Shown here in pieces: positions 1 through 64,000 of a DNA stretch of 64,000 nucleotides; the first letter of the stretch is position 1; every line of letters starts with the position of its first letter. The position numbers were made by a program, and so were the translations under genes. The stretch comes from Isurus oxyrinchus (Eukaryota): positions 93,868,001 through 93,932,000 of the forward strand of contig JANJGN010000021.1 in the NCBI GenBank assembly GCA_026770705.1. The letters are read 5' to 3'. The notes below the pieces were generated by a model, which saw nothing but the letters and a program-made list of their open reading frames with translations, had not been told where the DNA came from and searched no databases.

Positions 1-3000
1 CCTCACTCACCAACTCTCAGTCCCCGCCTCAATCACCGACACTCAGTCCCCCCTCACTCACCAACTCTCAGTCCCCCCTCACTCACCGACTCAGTCCCCC
101 CCTCACTCACCGACTCTCAGTCCCCCCTCACTCACCGACTCAGTCCCCCCCTCACTCACCGACTCTCAGTCCTCTCCTCACTCACCGACTCTCAGTCCCC
201 CCCTCACTCACCGACACTCAGTCCCCCCTCACTCACTGATTCTCAGTCCCCCCCTCACTCACCGACATTCATTGCCCCCCTCACTCACCGACTCCCAGTC
301 CCCCCCCCCCCATTACTCACCGACTCTCGGTCCCCCCCTCACTCACACACTCTCGGTCCCACCCTCACTCACCAACTCCCGTTCCCCCCCTCACTCACCG
401 ACTCTCAGTCCCCCCCTCACTCACTGACCCTCAGTCCCCCCTTCACTCACCGACTCTCAGTCCCCTCTCACTCACCGACTCTCAGTCCGCCCCTCACTCA
501 CCGACTCCCAGTCCCCCCCTCACTCACTGACCCTCAATCCCCCCTTCACTCACCGACTCTCAGTGCCCCCTCACTCACCAACTCTCATTGCCCCCCTTCA
601 CTCATCGACTCTCAGTCCCCTCTCACTCAGCGACTCTCAGTCCCCCTCACTCACCGACTCTCAGTCCTCCCCTCACTCACCGACTCTCAGTCCTCCACTC
701 ACTCACCGACTCTCAGTCCCCCCCTCACTCACCGACACTCAGTCCCCCCTCACTCACTGACTCTCAGTCCCCCCCTCACTCACCGACTCCCAGTGCCCCC
801 CCCCTTACTCACCGACTCTCGGTCCCCGCCTCACTTACACACTCTCGGTCCCACCCTCACTCACCAACTCCCGTTCCCCCCCTCACTCACCGACTCTCAG
901 TCCCCCCCTCACTCACTGACCCTCAGTCCCCCCTTCACTCACCGACTCTCTGTCCCCTCTCACTCAGCGACTCTCAGTCCCCCCTCACTCACCGACTCTC
1001 AGTCCCCCAGCTCACTCACCGACTCTTCGTCCCCCCCTCACTCACCGACTCTCATTGCCCCCCTCACTCACCGACTCCCAGTTCCCCCATCACACACACA
1101 CTCTCGGTCCCACCCTCACTCACCGACTCCCAGTCCGCCCTCACTCACCGACTCCCAGTCCCCCCCTCACTCACTGACCCTCAATCCCCCCTTCACTCAC
1201 TGACTCTCAGTGCCCCCTCACTCACCGACTCTCATTGCCCCCCTTCACTCATCGACTCTCAGTCCCCTCTCACTCAGCGACTCTCAGTCTCCCCCTCACT
1301 CACCGACTCTCAGTCCCCCACCTCACTCACCGACTCCCAGTCCCCCCCTCACTCACCGACTCCCAGTCCCCCCCTCACTCACCGACTCCCAGTCCCCCTC
1401 TCACTCACTGACCCTCAGTCCCCCCTTCACTCACCGACTCTCAGTCTCTCCCTCACTCACCGTCCTTCAGTCCCCCCTCACTCACTACTCTCCGTCCCCC
1501 ACCTCACTCACCGACTCTCAGTCCCCACCTCACTCACCGTCTCTCCGTCCCCCCCTCACTCACCGACTCTCATTGCCCCCCTCACTCACCGACTCCCAGT
1601 TCCCCCCTCACTCACACACTCTCGGTCCCACCCTCACTCACCGACTCCCACTCCGCCCCTCACTCACCGAATCCCAGTCCCCCCCTCACTCACTGACCCT
1701 CAGTCCCCCCTTCACTCACCGACTCTCAGTTCCCCCCTCACACACCGACCTTCAGTTGACCCTCACTCATCAAGTCTCCGTCCCCCCGTCACTGACCAAC
1801 CCTCAGTCCCCCCCTCACTCACCGACTCTCAGTCCCCCCCTCACTCACCGACTCTCAATCCTCCCCTCACTCACCAACTCTCAGTCCCCGCCTCAATCAC
1901 CGACACTCAGTCCCCCCTCACTCACCAACTCTCAGTCCCCCCTCACTCACCGACTCAGTCCCCCCCTCACTCACCGACTCTCAGTCCCCCCTCACTCACC
2001 GACTCAGTCCCCCCCTCACTCACCGACTCTCAGTCCTCTCCTCACTCACCGACTCTCAGTCCCCCCCTCACTCACCGACACTCAGTCCCCCCTCACTCAC
2101 TGATTCTCAGTCCCCCCCCTCACTCACCGACATTCATTGCCCCCCTCACTCACCGACTCCCAGTCCCCCCCCCCCATTACTCACCGACTCTCGGTCCCCC
2201 CCTCACTCACACACTCTCGGTCCCACCCTCACTCACCAACTCCCGTTCCCCCCCCTCACTCACCGACTCTCAGTCCCCCCCTCACTCACTGACCCTCAGT
2301 CCCCCCTTCACTCACCGACTCTCAGTCCCCTCTCACTCACCGACTCTCAGTCCGCCCCTCACTCACCGACTCCCAGTCCCCCCCCTCACTCACTGACCCT
2401 CAATCCCCCCTTCACTCACCGACTCTCAGTGCCCCCTCACTCACCAACTCTCATTGCCCCCCTTCACTCATCGACTCTCAGTCCCCTCTCACTCAGCGAC
2501 TCTCAGTCCCCCTCACTCACCGACTCTCAGTCCTCCCCTCACTCACCGACTCTCAGTCCTCCCCTCACTCACCGACTCTCAGTCCCCCCCTCACTCACCG
2601 ACACTCAGTCCCCCCTCACTCACTGACTCTCAGTCCCCCCCCTCACTCACCGACTCCCAGTGCCCCCCCCCCTTACTCACCGACTCTCGGTCCCCGCCTC
2701 ACTTACACACTCTCGGTCCCACCCTCACTCACCAACTCCCGTTCCCCCCCTCACTCACCGACTCTCAGTCCCCCCCTCACTCACTGACCCTCAGTCCCCC
2801 CTTCACTCACCGACTCTCTGTCCCCTCTCACTCAGCGACTCTCAGTCCCCCCTCACTCACCGACTCTCAGTCCCCCAGCTCACTCACCGACTCTTCGTCC
2901 CCCCCCTCACTCACCGACTCTCATTGCCCCCCTCACTCACCGACTCCCAGTTCCCCCATCACACACACACTCTCGGTCCCACCCTCACTCACCGACTCCC

Positions 3001-6000
3001 AGTCCGCCCTCACTCACCGACTCCCAGTCCCCCCCTCACTCACTGACCCTCAATCCCCCCTTCACTCACTGACTCTCAGTGCCCCCTCACTCACCGACTC
3101 TCATTGCCCCCCTTCACTCATCGACTCTCAGTCCCCTCTCACTCAGCGACTCTCAGTCTCCCCCTCACTCACCGACTCTCAGTCCCCCACCTCACTCACC
3201 GACTCCCAGTACCCCCCTCACTCACCGACTCCCAGTCCCCCCCTCACTCACCGACTCCCAGTCCCCCTCTCACTCACTGACCCTCAGTCCCCCCTTCACT
3301 CACCGACTCTCAGTCTCTCCCTCACTCACCGTCCTTCAGTCCCCCCTCACTCATCAATTCTCCGTCCCCCCGTCACTGACCGACCCTCAGTGCCCCCATC
3401 ACTCACCGACTCTCAGTCCCCCCCCCACACACCGACTCTCAGACCCGCCTCATTCACCGTCTCTCAGCCCCCCCTCACTCACTGACTCTCAGTTCGCCCC
3501 CACGCACCGACTCTCAATCGCCCCCTCGCACACCGACCCTCAGCCCCCCTCTCACTCACCGACTCTCAGTCCCCCCCTCACTCACCGACTCTCAGTCCCC
3601 TGTCACTCACCGACTCTCATTGCCCCCCTCAGTCACCGACTCCCAGTCCCCCCCCCCCACCCACCGACTCTCGGTCCCCCCCCTCACTCACCCACTCTCA
3701 GTCCCCCCCTCACTCACTGACCCTTAGTCCACCCTCATTCACCGACTCTCAGTGCCCCCCTCGCTCACCGACTCTCAGTCCACGCCCCCTCACTCACTGA
3801 CCCTCAGTCCCCCCCTCACTCACCGACTCTCCGTCCCCTCCTCACGCACTGACCCTCAGTACCCCCTCATTCACCGACTCTCAGCCCCACCCACTCACTC
3901 ACCGACCCTCAGTGGTCCCCCCCCTCGCTCACCGACTCTCAGACGCCCCCCGTCGCTCACCGACTCTCAGTGCCCCCCTCACTCACCGACTCTCAGTCCC
4001 CCTCTCATTCACCGACTCTCAGTCCCCCTCTCATTCACCGACTCTCAGTCCCCCCTTCACTCACCGACTTTCTGTCCCCTCTCACTCAGCGACTCTCAGT
4101 CCCCCCCCCCACCCACCGACTCTCGGTCCCCCCCCTCACTCACCCACTCTCAGTCCCCCCCTCACTCACTGACCCTTAGTCCACCCTTATTCACCGACTC
4201 TCAGTGCCCCCCTCGCTCACCGACTCTCAGTCCACGCCCCCTCACTCACTGACCCTCAGTCCCCCCTCACTCACCGACTCTCCGTCCCCTCCTCACGCAC
4301 TGACCGTCAGTACCCCCTCATTCACCGACTCTCAGCCCCACCCACTCACTCACCGACCCTCAGTGGTCGCCCCCTCGCTCACCGACTCTCAGACGCCCCC
4401 CGTCGCTCACCGACTCTCAGTGCCCCCCTCACTCACCGACTCTCAGTCCCCCTCTCATTCACCGACTCTCAGTCCCCCCTCACTCACCGACTCTCAATCC
4501 TCCCCTCACTCACCGACTCTCAGTCCCCGCCTCAATCACCGACACTCAGTCCCCCCTCACTCACCGACTCTCAGTCCCCCCTCACTCACCGACTCTCAGT
4601 CCCCCCCCTCACTCACCGACTCTCAGTCCCCCCCTCACTCACCGACTCTCAGTCCCCCCCTCACTCACCGACTCTCAGTCCCCCCCTCACTCTCCGACTC
4701 TCAGTCTCCCACTCACTCACCGACTCTCAGTCCCCCCCCTCACTCACCGACTCTCAGTCCCCCCCTCACTCACCGACTCTCAGTCCTCCCCTCACTCACC
4801 GACTCTCAGACCCCCTCACTCACCGACTCAGTCCCCCCCTCACTCACCGACTCTCAGTCCCCCCCTCATTCACCGACACTCAGTCCCCCCTCACTCACTG
4901 ACTCTCAGTCCCCCCCTCACTCACCGAGATTCATTGCCCCCCTCACTCACCGACTCCCAGTCCCCCCCCTCACTCACCGACTCCCGTTCCCCCCCTCATT
5001 CACAGAATCTCATTTCCCCCCTCACTCAGCGACTCTCAGTCCCCCCTGACTCAGCGACTCTCAGTCCCCCCTGACTCACCGACTCTCAGTCCCCCCTCAC
5101 TCACCGACTCTCAGTCCCCCCCCCTCGCTCACCGACTCTCAGACGCCCCCCGTCGCTCACCGACTCTCAGTGCCCCCCTCACTCACCGACTCTCAGTCCC
5201 CCCCTCACTCACCGACTCTCAATCCTCCCCTCACTCACCGACTCTCAGTCCCCGCCTCAATCACTGACACTCAGACCCCCCTCACTCACCGACTCTCAGT
5301 CCCCCCCTCACTCACCGACTCTCAGTCCCCCCTCACTCACCGACACTCAGTCCCCCCCCTCACTCACCGACATTCATTGCCCCCCTCACTCACCGACACC
5401 CAGTCCCCCCCTTACTCACCGACATTCATTGCCCCCCTCACTCACCGACTCTCAGTCCCCCCCTCACTCACTGACCCTCAGTCCCCCCTTCACTCACCGA
5501 CTTTCTGTCCCCTCTCACTCAGCGACTCTCAGTCCCCCCCCCCACCCACCGACTCTCGGTCCCCCCCTCACTCACCCACTCTCAGTCCCCCCCCTCACTC
5601 ACTGACCCTTAGTCCACCCTTATTCACCGACTCTCAGTGCCCCCCTCGCTCACCGACTCTCAGTCCACGCCCCCTCACTCACTGACCCTCAGTCCCCCCT
5701 CACTCACCGACTCTCCGTCCCCTCCTCACGCACTGACCGTCAGTACCCCCCTCATTCACCGACTCTCAGCCCCACCCACTCACTCACCGACCCTCAGTGG
5801 TCGCCCCCTCGCTCACCGACTCTCAGACGCCCCCCGTCGCTCACCGACTCTCAGTGCCCCCCTCACTCACCGACTCTCAGTCCCCCTCTCATTCACCGAC
5901 TCTCAGTCCCCCCTCACTCACCGACTCTCAGTCCCCGCCTCAATCACCGACACTCAGTCCCCCTCACTCACCGACTCTCAGTCCCCCCTCACTCACCGAC

Positions 6001-9000
6001 TCTCAGTCCCCCCCTCACTCACCGACTCTCAGTCCCCCCCTCACTCACCGACTCTCAGTCCCCCCCTCACTCACCGACTCTCAGTCCCCCCCTCACTCTC
6101 CGACTCTCAGTCTCCCACTCACTCACCGACTCTCAGTCCCCCCCTCACTCACCGACTCTCAGTCCCCCCCTCACTCACCGACTCTCAGTCCTCCCCTCAC
6201 TCACCGACTCTCAGACCCCCTCACTCACCGACTCAGTCCCCCCCTCACTCACCGACTCTCAGTCCCCCCCCTCACTCACCGACACTCAGTCCCCCCTCAC
6301 TCACTGACTCTCAGTCCCCCCCCTCACTCACCGAGATTCATTGCCCCCCTCACTCACCGACTCCCAGTCCCCCCCCTCACTCACCGACTCCCGTTCCCCC
6401 CCTCATTCACAGAATCTCATTTCCCCCCTCACTCAGCGACTCTCAGTCCCCCCTGACTCAGCGACTCTCAGTCCCCCCTGACTCACCGACTCTCAGTCCC
6501 CCCTCACTCACCGACTCTCAGTCCCCCCCCCCTCGCTCACCGACTCTCAGACGCCCCCCGTCGCTCACCGACTCTCAGTGCCCCCCTCACTCACCGACTC
6601 TCAGTCCCCCCCTCACTCACCGACTCTCAATCCTCCCCTCACTCACCGACTCTCAGTCCCCGCCTCAATCACTGACACTCAGACCCCCCTCACTCACCGA
6701 CTCTCAGTCCCCCCTCACTCACCGACTCTCAGTCCCCCCCTCACTCACCGACTCTCAGTCCCCCCCTCACTCACCGACTCTCAGTCTCCCCCTCACTCAC
6801 CGACTCTCAGTCCCCCACTCACTCACCGACTCTCAGTCCCCCCCTCACTCACCGACTCTCAGTCCCCCACTCACTCACCGACTCTCAGTCCTCCCCTCAC
6901 TCACCGACTCTCAGACCCCCTCACTCACCGACTCAGTCCCCCCCTCACTCACCGACTCTCAGTCCCCCCCTCACTCACCGACACTCAGTCCCCCCTCACT
7001 CACTGACTCTCAGTCCCCCCCTCACTCACCGAGATTCATTGCCCCCCTCACTCACCGACTCCCAGTCCCCCCCTCACTCACCGACTCCCGTTCCCCCCCT
7101 CATTCACAGAATCTCATTTCCCCCCTCACTCAGCGACTCTCAGTCCCCCCTGACTCAGCGACTCTCAGTCCCCCCTGACTCACCGACTCTCAGTCCCCCC
7201 TCACTCACCGACTCTCAGTCCCCCCCCCTCGCTCACCGACTCTCAGACGCCCCCCGTCGCTCACCGACTCTCAGTGCCCCCCTCACTCACCGACTCTCAG
7301 TCCCCCCCTCACTCACCGACTCTCAATCCTCCCCTCACTCACCGACTCTCAGTCCCCGCCTCAATCACTGACACTCAGACCCCCCTCACTCACCGACTCT
7401 CAGTCCCCCCTCACTCACCGACTCTCAGTCCCCCCCTCACTCACCGACTCTCAGTCCCCCCCTCACTCACCGACTCTCAGTCTCCCCCTCACTCACCGAC
7501 TCTCAGTCCCCCCCTCACTCACCGACACTCAGTCCCCCCTCACTCACCGACACTCAGTCCCCCCCCTCACTCACCGACATTCATTGCCCCCCTCACTCAC
7601 CGACTCCCAGTCCCCCCCTTACTCACCGACTCTCGGTCCCCCCCTCACTCACCGACTCTCGGTCCCCCCCTCACTCACCGAATCTCAGTTCCACCACTCA
7701 CTCACCGACTCTCAGTCCACGCCCCCTCACTCACTGACCCTCAGTCCCCCCTCACTCACCGACTCTCCGTCCCCTCCTCACTCACTGACCCTCAGTACCC
7801 CTTCATTCACCGACTCTCAGCCCCACCCACTCACTCACCGACCCTCAGTCGCCCCCCCCTCGCTCACCGACTCTCAGACGCCCCCCGTCGCTCACCGACT
7901 CTCAGTGCCCCCCTCACTCACCGACTCTCAGTCCCCCCCTCACTCACCGACTCTCAATCCTCCCCTCACTCACCGACTCTCAGTCCCCGCCTCAATCACT
8001 GACACTCAGTCCCCCCTCACTCACCGACTCTCAGTCCCCCCTCACTCTCCGACTCTCAGTCTCCCCCTCACTCACCAACTCTCAGTCTCCCCCTCACTCA
8101 CCGACTCTCGGTCCCCCCCCTCACTCACCGACTCTCAGTCCTCCCCTCACTCACCGACTCTCAGTCCCCCCCTCACTCACCGACACTCAGTCCCCCCTCA
8201 CTCACCGACACTCAGTCCCCCCCTCACTCACCGACATTCATTGCCCCCCTCACTCACCAACTCCCAGTCCCCCCCCTTACTCACCGACTCTCGGTCCCCC
8301 CCTCACTCACCGACTCTCGGTCCCCCCCCTCACTCACCGAATCTCAGTTCCACCACTCACTCTCCGACTCTCAGTCCTACCCTCACTCACCGACTCTCAG
8401 TCCACGCCCCCTCACTCACTGACCCTCAGTCCCCCCTCACTCACCGACTCTCCGTCCCCTCCTCACTCACTGACCCTCAGTACCCCTTCATTCACCGACT
8501 CTCAGCCCCCCCACTCACTCATCGACCCTCAGTCTCCCCCCCGCACTCACCGACACTCAGTCCCCCTCTCACTCACCGACTCTCAGTCCCCGCCAAAGTC
8601 ACCGACACTCAGTCCCCCCCCCCACGCACCGACTCTCAGTCCCCCCTCACTCACCAACTCTCAGTCCCCCCTCACTCACCAACTCTCAGTCCCCCCTCAC
8701 TCACCGACTCTCAGTCCCCCCCTCACTCACCAACCCTCAGTCCCCCCTCACTCACCGACTCTCAGTCCCCCCCCCCCCTTACTCACCGACTCTCCATCCC
8801 CCCCTCACTCACACACTCTCGGTCCCACCCTCACTCACCAACTCCCGTTCCCCCCCTCACTCACAGAATCTCAGTTCCCCCCTCACTCACCGTCCCTCAT
8901 TCCCCCCCTCACTCACTGTCCCTCAGTCCCCCCCTTCACTCACCGACTCTCCCTCCCCCCACACTCACCGACTCTCAGACCTCCTCTCACTCACTGACTC

Positions 9001-12000
9001 TCAATCCCCCCCTCACTCACTGACTCCCAGTCCCCCCCCTCACTCACTGACTCCCAGTCCCCCCCCCTCACTCACCGACTCTCAGTCCTCCTCTCACTCA
9101 CTGACTCTCAATCCCCCCCCTCACTCACTGACTCCCAGTCCCCCCCCTCACTCACCGACTCTCAGTCCTCCTCTCACTCACCGACTCTCAGTCCTCCTCT
9201 CACTCACCGACTCTCAGTCCCCCCCCTCACTCACCGACCTTCAGTTGACCCTCACTCATCAAGTCTCCGTCCCCCCGTCACTGACCGACCCTCAGTGCCC
9301 CCATCACTCACCGACTCTCAGTCCCCCCCCCACGCACCGACCCTCAGTCGCCCCTCACTCACCGACTCTCAGTCACCCCCTTGCACACCGACCATCAGCC
9401 CCCCTCTCACTCACCGACTCTCAGTCCCCCCCTCACTCACTGGCTCTCAGTCGCCCCCTCACTCACCGACTCTCAGTCCCCCCCTCACTCACCGACCCTC
9501 ATTGCCCCCCTCAGTCACTGACTTCCAGTCCCCCCCTCACTCACTGACTCTCGGTCCCCCCCTCACTCACCGAATCTCAGTCCACGCCCCCTCACTCACT
9601 GACCCTCAGTCCCCCCTCACTCACCGACTCTCCGTCCCCTCCTCACTCACTGACCCTCAGTACCCCCCTCATTCACCGACTCTCAGCCCCCCCCCCACTC
9701 ACTCATCGACCCTCAGTCGCCCCACGTCGCTCACCGACTCTCAGTCCCCCCATCATTCGCCGACTCTCAGTCCTCCCCTCACTCACCGACTCTCAGTCCC
9801 CGCCTCAATCACCAACACTCAGTCCCCGCCTCAATCACCAACACTCAGTCCCCGCCTCAGTCACCGACACTCAGTCCCCCCTCACTCACCAACTCTCAGT
9901 CCCCCCTCACTCACCGACTCTCAGTCTCCCCCTCACTCACCGACTCTCAGTCCCCCCCTCACTCACCGACACTCAGTCCCCCCTCACTCACTGTCTCTCA
10001 GTCCCCCCCTCACTCACTGACATTCATTGCCCCCCTCACTCACCGACTCCCAGTACCCCCCCCCCTTACTCACCGACTCTCGGTCCCCCCCTCACTCACA
10101 CACTCTCGGTCCCACCCTTACTTACCAACTCACGTTCCCCCTCTCACTCACTGACTCTCGGTCCCCCCCTCACTCACCGAATCTCAGTTCCACCACTCAC
10201 TCTCCGACTCTCAGTCCTACCCTCACTCACCGACTCTCAGTCCACGCCCCCTCACTCACTGACCCTCAGTCCCCCCCTCACTCACCGACTCTCCGTCCCC
10301 TCCTCACTCACTGACCCTCAGTACCCCCTCATTCACCGACTCTCAGTCCCCCCCACTCACTCACCGACTCTCAGTCCGCCCCCGCACTCACCGACTCTCA
10401 GTCCCCCCTCACACACTGTCTCTCAGTCCCCCCCCTCACTCACCGACATTCATTGCCTCCCTCACTCACCGACTCCCAGTCCCCCCCCCCCACCTTACTC
10501 ACCGACTCTCGGTCCCCCCCTCACTCACACACTCTCAGTCCCACCCTCACTCACCAACTCCCGTTCCCCCCCTCACTCACAGAATCTCAGTTCGCCCCCT
10601 CACTCACCGACTCCCAGTCCCCCCCTCACTCACTGACCCTCAATCCCCCCTTCACTCATCGACTCTCAGTGCCCCCCTCACTCACCGACTCTCAGTCCCC
10701 CCCTCATTCGCCGACTCTCAGTCCCCCCCCTCACTCACCGTCCCTCATTCCCTCCCTCACTAACCGACCTTCAGTCCCCCCTCACTCACCGACTCTCCCT
10801 CCCCCCAGACTCACTGACTCTCAGACCTCCTCTCACTCACCAACTCTCAATCCCCCCCTCACTCACTGACTCCCAGTCCTCCCTCCTCACTCACCGACTC
10901 TCAGTCCTCCTCTCACTCACCGACTCTCAATCCCCCCCTCACTCACCGACTCTCAGTCCCCCCCTCACTCACCGACTCTCTGTCCCCCCCTCACTCACCG
11001 ACTCTCAGTCACCCCCTCACTCACCGACTCTCAGTCACCCCCTTACTCACCGACTCTCATTGCCCCCCTCACTCACCGACTCCCAGTCCCCCCCCCCCGC
11101 CTCACTCACCGACTCTCGCTCCCCACCTCGCTCACACACTCTCGGTCCCACCCTCACTCACCAACTCTCATTCCCCCCCTCACTCACTGACCCTCAGTCC
11201 CCCCTTCACTCACCGACTCTCAGTCCCCCCCCTCACTCACCGACCTTCAGTTGACCCTCACTCATCAAGTCTCCGTCCCCCCGTCACTGACCGACCCTCA
11301 GTCCCCCCTTCACTCACTGACCCTCAGTCCCCCATTCACTCACCGACTCTCAGTCCCCCCCCTCTCTCACCGAATCTCAGTTCCCCCCCCTCACTCACCA
11401 ACTCTCAGTCCCCCCCTCACTCACTGACCCTCAGTCCCCCCTTCACTCACTGACCCTCAGTCCCCCCTTCACTCACCGACTCTCAGTCCCCCCCTCGCTC
11501 ACCGACCTTCAGTTGACCCTCACTCATCAAGTCTCCGTCCCCCCGTCACTGACCGACCCTCAGTGCCCCCATCACTCCGCGACTCTCAGTCCCCCAATCG
11601 CACACCGACCCTCAGCCCCCCTCTCACTCACCGACTCTCAGTCCCCCCTTCACTCACTGGCTCTCAGTCCCCCCCTCACTCACCGACTCTCAGTCCCCCC
11701 CTCACTCACCGACTCTCAGTCCCCCCCTCACTCACCGACTCTCAGTTCCACCACTCACTCTCCGACTCTCAGTCCTACCCTCACTCACCGACTCTCAGTC
11801 CCCCCCTCACTCACTGAATCTCAGTTCCACCACTCACTCTCCGACTCTCAGTCCTACCCTCACTCACCGACTCTCAGTCCCCCCCTCACTCACTGAATCT
11901 CAGTTCCACCACTCACTCACCAACTCTCAGTCCCCCCCTCACTCACTGACCCTCAGTCCCCCCTTCACTCACTGACCCTCAGTCCCCCCTTCACTCACCG

Positions 12001-15000
12001 ACTCTCAGTCCCCCCCTCGCTCACCGACCTTCAGTTGACCCTCACTCATCAAGTCTCCGTCCCCCCGTCACTGACCGACCCTCAGTGCCCCCATCACTCC
12101 GCGACTCTCAGTCCCCCCCTCGCACACCGACCCTCAGCCCCCCTCTCACTCACCGACTCTCAGTCCCCCCTTCACTCACTGGCTCTCAGTCCCCCCCTCA
12201 CTCACCGACTCTCAGTCCCCCCCTCACTCACCGACTCTCAGTCCCCCCCTCACTCACCGACTCTCAGTTCCACCACTCACTCTCCGACTCTCAGTCCTAC
12301 CCTCCCTCACCGACTCTCAGTCCCCCCCTCACTCACTGAATCTCAGTTCCACCACTCACTCTCCGACTCTCAGTCCTACCCTCACTCACCGACTCTCAGT
12401 CCCCCCCTCACTCACCGACTCTCAGTCCCCCCCTCACTCTCCGACTCTCAGTCTCCCACTCACTCACCGACTCTCAGTCCCCCCCCTCACTCACCGACTC
12501 TCAGTCCCCCACTCACTCACCGACTCTCAGTCCTCCCCTCACTCACCGACTCTCAGACCCCCTCACTCACCGACTCAGTCCCTCCCTCACTCACCGACTC
12601 TCAGTCCCCCCCTCACTCACCGACACTCAGTCCCCCCTCACTCACTGACTCTCAGTCCCCCCCTCACTCACCGAGATTCATTGCCCCCCTCACTCACCGA
12701 CTCCCAGTCCCCCCCCTCACTCACCGACTCCCGTTCCCCCCCTCATTCACAGAATCTCATTTCCCCCCTCACTCAGCGACTCTCAGTCCCCCCTGACTCA
12801 CCGACTCTCAGTCCCCCCCTCACTCACCGACTCTCAGTCCCCCCCCCCTCGCTCACCGACTCTCAGACGCCCCCCGTCGCTCACCGACTCTCAGTGCCCC
12901 CCTCACTCACCGACTCTCAGTCCCCCCCTCACTCACCGACTCTCAATCCTCCCCTCACTCACCGACTCTCAGTCCCCGCCTCAATCACTGACACTCAGAC
13001 CCCTCTCACTCACCGACTCTCAGTCCCCCCTCACTCACCGACTCTCAGTCCCCCCCTCACTCACCGACTCTCAGTCCCCCCCTCACTCACCGACTCTCAG
13101 TCTCCCCCTCACTCACCGACTCTCAGTCCCCCCCTCACTCACCGACTCTCAGTCCTCCCCTCACTCACCGACTCTCAGTCCCCCCCTCACTCACCGACAC
13201 TCAGTCCCCCCTCACTCACCGACACTCAGTCCCCCCCTCACTCACCGACATTCATTGCCCCCCTCACTCACCGACTCCCAGTCCCCCCCTTACTCACCGA
13301 CTCTCGGTCCCCCCCTCACTCACCGAGATTCATTGCCCCCCTCACTCACCGACTCCCAGTCCCCCCCTCACTCACCGACTCCCGTTCCCCCCCTCATTCA
13401 CAGAATCTCATTTCCCCCCTCACTCAGCGACTCTCAGTCCCCCCTGACTCACCGACTCTCAGTCCCCCCTCACTCACCGACTCTCAGTCCCCCCCCCTCG
13501 CTCACCGACTCTCAGACGCCCCCCGTCGCTCACCGACTCTCAGTGCCCCCCTCACTCAGCGACTCTCAGTCCCCCCTGACTCACCGACTCTCAGTCCCCC
13601 CTCACTCACCGACTCTCAGTCCCCCCCCCCTCGCTCACCGACTCTCAGACGCCCCCCGTCGCTCACCGACTCTCAGTGCCCCCCCTCACTCACCGACTCT
13701 CAGTCCCCCCCTCACTCACCGACTCTCAATCCTCCCCTCACTCACCGACTCTCAGTCCCCGCCTCAATCACTGACACTCAGACCCCTCTCACTCACCGAC
13801 TCTCAGTCCCCCCTCACTCACCGACTCTCAGTCCCCCCCTCACTCACCGACTCTCAGTCCCCCCCTCACTCACCGACTCTCAGTCCCCCCCTCACTCACC
13901 GACTCTCAGTCTCCCCCTCACTCACCGACTCTCAGTCCCCCCCTCACTCACCGACTCTCAGTCCTCCCCTCACTCACCGACTCTCAGTCCCCCCCTCACT
14001 CACCGACACTCAGTCCCCCCTCACTCACCGACACTCAGTCCGCCCCTCACTCACCGACATTCATTGCCCCCCTCACTCACCGACTCCCAGTCCCCCCCTT
14101 ACTCACCGACTCTCGGTCCCCCCCTCACTCACCGACTCTCGGTCCCCCCCTCACTCACCGAATCTCAGTTCCACCACTCACTCTCCGACTCTCAGTCCTA
14201 CCCTCACTCACCGACTCTCAGTCCACGCCCCCTCACTCACTGACCCTCAGTCCCCCCTCACTCACCGACTCTCCGTCCCCTCCTCACTCACTGACCCTCA
14301 GTACCCCTTCATTCACCGACTCTCAGCCCCACCCACTCACTCACCGACCCTCAGTCGCCCCCCCCCTCGCTCACCGACTCTCAGACGCCCCCCGTCGCTC
14401 ACCGACTCTCAGACGCCCCCCTCACTCACCGACTCTCAGTCCCCCCCTCACTCACCGACTCTCAATCCTCCCCTCACTCACCGACTCTCAGTCCCCGCCT
14501 CAATCACTGACACTCAGTCCCCCCTCACTCACCGACTCTCAGTCCCCCCTCACTCTCCGACTCTCAGTCTCCCCCTCACTCACCAACTCTCAGTCTCCCC
14601 CTCACTCACCGACTCTCAGTCCCCCCCTCACTCACCGACTCTCAGTCCTCCCCTCACTCACCGACTCTCAGTCCCCCCCTCACTCACCGACACTCAGTCC
14701 CCCCTCACTCACCGACACTCAGTCCCCCCCTCACTCACCGACATTCATTGCCCCCCTCACTCACCAACTCCCAGTCCCCCCCCTTACTCACCGACTCTCG
14801 GTCCCCCCCTCACTCACCGACTCTCGGTCCCCCCCTCACTCACCGAATCTCAGTTCCACCACTCACTCTCCGACTCTCAGTCCTACCCTCACTCACCGAC
14901 TCTCAGTCCACGCCCCCTCACTCACTGACCCTCAGTCCCCCCCTCACTCACCGACTCTCCGTCCCCTCCTCACTCACTGACCCTCAGTACCCCTTCATTC

Positions 15001-18000
15001 ACCGACTCTCAGCCCCCCCACTCACTCATCGACCCTCAGTCTCCCCCCGCACTCACCGACACTCAGTCCCCCTCTCACTCACCGACTCTCAGTCCCCGCC
15101 AAAGTCACCGACACTCAGTCCCCCCCCCACGCACCGACTCTCAGTCCCCCCTCACTCACCAACTCTCAGTCCCCCCTCACTCACCAACTCTCAGTCCCCC
15201 CTCACTCACCGACTCTCAGTCCCCCCCTCACTCACCAACCCTCAGTCCCCCCTCACTCACCGACTCTCAGTCCCCCCCCCCCCTTACTCACCGACTCTCC
15301 ATCCCCCCCTCACTCACACACTCTCGGTCCCACCCTCACTCACCAACTCCCGTTCCCCCCCTCACTCACAGAATCTCAGTTCCCCCCTCACTCACCGACT
15401 CTCATTCCCCCCCTCACTCACTGACCCTCAGTCCCCCCTTCACTCACCGACTCTCAGTCCCCCCCTCATTCGCCGACTCTCAGTCCCTCCCACACTCACC
15501 GTCCCTCATTCCCTCCCTCACTAACCGACCTTCAGTCCCCCCTCACTCACCGACTCTCCCTCCCCCCACACTCACCGACTCTCAGACCTCCTCTCACTCA
15601 CTGACTCTCAATCCCCCCCTCACTCACTGACTCCCAGTCCCCCCCCCCTCACTCACCGACTCTCAGTCCTCCTCTCACTCACTGACTCTCAATCCCCCCC
15701 TCACTCACTGACTCCCAGTCCCCCCCCTCACTCACCGACTCTCAGTCCTCCTCTCACTCACCGACTCTCAGTCCCCCCCTCACTCACCGACCTTCAGTTG
15801 ACCCTCACTCATCAAGTCTCCGTCCCCCCCGTCACTGACCGACCCTCAGTGCCCCCATCACTCACCGACTCTCAGTCCCCCCCCCACGCACCGACCCTCA
15901 GTCGCCCCTCACTCACCGACTCTCAGTCACCCCCTTGCACACCGACCATCAGCCCCCCTCTCACTCACCGACTCTCAGTCCCCCCCTCACTCACTGGCTC
16001 TCAGTCGCCCCCTCACTCACCGACTCTCAGTCCCCCCCTCACTCACCGACCCTCATTGCCCCCCTCAGTCACTGACTTCCAGTCCCCCCCTCACTCACTG
16101 ACTCTCGGTCCCCCCCTCACTCACCGAATCTCAGTCCACGCCCCCTCACTCACTGACCCTCAGTCCCCCCTCACTCACCGACTCTCCGTCCCCTCCTCAC
16201 TCACTGACCCTCAGTACCCCCCTCATTCACCGACTCTCAGCCCCCCCCCACTCACTCATCGACCCTCAGTCGCCCCACGTCGCTCACCGACTCTCAGTCC
16301 CCCCATCATTCGCCGACTCTCAGTCCTCCCCTCACTCACCGACTCTCAGTCCCCGCCTCAATCACCAACACTCAGTCCCCGCCTCAGTCACCGACACTCA
16401 GTCCCCCCTCACTCACCAACTCTCAGTCCGCCCTCACTCACCGACTCTCAGTCTCCCCCTCACTCACCGACTCTCAGTCCCCCCCTCACTCACTGACATT
16501 CATTGCCCCCCTCACTCACCGACTCCCAGTACCCCCCCCTTACTCACCGACTCTCGGTCCCCCCCCTCACTCACACACTCTCGGTCCCACCCTTACTTAC
16601 CAACTCACGTTCCCCCTCTCACTCACTGACTCTCGGTCCCCCCCCTCACTCACCGAATCTCAGTTCCACCACTCACTCTCCGACTCTCAGTCCTACCCTC
16701 ACTCACCGACTCTCAGTCCACGCCCCCTCACTCACTGACCCTCAATCCCCCCTCACTCACCGACTCTCCGTCCCCTCCTCACTCACTGACCCTCAGTACC
16801 CCCCTCATTCACCGACTCTCAGTCCCCCCCACTCACTCACCGACTCTCAGTCCGCCCCCGCACTCACCGACTCTCAGTCCCCCCTCACACACTGTCTCTC
16901 AGTCCCCCCCTCACTCACCGACATTCATTGCCCCCCTCACTCACCGACTCCCAGTCCCCCCCCCCCACCTTACTCACCGACTCTCGGTCCCCCCCTCACT
17001 CACACACTCTCGGTCCCACCCTCACTCACCAACTCCCGTTCCCCCCCTCACTCACAGAATCTCAGTTCGCCCCCTCACTCACCGACTCCCAGTCCCCCCC
17101 TCACTCACTGACCCTCAATCCCCCCTTCACTCATCGACTCTCAGTGCCCCCCTCACTCACCGACTCTCAGTCCCCCCCTCATTCGCCGACTCTCAGTCCC
17201 CCCCCTCACTCACCGTCCCTCATTCCCTCCCTCACTAACCGACCTTCAGTCCCCCCTCACTCACCGACTCTCCCTCCCCCCAGACTCACTGACTCTCAGA
17301 CCTCCTCTCACTCACCAACTCTCAATCCCCCCCTCACTCACTGACTCCCAGTCCCCCCTCCTCACTCACCGACTCTCAGTCCTCCTCTCACTCACCGACT
17401 CTCAATCCCCCCCTCACTCACCGACTCTCAGTCCCCCCCTCACTCACCGACTCTCTGTCCCCCCCTCACTCACCGACTCTCAGTCACCCCCTCACTCACC
17501 GACTCTCAGTCACCCCCTCACTCACCGACTCTCATTGCCCCCCTCACTCACCGACTCCCAGTCCCCCCCCCCCGCCTCACTCACCGACTCTCGCTCCCCA
17601 CCTCGCTCACACACTCTCGGTCCCACCCTCACTCACCAACTCTCATTCCCCCCTCACTCACTGACCCTCAGGCCCCCCTTCACTCACCGACTCTCAGTCC
17701 CCCCCTCACTCACCGACCTTCAGTTGACCCTCACTCATCAAGTCTCCGTCCCCCCGTCACTGACCGACCCTCAGTCCCCCCTTCACTCACTGACCCTCAG
17801 TCCCCCATTCACTCACCGACTCTCAGTCCCCCTCCCCACCTCGCTCACACACTCTCGGTCCCACCCTCACTCACCAACTCTCATTCCCCCCTCACTCACT
17901 GACCCTCAGGCCCCCCTTCACTCACCGACTCTCTGTCCCCCCCTCACTCACCGACTCTCAGTCACCCCCTCACTCACTGAATCTCAGTTCCACCACTCAC

Positions 18001-21000
18001 TCACCGACTCTCAGTCCACGCCCCTTCACACTGACCCTCAGTCCCCCCTCACTCACCGACTCTCCGTCCCCTCCTCACTCACTGACCCTCAGTACCCCCT
18101 CATTCACCGACTCTCAGCCCCCCCCACTCACTCATCGACCCTCAGTCGCCCCCCGTCGCTCACCGACTCTCAGTCCGCCCCCGCACTCACCGACCCTCAG
18201 TCCCCCCCCTCACTCACCGACTCTCATTGCCCCCCTTCACTCATCAACTCTCAGTCCCCTCTCACTCAGCGACTCTCAGTCCCCCCTCACTCACCGACTC
18301 TCAGTCCCCCACCTCACTCACCGACTCCCAGTCCCCCCCTCACTCACTGACTCCCAGTCCCCCCCTCACTCACCGACTCCCAGTCCCCCCCTCACTCACT
18401 GACCCTCAGTCCCCCCTTCACTCACCGACTCTCAGTGCCCCCCTCATTAACCGACGCTCAATCCCCCCGTCACTCACCGACTCTCAGTCCCCCCTCACAC
18501 ACCGACTCTCAGTCTCTCCCTCACTCACCGTCCTTCAGTCCCCCCTCACTCATCAATTCTCCGTCCCCCCGTCACTGACCGACCCTCAGTGCCCCCATCA
18601 CTCACCGACTCTCAGTCCCCCCCCACGCACCGACTCTCAGTCCCGCCTCATTCACCGTCTCTCTGCCCCCCCTCACTCACCGACTCTCAGTTCCCCCCCA
18701 CGCACCGACTCTCAATCGCCCCCTCGCACACCGACCCTCAGCCCCCCTCTCACTCACCGACTCTCAGTCCCCCCCTCACTCACCCACTCTCAGTCCCCCC
18801 CTCACTCACTGACCCTTAGTCCACCCTCATTCACCGACTCTCAGTCCCCCCCTCGCTCACCGACTCTCCGTCCCCTCCTCACGCACTGACATTCATTGCC
18901 CCCCTCACTCACCGACTCCTAGTACCCCCCCCCCTTACTCACCGACTCTCGGTCCCCCCCTCACTCACACACTCTCGGTCCCACCCTTACTCACCAACTC
19001 CCGTTCCCCCTCTCACTCACTGACTCTCGGTCCCCCCCTCACTCACCGAATCTCAGTTCCACCACTCACTCTCCGACTCTCAGTCCTACCCTCACTCACC
19101 GACTCTCAGTCCACGCCCCCTCACTCACTGACCCTCAGTCCCCCCTCACTCACCGACTCTCTGTCCCCTCCTCACTCACTGACCCTCAGTACCCCCTCAT
19201 TCACCGACTCTCAGTCCCCCCCACTCACTCACCGACTCTCAGTCCGCCCCCGCACTCACCGACTCTCAGTCCCCCCATCATTCGCCGACTCTCAGTCCTC
19301 CCCTCACTCACCAACTCTCAGTCCCCGCTTCAGTCACCGACACTCAGTCCCCCCCCACGCACCGACTCTCAGTCCCCCCTCACTCACCGACTCTCAGTCC
19401 CCCCTCACTCACCGACTCTCAGTCCTCCCCTCACTCACCGACTCTCAGTCCCCCCCTCACTCACCAACCCTCAGTCCCCCCTCACACACTGTCTCTCAGT
19501 CCCCCCCTCACTCACCGACATTCATTGCCCCCCTCACTCACCGACTCCCAGTCCCCCCCCCCCCCTTACTCACCGACTCTCGGTCCCCCCCTCACTCACA
19601 CACTCTCAGTCCCACCCTCACTCACCAACTCCCGTTCCCCCCCTCACTCACAGAATCTCAGTTCGCCCCCTCACTCACCGACTCTCATTCCCCCCCTCAC
19701 TCACTGACCCTCAATCCCCCCTTCACTCATCGACTCTCAGTGCCCCCCTCACTCACCGACTCTCAGTCCCCCCCTCATTCGCCGACTCTCAGTCCCTCCC
19801 TCACTCACCGTCCCTCATTCCCTCCCTCACTAACCGACCTTCAGTCCCCCCTCACTCACCGACTCTCAGTCCCCCCTCACTCACCGACTCTCAGTCACCC
19901 CCTCACTCACCGACTCTCTGTCCCCCCCTCACTCACCAACTCTCAGTCACCCCCTCACTCACCGACTCTCAGTCACCCCCTTACTCACCGACTCTCATTG
20001 CCCCCCTCACTCACCGACTCCCAGTACCCCCCCCCGCCTCACTCACCGACTCTCGGTCCCCCCCCTCGCTCACACACTCTCGGTCCCACCCTCACTCACC
20101 AACTCTCATTCCCCCCCTCACTCACTGACTCTCAGTCCCCCCCTCACTCACCGACATTCATTGCCCCCCTCACTCACCGACTCCCAGTCCCCCCCCCCCC
20201 TTACTCACCGACTCTCGGTCCCCCCCCCTCACTCACACACTCTCAGTCCCACCCTCACTCACCAACTCCCGTTCCCCCCCTCACTCACAGAATCTCAGTT
20301 CGCCCCCTCACTCACCGACTCTCATTCCCCCCCTCACTCACTGACCCTCAATCCCCCCCTCACTCACCCACTCTCAGTTCCCCCTCACTCACTGACCCTT
20401 AGTCCACCCTCATTCACCGACTCTCAGTCCCCCCCTCGCTCACCAACTCTCAGTCCACGCCCCCTCACTCACTGACCCTCAGTCCCCCCTCACTCACCGA
20501 CTCTCCGTCCCCTCCTCACTCACTGACTCTCAGACCTCCTCTCACTCACCAACTCTCAATCCCCCCCTCACTCACTGACTCCCAGTCCCCCCCTCACTCA
20601 CCGACTCTCAGTCCTCCTCTCACTCACCGACTCTCAATCCCCCCCTCACTCACCGACTCTCAGTCCCCCCCTCACTCACCGACTCTCAGTCCCCCCCTCA
20701 CTCACCGACTCTCTGTCCCCCCCTCACTCACCGACTCTCTGTCCCCCCCTCACTCACCGACTCTCAATCCCCCCCTCACTCACTGACTCTCAGTCCCCCC
20801 CTCACTCACCGACTCTCAGTCCCCCCTCACTCACCGACTCTCAGTCACCCCCTCACTCACCGACTCTCTGTCCCCCCCTCACTCACCAACTCTCAGTCAC
20901 CCCCTCACTCACCGACTCTCAGTCACCCCCTTACTCACCGACTCTCATTGCCCCCCTCACTCACCGACTCCCAGTACCCCCCCCCGCCTCACTCACCGAC

Positions 21001-23148
21001 TCTCGGTCCCCCCCTCGCTCACACACTCTCAGTCCCCCCCTCACTCACCGACCTTCAGTTGACCCTCACTCATCAAGTCTCCGTCCCCCCGTCACTGACC
21101 GACCCTCAGTGCCCCCATCACTCCGCGACTCTCAGTCCCCCCCACGCACCGACCCTCAGTCGCCCCTCACTCACCGACTCTCAGTCCCCCCCTCGCACAC
21201 CGACCCTCAGCCCCCCTCTCACTCACCGACTCTCAGTCCCCCCTTCACTCACTGGCTCTCAGTCCCCCCCTCACTCACCGACTCTCAGTCCCCCCCTCAC
21301 TCACCGACTCTCAGTCCCCCCCTCACTCACTGAATCTCAGTTCCACCACTCACTCTCCGACTCTCAGTCCTACCCTCACTCACCGACTCTCAGTCCCCCC
21401 CTCACTCACTGAATCTCAGTTCCACCACTCACTCTCCGACTCTCAGTCCTACCCTCACTCACCGACTCTCAGTCCCCCCCTCACTCACTGAATCTCAGTT
21501 CCACCACTCACTCACCGACTCTCAGTCCACGCCCCTTCACACTGACCCTCAGTCCCCCCTCACTCACCGACTCTCCGTCCCCTCCTCACTCACTGACCCT
21601 CAGTACCCCCTCATTCACCGACTCTCAGCCCCCCCCACTCACTCATCGACCCTCAGTCGCCCCACGTCGCTCACCGACTCTCAGTCCGCCCCCGCACTCA
21701 CCGACCCTCAGTCCCCCCCCTCACTCACCGACTCTCAGTCCCCCCATCATTCGCCGACTCTCAGTCCTCCCCTCACTCACCGACTCTCAGTCCCCGCCTC
21801 ACTCACCGACTCTCAGTCCCCGCCTCACTCACCGACTCTCAGTCCCCCCTCACTCACCGACTCTCAGTCTCCCCCTCACTCACCGACTCTCAGTCCTCCC
21901 CTCACTCACCGACTCTCAGTCCCCCCTCACTCACTGTCTCTCAGTCCCCCCCTCACTCACCGACATTCATTGCCCCCCTCACTCACCGACTCCCAGTCCC
22001 CCCCCCCCTTACTCACCGACTCTCGGTCCCCCCCTCACTCACACACTCTTGGTCCCACCCTCACTCACCAACTCCCGTTCCCCCCCTCACTCACAGAATC
22101 TCAGTTCGCCCCCTCACTCACCGACTCTCAGTCCCCCCTTCACTCACCGACTCTCAGTCCCCCCCTCATTCGCCGACTCTCAGTCCCTCCCTCACTCACC
22201 GTCCCTCATTTCCTCCCTCACTAACCAACCTTCAGTCCCCCCTCACTCACCGACTCTCCCTCCCCCCACACTCACCGACTCTCAGACCTCCTCTCACTCA
22301 CCAACTCTCAATCCCCCCCTCACTCACCGACTGTCAGTCCCCCCCTCACACACCAACTCTCTGTCCTCCTCTCACTCACAGACTCTCGGTCCCCCCCTCG
22401 CTCACACACTCTCGGTCCCACCCTCACTCACCGAATCTCAGTTCCCCCCCCTCACTCACCAACTCTCAGTCCCCCCCTCACTCACTGACCCTCAGTCCCC
22501 CCTTCACTCACCGACTCTCAGTCCCCCCCTCACTTACCGACGCTCAGACCCACCTCACCCACTGACTCTTAGACCCCCTCACTCACCGACTCTCGGTCCC
22601 CACCTCACTCACCCACACTCAGTACCCTCCCTCACTCACCGACTCTCAGTCCCACCCTCACTCACTGACCCTGAGTCCCCCCTCATTCACCCACTGACTC
22701 TTAGACCCCCTCACTCACCGACTCTCAGTCCCCCCCTCACTTACCGACTCGCAGTTAACTCCTCATTCACCGACTCTCAGTCCTCCCCACTCACTCACCG
22801 ACCCTCAGTCGCTTCCCCCTCGCTCACCGACTCTCAGTCGCCCCCCGTCGCTCACCGACTCTCAGTCCCCCCTCTCACTCACTGACTCTCAGTCCCCCCC
22901 TCACTCACTGACTCTCAGTCCCCCCCTCACTCACTGACTCTCAGTCCCCCCCCTCAGTCACCAACTCTCAGTCCCCCCTCACTCACTGACTCTCAGTCCC
23001 CCCCCCTCACTCACCGACTCTCAGTCCCCCCTCACTCACTGACTCTCAGTCCCCCCCCTCACTCACCAACTCTCAGTCCCCCCCTCACTCCCCGACTCTC
23101 AGTTCCCCCATCACTCACTGACTCTCAATTCCCTCCCACCGCACTCAC
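1..23148. repeat. Giant tandem array of a ~25-bp unit (plus: CTCACTCACCGACTCTCAGTCCCCCC; minus: GGGGGGACTGAGAGTCGGTGAGTGAG), ~900 copies, filling the intron after the MHC class I alpha-2 exon; runs off the left edge
   Basis: Unit visible continuously from base 1 to ~23150. C-run length varies, variant units recur, and strand composition is extremely C-rich/G-rich. Confidence 0.98.
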
Positions 23149-23421
23149 CAACTCACAGCACCTTCGGGCTCTATTCAAGATATGCCTTCAGCCTGTCAAT
23201 GCACTCCCCCTCTAGGTAAAACTACCGCTGCTGATTTTTCCAATCTCTGATGTGCTGCCCCCATCTGGTGCTCTCTCTCCATGGCACTGGTGTGAACAAC
23301 ACCAGCTGATCTTTGTCAAATGTCATGTCATCTTGCCCGTCCACTCCGAACTGTGAGACTCCATTCGTGGTGCTATCATCCCTCAGGTCACAGCTGGCTA
23401 TCAGCTGGAAGGAGTGGATCC
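23149..23421 (-). pseudogene. MHC class I alpha-2 exon (273 bp) with three in-frame stops
   Basis: Acceptor gattgacag|GG ATC; donor GTT G|gtgagt. Translation: GIHSFQLIASCDLRDDSTTNGVSQFGVDGQDDMTFDKDQLVLFTPVPWRESTRWGQHIRDWKNQQR*FYLEGECIDRLKAYLE*SPKVL*V. Both alpha-2 cysteines are kept. Stops at 23222-24, 23171-73 and 23153-55. Confidence 0.95.
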
Positions 23422-23538
23422 CTGTCAATCAAATGCACGCAACCAATCTGATCCAGTCGACTGAGAAACACCACCCATTATCCCACACCACCTCTTCAAA
23501 TATCACATTGGTAGCCAACGGTGTTAAAGGACTCCTGG

Positions 23539-23932
23539 GGGCATCCAGTGTGGAGGGGGGCCGAGAGGGAGGAGGACCTCCTCGTGAACCTGCTCCTGGC
23601 CAAGTTGGCCATTAACAGGTCGAGGCAGTGGGCGATCGAGGGTGTCGTCTGACCCGACTGTCTGCCCCTCTTCTGCAACTACATTCCCAGCCAGGTGTCC
23701 CTGGAGAGGGAACATGTGGTGTCTGCCAACACCGCCGAGGCCTTCCATGCCCAGTGGGCACCGCCAGGGCTGGGGTGCTTTATCAACTCCCTTAATCACA
23801 TTTTGATTTAAGGTTTGCAAGTTTCCTTTAAAGTTTGTCTTTGGTTTTGTAATTCCCTAATTTAGGGGCAGTCTTTGTTTTGTCCCTGATTTTGTTAATT
23901 TAGTTTATTTGGTTGACTCCGAAAAAAAAAGA
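23539..23932 (+). mobile_element. 5'-truncated Tx1/L1-group LINE 3' end in MHC intron 2
   Basis: Degenerate ORF2 C-terminus (..AKLAINRSRQ..DCLPLF..), T-rich 3' UTR and A-tail. 16-bp TSD: GTTAAAGGACTCCTGG (23523-38) / GTTAAATGACTCCTGG (23933-48). Confidence 0.8.
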
Positions 23933-24046
23933 GTTAAATGACTCCTGGATGTCAGCCTGTATATTTCAAAGGCCCCTTCAAACAAATTTGCATATTTAAT
24001 GGATCCAAGAACCCAATGTATACTTAAAGAACCGTCCGAACATCTA

Positions 24047-24402
24047 ATTCTTTCACGGGATGTGGACATCACTGGCAAGGCCAGCATTTGTTGCCCATCC
24101 CTAATTGCCCTTGAGCTGAGTGGTTTGCTAGGCCATGTCAGAGGGCAGTTAAGAGTCAGCCACATTGCTGTAGGTCTGGAGTCACGTGTAGGCCAGACTG
24201 GGTAAGGACATTAGTGAACCAGATGGGATTTTACAACAATCGATGATAGTTGTCTTGGTCACCACTACCGAAACTAGCTTTCAATTACAGATTTATTAAT
24301 TGAATTTAAATTCTACCAGCTGCTGTGGTGGGACTTGAACCCATGTCCCCAGAGCATTAGCCTGGGCCTGTGGATTGTTCGTCCAGCAACATTACCATCT
24401 CC
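24047..24402 (-). mobile_element. tRNA-derived SINE (SacSINE1/DeuSINE-like)
   Basis: B-box-like GGGTTCAAGTCCC on minus. Body shared with copies at 40507 and 51745. 3' tail (CAAGGGCAATTAGGGATGGGCAACAAATGCTGGCC) matches the local LINE tail. Confidence 0.8.
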
Positions 24403-24419
24403 GCAGTCAGTAGCATTGA

Positions 24420-24720
24420 GCCATTTAGGGCACTGAAGGAGAACTTTCGGCCCATCGAGTCCATGCTGGCTCTCTGTACTGCAACCCACCACCCCCCCAT
24501 TTCCTCCGCCATATCCCCTATGTCCTGCACGTTTATTTCTCTGAAGCGCCCATCCAGTTTTCTCTTGAGATTGTTGATCATCGCTGCTTCCAGCAGCCCA
24601 GTAGGCAGCGAATCCCAGGTCACGGGCTGCATGAAACAAACTTCTTCCTCACTTCTCTTGCTCAGAACCTTAAATCTGTGTCCTTGTCCTTGTACCATCA
24701 GCTAATATGAAGAGTTTCCC
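24420..24720 (-). mobile_element. CR1 LINE 3' fragment
   Basis: Degenerate CR1 ORF2 C-terminus (..GHRFKV..WDSLP..KRKLD..) plus 3' UTR. Confidence 0.7.
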
Positions 24721-24879
24721 TTGGTATTTAAAGGTCTGATATACAGTTGCTCCCCACAGCCTCCACCCCCCTGTCCTAGGAGATGAAGACACTTTCGCCC
24801 ATAATCCTGGATCTCAGATCCTATTCCCCTTCCGGCCTCTCTCAAAAGAGGACGAAAGATGGGGTGTGCGAGGACTCAG

Positions 24880-25143
24880 AATTTGACTAATTGGTCTGGG
24901 ACATGAGCTTCTGAACATGGAATTTGAAATGTTTCTCCTTCTCCCGTGCGAGCATCTTCTTCCTCTCCCAAAACACGGGCTCCTCGCTCTCCACCATCCA
25001 CTGTTCCTGAGGGACCAACTCCTTCCGATCGCTGTCGTACACAAAAAAAAACTGGACACCGTCCACATAACCAACAATCACAAACTCCGAGAGACCAGAG
25101 ACCAGTGTCATAACAGTGGCCAAATAACAGAGAGAATGGGAGC
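24880..25143 (-). pseudogene. MHC class I alpha-1 exon (264 bp) with a premature stop and a mutated donor
   Basis: Acceptor ctctctgtgttgcag|GC TCC CAT. Translation: GSHSLCYLATVMTLVSGLSEFVIVGYVDGVQFFFVYDSDRKELVPQEQWMVESEEPVFWERKKMLAREKEKHFKFHVQKLMSQTN*SN. TAG at 24887-89 falls where the N-Q-S sequon is expected. CTGAGT (24879-74) is at the expected GTGAGT position. Confidence 0.95.
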
Positions 25144-25859
25144 CTGCAACACAGAGAGACATCAGGACATGAATCCCAAAACACAACTCACCCCAACCCA
25201 AACCCTGAACCGTTCCCCCCCCACAGCCACCTACACACACACAAACACAAGACATGAACTCCAAAACAACAAACCAACACGCAGAGGGACAGAGGGAGAG
25301 AGAGAGAGAGAAAGGCATCAGGGACATGATCTCCAAATATCCACCGCAACAAAGAGCGAGATCCCCAATTCCCCCTTGCTCTCCCTCCCAACTCCACCAC
25401 AGACCTCCTGAAGTCTGTCCCCTCCCTCCCGATCCTCCACTGACCCCGATCAGGGACTTTGTGTCCCATTTGTTCTCCCTCCAGTCTCCCCTACCCCCTA
25501 TAATCCACACCCCACACCCCCAATCAAAACCAACCTCAACTTAGAACATGAGGCACTAACATGTTAAACATTCCATTATGATAAAGGCCCTATATAAATG
25601 CAAATTGTTGTTGTTGTTGTTGTTGTAAGTAACCTTTTCGACCTCCTCCTCCAGCTCCATCTATAGGACAGTGAGGTTCAAAACCCAAAACCCAGGACTC
25701 CTCTAACATTACTATTTGAGCACAAGCGTTTTGAACTTTGAGAGGTGGGAGAGCTCTCGATTTTAACCCCAGAGAGTTGTATATCCAAGTTTACCATCTA
25801 CACTAAGTCAGGTGGCATAGTAAATTGTGCAGACAGGGCCAACTTTTTTTCTACTTATT

Positions 25860-27510
25860 ATTCTTTCATGAGATGGAAGTGTCACTAGCTGGGCCATCAT
25901 TTATTGCCCTTCCCGAATTGCCCTTGAGAAGGTGATGGTGAGCTGCCTTCTTGAACCGGTGCAGTCCTTGTGGTGTAGGTACACCCACAGTGCTGTTAGG
26001 GAGGGAGCTCCAGGATTTTGACCCAGCGACCGTGGAGGGGTGGTGATATATTTCCAAGTCCGGATGGTGAATGGCTTGAAAGGGAACTTCCCGGTGGTGG
26101 TGTTCCCATGTGTTTTCAGGTGGTAGAGGTCGCAGGATTGGAAGGTGCTTTTGACGGCTCCCAGGTGAGAACTGCAGTGCACCTCGTAAATGGCACCCCA
26201 TAGCCCCTGCGGACACTGCACACTGTTGGTGGAGGAAGTAAACGTTATGTAGGTGGGTAATTTGCCGATTATCCTGGATGATGTTGAGTTTCTTGAGTGG
26301 TCTTGTAGCCACACTCGTCATGCTCCTGACATGTGGCCTGTAAATGGTGGACAGGCTTTACAGAGCCAGGAGTTACTCATCGCAGAATTCCCACTATCTG
26401 ACCTGCTTTTGTAGCCATAATATTTGCATGGCTGGTCCAATTTAGTTTCTTATCACTGGCAGTCCCAGGGTGTTGATAATTGGAGATTCAGTGAAAGCAA
26501 TGCCACTGAATGTCAAAGGGAGACGATTAGATTCTTTCCTATTGGAGATGGTTAGTGCCTGGCACTTGTGTAGCACGAATGTTACTTGCCACTTCCCAAC
26601 CTAAGCCAGGAGGTTGTCCAGGTCTTGCTGCATATGGACATGACCTGCTTCAGTATCAGAGGAATTGCGAATGGTGCTGAACATAGTGCAATAACTAGTG
26701 AACTCCTCACTTGTGACCTTATGATGGATAGAAGATCACTGATGAAGCAGACAAAGATGTTTGAGCCTAGGACACCACCCTGAGGAACTCTGGCAGCAGG
26801 GGCTTAAAACGATTGGCCTTCAATGACTATAACTATCTTTCTTTGTGCTCGGTGTAACTCCAACCAATGGATGATCTCCCCCCTGGATTCCCATCAGCTT
26901 CATTTTTGTTAGGGGTCCTGAATGCTACAGTCAGTCAAATGCTGCCTTGATGCCTAGCTCATCTCTTGTGTTCAGCTTTTTTGTCAAGGTTTGACAAAGG
27001 CTCATCTGAGGTCAAGGGGCAAGTAGCCATGGCGGAACCCAAGCTGAGCATCAGTGAGCAGGCTACTGCTGTGTAAGTGCCACTTGATAGCACTCTGGAT
27101 GACCCCTTCCATCACTTTGCTGATGCTTAAGAGTAGGCTGATAGGGAGGTGCTTTAACAGATTAGATTTGTCCTGCTTTTTGCTTTAGATTCTAGATCTT
27201 TCTCTTTTATTCTAGACTCAGGTGTCTTTAGCCATTTCTTGACATCATGGGGAGTGAATCGAATTGGCTGAAGACTGGCATTTGTGACCCTGGGGACCAT
27301 GGGAAGAGGTTGAGATGAATCATCCAGTTGGCACTTTTTGCTGAAAAAGGTTACAAATACTCCAGCCTTGTCCTTCGCACTGGTGTGCTTGGGATTAAGG
27401 ATGGGGATACTTGTGGTGTCTCTTCCTCCGGTTGGCTGTTTAATTGATCACCACCATTGATGAGTGAATCCGGCAGGACTGAAGAGCTTAGATCTAATCC
27501 AGTCGTTCTG
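25860..27510 (-). mobile_element. Decayed CR1/L2-group LINE (family A), RT to 3' end
   Basis: Collinear with the 29809-32876 copy and shares its 3' tail. Confidence 0.85.
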
Positions 27511-27689
27511 CAATTGTCACAGGGCCCATTAAGGAACAAATCATCCCCCATCCCCACTGCTTCTTTCCAAAATCGGTTTAAGGATGAACCCAGCAAGCAC
27601 AGATCAATCAGCTCAACCTTAGTCATGGGGCAGCTTTAAGAATCAATAATGCAGGACAACATTTAAAGTGAGCTCCCTCAACATTTAAA

Positions 27690-28172
27690 GTGAGGTCATG
27701 AGCTCCCTCCCCCATCCCCACCCCCTTTCTGTTTCCCCCTTCCTTTTTTTTCCAATAAATTATAAAGATTTTCCTTTTCCCACCTATTTCCATTATAAAA
27801 AAAAACACCCCCACTAGAGCTATACCTTGAGTGCCCTACCATCCATTCTTAATTAGCACATTCGTTTAGATAATATCACCAACTTTAACTTTAACACCTA
27901 TGTGTTCTATTGTACCATTGTCGTTGACATCTTTTGATGATCTGCTTCTATCACTGCTTGTTTGTCCATACAACCACACCCCCCCCAACCTCTCTCTCTC
28001 TCTATCTCTCTGCCCCCCACACACACACCTTAAACCAGCTTATATTTCAACTCTTTCTTGAACTCGAACTCAAGTTCTGTCGAAGGGTCATGAGGACTCG
28101 AAACGTCAACTCTTTTCTTCTCCGCCGATGCTGCCAGACCTGCTGAGTTTTTCCAGGTAATTCTGTTTTTGA
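27690..28172 (+). mobile_element. Penelope-like element terminal fragment with a hammerhead-ribozyme-like motif (28073-28112)
   Basis: AGTT-CTGTCGA-AGGGTCATGAGGACTC-GAAA-CGTC-AACTC followed by GATGCTGCCAGACCTGCTGAG. The same tail ends the GIY-YIG-bearing remnant at 48370-50240. Confidence 0.7.
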
Positions 28173-28179
28173 TTTAAAG

Positions 28180-29535
28180 TGAATTGTCCATTTTGGCAGG
28201 AAGAATAAAAAAGAAGCTTATTTTCTAAATGGTGAGAGATTGCAGAGCTCTGAGATTCAGACCGATTTGGGTGCCCTAGTGTATGAATCACAAAAGGGTA
28301 GTATGCAGGTAATTGGGAAAGCCAATAGAATGTTATCATTTATTGTGAGGGGAATTGATTACAAAAAGTAGGGAGGTTATGCTTCAGTTGTACAGGACAT
28401 TGGTGAGGCCATATCTGGAGTACTGCTTACAATATTGGTCTCCTTATTTAAAGAAAGATGTAAATGTGTTAAAAGCAATCCAGAGAAGGTTTACTAGACC
28501 AATACCTGGAATGGGCAGGTTGTCTTATGAGGAAAGATTAGACAGGTTAGGCTTGTATCCACTGAAGTTTAGAAGAGTAAGAGGAGACTTGGTTGAAAGC
28601 TTTATGTTCCTGAGGGGTCTTGACAGGGTGGATGTGGAAAGGTTGTTTCCTCTTGTGGAAGAATCTCAAACTCATTTAATCACTGTTTAAAAATAAGGGG
28701 TCACCCATTTAAGGCAGAGATGAGAATTTTTTTTCTCTCAGGGGGTAGGCACTCTTTCTTATAAGGCAGTGGAAGCAGAGTCTTTGAATATTTTTAAGGG
28801 AGAGCTGGATAGATTCTTGATAAACAAGGGGGTGAAAGGTTATCGGGAATAGGCAGGAATGTGGGGTTGAGGTTACAATAAGATCAGCCATGATCTTATT
28901 GAATGGCGGAGGAGGCTTGAGGGGCTGAGTGGCCTACTCCTGCCCCTAATTCGTATGTTCATATGTATGTAGTTGGAAAATGTAGATTAATTGAGGGAAA
29001 CCAGCAACATTTTTTTTAAAGTACAAATTGTGCTTAACTAACTTGATTGAGTTTTTGGTTAGGTAAGAGCAAGGGTTGATGAGGGCAATGCAATTGATGT
29101 GTACATAGACTTCCAAAAGGTGTTTGATAAGGTGCCTGGTAACAGGCTTGTAACAAAGTTGAAGCCCATGGGATAAATGGGACAGTGGCAGAAGAAGTAA
29201 TAAAATGACAGTGACAGGAAATAGAATTCTGGCGAAGGGAAGCTTTTTAGACTGGAGAACGATACACAGTGTGGCTAATCGGAATTGGTGTTGTCATTGA
29301 TCCATGTTAATGACCTAGACTTGGATGTGCAAAAAACAACCTGAAAATCACCCAATGGCACTAAACTTGCAAGCATTTTGAAATTTGAGGAGAATAGTAA
29401 TCGACTTCAAAAGAATATAGAGAGGCTAATGGAATGGGTGGATGCATGGCAGATGAAGTTTGATGCAGAACGGTTTGAAATGATTCATTATGGTAGGAAG
29501 ATCAAGGATTGGTGTTATAAACTAAAGGGTACATT
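28180..29535 (+). mobile_element. CR1 LINE fragments (family B)
   Basis: ORF 28355-28690 (LYRTLVRPYLEYC..QRRFTR..LSYEERL..RGDL) and a CR1 3' UTR with a TATG tail. A second RT fragment from ~28975 resumes at ~33410. Confidence 0.85.
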
Positions 29536-32500
29536 GTCATAAAATCGGTGTCAAAGCCGGTTTTCTTCAAACAGAAATTCTTTAGTCGTGGTGGAATTTC
29601 TTAATTGGCTTTCCTGGCTGTGATATTATTTCTGAGAAATTAGAGTCTTTCTCAGTTGCAAAGCAATGGACATTAATTGGGGTAAGTCAACAGGTTGAAG
29701 ATCTAATTTCAGCCTGTGGACAGACACAGGTGGGGATAAAAAGTGAAAACACAAGAGAGAACAGGACTGGATAGAGGTGTAAATTAGTGTGTGAGCTAAC
29801 TGAAAGGATTTCTTTTAGCCATTCACGGGAGGTGGGCTTCGCTAGCTGGGCCAACATTTATTTCCCATCCCTAGTTGCCCTTGAGAAGGCAGTGGTGAGC
29901 TGCCTTCTTGAACTGCTGCAGTCCCTGTGGTGTAGACACACCCACAGTGCTGTTAGGGAGGGAGTTCCAGGATTTTGACCCAGCGACAGTGAAGGAATGG
30001 CGATATATCTCCAAGTCAAGATGGTGAGTGACTTGGAGGGGAACTTCCAGGTGATAGTGTTCCCATGTATTCTCTGCCCTTGTCCTTCTAGATGATAGTG
30101 GTCATGGGTTTGGAAGGTGCTGCCTAAGGAGCCTTGGTAAATTCCTGTGGTGCATCTTGTAGATGGTCCACACTGCTGCTACTGTGTGTCGGTGGTGGAG
30201 AGAGTGAATATTTGTGGATGTGGTTCCAATCAATCGGCTGCTTTGTCCTGAATGGTGTCAAGCTTCTTGAGTGTTGTGGCAGCTGTGCTCATTCAGACAA
30301 GTGGGAAGTATTTCATTACACTCCTGACTTGTGCCTTGTAGATGGTGAACAGGCTTTGGGGAGTCAAGAGATGAGATACATGCCACAGGATTCCTAGGCT
30401 CTGACCTGCTCTTGTAGCCACAGTATTTATATGGCTAGTCCAGTTCAGTTTCTAGTCAATGGTAACCCCTAGGATGATGATAATGTGGGATTCAGTGATG
30501 GTAATTCCATTGAATGTCAAGGGGAAATGGTTAGATTTTCTCTTGTTGGAGGTGGTCATTTCCTGGCACTTGTGTTGTGCAAATGTTATTTGCCATTTGT
30601 CAGCCCAAGACTGGATGTTGCCCAGGTCTTGCTGCATTTGGACATGGACTGCTTAAGTATCTGAAAAGTCACGAATGATGCTGAACTTTGTGCAATCATC
30701 AGCGAACATCCCCGCTTCTGACTTTATGATGGAAGGAAGGTCATTGATGAAGCAGCTGAAGATGGATGGGCTGAGGACACTACCCTGAGGAACTCCTGCA
30801 GTGATGTCCTGGAGCTGAGATGACTGATCTCCAACAACCACAAGTATCTTCCTTTGTGCTAGGTATGACTCCAACCAGCGGAGAGTTTTCCCCCTGATTC
30901 CTGTTGGCTCCAGTTTTGCTAGGGCTCTTTGATGCCACACTCTGTCAAATGCTGTCTTGATGTCAAGTGCAATCACTTTTGCCTCAGGTCGGGAGTTCAG
31001 CTCTTCTGTCCATATTTGAAGTAAGGCAGTAATGAGGTGTGGAGCTGAGTGGCCCTGGCGGAACCCAAACTGGGTGTCAGTGAGCAGGTTATTGCTAAGC
31101 AAATGCCACTTGATGGCACTGTTGATGACCCCTCCATCACTTTACTGATGATCGAGAGTAGACTAATGTGGTGGTAATTGGACGGGTTGGATTTGTCCTG
31201 CTCTTTGTGTACAGAAAATACCTGGGCAATTTTCCTCATAGCCTCATGCTGGGGGCCTCCAGAGGAGGCTGAGATGGATCATCCACTCGGCACTCCTAGC
31301 TGAAGATTGTAGAAAATGCTTCAGCCTTATCTCTTGCACTGATATGCTGGGGTCCCCCATTATTGAGAATGGGGATATTTATAGAGCCTCCACCTCCAGT
31401 GAGTTGTTTAATTGTCCACCACCGTTCACGACCGGATGTGGCAGGACTGCAGAGCTTAGATCTAATCAGTTGTTTGTGGATTGCTCAGCTCTGTCTATCA
31501 CTTGCTGCTTATGCTGTTAGGCAGGCAAGTAGTCCTGTGTTATAGCTTCACCAGGTTGACGCCTCATTTTTAAGTATGCCTGGTGCTGCTCCTGGCATGC
31601 CCCCCTGCACTCTTCATTGAACTAGGGTTGATCCTGTGGCTTGATGCTAATGGTAGAGTGGAGTATGTGCCAGGCCATGAGATCACAGATTGTGTTTGAG
31701 TACAATCCTGCTGCTGCTGTTGGCCCACAGCGCCTCATGGATGCCCAGTCTTGAGTTGCTAGGTCCCATTTAGCATAGTGGTGCTGCCACACAACACGTT
31801 GAAGGGCATCCTTAATGTGAAGGCAGGACTTCATCTCCACAATGACTGTGCAGTGGTCACTCCTTCCGATACTGTCATGACAGATGTATCTACAGCAGGC
31901 AAGTCGGTGAGGATGAGGTCAAGTATGTTTTTCCTTCACTACCTGCCGCAGACCCAGTCTAGCAGCTATGTAATTTAGGACTCGGCCAGCTCGGTCAGTG
32001 GTGGTGCTACTGAGCCACTCTTCGTGATGGACATTGATTGAATTCCCCCATCCAGATTACATTCTGCGCCCTTGCCACCCTCAGTGATTCCTCCAAGTGG
32101 TTTTCAACATGGAAGAGCACTGATTCATCAGCTGAGGGAGGGCGGTACATGGTAATCAGCAGGAGGTTTCCTTGTCCATGTTTGACCTGATGCCATGAGA
32201 CTTCATGGGATCGAGAGTCGATGTTGAGGACTTCCGGTCAACTCCCTCCTGAATACGACTGTGCCACCACCTCTGCTGGGCTTATCTTGTCGGTGGGACA
32301 GGACATACCCAGGGATGGTGATGGTGGTGACTGGGACATTATCTGTAAGATATGGTTATGTGAGTATGACTATGTCAGGCTGTTGCTTGACTAGTCTGTG
32401 AGACAGCTCTCCCAAATTTTTGGATGAGCCCCTGGATGTTAGTGAGGAGGACTTTGCAATGTCGATAGGGCTGAGTTTGCTCTTGTTGTTTCCGGGGCCT

Positions 32501-33410
32501 AGATTGATGCCAGGTGGTCCATCCAATTTCATTCCTTTATTGAGTCTTTGTAGTGGTTTGATACAACAGAGTGGCCAGGCGACTTAAGAGTCAACCACAT
32601 TGCTGTGCGTCTGGACTCACATGTAGGCCAGGCCAGGTAAGGAAGTCAGATTTCCTTCCCTAAAGGACATTAGTGAGCCAGATAGGTTTTTACAACAATT
32701 GACAATAGTTTCATGGTCAATATTAGACTTTTTAATTCCAGATTTTTATTGAATTCCAATTCCACCATCTGCCATGGGGGGATTCAAACCCGGGTCCCCA
32801 GAGCATTACTCTGGGCCTCTGGATTGCTTGTCCAGTGACAATGCTAGCAGTAATACCACTACATCATCGCCTCCCCAAACTATTGAGACCCTAAATCTGT
32901 GTGAACAGATCAGATATGCTGTGGAGCTGAGAGATTTCTACCGGAGCTGACCATAACATGGATCTGGGGCACGAGTGGTCCGATGAAGGGAGCTCTAGAA
33001 AGTCCACGACATCCGGACTGTTGTGACCTGAGAGTGAGAGATTCCACAGTCGTGTGCCTTGTTGGAGGTGCCCCTTTCGATGGATCTGAGGGAACAAAAC
33101 CATTGTTGGAGACTTTATGAGGATCAGACATGTCATGATGAAGAGTGGTAGAATTCTACAGGGTAACCTGGGAAGGACTTTGGGACTTGCACATTGCATC
33201 ACCTATGGACTAGGAGCGTTGCCCGAGAAATGCATAGCATTTACCCCTGTTGAATCAGCTATGTAAAGTGTATACTCAAGACAGTTTTACTGTTAATTTA
33301 TGATTAATGTGTATTGATTTTAGTTGGATTGTTCCAGCAAAAGTTTTAAACATTGCAATCTTGTAGTTGTTTGGAAAGTTTGGCTTATTCACATTACTGG
33401 TCTCCACAAG
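29536..33410. mobile_element. Probable solo LTR (29536-29808 + 32877-33410) split by a LINE insertion
   Basis: Non-coding segment starting TGTCA and ending ..TCCACA. It interrupts a CR1 copy. No clear TSD. Confidence 0.5.
29809..32876 (-). mobile_element. Near full-length CR1/L2-group LINE (family A) with a tRNA-derived 5' head, APE endonuclease and RT; decayed, with internal deletions
   Basis: RT ORF 30653-31102 (QFGFRQGHS..LDIKTAFDRVWH..GVPQGSVLSP..FADD). EN region ~32000-32450 matches ORF 52439. A-box TGATGTAGTGG (32866-56) and B-box GGTTTGAATCC (32790-80). Confidence 0.88.
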
Positions 33411-34260
33411 GGACACACGAAGAAGCCTAAAGAGGGTTCAATGGCAGAAGGGCCTGTGAGAACTTGGTGCACAAGTCAGTAAAGGTCGCAGGGTTGATAA
33501 AGTATAATGGATCCTGGGTTTTATAAACAGATATATAGAGTACAAAAGCAAGGATGTTTACAGAACACTGTTTCACCCTTAACTGGAGTATTGTTTCCAA
33601 TTCTGGGCAGTGCAATTTAGTAAAGATGTGAAGGCCTAAGAAAGGCTGTAGAAAAGATTAACGAGAATGGCCCCAGTACTGAGGGACTCCAGTTAGGTGC
33701 ATAGATTGGAGGAGCTGGAGCTGCTCTTCTTGAAGAAGAGAAGACCGAGAAGAGATTTAATAGAGGTGTTCAAAATCATGAGGGCCCTGGTCAAAGTCAA
33801 TGGCGAGAAACCATTCCCATTGGTGGAAGGTTCAACAACCAGGGGGTTCAACTTTAAGGTGATTGGAAAAAAACCAAAGACAACATGAAGGAAAAAAATA
33901 CATTTTCACAATGAATGATTTAGATCTGTAAAGCACCCTGTGATGGTCTGTTGGAGGTAAATCAATCATAGCATTTAAACAGGAGCTGGATAAGCAGCTG
34001 AGGAGGAGAAGCCGGCTAGGAGGAATAGGTGGGGGAATGAGGCCAGCTAAGTTGCTCTTTCAGGGTGACAGCATGAACATAATGGGCCAAATGGTCTCTG
34101 TCTGTGCTGTGACCATACTACAATTCTACTGAGAGAGTAATGGAGTGGACAAATTCTATGGTAAATGGAGTTTGATGTGGGAGTTGTGAGGTTATCCATT
34201 TTGGATCTAAGAAAGATAAATCAATACATTTTCTGTCGGGTTGGGAACTTGGAATTGGGG
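33410..34260 (+). mobile_element. CR1 LINE fragments
   Basis: ORF 33697 (RLEELELL..RRDLIEVFKIM..PFPL) plus 3' UTR. A second CR1 piece begins at ~34130. Confidence 0.75.
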
Positions 34261-34264
34261 AGAG

Positions 34265-35950
34265 AAATGGAGCAAATCGCAGACCTAAAAATATGTCAAC
34301 CGGTGAAGCTACAACATAGAACTGCATGCCAAACAACAGAAGCAGCATGTGCTAGACAGCGCTCAGCTTTCCGACAATCAATGGATCAGATCTATGCTCT
34401 GAAGTCCTGCCGCATCCAATTGTGCATGGTGGTGGACAATTAAAAAACTAAGAGGAGGAGGAGGCTCAACAAATATCACAACCCTCAATGATGGGGCAGC
34501 CCAGCATATCAGCCAAAAAGACAAGGCTGAAGCATTTGCAACCATCTTCAGCCAGAAGTGGATGATCCATCTCAGCCTCCTCCTGAGGTCCCCAGACTCA
34601 CAGATACTAGTCTTCAACCAATTCAATTCACTCCACGTGATATCAAGAAACGGCTGATGGCACTGGATATTGCACAGGCAATGACAATATTCCAGCAATA
34701 CTACTGAAGACTTGGGCTCCAGAATGAGCCAGGACCCTAGCCAAGCTGTTCCAATCCAACTACAACACTGGCATCTACCCGGCAATGTGGAAAATTGCCC
34801 AAGTATGCCGTGTCCATAAAAAGCAGGACAAATCCAGCCCGGCCAATTACTGCTGGTTGGAGTCATACCTAGCAGAAAAGAAGGTAGTAGTGGTTGTTGG
34901 AGGTCAATCACCTCAGTACCCAAGACATCACTGCAGGAGTTCCTCAGGGTAGTATCGTCAGCCCAACCATCGTCAGCTGCTTCATTAATGATCTTCCTTC
35001 TATTGTAAGGTGAGAAATGGGGATGTTCACTGATGATTGCACAGTGTTCAGCTTCACTCACAAATCCTTGCATACTGAAATAGCCCGTCCCCAAATGCAG
35101 CAAGACCTGGAACACATTCAGGCTTGGGCTGCTAAGTGGCAAGTCACATTCGTGCCACATAAGTGCCAGGCAATGACCACCCCCAAAAATAGATGATCGA
35201 ACCATCTCTCCTTGACATTTAATGACACTACCATCGCTGAATTTTCCACTGACAACATCGACCAGAAACTGAACCGGACCAGCCATATAAATACTGCGGC
35301 AACAACAGCAGGTCAGAGGCTGGGAATTCAGCCGATAGTAAATCACCTCCTGACTCCCCAAAGCCTACAAGGTCCACCATCTACAAGGTACAAGTCAGGA
35401 GTGTGATGGAATACTCCCCACTTGCCTGGATGAGTGCAGCTCCAACAGCACTCAAGAAGCTCAACACCATCCAGGATAAGTCAGCCCGCATGATTGGGAC
35501 CCCATCCATCACCTAAAACATTCACTTCCTCCACCACCGATATACAGTGGTAACAGTGTGTTCCATCTATAAGATGCACTGCAGCAACTCACCAAGGCTC
35601 CTTCGACAGCTCTAAACTCGCAACCTTGAACAGCTAGATGGACAAGAACAGCATCACCACACAAAGAACTAGCAGTGCCTCCTCTCTGCAATACCACCAG
35701 CTGCAAGCTCCCCTCCAAGCACACACCATCCTGACTTGGAAATATATCGCCGTTCCTTCACTGTCGCTGGGTCAAAATTCTGGAATTCTCTCCCTAACAG
35801 CACTGTGGGTGTACCTACACCACATGGACTGCAGCGGCTCAAGAAGGCAGCTCACCACCACCTTCTCAAGGGGCAATTAGGCATGGGCAATAAATGCTGG
35901 CCCAGCCAGTGACGTTCATACCTCATGAAAGAATAAATAATAATAAATTA
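34265..35950 (+). mobile_element. Decayed family-A LINE with internal deletion, intact 3' tail and (AATA)n
   Basis: GCAGGAGTTCCTCAGGGTAGT (VPQGS) motif; tail CAAGGGGCAATTAGGCATGGGCAATAAATGCTGGCC. Confidence 0.85.
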
Positions 35951-36163
35951 AATTAGTAAAAGCTTGTGGACGGGTACAATGAGGATTTGGAAATGTCAAT
36001 CCTTCTGTCGAGGACTGGAATACAAAGGGTTGAAAGTTATACTGTGTTTTGAATCCACTTGGTCAACCGCGTCTGGAGTAAAAGTGTTCAGTTTTAGACA
36101 GCACAGCTCAAGAAGGATAGACTTTGTAGGGTATGCAACACAGATTCAACAAAAGGATACCAG

Positions 36164-37048
36164 TGTTACAATTAAGAGATGTAGAAGACAGTCGATTTAA
36201 ACTGTCTGTTTAATTCAATGCAAAATGGGGTTGAGAATGGGGCATGCAACCCTTTCCAAATTCTGAATGACAACAAGCCTGGTTTGGTTGCTATGGGAAC
36301 AAGAGGGCCAAGTCCCAGGACTTGCTGAGCAAGGTGCGAAATTCCCACTCCTGGGACAAAGGGCACGGGCAGCTGTGCTAACAGGGAATAGAACTGCCAG
36401 CTCCAGGCCTTTCAGCAGCAAAGGAGAGAAATAAAGGAAAGGAACAGCAGATCGGAATGATCAGCAGAGAGGAGGCGCTGCTAGTTCTTTGTGTGCTACC
36501 AATGCCGGATCCGGCAGAGAGATGGTCTCTAGTGGAACTGAGGCATCCCATAGACATCTGAGGAATCCGAGATTTGCCTTGGAGAAATGGCGGCTGGGGG
36601 GGTGGGGGGTGGGGGGGGTGGTGGGGTGGTGGGGTGGTGGGGTGGGTGGGAATGAATCACTGGAGCAGGCTTTACTGTCGTTCATGGATTTGGAAAACTG
36701 CCTGAAAACTGAGGGAATCACCTGCAGACAGTCACTCAAAGTTACTACTTGGTAAAATGGGGAGATGCGAACCCATTGAAATCAGGGAGCAACTTTGGAC
36801 TGTTCGCTTCAAGGACAGTGTAAAGTATACCCATGGAATGTGACTACTGGTTTACAATTAAAGTGGGGAACCTTTTGTTTGTTTAGAGTATACAATGCCA
36901 CTATGATCTGTTTAGATCTTGGTGCTTTTAGTCATTTGTTACAGTAAACGTTTTAAAACCTGAAATCTTGTGGTGTTATCTTTTCAGCTATTAAGTGGAA
37001 GTCCAAAATTCTCTTTAAATGTTATTTGTCTCTATGGAGATCACAACC
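36164..37048 (+). mobile_element. Solo LTR inserted in a CR1 fragment
   Basis: TGTTACA..ATCACAAC with an imperfect 4-bp TSD (CCAG/CCGG). Flanks rejoin as GATACCAG/GAGCTAAAAGGGTTAA, matching the uninterrupted paralogous site at ~44323-44347. Confidence 0.7.
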
Positions 37049-37504
37049 CCGGAGCTAAAAGGGTTAAATAATAAGGACAAATTGTCTCGGCTATTCCTTG
37101 AGTTTACAAGCGTGATCTAATTGAAGTGTTTAAAATGTTGCAAGGTGTTGGGGGAAATCAAGAACAAGGGGACACAATCTTAAAGGGAAAGTTTAGCCAT
37201 TCGGGGTTGATCTCAGGAAGTACTTCTTTACACACAGGGCAATCAAAATTTGGAACTATTTCTCTCAAAAATCTGTGGATGCTGGGTTCAGTTGGAGATC
37301 AATAGCATTTCTGTAGTGAGAGGATATCCAGTGATATGGAGTAAAGTTAATGGGTTTGAGATACTGATCAGCCATGATCTAACTGAACAGTGAAGCAGTC
37401 TCTAATGTTGTTCCTGTATTCCTATATTTCCTTCTCTCTGACCCTCCTTCAGCCCCTTTCCTCTGCCCTTCAGTTCTGGCAAGTCTCTCCCTCTAGAGTC
37501 TACA

Positions 37505-37795
37505 GCACCAGTACCCAGACTGGCATTATCCCTCTCACACACAATTACTCACTGACCAAGGAATAAGGTCCCATACTCAGCCTGGGACTGCCCCTCTCAA
37601 ACCCCACTGGCTCAGGGTTATTTCCCCAGTACCCAGACTGGCATTGCCCCTCTCAGACACCATTACTCACTGACACAGGGTTAGTTCTCCAGTACCCAGC
37701 CTGTCATTTCCCCTCTCAGACCCCATTACTCACTGACCCAGGGTTAATTCCCCAGTACCCAGACTGGCATTGACCTGCTCTGACCCCATCATACA
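37505..37795. repeat. ~63-bp minisatellite (~4.5 copies) abutting the leader-exon donor
   Basis: CCAGTACCCAGACTGGCATT..CCATTACTCACTGAC units at ~37508, 37571, 37626, 37689 and 37752. Confidence 0.85.
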
Positions 37796-37796
37796 C

Positions 37797-37845
37797 CTGC
37801 AGACACCTCTCCACACAGAAGGACCAGCACTATCAGTCCAATCAT
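37797..37845 (-). CDS. MHC class I leader exon, proximal copy: MIGLIVLVLLCGEVSA(G)
   Basis: 49-bp coding exon (ATG ATT GGA CTG ATA GTG..TCT GCA G|gtgtat), phase 1, compatible with the alpha-1 acceptor. Closely resembles shark class I signal peptides. Confidence 0.9.
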
Positions 37846-38194
37846 TGTTGCTTCCCTCAAAGTACTGCGGGGGAGAAGTCTCTGGAACATCCTTTTCCAA
37901 GCGAGCATCCCTTTTCATTCTGTGAGATGAGACCTGTACTGAAACCGTGCTTTTGTGATCAGGTGCACCCTGTACATTGAACTGGCTTGTATATGAAAGC
38001 AGCAAAAGCTCCTCTTTGTTTAGATACCTCTATTTGGATTGGACACTAACATATACATATATCAAAACCATCAGAATTAAAACAGCCCGGGTGTCATTAG
38101 GCTCCTGCAGAAGACATCCAGGAGATTTGAGTTAGAATCAATAACGATCTTTTCCATTATTGAGAACTATCCTTGACTGGTGAATTTTCAGGTG

Positions 38195-39950
38195 AACGAG
38201 GAAGGAGGCATTGCTGGACCTGACATTCCTGGGGAATGAGTTGGGACAAGTGGACCAAGTGCCTGCGGCGGGGAGGGAGCACCTGGGCAAGAGTAACCAT
38301 CACGTCATAAGATTTAGATTACTAATGGAGAAGAATAAGGAATGGTCCAACAAGCGGAATTGTAAATTGGAAGACGGCTACTTTCAATGGGATGTGAGGG
38401 GAATCGAGCCAGGGTGAAATGGAATTGGAGGAAAAATAGTAAGGAAACAATGGGTGATCTTTAAGGAGATGTTTCAGGTACAGTGCTGGTACATTCCAAC
38501 AAGCAGGGAATGTAGTAGAACCAAAACCAGGGCTGCTTGGATGATGAAGTAGATGGAGAATATGATGAAAGGACAAAAAAAAAATGGAGTATGACGCAAA
38601 TCAGGTGAAGACTTCAAGCAAGTCCGGCCAAATGTAATAATTTGGCAAGGGAAGTAAAGAGGGCAATAAGAGTGGAAAAGATAGAATATGAGAAAAAAAG
38701 AATAGCAGTTAACATAAAAGGGAACCCAAAAATTTCTTACCAGGTAGTAAACGTTTAGGTGGGGCTGATTAGGGACAAAGAGGGTGATATATGCTTAGAA
38801 GCTCAGGGCAAGGTTAGAATACATAAAGAGTACTTTTTGTCAGTGTTTACTAAGGAAGACGATTCCGACAAAATATCTGTAGAAGCAGGAACGTTAGAAG
38901 TAGTAGCTTAGGTGAAATTGAATGTAAAAAGTAGTAGAAAGGCAAGGCTATGTTTGGAGTGGATAAGTCACCTGCAGCTCCCAGGTTGTTAAAGGAAGTG
39001 GGATGGGGGGGTTTGGAGTTAACAGAAGGGGATCTTCCAAACTTCCTGTGATGACTGTCACTTTAAGATCAGTTCAACTGAGCAGGGCTCACGTGATTTG
39101 TTCAGCTAATGTGTGGCTAGGGCGGGGGGATAAATCCTAGGGAGGGTACCCGAGGGGAAGAAATAGCTGTATGAGAGTCTAGCTGAATGCAAGCAGCCAC
39201 AGATGCTCTTGTGTAAATAAGGTTTGTTAATTGAGAAGCCTCCCAGAGCGTGTTTCTATGCTTCCCTGGATACGGGAGAGGCCCCAGAAGATTAGAGAGC
39301 GGCAAATGTGACAGCCCTTTTCAAGGAAGGGTGGAAGGACATTCCTAGCAATTACAGACTGGCTAGTTTAACGTCAGTGGTGGGGAAGGCTTTCATAACA
39401 ATAACCAGGACAAATAGTTAACAGACACTTAAAGAGATTTGAGTTAATTAAGGAGAGCCAGCACAGAATCCTCAATGGTAGATTCTGCTTGAATCGTCTA
39501 ATTCAATTTTTGATGAAGTAACAAAGGTTGATATCGAGAAGGCAATGGATATTGCCTATATCAATTTTAAGAATGCACTTGACAAAGTGTCACATACAAG
39601 GCTGATTAACAAAAGTTTGGTTTATGGAATAGGAGGTGTCAGCCTGGGTGAAAAGGACAAAAAGTAGTGCGATGTGGTAAATGGCTGTCTTTCAGACCAG
39701 AGGATGGCAGACACCATCAAAATCCATCTGGTTTGAGTGACCTGGAACTCGCTGCCTACCAGGGCGGTGGAAGCAGAGACGATCATTAACTTCAAAAGGA
39801 AATTGAATGGGTACTTCAGGGATATATATTTGCATGGCCACTGGATAGTTCGGGGCAAGTGGGACTGACTGGATTGCTCTGCAGAGAGCCCACAAGGACT
39901 TATTGGGCCGAATGGCCTCCTTCTGTGCCTTAGGATGACTCTAGGTTTCT
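38195..39950 (+). mobile_element. Old CR1 LINE, heavily decayed
   Basis: LLDL..EHLGKSNH EN C-terminal motif (ORF 38211), RT remnants, and CR1 3' UTR GGGCCGAATGGCCTCCTTCTGTGC. Confidence 0.8.
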
Positions 39951-39959
39951 ATGTGATCT

Positions 39960-42290
39960 GGCGGAGTGGGGACAGCCCTGCTGGAAGCGGGTGAGGCTGG
40001 CACTCCTGCTCTGACCCCCTTCTGCAGAGCGATCTCGCAATAGCTGCCCTGTTACTGTCCAGAGGGTGATAGGGTAGCTGAGGCCATTCGCCAACTGGAG
40101 GCAGCGACTGACGTGGCATCCGTGGAATCAGCTGATGCGATAGAATGTTCTGGCACCATCTTGAAAGGGTTTTAAGTACTGGAGCCCTGCAGAGGACCTT
40201 CCCGTTTGCCAGCTGCTCACTACCTCCAAAGCTGCCTCAGGCGTGGATTTCCACCAGCTACTGACCATCTCTGTAGCCACATCAGACCCTGCAGTGCCTC
40301 CAGCCAGCAGTGTAGAAGCTGCCACAGGGAGAGCTGCCAAGGCAGCTGGAGGCACTTGCTAGCATGGCAAAAGGGAGATAGGTGGCCCCATCGTTCATTG
40401 ATGACTCACTGTACTTTCTCCTCAGGCTATTTGGGCAGAGCAGAAGGTCCACTTCCTGCTGGGAAATTGAGCAAGCCTGGTTGTGGAAGAGGTCAGAAAG
40501 CCATGCTTATTTGTTTGTGGGATGTGGGTGTCACTGGCCTGGCCAACATTTATTGCCCTTGTTCAAAGGGCATTTTTAAGAGCCAACCACATTGCTGTGG
40601 GTCCAGATGACAGATTTCCTTCCCTAAAGGGGCATTAGTGAACCAACAATTTATTGGTCACCATTAGACTTTTAATTCCAGATTTTTATTTAATTCAAAT
40701 TCCACCTGTTGCTGTGGTGGGATTCGAACCCAGGTCCCCAGAACACTAACCTGGGTCTGTGGATTACCAGTCCAGTGACAATACCACTAGGCCAATACCT
40801 CCCCTGGAGAACAGGGGCTGCCCTGGTGCCAGTGTGCCAATGGCCTTCTCCACTCTACCAGGGTGAGTACCACACACCTCGGTTCCCTTCAGATCTGTAA
40901 TTGGACAAGCGTGAGGGTGTGGGGTGTTAGGGAGGGAGAGCCTGCCATGTGGCTGGTGGTGGGATGAGGGGGTAGCATCTCCTTCAAAAGAATTGGCTGC
41001 AGATTGGTCAAGTCTGCCTCCCCCTCTGCTGGCAGCAAAGGGACAGCATAGGTACAAAAATTAAGAGAACACTTTAGTTGCACTTGGGCTTCACAGTTGA
41101 ATAGATAGTTAAGGTGGTGCCATTTGTGTCTAATTGTTTATTGTAATGAAGTTGTTATTTTGTTTTTTTCGAAATTTCCATCGCTCGCCTCAAGGGCAGT
41201 TTGGGAGGGAACTTGGCATGCATGGTCAATTTTCTGACTGTGCAGATAGACCAAGTGGCATTAGGCACAATGCCCTGGATTTGCAACCAAGTTGAGTGGT
41301 AACAGTGGAGGGTGAAGGTGGACCTTTATTTACCAGAAGGAGGTTGAGGGAAGGATCCTGTGAAGGGTGTATGTCTAAGCACCTCCCAAGCCTCCCTTGC
41401 ACTCATGTCACTGTGCCTCCAGGGGTCACCTCATGTCTTTCCAGATGCTGCGCCTAGTTGCGCAGAGCACAGCAGGCCATCACATTGCAGAAGACCTTCA
41501 TTGGGGCATACCGAAGTGCATCACCAGAATGATCTAGGCACTCTAAGCAGCTTCAGTTGAACTATGGCCTGCTAAATGATGGCTTGGGTCACAGTGTGTA
41601 AGGTCTTGCACTTCTCTGTTCCCGCCTAGAATTCCTCAACAGAGTCGGTAGCTAACTCTTTAATGGGCAGCTGTTTTCAGCAGGAATCCGCCCTTGTAGG
41701 CACGTGGTGGGGAGCGTAAAGCCCGGCATCTTGGAGCGTCTGAATATAAAGGTATCATAGATTCTCCCAGGGCACCATGCACACATCTGCAGGATCCACT
41801 GGCGTTGCCCGCACACCGGTGGTACATTGAGGGAATTAAATCCCTTTCTGTTAACGAAGACCACCGACTGGCCTTTAGGGGCCTTGAAGGCCACAAGCAG
41901 GCAGTTGATCACACCCTCCACCCGGAGGAATCGAACAATGGCCACTAAGCCTCTGTCTGTCTCTCTCTCTCTCTCTCTTTCTCTCAGCCTGACTGAATGG
42001 AACATTGTGTTAATGGATATATTGGATATAATGGTTGGCCCTGCTAAAGGGGGCATTGGCTACCCTCTTGACGTAGATGATTGGGGATGTCACACACGTT
42101 CCCAGTGGACATCCAGGAATTTTCTGGAGGCATAGAAATTTAGGCCTTGGTCAGTTCACTGTCAGTGGCTTTGTGGCTCGGAGGGTCAGGTCCCTGCCGT
42201 TGAACCAGATAATCTGCGTCCAAATGCTAATTCAGGACTTATTGACAATGGAAGGAGCATTCATGACGTAGCAAAAAAAAAATCCTACCC
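39960..42290. mobile_element. PIF/Harbinger DNA transposon remnant (minus-strand DDE transposase; probable plus-strand Myb/SANT ORF start)
   Basis: ORF 41652-42056 (VEGVINCLLVAFKAP..FVNRKGFNSLNV..CAWCPGRIYDTFIFRRS) matches the HARBI1/DDE_Tnp_4 pattern. APSFIDDSLYFLL (40382) resembles a Myb/SANT N-terminus. TIR-like AAAATCCTACCC at ~42279-90. Confidence 0.8.
40507..40804 (-). mobile_element. tRNA-derived SINE nested in the Harbinger remnant
   Basis: A-box TGGCCTAGTGG and perfect B-box GGTTCGAATCC on minus; same body and tail as the 24047 copy. Confidence 0.85.
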
Positions 42291-42310
42291 AAGTGTACAC
42301 CTATCGCAGG

Positions 42311-42968
42311 TTGTAAGAACAGGAGAGATTCCTAATCAACCGTGTTTCGTACACAGTAGAGCTTCTCAGGCTAAATCTATTTGACTCTACCGCCCCTTTC
42401 TATAGCTCAAAGAGGACTTCACCATCACTGGTATTTAATTAGCCGAACCAGGCTCTCAATTACCAGTTTTGGAAAAGCACGGCCAGTCGCCACTGGTAAG
42501 GTACCGCATGATATTACAGAGCAGAGTACTTCCTTCTCAGCCCCATTCACAGACCCCTTTCCCAACTCACCGAACACCCCTAAGACCCTGCCCAGTACTA
42601 AACCCCAATCCCAGAAATAAAACCAAACCCCAGAAATAAACCCAGTAATGTACTGCACGTCCGGAAAGGAAAAGAAAAACTACGTCCAAAAATATACCTC
42701 GCACCCAGCGACAAATGCACATCTAGTAATAAAAATCCACAGCCAGTGAAAATCCACACGTCCTGTGATAATCCTTCCAAAGCCAGAGGTGTTCATTCAC
42801 CTATTAAAATGTTACCTCTTCAATAAAGCCAACTGCATTCAAGAGACAAGGCTTATCTTAACACGTCCAGTAACTTCCCCACTGCAGCAGTTAAACCAAT
42901 AGGCCCTTAATTCCCAGTTTGTTCCTCCCAATCATCTTAAATAGTGGAATGCCACTGGCAATTTTACA
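42311..42968 (+). mobile_element. Possible solo LTR
   Basis: TGTAAG..TTTACA termini with internal TATTAAAA and AATAAA. No TSD seen. Confidence 0.3.
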
Positions 42969-43009
42969 ACGAGAGCAGACAATTCCGGAACAGAGTGTGT
43001 TGTGAGGCT

Positions 43010-43645
43010 CAGATAGTCAGTTTGGAGATGAAGTGTCAGTTTTGGGGGGGGAGGGGCTGGAGGTCAGTTTAAGCGTAAGGTGTAACGGCTTGATGTACCA
43101 GACAGGTTTCAACAAGAAACTTCACGACAGAGAACTTTTCAGATGCTATATGCTTGAACCAGGCCCTTGACCAGAAGTCCTGTCCCTCAGCTTATCTGCG
43201 CCTAAGGCTCATTGGTCGGAGCCTCCAAGAACAATTACGTGACCCCTGACAGGTGGAAGAAGAGGCTATACCTTCAGTTACTACAAGGGGGTCAATTGAA
43301 AAGAGAGGCATGAGTTTGTGGGGTGAGGGGCCAGTTTGGAGTTGGGAGCCAGTGTGAGGCAAGGGGTCGGTTTGGGTAGTGGGTCAGTTTAAGAGCTGAA
43401 GGGCCAGTTAGGGAGTGAAGGTTAATTTTGGGGGTGAGTGGTCAGTTTGGGAGTGAGGGGTGAGTTTGAACTTAGGGGCCAATGTGAGGTCAGGGGTTGA
43501 TTTAGATAAGGGGTCAGTTTAAGGGATGAGGGGCCAGTGAAGGACTGAGGGGCTCAGTCAGGAGTGAAGGGTAAGTTTGGGGGTCAGAGGTCAGTTTGGA
43601 ATTGAGGGGTCAGTTTGGGAGTGGAGGGGTTAGTTTGGAAGGTGA
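43010..43645. repeat. Degenerate ~20-bp G-rich tandem repeat (GAGGGGTCAGTTTGGGAGT), interrupted by a 205-bp TG..CA insertion (43081-43285)
   Basis: Recurring GGTCAGTTT motif on both sides of TGTAACGG..TTACTACA. Confidence 0.7.
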
Positions 43646-43664
43646 GAGCTAACCCGTCACAGCA

Positions 43665-44745
43665 GGCTGAATGGCCTCTGTCTGCGCTGTAATCATTCTA
43701 GAATTCTATTGAGAGATTAAGTGATCTGGAAAAAATACAGTAGATGGAGCTAAATGTGGGGAATTGTGAGGTTATCCACTTTTGATATAAGAAAGAAAAA
43801 TCAGAATATTTCCTATCTGGTGGGAAAGAAGGACCTGTGGAGAATGAGGAACCATCAGGGATCAGTGGGCAGGTACAATAAGGTAAAAGCAAAATACTGC
43901 GAACGCTGGAAATCTGAAACAAAAACTGAAAATGCTGGAAAAACTCAGCAGGTCTAACAGCATCGGTGGAGAGAAAGACAGAGTTAACGTTTCGAGTCCG
44001 TATGATTCTTCCCCTTTAGCTCTGAAGAACTGTCACATGGACTCAAAACGTTTACTCTGTATTTCTTTCCGCAGATGCTGTTAGACCTGCTGAGATTTTC
44101 CAGCATTTTCTGTTCTTATTTCAGGTGCAATAAGAGTTTGGAAAGGCTGATGGAATGTCAGGCTTTGTCTCGAGGACTGCAATACAAAGGGGTGGAAGTT
44201 ATGTTCCAGTTTACAGAAAGCTCTGGTTAAACCCCAGATGGAGTAATTGTGTTCATTTCAGGGCACTGCACCTCAGGAAGGATAGATTGGCCTTGGAGGG
44301 GGTGGAGGCAGAGTCACCAGAATGATACCAGGGTTAAAAGGGTTAATTATGACTACAGTTTGCACAGACTTAACTCATGCTCCCCTGAGTATAGAAGATT
44401 GAAGGGTGATCTGATTGAGGTTTCAGAGATGTTATGAGGATTTGATAGAAACAATGCAGAGAAACTATTTCCCCTATCAAAGAGTGAGAGGACACAATTA
44501 GAACTAGGCCGTTCAGAGAGTCAGGAAGCACTTCTTCACATAAAGGGTAATGGAAATCTCAAAAAGCTGTAAACGCTGGGGGTCAATTGAAGCTTTCAAA
44601 CAGAGATGCATTTTTGTTGGGAAAGGATTTTGAGGGATATGGAGTAAAGGTGGGAAAATGGAGTTGAGATACAAACCAGCCACGATCTAACAGAATGGCA
44701 GAGAAGGCTTCAAGGGCAAAATACCCCCTTCCTCCTGTTCCTATA
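43665..44745 (+). mobile_element. CR1 LINE fragment in intron 1, paralogous to 34080-34260 + 35950-36163 + 37049-37420
   Basis: ORF 44249 (RRLKGDLIEV); shares its junction sequence with the ~34090 site. Confidence 0.75.
43885..44124. mobile_element. Palindromic Penelope-end-derived insertion (inverted arms ~110 bp)
   Basis: GAAAATGCTGGAAAAACTCAGCAGGTCTAACAGCATC..GATGCTGTTAGACCTGCTGAGATTTTCCAGCATTTTC. Confidence 0.8.
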
Positions 44746-44928
44746 ACCCCCTTCTCTGTCCCTCTCTCCACTCTCCAGCATTGGCCTCAGCGCCTGCATG
44801 GTTTCTCTCCCTCTTCAGCCCCGGGAGCCAGCCTGACACTGCCCCTTATCAGGCCCCAGTACCCCTGGCTGAGGGTAAATGCCCCAATATCCTACCTGGC
44901 ACTGCCCCTCTCATACCCCATTGCTCAC

Positions 44929-44977
44929 CTGCAGAGACCTCTCCAAACAGAAGGACCAGCTCTACCAGTCCAATCAT
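44929..44977 (-). CDS. MHC class I leader exon, distal copy: MIGLVELVLLFGEVSA(G)
   Basis: ATG ATT GGA CTG GTA GAG..TCT GCA G|gtgagc; 49 bp; paralog of 37797-37845. Confidence 0.9.
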
Positions 44978-45258
44978 TAATCCTTCCCTTGACATTCTGG
45001 GAGGAGCGTTTTGAGCGGAATCCTTTCTCCACAGAGTGTCCCTGCTCAGTCCATGAGCTGTGTTCTGTCCTTTAATGATATTTAACCCTGTTCCTGTTTA
45101 CTCAGATAGCTTAATTGTGATTGGAGAAGAACATACTGCCAAACCAATCATGAAAAAAAAACAGTCTATGAAGCTATAATCATGAAGCTCTGGCAGTTTA
45201 TCCCCAGAGAGAGTTTGAGTCAGGATCTGGGAGAAGCTTCCCAAATGATGTGACCCAT

Positions 45259-45324
45259 CCAATCAGAGAAATCCTGCCATTTGCATCATCAGTTGCCATG
45301 GGAATGAACTGAGCTGAAAGGAGT
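45259..45324 (-). promoter_or_regulatory. MHC S-X-Y promoter module (RFX X box, NF-Y Y box) with an embedded octamer
   Basis: Minus strand: ACTCCTTT (S-like, 45324-17), CCCATGGCAACTGATG (X, 45302-287), 20-bp spacer beginning ATGCAAAT, then CTGATTGG (Y, 45266-59). About 280 bp upstream of the leader ATG, same orientation. Confidence 0.88.
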
Positions 45325-45699
45325 TTGGCACAGAAAATGACGGAGGGAAAAGCATTAGGAACAGCCCTTTGAAGCTGCTGCACCACTCAAATGGATCATT
45401 GCTAATCCGCATCTGAATTCCAGTCTCTGACTTTGCCCCATATTTTTAGATACCGTCATACAGTAAAAAAAATTATCAATCTTAGAATTAAAATCTCCAA
45501 TTGTCCGAATATGCACAACTTTTTCGGGGATGGAGCTCCAAATGTTTATTACCCTTGGTGTGAAAATATGCTTCTGACTTCGCCCCTAAACATTCTGACT
45601 CGAATTTTAGGATTATATCCCTCGTTCAGTTCAGCTTCTGGTCAACGATTACCTCCCTGTGGCCTTGCCCCAACCACAACCGCCACCACATTGCACTCC

Positions 45700-47020
45700 A
45701 CCCCAGGATTTTGATGGTGGGGCAAGAGCGATGGTAATGCCACTGAATGTCAAGGACGTCCTATGTTGTTAAAAAGCATCATTTCCAGGCACATGTGTGG
45801 CACACATATTACCATGTCACCTGCCACTTATCAGCCCAAGCCTGGAGGATTTCCAGGTCTTGCTGCATATAGGTACAAACATGTGGACAGTGTCTGAGGA
45901 GTAGCGAGTGGTATTGAACATTGTGCAAACAACAGGCCATTGATGAAGCAGCTGAAGATGACCGAGTACTTACCCGAGAAATTCCAGCTGTGATGTCCTG
46001 AGACTAAGGTGATTGGTCTCCAGCAACCACAGCCATCTTCCTTTGGGCGAGGTATGACTTCTGCCAGCGGAGAGTTTCCCCCCTGATTCCCATTGAATCC
46101 AGTTTTGCTAGGGCTCCTTGGCACAACGCTCTGTCAAGTGCTACCTCGGTGTCAACAGCCGTCACCCTCACCTCATCTCTAGAGTTCAGCTCGATTGTCT
46201 ATGTTTGGACCAAGGCTGTGATGAGGTCAGGAGCTGAGTGGCATTGCCCGAACCACAGCTGAGCAGTTCATTGCTGAGGAAGTGCTGCTTGATGGCAGTT
46301 GCAATAAAACCTGCCATCATTTTGCTAATAATTGAGATTAGACCGACGATGCAAAAATTGGCTGGATTGGACTTGCCCTGTTTTTTTGAAGACAGGACAG
46401 GTCTGGGTAATTTTACACATTTTCGAGTAGGTGCCAGTGTTGTGGCTGTGCTAGAATAGCTTGACTAGGGGCAGAGCTAGTTCTGGAGCATAAGTCTTCA
46501 GTACTACCGCCGATGTTGTCCAGCCTTATAGCCTTTCCGTATCAAATGCCTTCAGCCTTATCTTGCTCTCAGATGAAGTGAATCTTATTGGCTGAAGACC
46601 AATATCTGTGATAAAAACAGAAAGTGCTGGGAAAAAATTAATTGGACTCGAAGCGTTAACTCTGTTCCTTGCTTCACAGATGCTACCAGACCTGATGAGA
46701 TTTTCCAGCACTTTCTGTTTTTATTTCAGATCTCCAGTATTTTGATTTCCACTTACCAGTATTGGTGATGCTGGGAACCTCAGGAGGAGCCGAGATGGAT
46801 CAACAACATGGCACATTCTGGCTTGGAGGTGGTTGCAAATGCTTTAGCCTTGGCTTTTGCTGTGACGTGCTTGGATTCCCAATCATTGAGGGTGGAGACA
46901 TTTTGTGGAGCCTGTTCCTCTGGTTAGTTGTTTAGTTGTCCAACCCCATTCACGACTGGAAGCGGCAGGATCGTTAATCTGATCCATTGCTTGTGGGGTT
47001 GCTCAGCTCCATCCTACTTG
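45700..47020 (-). mobile_element. Older decayed family-A LINE fragment, with a Penelope-end palindrome inserted at ~46610-46745
   Basis: Collinear with ~30500-31500. Confidence 0.75.
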
Positions 47021-47364
47021 CTTAACAATGGGAGGTCGATGGCGAGGCAGGTTTCTCCTCTGTTGGCCTGCTGATATATTCCTGGGCTGCAGTTGGAATT
47101 GATTGGTTTCAGTCCATTCATTCGTAATTCCCGCTGGAACGTTCTCCACCACCAGCTCTTGGCCTGAAATGAAAACACTCAGACGATCCGGTTCCTGACT
47201 CCAGTTCCATTCCCCTTAGTGCATACATTCGGACCTTGATGTGAATTTTGGGAATTTTCTACATGCAAAATGTATCCATATTGGAGCTTGATGAGTCCCC
47301 ATTATGCTGCCTTTTTGAGGAGTATGTGGAACAAACTTTGTTCCAATTCTACTCAGATCCCCTA

Positions 47365-48270
47365 GCATAAGTACATAAGAAACAAGAGCAGGAGTGGGCC
47401 ATCCTCGGTCCCTCAAGCCTGCTTCGTCATTCAGTATAATCATGGTTGATTGGATTGTGGCCTTAACTCTACATTCCTGCCTGCCACCCATAACTCTTGG
47501 CTCTCTTCTACCAAAAATATGTCTAACTCAATCTTGAATATGGTGAATGATCCAGCCTTGAAAACTGTCTCGGGGAAGTGAATTCCTAAGACTAACAACC
47601 CTGTGAGAGAAGAAAGCCCTTTTCATCTCCCTCTTCAATGGGAGGCACCTTATTTAGAAACACTGCCCCCTGGTTCTAGACTGCCCCAAAAGGGGAAACA
47701 TCCTCCCAGCACCTATCCTTTCAAGGTCCTTCAGAATCGTGCGTTTCAATAAGATCAACTCTTATTATTCTAAACCCTAATGTGTATAGATCAACCCTGC
47801 TTAACCTTTCTTCATACGGCAACCCTTTCTTCCCAGCAATCAACCTGGTGAATCTTCTCTCAACTGCGTTCAATGCAGACATATTCCTTAAATTAGAGAG
47901 AAGAGCTGTTGGCAGTACTCTAGGTTTGGTCTCACCAATGCGCTGCACCATTGTAACAAGAAGGCCCTTCTTATATTTTATATATATTGAAATGGAGGCC
48001 AACATGCCATTTGCCTTCTTAATTGCCTGCTCTACCTGCATACCCTGCATACTGAGCTTTGTGAGTCACGTACAAGGTGAGCTTTTTTGTACCACAACAT
48101 TCTGCAGTCTCTCCCCAATTAGATTATATTCTGTCTTTCTATTCTTCCCACCAATGTGGTTAACCTCACTTTTTCCCACATCAAACTCCATCTGCCAAAT
48201 TTTTTTCCCAACTCACTTAAGTGAGTTATCCCATTGCAGACTCCCAAGTGCTTCCAAAGTGTCTGTTCCC
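47365..48270 (-). mobile_element. CR1 LINE 3' portion
   Basis: ORF 47721-48050 (IKKANGML..ERRFTRLI..YEERL) plus 3' UTR. Confidence 0.8.
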
Positions 48271-49331
48271 CTCTGAGCTCACTGGGTGGGATTTTCAGCC
48301 CCTCCCCCCCCCCCTCCCCCCACCCCTACCAGAACCGTCCGGGCTTTTGGCCAAGCTGCCAAATCTTCCATTCAGGTCCCGCCACAACGGTGCCGGAAAA
48401 GCCCAGCTACTGTGTTCGGCAGGGCCATCAGCAGCGCTAATGCCATTTCCTGCCTTACTGCCAGCACCTCTTGCCAGACCAAGGTCAGGTTTCCATAATC
48501 TTCACCTTGCACATTCGACAGAGCCTCTCTCTCTCTCTCTGCCAATTCCACCAACCGTGGCGCAATTCCACCTCCATAATACACCTTACCCCACCCCGCC
48601 CCCTTCCCCCCACCGCACCCCCCCCCCCTCCTCTTTGCAACACTCTGGCCCGCTCTTCAATCACCTTCAACACCCACTCCATTTCCTCCTATAAAAACAC
48701 ACGAGGTGCAACATCTGCCCTTCCACCTCCTTTCTTCCCACCATCTAGGGCCACAAATAACCAGCATGGGCGAATTTACTTGTGGTTATTCCACTTTGGT
48801 AACTGTGTTTGCCACTCATGATGTGGTCTCCTCCATATTGGAGAGATCAAATGTAGATTCGGCGATTGCTTCAATGGAAGCATCTGTTCAGGCCTTATGG
48901 ATGACCCTGAGCTTTCGGTTGCTTTGCCATTTTAATTCTCCATCCCACGTGGACGTCGACCTCGCTATCTTCATCTCCTACACTATTCCACCTTTGAGCT
49001 CAATGGGGTAATCTCCCTGTTTGTTGATCAGGCCCCTTTATTAATTGCTGGACTCATTTTACACACTTCAGATCTTCAGCACTGCCCCCATTTCCATGGA
49101 CAGTCTGTTCTGGTAATGGAGGGCAGCTGCATTAAGCAAAGGAGAGTAAAGGAGGTGCTTGGAGGTGGCGGTTCCTTCATGGTACACAGCCTGTTGGCTG
49201 GTCGACGCCCCGGGACTCGACCTACATTTCTCCATCACATTCCCTCTCCACTGGAGCCGCCTTCACTTCCCCTCTGTCATCCTGCTTTTACCACTTCCAT
49301 TTCCTCTGAACCTATCGCCAGTTGTTACATA

Positions 49332-49971
49332 GGCCAGGATTTTATAACCCCGCTCCGGCAGATGAGGCGAGCCATTTAAATCTCCATTCAGTTCGACGGG
49401 ACCGTAATATCCAATCTCCATTCAGTTCGACGGGACCGTAATATCCAATCTCCATTCAGTTCGACGAGATCGTAATATCCAATCTCCATTCAGTTCGACG
49501 GGACCGTAATATCCAATCTCCATTCAGATCAGTGGGACTGTAATATCCAATCTCCATTCAGGTCAGTGGGACTGTAATATCCAATCTCCATTCAGGTCAG
49601 TGGGACTGTAATATCCAAGCTCCATTCAGTTCAGTGGGACTGTAATATCCAATCTCCATTCAGGTCAGTGGGACTGTAATATCCAATCTCCATTCAGGTC
49701 AGTGGGACTGTAATATCCAATCTCCATTCAGGTCAGTGGGACTGTAATATCCAAGCTCCATTCAGGTCAGTGGGACTGTAATATCCAATCTCCATTCAGG
49801 TCAGTGGGACTCTAATATCCAATCTCCATTCAGGTCAGTGGGAATGTAATATCCAATCTCCATTCAATTCAGTGGGACTGTAATATTCAATCTCCATTCA
49901 GTTTAGTGGGACTGTAATATCCAATCTCTATTCAGCTCAGTGGGACTGTAATATCCTGTGAAATCCTGGCC
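49332..49971. mobile_element. Harbinger-type MITE containing an internal minisatellite
   Basis: TIRs GGCCAGGATTT / AAATCCTGGCC. Confidence 0.75.
49379..49956. repeat. 34-bp minisatellite, 17 copies (AATCTCCATTCAGGTCAGTGGGACTGTAATATCC)
   Basis: Exact 34-bp period from 49379 to 49956. Confidence 0.97.
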
Positions 49972-50259
49972 ATTGTCGCATTCACCTTATAGCACCATCC
50001 CTTTTGCCATTGGACCCCTCCTGCTCTCCACCCGATCAATGATCTTGCCCTTTGTTTTATCCTCCTCCTAGCCTATAGTTTTCGCTGATTCAATCATTGT
50101 TGGAAAATCGTTAACCTCTGACATTCTCAATCTTTGACGAAAGGTCATTGCCCTGGAACATTAACTCTATTTCCTTCTCCACAGTCTCTGCCTAACCTGC
50201 TGAGCGTTTTCAGCGTTTCCCCCATCATCAGATTTACAGCAGTCTCAGTAGTTTACTTT

Positions 50260-51665
50260 TTCCTTAAACTTGGTCAGTTGTGCAGGACTTTGGTAGGACC
50301 ACTTCTAGAGTACAGTGTACAGTTGTTGCTCCTTAATTAAGAAAGGGTGTAAATGCGTTAGAAGGAGTTCAGAGGAGGTTCACCTGACTGATGTCTGGGG
50401 TGGGGTGGAGGGATGGGCGTTATCTTATGAGGAAAGATTGGACAGGCTGGGCCTGTATCCATTGGAGTTCAGAAGATTGAGAGGTGATCTTATTGAAAAA
50501 TATAAAATCCTGAATTGACTGGGTGGATGCTGAACAGATGTTTCCCCATATGGGAGAGACTAGGACTAGGGAACACAGTTTTAAAATAAGGGGTCTCCTA
50601 TCTAAGACAGAGATGAGGAGAATTTTATTTTCTCGGAGGGTTGTGAATCTTTGCACTCTCTTCCCCAGAGAGCAGAGGAGGCAGGGTCATTGAATATGTT
50701 TAAGGCAGTGTTAGATAGATTCTTGACTAACAAGGGCGTCAGACGTTATCGGGGATAGGCAGAATGTGGAGTTGAGGCCATAATTAGACCAGCCATGATC
50801 TTGAGGATTCTCAGGTCATGGCCAGTTCATATCAGATGCATAATTGTTTGTTCCAGATTATTCCGAATTGCCTGCAGATCAAGGGGACTAACAATGAACA
50901 CCCACGAATGGAAGATATTGGAGCAGGAGTAGGCCATATTGTCGCTCAAGTCTGCTCCGCCTTACAATACATGGCTGATCTTGGGCTTCAGCTCCATTTT
51001 CCCACCTGCTCCCCATATCCCTTAATTCCCTGAGAGACCAAAAATCTGTCTATCCCAGCCTTAAATATATTCAATGATGGAGCACCCACAACCCTCTGAA
51101 GTAAAGAATCCCAAAGATTCACAACCCTTTGAGTGAAGTAATTTCTCCTCATCTCCATCCTACATGATCGGCCCCTTATCCTGAGACTGTGCCCCCGTGT
51201 TTCAGACTCCCCGGCCAGCTGAAACAATCTCTCAGCATCCATGGGATCAACCCCCTTCAGAATGTTGTATTTTCAATGAGATCGCCTCTCATTCTTCTAA
51301 AATTCAGAGAACATCGGCCCAATTTACTCAGCCTCTCATCAAAGGACATCCCCCTCATCCCAGGGACCAACTTAGTGAACCTTCACTGTACCGCCTCCAA
51401 TGCAAGTATATCCTTCCTTAAATATGGAGACTAAAATGGCACACACTACTCCAGATGCAGGCGGGGATTTTTTGGCCCCGTCACGGGTGGGACCCACCGC
51501 GGGCGATGCAGTGCCCCAACCAGGAGTCCATTGACTTGTGGTGGGACAGAACATCCCGGCAGCGGGCGTATGTGGAAAATCTCGCCAGTGGTCTCACCAA
51601 AACCAGGCAGAACCGTAGCAAGACTTCTTTATCCGTGTACTCCAATCCTCTTGCAATAAAGGCCA
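50260..51665. mobile_element. Two CR1 3' fragments tail-to-tail (50260-50800 plus, 50905-51665 minus); ~125-bp MITE at 51460-51586
   Basis: ORFs 50315 and 50988 (RGHSLRIRG..RRNYFTQRVVNLWDSL). MITE TIRs GGCGGGGATTTT / AAAATCTCGCC. Confidence 0.8.
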
Positions 51666-51744
51666 CCAGATTAATACATCCCAGGCATTTTATCCAGGGA
51701 TTGTAAACAAACTGGACAACGATAAGTAACGTTGAAGTATTTAC

Positions 51745-51935
51745 TTTTCTTTATTCTTTCCTGGGGTCTGGTTGTCGCTGGCATGGCCAGCATTTGTTGC
51801 CCGTCGAATTTCACTTGAACTGAATGGATTGCCGTTTCTGAGGGCAGTTACGAGTCAACCACATTGCTGTGGATCTGGATTAGTATGTAAGCCAGAGCAG
51901 GTAAGGATGGCAGATTTCCTTCCCTAAAGGGCATT
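51745..51935 (-). mobile_element. 5'-truncated SINE (same family as 24047)
   Basis: Tail plus GAGTCAACCACATTGCTGTG body. Confidence 0.75.
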
Positions 51936-52339
51936 GATCATTGGGTAGATCTGAACTGGATGAAGTTTGACGCAGAAGGAAGGGAATAAAAGGAAAGAAG
52001 GAAGGTTTTAATCTGTAATAACTGGGACACTGAAGCACTAATGTGCTGGGTCATAGACTGGTCAGGGTATCAGCATTTCCCACTTACATTTCCTTTCCCA
52101 CTGCTGGTTATAGAGCAGGTTTGGCTGCATTTGATGGGCCGACAGTGAATCCCGCTCTTAGTTTCTAACATCCAATTTGTTTCAATTCAGTTAATTGTTT
52201 GTTTCTATTTCCTCTACAGAGGCCGATGGTTCCGAGCTGACCAATGTACAGACACTGGCCAAGGCTGGATCAGAGGGGAAATCCATAGAGATCATTTTTC
52301 TCCTCCTTTAGCTCATCCAAATCTCTTTAGAGATACACC

Positions 52340-55300
52340 AGACGGACCACCCGGCATCGACTTAGGCACCAGAAACGACAACGGCAATCTTAGCCCCGTC
52401 GATCCTGCAAAGTCCTCCTTACCCACACCTGGGGGCTCATGCCAAAATTGGGAAATCTGTCTCACAGACTAGTCAAGCAACAGCCTGACATAGTCATCCT
52501 CATGGAATCATACTTTACAGATAATGTCCCAGACACCACCATCACCATCCCTGGGTATGTCCTGTCCCACCAGCAGGACAGACCCAGCAGAGGTGGCAGC
52601 ACAGTGGTATACAGTCAGGAGGGATTTGTCCTGGGAGTCCTCAACATCGACTCTGGACCCCATGAAGTCTCATGGCATCAGGTCAAACATGGGCAAGGTA
52701 ACCTCCTGCTGATTACCATACCGCCCTCCCTCAGCTGATGAATCAGTGCTCCTCCATGTTGAACACTACTTGGATGGAAGCACTGAGGGTGGCAAAGGCG
52801 TAGAATGTACTCTAGGTGGAGAACTTCAATGTCCGTCACCAAGAGTGGCTCAGTAGCACCACTATTGACCGAGTTGGCTGAGTCCTAAAGGACATAGCTG
52901 CTAGACTGTGTCTGCAGCAGGTGGTGGGGGAACAAAAAGAGGGAAAAACATACTTGACTTCATCCTCACCAAGCTACCTGCCGCAGATGTATCTGTCCAT
53001 GAGAGTATCAGTTGGAGTGACAACCACAGAGATGAAGTTGGCCTTCTCATTGAGCATATCCTCCCTTGTGTTGTGTGACACTACCACCATGCTAAATGGG
53101 ATAGATTTCGAACAGATCTAGCAACTCAAGACTGAGCATCCATGAGGCGCTGTGGGCCATCAGCAGCAGCAGACTTGTACTCAAACCCAATCTGTAGCCT
53201 CATGGCCTGACTTATCCCCCATTCAACCATTACCATCAAGTCAGGGGACCAACCCTGGTTCAATGAAGAGTGCAGGAGGACATTCCAGGAGCAGCACCAG
53301 GCATACCTAAAAACAAGGTGTCAACCTGATAAAGCTATAACACAGGACTACTTGCCTGCCAGACAGCATAAACAGTGAGTGATAGGGCTAAGCAATCCCA
53401 CAACCAAAGGATCAGATCTAAGCTCTGCAGTCCTGCCACATCCAGTCATGAATAGAGGTGGACAATTAAACAACTCACTGGAGGAGGAGGCTCCACAAAT
53501 ATCCCCATCCTCAATGATGGGGGAGCCCAGCACATCAGTGTAAAAGATAAGGCTGAAGCATTTGCTACAATCTTCAGCCAGAAGTGCTGAGTGCATGACC
53601 CATCTCAGCCTCCTTCAGAGGTCCCCAGCATCACAGATGCCAGTCTTCAGCCAATTCAATTCACTCCATGTGATATTAAGAAATGGCTGAAGGCACTGGA
53701 TACTGCAAAGGCTATGGGCCCTGACAATATTAAGGCAATAGTACTGAAGACTTGTGATCTAGAACTTGCCGTGCCCCTAGTCAAGCTATTCCAGTACAGC
53801 TACAATCCTAGCATCTACCCAGCTATGTGGAAAATTGCCCAGGAGTCTCCTGTATACAAAAAGCAGGACAAATCCAACCCGGCTAATTACAGCCCCATCA
53901 GCCTACTCTCCATCATCAGTAAAGTAATTGAAAGGGTCATCAACAGTGCTATCAAGAGCACTTGCTCAGCAATAACCTGCTCACTGACACCCAGTTTGGA
54001 TTCTGCCAGGGCCACTCAGCTCCTGACCTCATTACAGCTTTGGTTCAAACATGGACAAAAGAGCTGAACTCCTGAGGTTAGGTGAGAGTACCTGCCCTTG
54101 ACATCAAGGCAGCATTTGACAGAGTTTGGTATCAAGGAGCCCTAGCAAATCTGGAGTCAATGGAAATCATGGGGAAAGCTCTCCGCTGGTTGGAGTCATA
54201 CCGAGCACAAAGGAAGATGCTTATGGTTTCTGGAGGTCAGTCATCTCAGCTCCAGGATATCACTGCAAGAGTTTGGATTTGGTAATGTGTAATGAGTCAG
54301 GTTTAACAAATTATTTCAGAGTAAAAGATACCCTCGGAAACAGTGATCATAACATGGTAGAATTCAGCATTCAGTCTGAGAGTGAGAAACTTGGGTCGGA
54401 AACAACTGTGCTAAACTTAAATAATGGTAATTACAAAGGAATGAGGACAGATTTAGCTGGAGTGGACTGGGAAAGGATTTTAGCAGAAAAAATGGTTGAT
54501 GAACAATGGCAGACGTTTAAGAAAATCGTTCTTGACTCATAACAAAGATATATCCCGGTGCGGAAGAAGGATTCAAGGAAGGGAATAAACCAACCATGGT
54601 TAACCAAGAAAATTAAGGATAGTATCAAATTAAAAGAGAAGACATACAATGTGACAAAGATTAGTGGTAAGCCAGAGGATTGGGAAAGTTTTAAAAATCA
54701 ACAAAAAAATGACCCAAAAAGAGGGAGAAAATAAATTTTGAGGGTAAACTAGGAAGTAATATAAAAACAGACAGTAAGAGCTTCCTTAAATATTTAAAAA
54801 GGAAGAGAGAGACCAAAGTGAACATCGGCCCCATACAGAATGAGGCTGGAAAAATAATAATGGAGAACCAGGAAATGACAGAGGAGTTGAATAAATATTT
54901 TGCTTCAGTCTTCACGGTAGAAGACACTAATAGCATTCCAATACTAAATAATCAAGGGGCAAAAGAGGGGGAGGAAATAAATACAATAACTATCACTGGA
55001 GAAAAATTACTAGGGAAACTAATGGGGCTAAAGGCCAATAAGCCCCCTGGACCTGATGGATTGCACCCTAGGATATTAAAGCGAGTAGCTACAGAGATAG
55101 TGGATGCACTGGTAGTAATCTTCCAAGAATCCTTTGATTCTGGAATAGCCCCAGAAGATTGTAAAGCTGCCAATGCAACACCCTTATTCAAAAAGGGAGG
55201 GGGACAAAAAACAGGTAACTATAAGCCAGTTAGCATAACATCTGCTATTGGGAAAATGTTAGAGTCTATTATAAAGGATGTAATAGCAGAGCATTTAGAA

Positions 55301-57590
55301 TTACACAATCTAATCAAGCAGAGTCAGCATGGCTTCATGAAGGGGAAATCATGCCTGATAAATTTATTAGAATTCTTTAAAGAGGTAATAAGCAGAATAG
55401 ATAAAGGGGAACCAGTAGATGTAATATATTTTGATTTTAAGAAAGGCATTCGATAAGGTACCACCTAAGGCTACTTAATAAGATAAGAGCCAGTGGTGTT
55501 TGGGGTAATATATTAGCATTGATCGAGGATTGGCTAACTAATAGAAGCCAGACAGTTGGGATAAAGGGAGCATTTTAAGGATGGCAATCTGTAACTAGTG
55601 AAGTGCCACAGGGACTGGTGCTGGGGCCTCAATTGTTTACAATATGTATCAATGACTTAGATGAGGGAAGTGAATGTACTAACACCAAATGTGTGGATGA
55701 TACAAAAATAGGTGGGAAGGCAAGTAGTGAGGATGACACAAAGAGTCTACAGAGGGATATAGGCAGGTTAAGTGAGAGGGAAAAAATATGGCAGACGGAA
55801 TATAATGTGGCAAAATGTGAGGTTATGCACTTCGGCAGGAAGAATAGAGGAGCTGAATATTATTTAAATGGAGAAAGGTTGCAGAAAGCTGCAGCACAGA
55901 GGGATTTGGGAGTCCTTGTGCATGAATCCAAAAAAGCTGACACACAAGTTCAACAGGGAATAGGGAAGGCAAATGGAATGTTGGTCTTTATTTCAAGGGA
56001 ACGGATTATAAAAATAGAGAAGTCTTGCTAAAACTATACTAGCAGACCACACCTAGAATGCTGTGAACGGTTTTGGACCCCTTATCTAAGGAAAGATGTA
56101 TTGGCATTGGAGGCAGTCCAGACAAGGTTCACTAGGTTGATTCCAGGCATGGAGGGATTTTCATATGAGGAGAGGTTGAGTAGGTTGGGGATGTATTCAT
56201 TGGAATTTAGAAAAAATGAGAGGCAACCTTATTGAAACAAAAAAGATTCTTAGGGGGCTTGACAGGGTAGATGCTGAGAGGTTGTTTCTCCTTGTGAGAG
56301 AGTCTAGGGCAAGAGGGCATAATCTCAGAGTAAGGGGACTCCCATTTAAAATAGAGGTGAGGAGAAATTTCTTCTCTCAGAGGTTAGTTAACCTGTGTAA
56401 TTCTTTACCGCAGAGGCTGTAGAAGCTGGCTCGTTAAGTATATTCAAGGTTGAGATAGACAGATTTTTAATCAGTTAGGGAATCAAGGGCAATGGGGAAA
56501 AGGAAGGAAGTTGATTATCAGATCAGTCATGATCTCATTGAATGGCATAGCAGACTCGATGGGTTGAATGGCGCACTTCTGCTCCTACACCTTATGGTCT
56601 TATTGGGTAGTGTCCTTGGGCCAAACATCTTCAGCTGATTCATCAATGACCTTCCTTCCATCATAAGGTCAGTAGTGGGGATGTTCACTGATGATTGCAC
56701 AATACTCAGCACCATTCAGGACTCCTCATATACTTAAGTAATCCATGTCCAATTGCCGCAAGACCTGGACAACATTCAGGCTTGGGCTGACAAGTGGCAA
56801 GTAATATTCGCGCCACACAAGTGATAGGCAATGACCATCTCCAACAAGAGAGAATCCAGCCATCACCCCTTGATGTTCAATGGCATTATCAACACTCAAT
56901 CCCCCACTATTAATATCCTGGGTGTTACCATTGACCAGAAACTGAACTGGACTAGCCATATAAATACTGTGGCTACAAGAGTAGGTCAGAGGCTGGGAAT
57001 CATGTAATGAGTAACTTACTTCCTGACTTCCCAAAGCCTGTCCACCATCTACAAGGCACAAATCAGGAGAGTGATGGAATACTCCCCACTTGTCTGGATG
57101 AGTGCAACTCCAGCAACACTCAAGAAGCTTGACAGCATCCACGACAAAGCAGCCCGCTTGGTTGGCACCATATCCACAAACATTCGCTCCCTCTACCACT
57201 GACGCACAGTAACAGCAGTGTGTACCATCTGCAGGATGCACTCCATGAATTCACCAAGGTTCCTTTGACAGCATTTTCCAAACACATGACCACCATCATC
57301 TAGAAGGACAAAGCAGATAGATGGGAACATCACCACCTGGAAGTTCCCCTCCAAGCTACTCACCATCCTGACTTGGAAATATATCGTCATTCCTTCACTG
57401 TCACTGGGTCAAAATCCTGGAACTCCGTCCCTAACAGCACTGTGGGTGTACCTATACCACATGGACTGCAGAAGGTTCAAGAAAGAAGCTCACCACCACC
57501 TTCTCAAGTGCAACTAGGGATGGGCAATAAATGCTGGCCCAGCCAGCGAACCCCCACCCCCCCCCCCCCAACCATAAATGAAAAAAACAA
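52340..57590 (+). mobile_element. Family-A LINE (EN+RT+3' tail) split by a CR1 insertion at 54274-56604
   Basis: ORFs 52439 (PDIVILMES..DRPSRGG), 53591 (KAMGPDNI..KQDKSNPANYSPISLLS) and 54082. Resumes GGGTAGTGTCC at 56605. Confidence 0.9.
54274..56604 (+). mobile_element. Relatively young CR1 LINE (5'-truncated) nested in a family-A LINE
   Basis: ORFs 54818-55456 (PGPDGLHPRILK..QHGFMKGKSCLINLLEFF..YFDF), 55603 (PQGLVLGP..VDDT) and 56216; CTTATGGT tail. Confidence 0.92.
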
Positions 57591-57984
57591 AATGTTAACT
57601 TCTGCCTCTTCCTGTTAATCCCTATCAGAACATTTGCCAGTGAGACAGTTTATACCTGCTTGAGCCATCCAACCAATCAACTGTTCCCATTGTCTTCACA
57701 TGATGGAGTTTACTGAAAGGAGGTCTAAGTAACATGGGCAGTTTTTTTTATAGGCTTTCACTTTAAGTTTTAAACAAAACTATAATACATTGTTGGTTAC
57801 CATGACGTAAGGCTATTTTCAATAGGTAAATGGGGGCCTTGTGATGCACGACTGTCCACCACTAAAATAGACAAAAATATATGTTTAAAAAGCTGTTGTT
57901 AACCTTGTTACATTAGTTGGAGTGGGAGCTGCAGTCACTGAAGAGGGAACCAGGCTGATTGTCAGAAGGACTGAGCTGCAACCA

Positions 57985-60625
57985 AGAGGAGCTGGCCACC
58001 TCGCGGTGATTGTATGACCATTTATGAAGAGCATATTTGCGCATCCATGACATGCTGTGTGTCATCAGCAGCTGCAGAATTGTACTCGACCACAATCTGG
58101 AACCTCATGGTCCAGCATATACCCCACTCTACCATTACCATCAAGCCAGGGGATCAACTCTGGTTCAATGAAAAATGAAGGAGGGCATGCCAGGAACACC
58201 ACTAGGTGTAACTAAAAATGAGGCATCAACCTGGTGAATCTACCACACAGGGCTACTTGTGTGCAGAACAACAAAAGCGCGTGCAATAGTCAGAGCTTAG
58301 CGATCCCACAACCAATGGATCAGATCTAAGCTCTGCAGTCCTGCCACCTCCAGTTATGAATGATGCTGTACAATTAAACAACTCCCTGGAGGAGGCAGCT
58401 CTACAAATATCCCCATCCTCAATAATGGAGGAGCCCAGCACATCAGTGCAAAAGATAAGGCTGAAGCATTGCAACAATCTTCAACAAGAAGTGCTGAGTA
58501 GATGATCCATCTCGGCCTCCTCTGGAGGTCCTCAACATCACAGATGCCAGTCTTCAGCCAATTTGATTCGCTCCACGTGATATCAAGAAACGCCTGAAGA
58601 CCCTGGATACTGCAAAGGCTATGGGCCCTGGCTATATTCCGGCAATAGTACTGAAGACTTGTGCTCCAGAACTAGCTGCCAAGTTCATTATGGAGCCAAG
58701 CTGTTCCAGTGCAGCTGCAACAGTGACATCTACCTGGCTCTGTGGAAACTGCCCAGGTATGTCCTGACAACAAAAAGCAGAACAAATCCAACTCGGAGAG
58801 TTATCACTGCATCAGTTTATTCTTGAAATCAGACAAGTGATGGACGTGATCATCAACAGTGCTATCAAATGACACTTGTTTAGTGTTAACCTGCTCACTG
58901 ATACTCACTTTGGGTTCTGCCAGGGCCATCCAGCTCCTGGCATCGTTACATGCTTAGTCCAACATTACAGACATGAAAGATAGATAAAAATGAACTGCTT
59001 AATTCTCTCGCCATCTGTTCTTAAGCAGAGATGGTTTTTTCCGTTGTTTTAAGGTGCACTGTGGCACTTATTCCAAAAGACTTTGGTTCGCTTAGCCAAT
59101 TTTTAAATTACTCGCAGCAAACGCTCCTAGGATTAAGCTGGAAGTTTAATTTATTCACACAATCAAGCCCATGGTATCTCAACAACATCATGCATACAAC
59201 TATGAAACTTAGCAGTCAAAAGAAATGGATATCAGTTCATGGAATTTCTAGAGCCCAAGAAGTCAAAATCCAGAGTGGGGGGGCCCTTTACAAGTTCAGT
59301 TGGGTTCCTGGTTGAAGACAGAAGTGCAGAATTCCTTTAAAGTTGCTGGCGATGCTGTGAGATGAGGTTGATGCACATAGATTTTGTCTGCTTGGAAAAC
59401 AGCTGCCAGTGGCCTCCATATAAACAAGCTTCAAAGAGGCTCAGATGTGTGGCAGGCTGCTTTGATGTTTGGAGGTTGCAGTCAATTCAGCAGGCTGCCT
59501 TGCGAGGCTGGAGATATAATATTAAAAGTTATCCAAACGCTAGAAACTTGGGCCATGTGATGTTGCCCATTAATGAGTTAATTACAGCTTAACAAGCAGC
59601 TTCTGTGCTGCTGGCCAAAATCCATCATTCTCCCTGTGTAGCAAGATGGTGGCTGTTAGCACCTCTGAAGGTAATACAAGTTTTGCTGTCTCTCCCTTTA
59701 TTATAGCCCAGGCTAGAGGCAGTATATCATCTGGTTTCAATGGTTATAATGTTTTCTTACAATGAGGTGTGAGATTCCACAAGGACGAGGGTGGATCTCT
59801 TTTGTTCTTGTATCTGCTGTTTGAAATTTCAAGAAACTGTGGCCAATCTAGTGAATCATGTGACCTGGAGCAGCCATCTTTTGGTTCATCAAATTTCATT
59901 TTTAACTATGCACAAAAGAATAAAGAATAAACTATTTACATAGTTTATGGGTTTTTTTTCATGTCTTAGGGATATGTCACCAAACATGGACAAAAAAAGC
60001 TGAACTCAAGTGATCAGGTGAGGGTGACTGCCCTTGACATCATGGCAGAATTTGACTGAGAATGGCAACAAGGAGCCATAGCAAAAGTAGAATTAATGGA
60101 AACTGGGGGAAAACTCTCTGCTGTTTGGAGTTATACCTAGCACGAAGGAAGAAGGTTGTGGTTGTTGGAGATCAATCACCTCAGTCCTAGGACATCACTG
60201 CAGGAGTTCCTCAGGGTAGTGTCCTTGGCCCAGCCATCTTCAGCTGCTTCATTAATGACCTTCCTTCCTTCATAAGGTCAGAAGTGGGGATGTTCGCTGA
60301 TGATTGCACAATGTTCAGCATCATTTGTGACTTCTCAGATACTGAATCAGTCAGTGTCCATATGCAGCTAGACCTGGACAATATTCAGGATTGGGCTGAT
60401 GAGTGGCAAGTAACATTGGGGCCACACAAGTGCCAGGCAATGAACATCTCCAACAAGATAGAATCCAACCATCTCCCTTGACATTCAATGGCATTACCAT
60501 CACTATCCCCCCATTATCAACATCCTGAGGGTTTCCATTGACCAGAAACTGGGCATATAAATACAAGAGTGGTTACAAGAGCAGGTCAGAGGCTGGGAAT
60601 CCTGTGGCGAGTAACTCACCTCCAA
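57985..60625 (+). mobile_element. Family-A LINE fragment split by a ~1 kb probable solo LTR (~58963-59979)
   Basis: LINE breaks at ..TTAGTCCAA and resumes CCAAACATGGACAAAA (possible CCAA TSD). ORF 60284 has MFADDC. Confidence 0.8.
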
Positions 60626-63600
60626 TTGTTTCTGAAGAATTATTTGCAACATAAACCTTGAAATGCCGCAACACTAACACCAGACCTAGAGTCTCTTTTT
60701 CTAATGTACATTCAGCTTCCATGAAAAATATCCTACCAGCTTTTCAATTCCTATTTCATCTTCTTGTAACAACAAAGCACCAACACCCAAATCACTTGCA
60801 TCAATTGCCAATTTAAACTGCTTGGCATAACTACGTGCTGCTAGAACTGGTGCAGGACTGTCTGCCCCTCTTCCATGGCTACGTTCGTGGCCGGGTATCC
60901 CTGGAAAGGGAGCATGTGCTGTCTGTCGGCACTGTTGAGGCCTTCCATGCCCGGTGGGCACAGCAGGGGCTGGGTGCTTTATCGACCCACTTAATCACAT
61001 TTTGGTTTGATGTTTGTAAGTTTTCTTTAAATTTTGTCTTTGGTTTTGAGGTTACCCTAATTTAGGGGCTGTGTTTATTTTGTCCTTTATTTTGTTATCT
61101 TAGTTTATTTGGTTGAATCCAAAGGCGTTAAAACTAGTGTCGTCGTCAACATAGTCTTTAAACTGTCAAATGCATTCTGACACTCCTGTGTCTCTTAAAA
61201 TGTTGATATCTTTGCCTGTTCCACCCTGTGAAAAATATCCTACCAGCTTTTCAATTCCTGTTTCATCTTCTTGTAACAACACAGCGCCAATACCCAAATC
61301 ACTTGCATCAACTGCTAACTTACCACATGGAAAGACTTGCCCTTCACATACAAAATCTTTAAATATTTCTGCTCTTCAGAACTCCCTTGGGTAAATTGTG
61401 AGCACATTCCCACTTCTTTACCTCCGGCTGATTATTCCTGCTCTACCTACACACAAACCATTGTTTTTTTCTTGCTTCTGGATCTCAGACCCTCAGTCAC
61501 CTTATTTCCGGAACTTTTTGGTGTTCCAATTACTGCAATAGTTTTTCCCTGTAACTTCCAACACACTGACTTTGTGTGCCCAACCTTATTAAAATGGAAA
61601 CATTTAAGGTTTCAGGTGTCACTTCTACCTTCAGAACCTCCCTTTCTGGTGTGAGGAGAAATTTCCTGGGAATTTCCAGCTGCCTCTTTTCTACCCTGAC
61701 TACTTGCCTTCCTTTCACTTTCCCACTTTCTATCCTTCTTGGATTTAAAAGGGTGATGAAAGAAAGGTTTTGGTCTGTAGACTAGCTCATAATCATTAGC
61801 TATCTCTGCTGCTTGCCAACCCGTTTTAACCCTCTTGTCTTCCACATGAGTTCTAACTACTGAGGGAAGTGAATCTTTAAATTCTTCCAAAATAATTACT
61901 TCTCCAAGAGCTTCATACGTTGTCTCGACCTTTAATGCCTGTAACCACCTGTTAAAATTACTTTGTCTTACTCCCTCAAACTCAATATAAGTCTGTTGAG
62001 GCTGTTTCCTTCCACTCCTAAATTTCTGCCCATATACCTAAGGAACCAACACATATGCACTCAGAATAGCCTTTTTTACAGCATCATAATCCACAGATAC
62101 TTATTCTGACTGCGATGCATAAACCGCATGAGCTCTACCTCCCAACCTAGGTTGTAAAAGCAATGTCCAGACTTTTTGCGGCCATTTCATTTGCTTAGCT
62201 ACCTTCTCAAACAAAATAAAAAAGACCTGTACATCCCTAACCTCAAACTTCAGAAAAGCCTATATAAACAAACATCTCCCCTCTGGGCTTTGGGTTGAAA
62301 GTGGCTGTTTCCATGTCAGAACCTCCCTCAGCATCTGAGGTCTCTCCTTTAAGTTCCAGCCTTCGAAGCTGGTATTCTCTTTCTTTCTCTTTTTTCTTTC
62401 ATCCATTGCTAACTTCTCCATCTCCAGTTCCCTCTCCTATTTTCTTTCTCTCTCCTGCCTTTCTGCTTTCTCCCTTTGAAATGCTCTCTCCTTTTCATTT
62501 TCTCTCTCTTTTCCCTCTAATTCAAGTTTTCTTTCATTTCCAACTTATCTTGGCTAATTCAAGTGACTCATCCTTCTGAGAATGTGCCCCCCCCAACCCA
62601 GCTAGTATCCCTTCCAATTTAAAAATGCTGCACTATTCTTTCAACTATGCCTGCTTTCTTGACCCCTGTGATTAATTCTAACAGCAACTTACCTGATAAT
62701 TCCGTTAACTGAGCCTTAGTTAATTTTTGTAAACCAATCAATGTTACATTTTCCAATCCCAGCAAATTCTTAGCAATTGTTAAAGCCATTTTTCAGTCTA
62801 ATCACTTTAAAATCCCTCAACACCAACTCCTGACTTCAATGTTCTTCTCGTACTCATAGCCTTAAGAGGCACCAACTCCAAACCAATCAAGGAATTTTAA
62901 AAGTCCCGCAAAAGAATGCCCAATTTTGTTTGATATAGCAGGTGGTATTTGGCAGGCTGAGCAAATCCCAAAGGGAAACTTGGCTATGGCATCGCAACAA
63001 TTTTGCAATTTATATTTATTACAATAAGGTTTGTCCACTGATGTCTGGAGTAATGAGTCCACTACCACCTTTTGAGTTTTAAACATTGAATTAAAACATT
63101 TATTAACAAAAAGAAACTTAAACACTCAAACTGCAGTTACACAATTACATTTAATTTTATAACAGTTCTCACAATATTTCTACTTAACTAAACTTCCAAT
63201 TACACACCTCTTTCAGGCAACAGTCCAAATAGATTCTGATTCTATAAAACATCCAGAAATATTACCACCAGCACCCACTGTTGCTGTAAGGGAGGTATTT
63301 CACAGCTTCTTTCTCCCTTTCACTCGAGAATGGAATTCCAAAGGCTTTTAACAAAACCTTGCTTACCGGAACAGCAAACATCCCCAGGGTGGCTAGAGGC
63401 TTTGCCCACAGGTCTGTTTCACACAGTACCTGTCCAGGTCTCACACGGCTACTCCCTTACAGCTTACCATTTTCCTCCTCTTTGATCTGTAAACCCCATT
63501 GTTTAAATCTTTCTTTGGTTGTTACTTTTTTCCCAGGATATAAAAATCATTTATGTTGCCTTCATGGCCAGCATTTTCGGGAAAAATAAACTTAATAACT

Positions 63601-63762
63601 CTGTTTTATTTATCTTTCCAGTTGTAAACATCTTATCATAATCTAAATCCCATTCACACTGCATTAGCTGAGACTTCATCTTAGCTTACCCATCTCCATT
63701 TCAAATGCCTGTTTTACACCTAACCCCTTTGATGCTTCAAACCTTACAGTCTGACAGTCTGC
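60625..63762 (-). mobile_element. Internally deleted Ty3/Gypsy LTR retrotransposon (Gmr1-like gag with SCAN-like region and zinc knuckle, RNase H; LTR-like from ~62928)
   Basis: EEFKDSLPSVVRTHV..AAEIANDYEL; degenerate CCHC KCFHFNKVGHTKSVCW (~61555-61605); PVLAA..FKLAIDASDLGVGALLLQE..VGYFSWKL. Confidence 0.85.
60855..61125 (+). mobile_element. Tx1/L1-group LINE 3' fragment nested in the Gypsy RNase H region
   Basis: DCLPLFHGYVRGRVSLEREH..AFHARWA; same family as 23539. Degenerate TSD CTAGAACTGGTGC / TTAAAACTAGTGT. Confidence 0.8.
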
Positions 63763-63891
63763 NNNNNNNNNNNNNNNNNNNNNNNNNNNNNNNNNNNNNN
63801 NNNNNNNNNNNNNNNNNNNNNNNNNNNNNNNNNNNNNNNNNNNNNNNNNNNNNNNNNNNNNNNNNNNNNNNNNNNNNNNNNNNNNNNNNNN
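63763..63891. other. Assembly gap (N run)
   Basis: 129 Ns. Confidence 1.
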
Positions 63892-64000
63892 AAGGCTATT
63901 TTTAAAGTATCCCTCAGTAATATTGAGGAACAAAATGATCCACCCTTTACAAAAGCCATGTTTAACTAAAGACCATAGATATTGGCTTTCACAAAGCAGA

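Follow-up and report, generated by a model that had tools for sequence, protein, structure and literature searches.

Minisatellites whose first monomer lies across an exon-intron boundary are known from several human genes (PMC1557585). In F7, IVS7 contains 5-9 copies of a 37 bp unit, and only the most upstream splice site is used; in IFI 6-16, intron 2 contains 25 pseudo-sites, and the two proximal ones are used (PMC1557585). Similarly, CBS IVS13 has 15-20 repeats, LMNB2 has 10-15 copies of a 100 bp unit, and intron 4 of PDGF has 16-18 copies of an 81 bp unit (PMC1557585). In minisatellites of the F7/IFI 6-16/CBS type, the unit consists of the last bases of the exon and the start of the intron, copies of the authentic donor recur in register along the intron, and the use of a downstream donor leads to an in-frame stop.

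The array that we describe here, from the shark Isurus oxyrinchus, has all of these features in common with the human examples. It lies in a window of 64,000 nucleotides (contig JANJGN010000021.1, positions 93,868,001 to 93,932,000 of the forward strand), which is the whole stretch of DNA that we analysed, apart from a run of N at 63763-63891, and it lies next to the alpha-2 exon of a UBA-type MHC class I gene. The UBA genes are a multicopy MHC-Ib cluster in sharks (PMC10751288), and that account of UBA-type genes makes no mention of arrays in intron 3.

The human minisatellites have from 5 to 26 units, whereas the shark array has about 884 units and spans more than 23 kb, which is 30 to 100 times more. 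Also unlike the human examples, the shark array contains satellite-like higher-order segmental duplications and is hosted by a pseudogene. Its unit is repeated head to tail and is within the 10-100 bp range of boundary-spanning minisatellites, and its first monomer combines exon and intron. Judged by these sequence-level features, the array is a new and extreme member of an already known kind of minisatellite, and not the new phenomenon that an initial annotation of this DNA had taken it to be.

The host MHC class I gene

The alpha-2 exon of the host gene was identified by translation at 23149..23421 on the minus strand (273 nt), and its product matches alpha-2 domains of class I proteins from sharks; it follows a CAG acceptor and ends in phase 1. 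The alpha-1 exon lies at 24880..25143, also on the minus strand, and as the query of a profile search it retrieved class I proteins (best E = 2.5e-24). We take the array to lie in an intron, namely intron 3, on the assumption that the alpha-3 exon follows outside the window.

The closest protein to the host gene is the middle unit of a fused gene model from Mustelus asterias (XP_078075253), with BLAST identities of 70% for alpha-1 and 66% for alpha-2 (the exons were searched separately, with the alpha-2 exon split at its stops). A further homology search under length limits, with the 84 residues of the alpha-1 exon as query, gave no candidates. In a maximum-likelihood tree of alpha-1 sequences, the window's sequence belongs to a 100/100 clade with O19480 from Heterodontus and O19479 from Ginglymostoma, which we take to be the founding UBA sequences (Bartl et al. 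1997). This clade is apart from the classical UAA-type sequences (Triakis, and 6LUP from the nurse shark). Within it, a 100/96 sub-clade joins the window's sequence to the middle unit of XP_078075253 and to two orectolobiform sequences. Besides this grouping, the host gene has the exon phases and the ...ELRV/V boundary (the slash marks the splice junction) in common with UBA-type class I genes. The gene appears, from its sequence, to belong to the UBA-type nonclassical class I clade.

In contrast to UBA-type class I genes, the window's copy has stops in both exons, and its alpha-1 donor is gone. The alpha-1 frame is open for 84 codons (25141-24890) and then reaches an in-frame TAG (24889-24887). 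The donor that should follow is destroyed: at 24880-24874 the sequence reads T/CTGAGT instead of G/GTGAGT, and contigs of two other public runs, X5 and X7, read GGTGAGT at this site. The alpha-2 exon has in-frame stops at 23224-23222 (TAG), 23173-23171 (TAG), and 23155-23153 (TGA). Position 23224 is polymorphic, with TAG in the window versus AAG in contigs from other runs. Because of the stops in alpha-1 and alpha-2 and the loss of the alpha-1 donor, the copy carried by this haplotype is a pseudogene; the intact frame and splice sites of a functional UBA-type gene are absent from it. The initial annotation had suggested that the array would lead to a product with only the alpha1 and alpha2 domains, which is moot for this copy, given its three stops in alpha-2, its stop in alpha-1, and the lost donor.

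The array, its unit, and its junction with the exon

The tandem array occupies 1..23148 and reads on the minus strand. It begins at the first intron base after the alpha-2 exon and runs without a recognisable break, and its far end lies beyond base 1 of the window, so that >23 kb (about 884 units in the window) is a lower bound for its length. Tandem Repeats Finder (TRF) reported a repeat at 1..23127 with a period of 26, 883.7 copies, 82% matches, 4% indels, and a score of 29300. From there to 23148 the units are degenerate and their register is unchanged. These results, together with unit statistics and higher-order periods, confirm the original claim of an array of more than 23 kb that starts at the 5' splice site of the alpha-2 exon.

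On the sense strand of the array, which is the minus strand of the window, the unit has the consensus ACTGAGAGTCG/GTGAGTGAG and then a run of G. Written in the frame of the exon, this consensus is A CTG AGA GTC G/GTGAGTGAG plus 6-7 G. Each unit does have a strong donor with a G-run after it, as had been noted at the outset; the runs are mostly 4-8 long with a mode of 6-7, and not 5-8 as originally given. With up to 3 mismatches allowed, the 18-nt core of the unit has 834 matches in the window versus 0.41 expected from shuffles, and no copy of the unit lies in the other ~41 kb (23160-64000). An exact-pattern scan for the unit in JGI metagenome contigs gave 0 matches, which was expected and is uninformative.

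G makes up 55% of the sense strand, A 20%, T 17%, and C 9%, with a GC skew of ~0.73. We counted 698 exact GTGAGT sites on this strand (in ~79% of units), or 703 if GTAAGT is added, rather than the ~900 donors of the initial annotation; the plus strand of the array has none. A G precedes the site (position -1) in 519 cases. Directly ahead of GTGAGT, 457 units have the triplet TCG, 107 have TCA, and 47 have TTG. The last of these is the form that is identical to the junction at the exon and had been described as common, and it accounts for just 7% of the units with GTGAGT. No site in the unit varies more than the CpG, and TTG/GTGAGT is what the dominant TCG unit becomes by CpG-to-TpG decay.

The sense strand offers donors without acceptors, just as the annotation had it: on this strand, the array lacks acceptor-like sites, and none of its pyrimidine runs reaches 5 nt. 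Because every unit has a TGA in each of the three frames, no open stretch is longer than 36 codons. Read-through would therefore run into a stop at once, and so would splicing from any downstream donor, which had also been predicted.

The junction between exon and array reads GAGTTG (23154-23149) / GTGAGT (23148-23143) on the minus strand, and thus has the GAGTTG/GTGAGTG sequence that was first reported for it. The GTGAGT at 23143..23148 is the authentic 5' splice site of the alpha-2 exon as well as the first donor of the array; it is identified by its sequence, by the reading frame, and by the ...ELRV/V boundary, and its phase, 1, is the one that class I exons should have. The exon ends in CTG TGA GTT G, and the intron begins with GTGAGTGCGG. 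The last 11 nt of the exon (GCTGTGAGTTG, 23149..23159, minus strand) are homologous, by a weak-match scan, to the 5' part of the unit (ACTGAGAGTCG). Across the junction, the straddling 26 nt are identical to the unit consensus at 21 of 26 positions, which is the mean identity between units. Because this 26-mer matches at the unit-to-unit level, the first monomer spans the exon-intron boundary.

The 10-mer that is most often found ahead of GTGAGT is CTGAGAGTCG (243 of the 698 units). In the phase of the exon, it encodes Leu-Arg-Val plus the G of the split codon. This is the conserved end of alpha-2 in the clade of the gene: GQRELRV/V is common to the proteins O19480 from Heterodontus and O19479 from Ginglymostoma and to proteins from Carcharodon, Cetorhinus, Hemiscyllium, Mustelus, and Scyliorhinus (both species). 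The chance that a random 9-mer encodes L-R-V is ~5x10^-4. The exon in the window has itself decayed. Two changes separate its end, CTG TGA GTT G, from the consensus unit: an A>T change that creates the TGA, and a CpG>TpG change. At the protein level, the window has stop-SPKVL-stop-V versus YGQRELRV, which corresponds to a single-base change in all eight codons. The array consensus therefore preserves the end of the ancestral exon more faithfully than the decayed exon does, where the ancestral junction is reconstructed from the proteins of relatives and not from their codons.

Origin and growth of the array

Because L-R-V is conserved across shark orders, we infer that the exon was the source and the array the copy. 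That the unit was seeded from the exon-intron junction, as the initial annotation proposed, is well supported by the shared register (21/26), by the match to the L-R-V codons, and by the first unit, which straddles the boundary. Counting against seeding from an L-R-V end, the alpha-2 exons of the closest relatives end in LGV (the middle unit in Mustelus) or in LST/LSV (Stegostoma and Hemiscyllium) and not in LRV. The sequence CTGGGAGTCG, which encodes LGV, is a minority variant of the unit (42 of 698).

Contigs from four public runs, which represent four studies and two coded organisms, bridge position 23149 (X1, 23099-23577; X15, 23031-23581; X5, 23074-23464; X7, 22973-23443). They reach 50-176 nt into the array and ~300-430 nt into the exon side. 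Because these contigs bridge the junction, a mis-join at this point, which the annotation had named as a possible refutation, is excluded. The summed contig depth over the exon-proximal 250 nt of the array is ~130-700x single copy in X1 and ~27-85x in X15, versus ~2x10^5x for a SINE in intron 2 in the same contig comparison; these copy estimates are rough and count only copies that are at least 90% alike. The depth fits a family that is limited to one or a few arrays, whose copy number or variants differ between samples. As a rough estimate, the genomic copy number of the unit is low.

We considered two other accounts of how this array came to adjoin the exon. G-rich minisatellites are common, and an unrelated G-rich satellite might have landed or spread in the intron, so that its likeness to the junction would be coincidental or would be due to conversion of the last 11 nt of the exon. 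Homogenisation could have acted jointly on the exon end and the array, and one locus cannot prove the direction. However, the unit encodes L-R-V in the right phase, this is the ancestral end of alpha-2 in several shark orders, and such a match would seldom arise by chance (see the 9-mer estimate above). Furthermore, the unit does not occur elsewhere in the window, and its depth is only hundreds of times that of a single copy. On this evidence, we consider an unrelated satellite to be improbable. The other account is that the length of the array, or its attachment to the exon, is an artefact of assembly. Long tandem arrays are prone to error, and this one extends past the start of the window; but contigs of four runs, from four studies and two organisms, cross the junction, and the array has a rich internal structure of variants instead of collapsed identical units. 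An assembly artefact is therefore, in our view, quite improbable.

Returning to duplication of the junction, we propose the following route. A 26-bp segment across the boundary of the alpha-2 exon and intron 3 of a UBA-type gene would have been duplicated in tandem. The copied segment would have comprised ~11 nt of exon (A CTG AGA GTC G) and ~15 nt of intron (GTGAGTGAG plus the G-run). The array would then have expanded by replication slippage and unequal exchange, and blocks of 0.7, 1.9, and 6.5 kb would have been duplicated again more recently, with the exon-proximal edge being the least homogenised. The 5' splice site, the G-run, and the three-frame stops in each unit would be mere by-products of the segment that was copied.

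The internal structure of the array shows these larger blocks. Distances between occurrences of the same word have their first peaks at 26, 52, and 79 bp, followed by peaks at ~522, 685-696, 1,864-1,869, and 6,475-6,554 bp; the array contains internal segmental duplications of 0.7, 1.9, and 6.5 kb. The tile at 1-1000 is 99.3% identical to 1865-2868 (an offset of 1.86 kb), tiles within 8001-11000 have partners 6.5 kb away at 94-99% identity, and the tile at 6001-7000 has a partner 0.7 kb away at 96.6% identity. The exon-proximal kilobase is the most diverged, and its best partner is only 85% identical. This pattern is typical of arrays that grow by slippage and unequal exchange, in which segments continue to be re-duplicated and the edges are poorly homogenised.

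The ratio of observed to expected CpG is 0.87 in the array versus 0.27 outside it. We rejected the reading of the array as a CpG island or hypomethylated region because the CpG has decayed more than any other site of the unit (25% TpG/CpA). Given this decay, the high ratio reflects recent amplification.

Taken as a whole, the array is probably a very large, satellite-sized intronic minisatellite that arose by duplication of the junction and that lies, most likely without a function, in a pseudogene copy.

Function and significance

In this pseudogene, the array is most likely without function, because its units drift and because their donor, G-run, and stops all came along with the junction when it was copied. 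Nevertheless, its motifs might suggest otherwise. U1 binds GTGAGT-type sites, and hnRNP F/H bind G-runs. The array has 698 GTGAGT sites with a G-run from about +10, and its sense strand is G-rich and strongly skewed. If it were transcribed, U1 could form 7 uninterrupted base pairs with each unit (positions -1 to +6, including a wobble at +3), and the G-rich non-template strand would favour R-loops. The array could, on this account, be a functional RNA element that acts as a sponge for the U1 snRNP or for hnRNP F/H, that retains transcripts on chromatin, or that enforces truncated alpha1-alpha2 products. However, a search for RNA runs that contain the locus returned none, the host copy is a pseudogene whose alpha-1 donor is destroyed, and all of the motifs follow automatically from the copying of the junction. 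Also, the 18% divergence among units and the decay of the CpG are as expected without constraint, and most pseudo-sites of the human minisatellites are silent (PMC1557585). We consider a functional RNA element to be very unlikely. If the array is transcribed, the case of F7 suggests that the first donor would be the one in use.

Structures in the nucleic acid itself gave little to build on. Canonical G-quadruplex motifs (loops of up to 7 nt) are few, with 11 in 23 kb. Neighbouring runs of at least seven G make up 132 pairs, but these could form long-loop G-quadruplexes only, and this is speculative. We rejected an RNA structure in the repeat: when five units were folded, the result was only a weak 5-bp hairpin (ACUGA-GAG-UCRGU) with a z-score of -2.7 and an unpaired centroid. 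This hairpin overlaps donor positions -3 to +2.

The array also resembles immunoglobulin switch regions and other intronic repeats that are rich in G and prone to R-loops, in being a kilobase-scale tandem repeat past a donor, with a G-rich non-template strand and a very strong GC skew. In contrast to switch regions, it is poor in AID hotspots, and its context is a class I gene and not an immunoglobulin gene. AGCT occurs twice in the 23 kb array (0.09/kb, versus 4.9/kb outside), and WRCY and RGYW together occur at 12/kb in the array versus 66/kb outside, which is a depletion of about 5-fold. A switch-like region was rejected because of this depletion of hotspots.

Among the reported examples, this is by far the largest junction-spanning minisatellite that we found. 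It shows how a 26-bp exon-intron junction can give rise to a satellite-sized repeat, and it offers a repeat origin that can be dated. Such arrays inflate introns in the MHC class I genes of sharks, and the long stop-free frames and acceptor-like sites on their opposite strand can mislead gene prediction.

Intact and expressed paralogs in the class I cluster might carry the same array and be spliced from the first of ~10^3 donors, although we think that this is rather unlikely. If intact paralogs do carry it, they would provide a strong test of how the spliceosome chooses one donor among hundreds of identical ones, and an intron of 20-30 kb that is filled with donors would be a natural and extreme test of 5'-to-3' donor scanning. 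In that case, the array could also be a GC-skewed, R-loop-prone, U1-binding intronic RNA that affects the expression of the cluster.

Lesions of the class I pseudogene in other sequencing runs

Lesions of the MHC class I pseudogene (minus strand) are either polymorphic or differ in a near-identical paralog, as seen when contigs from public sequencing runs were aligned to the window. At position 23224 in the alpha-2 exon (23149-23421), where the window and run X1 have the first in-frame TAG, contigs from runs X5, X7, and X15 have AAG (Lys). Similarly, the donor of the alpha-1 exon (24879-24880) reads GGTGAGT in the X5 and X7 contigs, in contrast to the destroyed TCTGAGT of the window. Neither of the other two alpha-2 stops (TAG at 23173-23171 and TGA at 23155-23153) was among the differences listed for the aligned run contigs.

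Runs X5-X14, which date from 2024 and come from two organisms, are very small (10-79 million letters). They reach depths of hundreds to thousands over the pseudogene and the array edge, which suggests targeted sequencing of the pseudogene's class I region.

Composition of the array and other repeats in the window

The 26-bp tandem array has a CpG observed/expected ratio of 0.80-0.93 (window 1-21000), versus 0.27 outside it (23160-63700). By standard definitions all 23 kb of it qualify as a CpG island. However, no site of the unit has decayed more than its single CpG, and the high ratio is therefore better explained by recent amplification than by protection.

Each unit also contains a small inverted repeat, ACTGA-GAG-TCRGT (seen at 22850-22980, minus strand), which overlaps donor positions -3 to +2. 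The predicted fold of five array units has a z-score of -2.7, yet its centroid is unpaired.

Other repeats lie outside the array. A clean 34-bp tandem repeat (49379-49956; 17 copies, 94% matches) has no relation to the 26-bp unit. The array core (an 18-nt part of the unit) has one weak match (4/18 mismatches) in each of two G-rich short tandem repeats, of 19/130 bp (43313-43638) and 63 bp (37605-37789), and we took these matches to be due to chance. In each of the two whole-genome runs, contig depth over a SINE-like element in intron 2 of the pseudogene (~24034-24440) is ~10^5 times that of single-copy sequence.

Antisense strand of the array

The plus strand of the array (1-23148), which is antisense, is nearly free of stop codons, with open frames of up to 759 codons, and it contains 577 acceptor-like sites (a pyrimidine tract followed by YAG). 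Both features arise incidentally from the base composition of the unit, and gene predictors could be misled by them.

Follow-up and report, generated by a model that had tools for sequence, protein, structure and literature searches.

The genome of the shark Isurus oxyrinchus harbors an abundant Zenon LINE with a single protein-coding ORF that starts with a tRNA-like SINE head, likely relies on RNA polymerase III (Pol III) for its transcription and is the parent of at least one SINE family. Judging from sequence, we give this reading a probability of about 60%. By the textbook division, coding LINEs are transcribed by Pol II and short non-coding SINEs by Pol III.

The element was recognized in a 64,000-nt stretch of contig JANJGN010000021.1 (assembly GCA_026770705.1, positions 93,868,001 to 93,932,000; hereafter the window), where a decayed full-length copy lies on the minus strand at 29809..32876. 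This copy is dead and differs by 9.1% from the family majority, which is ~3.27 kb long. As the preliminary description had proposed, it begins with a Pol III A box (32866-32856, majority positions 11-21) and a B box (32790-32780), both enclosed in a tRNA-like head (32770..32876, detected by ARAGORN at relaxed thresholds) that starts at the sharp 5' end of the family. Most copies have a CpG-decayed B box, but 3 published consensuses and the LINE_B majority keep it intact (GGTTCGAATCC). The head is followed by a SINE-type body (32565..32769), which is common to all local SINE subfamilies and putatively of the Deu type, and by a LINE-only linker (32456..32564) that encodes a basic N-terminal extension in the endonuclease (EN) frame and lacks an in-frame AUG. 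The AUG that the linker does have, at 32532, is out of frame and not conserved across the family. A single EN and reverse transcriptase (RT) reading frame extends over 29871..32455. The EN motif starts at ~32455, ~110 nt past the end of the SINE-like part (32565), and RT comes next, in line with the earlier estimate of ~100 nt without room for ORF1. Pfam identified RT as RVT_1 (E 8e-22) in the window copy and the EN domains as Exo_endo_phos and Exo_endo_phos_2, the Exo_endo_phos match coming from a sister copy. In the family majority the frame has 969 codons from stop to stop; in the window copy it is broken by frameshifts and stops. Other damage comprises a private deletion of 189 nt (31243..31246, equivalent to majority positions 1654-1842), ~13 smaller indels and 3 T4 runs not in the family majority. 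The 3' tail shared with the SINEs (29816..29885) has a predicted stem-loop, and an A-rich end comes after it. Two old copies in the window, at 25882 and 45701, might have pointed to a sister subfamily of deep divergence, but all that searches with them retrieved was this one family, at 70-79%.

Three SINEs are found on the same strand of the window. The SINE_A copy (24046..24397) joins head and body to the tail with a 1-nt overlap of the LINE ends. The SINE_B copy (40507..40804) carries the head of the younger LINE type, and its join sits upstream of that of SINE_A by 23 nt, while a third, 5'-truncated copy (51745..51935) retains only the body end and the tail. The single head-tail join described initially holds for the SINE_A subfamily and fails for SINE_B. 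Similarly, the body attributed to all three copies is shared together with the head by the first two, which match the window LINE at 73% and 79% respectively, whereas the third is headless and matches the LINE in its truncated piece 51841-51935. The proposed identity of LINE and SINE tails was borne out, with 83-89% identity over the last ~70 nt of the window LINE (29885-29816).

The SINE-headed LINE is confirmed to be family-wide. Among 13,548 candidates, the head-to-EN join, whose recurrence the preliminary description had proposed to look for, was found in all 39 scored non-self matches, which lie on many chromosomes. All 39 fetched copies contained head, EN and RT, and 34 of them reached the tail within the 4.8 kb fetched. 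For the older head type, an exact pattern across the join matched 52 times as compared to 0 in the reversed control. The seven published elasmobranch Zenon consensuses, from 5 species including one ray, also begin with the head, as seen by eye in the first 400 nt of each (PMC13343379). SINE heads are very abundant in the I. oxyrinchus genome, which would favor a chance SINE insertion followed by a deletion at one locus, but the recurrence of the join across the genome and in five other species, as far as their consensuses were available, refutes such a local accident. No other 5' UTR or ORF1 was found among copies reaching the EN start; 412 nt precede EN, and the longest frame in this region has 82 codons. 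Neither observation that had been named as speaking against the element, a unique junction or full-length copies with a different 5' UTR or ORF1, was made.

When 40 copies were selected by RT only, 12 reached position 331 or further upstream, of which 11 continue into the head and 1 is cut at 331; the other 28 are truncated at 521-1857. The first 24 nt are kept in 26 of 40 junction-selected copies and the upstream flanks are unrelated. Both ends were located in 42 of 46 copies, most with A-rich ends of the poly(A) and not the microsatellite kind; consistent target-site duplications enclosing the whole unit, anticipated by the preliminary description, were not found among the 42, a point against our reading. 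The head-EN-RT-tail unit transposed as a whole. Target-specific LINEs of Pol III genes exist, and a LINE inserting site-specifically into a SINE at the body/tail join, with head and tail as its target, would produce full-length copies of identical layout. This extremely improbable scenario is refuted by 5'-truncated copies, in the window and among the 28 above, that keep the tail without a head adjoining the point of truncation. Moreover, the ORF extends into the tail, ending at majority position 3214 with the tail starting at 3203.

The window LINE belongs to Zenon (CR1 group), the name being assigned by a match of the first 400 nt by eye. As far as their published description was available, the elasmobranch Zenon LINEs (CarCar_Zenon-1, RhiTyp_Zenon-1, ScyCan_Zenon-1, HypSab_Zenon-1 and SquAca_Zenon-1 to -3; PMC13343379) are the same family, ~3.3 kb long, without ORF1 and with an A-rich tail. 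By eye, our majority is nearly identical to CarCar_Zenon-1 over the initial 400 nt, head included. The Zenon LINE with this head is very common in sharks and rays. The element itself is already catalogued (PMC13343379). In the available portions of Stuart et al. 2026 (PMC13343379), neither tRNA nor polymerase III nor Deu is mentioned in the main text, and neither tRNA nor SacSINE in the supplement; these portions hold no account of the Zenon head, terminator avoidance, the missing AUG or SINE derivatives. Likewise, no earlier account of the head, its SINE link or transcription by Pol III turned up in the literature searched, with Repbase, Dfam and most subscription journals outside its scope.

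Several properties of the 5' region are those of a Pol III promoter. The A box at +11 and the B box at +75 from the element start show tRNA-like spacing near a fixed 5' end. The head was not called as a tRNA by standard ARAGORN or Rfam. At relaxed thresholds, ARAGORN predicted a tRNA-like fold on the sense strand of 19 of the 40 copies, compared with 3 among 400 shuffled sequences and none among 80 ORF stretches. Rfam matched the 5' region to no ribozyme or other known RNA in any meaningful way, and none was seen in 16 relatives either.

We then considered Pol III terminators, using the motifs T4, T3VT2, T2VT3, T3VT and TVT3, which were defined for human Pol III (PMC3141230). The preliminary description had asked about T4+ terminators in the consensus ORF: the sense strand of the majority of 31 copies has none, degenerate motifs included. 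A base shuffle predicts 10.4 (none of 3000 shuffles gets down to 0), a first-order Markov model 5.3 (P 0.001) and a same-codon shuffle 5.0 (P 0.001). Equivalent A, C and G motifs are near expectation (30/32, 27/32 and 19/18), and the antisense strand contains 30 terminator motifs. T2VT2 occurs only twice, both times as T2GT2, a variant that is almost inactive as a terminator (PMC3141230). With an observed/expected (O/E) ratio of 0.22, TTT is the lowest among 64 triplets; TpA- and CpG-containing triplets are depleted too. The absence of T4 by itself is not significant (P 0.08-0.15), and significance depends on the degenerate motifs and TTT. T4 is absent from the older subfamily majorities as well, and the oldest group (5 copies) has one TATTT at a depth of ~3; since old subfamilies differ by only 2-7%, these are not independent replicates. 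By comparison, a CR1 control from the same genome has 5 T4 in 2.3 kb, and T4 is present in every one of 134 related ORFs with 500 codons or more, whose motif O/E has a median of 1.14 and a lowest value of 0.65. Because the T-runs that stop Pol III are absent from the element, its transcription by Pol III is likely.

Less likely, the LINE is transcribed by Pol II, starting at a cryptic promoter within head or body or through read-through from host genes; T-run avoidance would then serve another purpose, such as preventing U-tracts from pairing with the poly(A) tail, RNA stability or avoidance of cryptic splice acceptors. LINEs are assumed to be transcribed by Pol II (PMC5786205), capped RNA would be easier to translate, and the CR1 control is itself mildly depleted, its T-runs being over-predicted by the same resampling null (O/E ~0.7). 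However, the Zenon depletion is strand-specific and goes down to zero, and the 5' end is sharply defined, lying ~10 nt ahead of the A box; sequence upstream of it is not shared. A poly(A)-tailed relative (L250) of equal T content, from the same 99%-supported clade, has an O/E of 0.88 and an early in-frame Met. The missing in-frame AUG in Zenon also fits cap scanning poorly.

No in-frame AUG precedes EN in the family majority. An AUG at majority position 336, used together with a frameshift, is not supported as the start: it is missing in the oldest group, its stop is lost in some subfamilies, and shared variants from position 392 onward are conservative in the EN frame. Old and young majorities differ by 39 synonymous versus 17 non-synonymous codons, showing purifying selection on the ORF during the time it has been associated with the head.

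R2 elements combine a single ORF with non-Pol II transcription, uncapped RNA and non-AUG translation; they are co-transcribed from rDNA by Pol I, insert site-specifically, and have a ribozyme and a restriction-like endonuclease. In contrast, the Zenon LINE has its own predicted internal promoter, an APE endonuclease, dispersed insertions and no ribozyme detectable by Rfam. In the available part of one report, R2 also gives internal-deletion elements (PMC3414825).

Birth of SINEs by internal deletion is most evident in a multi-copy family of ~490 nt. This family has LINE-only sequence on both sides of a join with 3-nt microhomology and cannot derive from a SINE. The 340-to-3121 join is spanned by 34 of 39 non-self matches and is exact in 16 of 20 fetched copies, whose flanks are unrelated. 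A tight pattern for a second join type, 350-to-3119, matched 2 copies, too few to establish a family. These data show that the ~490-nt mobile SINE family is an internal-deletion product of the Zenon LINE. Similarly, 12 of 51 old-type LINE heads are joined at varying points to the last 70-220 nt. SINE_A and SINE_B of the window are likely internal-deletion products as well. The SINE_A join is common to nearly all of 30 aligned copies, and head columns pair LINE_A with SINE_A and LINE_B with SINE_B by 21 to 1, of which 10 supporting columns belong to the motif used to pick LINE_A and 11 do not.

It is possible, albeit less probable, that the direction is reversed, with SINE_A and SINE_B being ordinary SINE lineages, the LINE having taken its head from them, with re-capture or gene conversion later on, and only the minor families being deletion products. 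SINE_A has tail states that both LINE majorities lack, SINE_B could have arisen when a SINE parent lost 23 nt, and shark DeuSINEs are reported with relatives in chimaera and coelacanth (PMC5499810). On the other hand, the LINE departs from SINE_A exactly at the start of the LINE-derived tail, with a 1-nt overlap and no sequence left unaccounted for, which would be rare with arbitrary capture. The LINE-only flanks of the 490-nt join and the different joining points of the old-type heads also argue for deletion.

The head must nonetheless have been acquired at some time. An nhmmer search of 160 loci of invertebrate relatives did not find it, nor did ARAGORN, which covered 60 of 80 metagenome loci (a B-box pattern gave 1 isolated match in 80), and the hagfish and coelacanth Zenon consensuses also lack it in their first 400 nt, the part compared. 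Viral contigs held no relative of the LINE. A quick tree, built without named clade references, grouped the LINE with invertebrate ORFs and separated it from the CR1 found in this genome. Since other Zenon-like elements lack the head, we infer a first head capture by Zenon; the ancestral Zenon probably took the head from a SINE before the shark/ray split. Capture and deletion had been posed as alternatives, and our results support that they are not mutually exclusive: deletion stands for one family and is likely for the two window SINE types, and capture is deduced from the distribution of the head.

We presume that the local SINEs resemble SacSINE1, reportedly a shark tRNA-headed DeuSINE described by Nishihara et al. 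in 2006. Shark DeuSINEs of this type have a tRNA head, a conserved body and a LINE-type tail in sharks and rays (PMC5499810), and the local SINEs too have a tRNA-like head and a LINE-derived tail. The partner LINE of SacSINE1 was given as L2-2_CM (PMC5499810) or CR1-4_DR-like (PMC3747384), with only tail homology reported. Bipartite non-autonomous LINEs and derived SINEs (RTE, Vingi, Ingi and R2 derivatives; Bov-tA) likewise consist of LINE 5' and 3' ends after internal deletion (Kojima 2018, PMC5786205). In the available part of that study, the deleted LINE is a presumed Pol II unit whose Pol III head comes from a later template switch, and the list is confined to RTE, Ingi, Vingi and R2. Here, unlike in that scheme, the parent LINE, of the CR1 group, is already headed, so that a single deletion yields a SINE.

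In the mechanism we propose, TFIIIC would bind the A and B boxes of the head and Pol III would read through the element, halting at the first T-run of the flank. The uncapped RNA may be translated from a non-AUG codon or via re-initiation in the 330-412 region. The LINE protein would bind the 3' stem-loop, and reverse transcription would be primed at the A-rich end. A deletion sparing both ends would retain promoter and RT-binding site and thus create a ready-made SINE. We see even odds, on sequence grounds, for the fullest version: an autonomous Pol III-transcribed 3.3-kb retrotransposon that already had its tRNA-type promoter ahead of the shark/ray split and never lost it, purged even weak terminators from a 969-codon ORF, relied on AUG-less translation of uncapped RNA and repeatedly served as one-step parent of the main shark tRNA-headed SINE families.

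If true, the Zenon LINE would provide a natural 3.3-kb Pol III transcript encoding an enzyme of ~940 residues, and both the translation of Pol III RNA and the shaping of coding sequence by terminator avoidance would become directly testable. In shark repeat libraries, this abundant LINE may have its 5' ends scored as SINEs. Finally, deletion of a headed LINE constitutes a one-step route to SINEs beside the two-step route of Kojima 2018, with a multi-copy example in which the join can be read.

Re-inspection of the window copy of the Zenon LINE (29809-32876, minus strand) bore out the anatomy first described for it. A tRNA-like head carries an A box (32866-32856, minus strand) and a B box (32790-32780, minus strand), both read from the sequence, and is followed by a body common to the local SINEs, which on sequence comparison ends at 32565 (minus strand). 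Then come a LINE-only stretch of ~110 nt, endonuclease (EN), reverse transcriptase (RT) and a ~70-nt tail in common with the SINEs. The tRNA derivation proposed for the head was recovered only in part: standard ARAGORN and Rfam did not recognise it, while relaxed ARAGORN did so in 19 of 40 copies versus 3 of 400 shuffles. This copy is dead, with a 189-nt deletion and frameshifts, and differs by 9.1% from the family majority, along which positions are numbered below ("majority n"). The majority was built from 31 aligned copies, namely the window copy and 30 of 39 fetched; the other 9 had large insertions, deletions or rearrangements. Five further Zenon copies in the window, all 5'-truncated, match the majority at 73-92% (25860-27510, 34279-35934, 45701-47009, 52337-57554 and 58038-60623). 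The copy at 52337-57554, which begins at majority 341, is in two parts, and the gap between them holds a CR1 piece (55743-56603). This piece and those at 28189-28964, 47366-48243 and 50274-51456 are 3' parts of CR1-type LINEs, which served as control family; none of 20 genomic CR1 copies fetched had more than ~2.7 kb in common with others, and full-length Zenon copies were many. The window also holds a 26-nt satellite (1-23127, ~884 copies, 82% match) and a 34-nt array of 17 copies (49379-49956).

The preliminary description had asked whether the join of head and body to endonuclease recurs. The window sits in a 118-Mb contig, and the 4.98-Gb genome was searched with the head plus EN start. 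Among 40 scored of 13,548 candidates, the join was spanned by 39/39 non-self matches, RT followed in all 39 and the tail was reached in 34/39 within the fetched stretch. Because this set had been selected for the join, a second sample was taken independently of it, comprising 40 of 150 RT matches listed (the 35 best-ranked and a further 5 that have long frames). Twelve extended to majority 331 or less, and 11 of these continued into the head, the other being cut at 331, so that the different 5' UTR that had been envisaged was not found among them. The remaining 28 were cut at 521-1857 with no head adjoining the cut. A chance event at a single locus is ruled out by both sets of genomic copies, and site-specific insertion of the LINE into a SINE by the truncated RT-picked copies without an adjoining head. 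The first 24 nt were kept in 26/40 join-selected copies with nothing common among the upstream flanks, and the element was mobile as a unit; the target-site duplications expected to enclose it were not consistent across the 42 copies that retain both ends. In horn shark and whale shark, predicted proteins (P0123, P0122) read across the same join, which is the normal 5' end of the family, real and family-wide.

The element is a member of Zenon, a family already known; its architecture is undescribed. Among named proteins, those most similar to it come from sharks (Heterodontus, Carcharodon, Rhincodon). Zenon LINEs of sharks and rays are reported to lack ORF1 and to end in poly(A) (Stuart et al. 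2026, PMC13343379). All 7 elasmobranch consensuses consulted from that work, from five species including one ray, start with the head and cross the same join, as judged by eye over the first 400 nt. No head was seen by eye in the first 400 nt of the coelacanth and hagfish consensuses, the coelacanth 5' end being of low confidence (PMC13343379). The terms tRNA, polymerase III and Deu occur nowhere in the main text of that paper, and our literature searches, which covered publications rather than Repbase or Dfam, did not turn up any account of a LINE that has a tRNA head or is transcribed by Pol III. Outside sharks, the nearest proteins show 40-49% identity; most have 930-1000 residues and sit on 3-4-kb contigs. 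No head or body match was present in any of 160 related loci. In a prokaryote-genome collection, 80/80 best matches (L250-L329) were LINE ORFs with 31-39% identity, and many of them lie in MAGs of symbionts (Sedimenticola, Thiodiazotropha); they are likely contaminating host DNA. Run X10, labelled a coral metatranscriptome, contained 4,394 contigs aligning along the whole shark element (L033:900-4300) and showing the variant pattern also seen in a run of organism D. Contamination or mislabelling is the likely explanation. LINE pieces in predicted shark proteins (P0121-P0132; query L033:3099-3893), including CWC25, TAFA-5 and an Ig-domain gene model, are probably gene-model errors.

As first proposed, the LINE has a single ORF, a frame of 969 codons in the family majority (308-3214). 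Shared non-CpG variants within it were 37 synonymous versus 28 non-synonymous, and codon differences between old and young majorities 39 and 17, respectively; the ORF was under purifying selection while the LINE carried the head. The earliest in-frame Met is codon 285, beyond the endonuclease. An AUG at majority 281 is in frame but then meets stops, which vary between subfamilies, and another, at 336, lies in a different frame and is absent from the oldest group. Judging from these frames, translation would start at a non-AUG codon or by re-initiation within majority 330-412. Several of the closest invertebrate-type proteins (P0004-P0007, P0011, P0015) lack an initial Met or have their start at, or within, the first EN strand; the missing AUG may therefore predate the head.

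The local SINEs, candidate SacSINE1 and Deu elements, had been described as LINE head joined to LINE tail. This holds for SINE_A, the subfamily of the SINE at 24046-24397 (30 copies aligned, 9-17% from their own majority), which consists of the LINE 5' part plus the final 70 nt of the LINE; the two overlap by 1 nt and leave no residue unexplained. SINE_B, found at 22/30 loci in the search from the SINE at 40507-40804, has its join 23 nt earlier and a different head. LINEs bearing the SINE_A-type head gave 52 exact pattern matches versus 0 in a reversed control. Head columns, 21 to 1, pair this LINE type (LINE_A) with SINE_A and the younger LINE type (LINE_B) with SINE_B; the motif used for selection makes up 10 of the 21, the other 11 lie outside it, and the tails follow the pairing less cleanly. 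Internal deletions above 500 nt occur in 20 of 51 distinct old-type loci; in 12 of the 20 the head is fused to the final 70-220 nt, every time at a different point. Two such joins were tested for multi-copy recurrence. The one that links majority 340 to 3121 through a shared GAA was spanned by 34/39 non-self matches and identical in 16/20 fetched copies. These 16 end A-rich and have flanks unrelated to one another, and several begin at the first bases of the head. Since 5' sequence found only in the LINE (37 nt) and the final ~30 codons of the ORF are part of this family, only the LINE can be its source. For the second join, a tight pattern matched twice, and the remaining old-type joins may have arisen by deletion after insertion. 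A 324-to-3109 join in two loci (L451, L454) has the same flanks, a segmental duplicate. Of the two origins initially considered, internal deletion of the LINE produced one SINE family, and capture of a SINE head by the LINE is what we infer for the head itself. For SacSINE1, only tail homology, to an L2, is reported in the part of Luchetti et al. 2017 (PMC5499810) consulted, and the sections consulted of Kojima 2018 (PMC5786205) name no sources of ORF-less bipartite elements other than RTE, Ingi, Vingi and R2.

For human Pol III, T4 and the weaker T3VT2, T2VT3, T3VT, TVT3 and T2VT2 are defined as termination signals, T2GT2 and isolated T3 being nearly inactive (Orioli et al. 2011, PMC3141230). 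The 3,270-nt sense strand of the majority contains none of the first five motifs, as defined for human Pol III, and only two T2VT2, each T2GT2; the antisense strand contains 30 terminator motifs. Expected counts of the five were 10.4 by base shuffle (zero reached in 0/3000), 5.3 by Markov model (P 0.001) and 5.0 with the same codons shuffled (P 0.001). The resampling null predicts too many T-runs for the CR1 control also (ratio ~0.7). The absence of T4, a check suggested at the outset for the ORF, gives P of only 0.08-0.15 taken alone; old Zenon subfamilies likewise lack T4, yet are only 2-7% different. The A, C and G counterparts were at the expected level. By ratio, no triplet was more depleted than TTT (4 vs 17.9 expected), TpA and CpG triplets being likewise low. 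The CR1 control (20 copies) has 5 T4 in 2.3 kb. Among 160 related loci, 134 have an ORF of 500 codons or more, and T4 is present in every one of these ORFs, the lowest motif ratio being 0.65. Transcription by Pol II, the manner in which parents of bipartite elements are treated in Kojima 2018 (PMC5786205, as far as consulted), seems to us less likely for this LINE. We favour transcription of the Zenon LINE by Pol III, with a probability of roughly 0.6. Pol III would initiate from the internal A and B boxes and terminate in the flank, translation would be cap-independent from a non-AUG start, and RT may bind a predicted 3' stem-loop. The head would first have been captured from a SINE before the split of sharks and rays.
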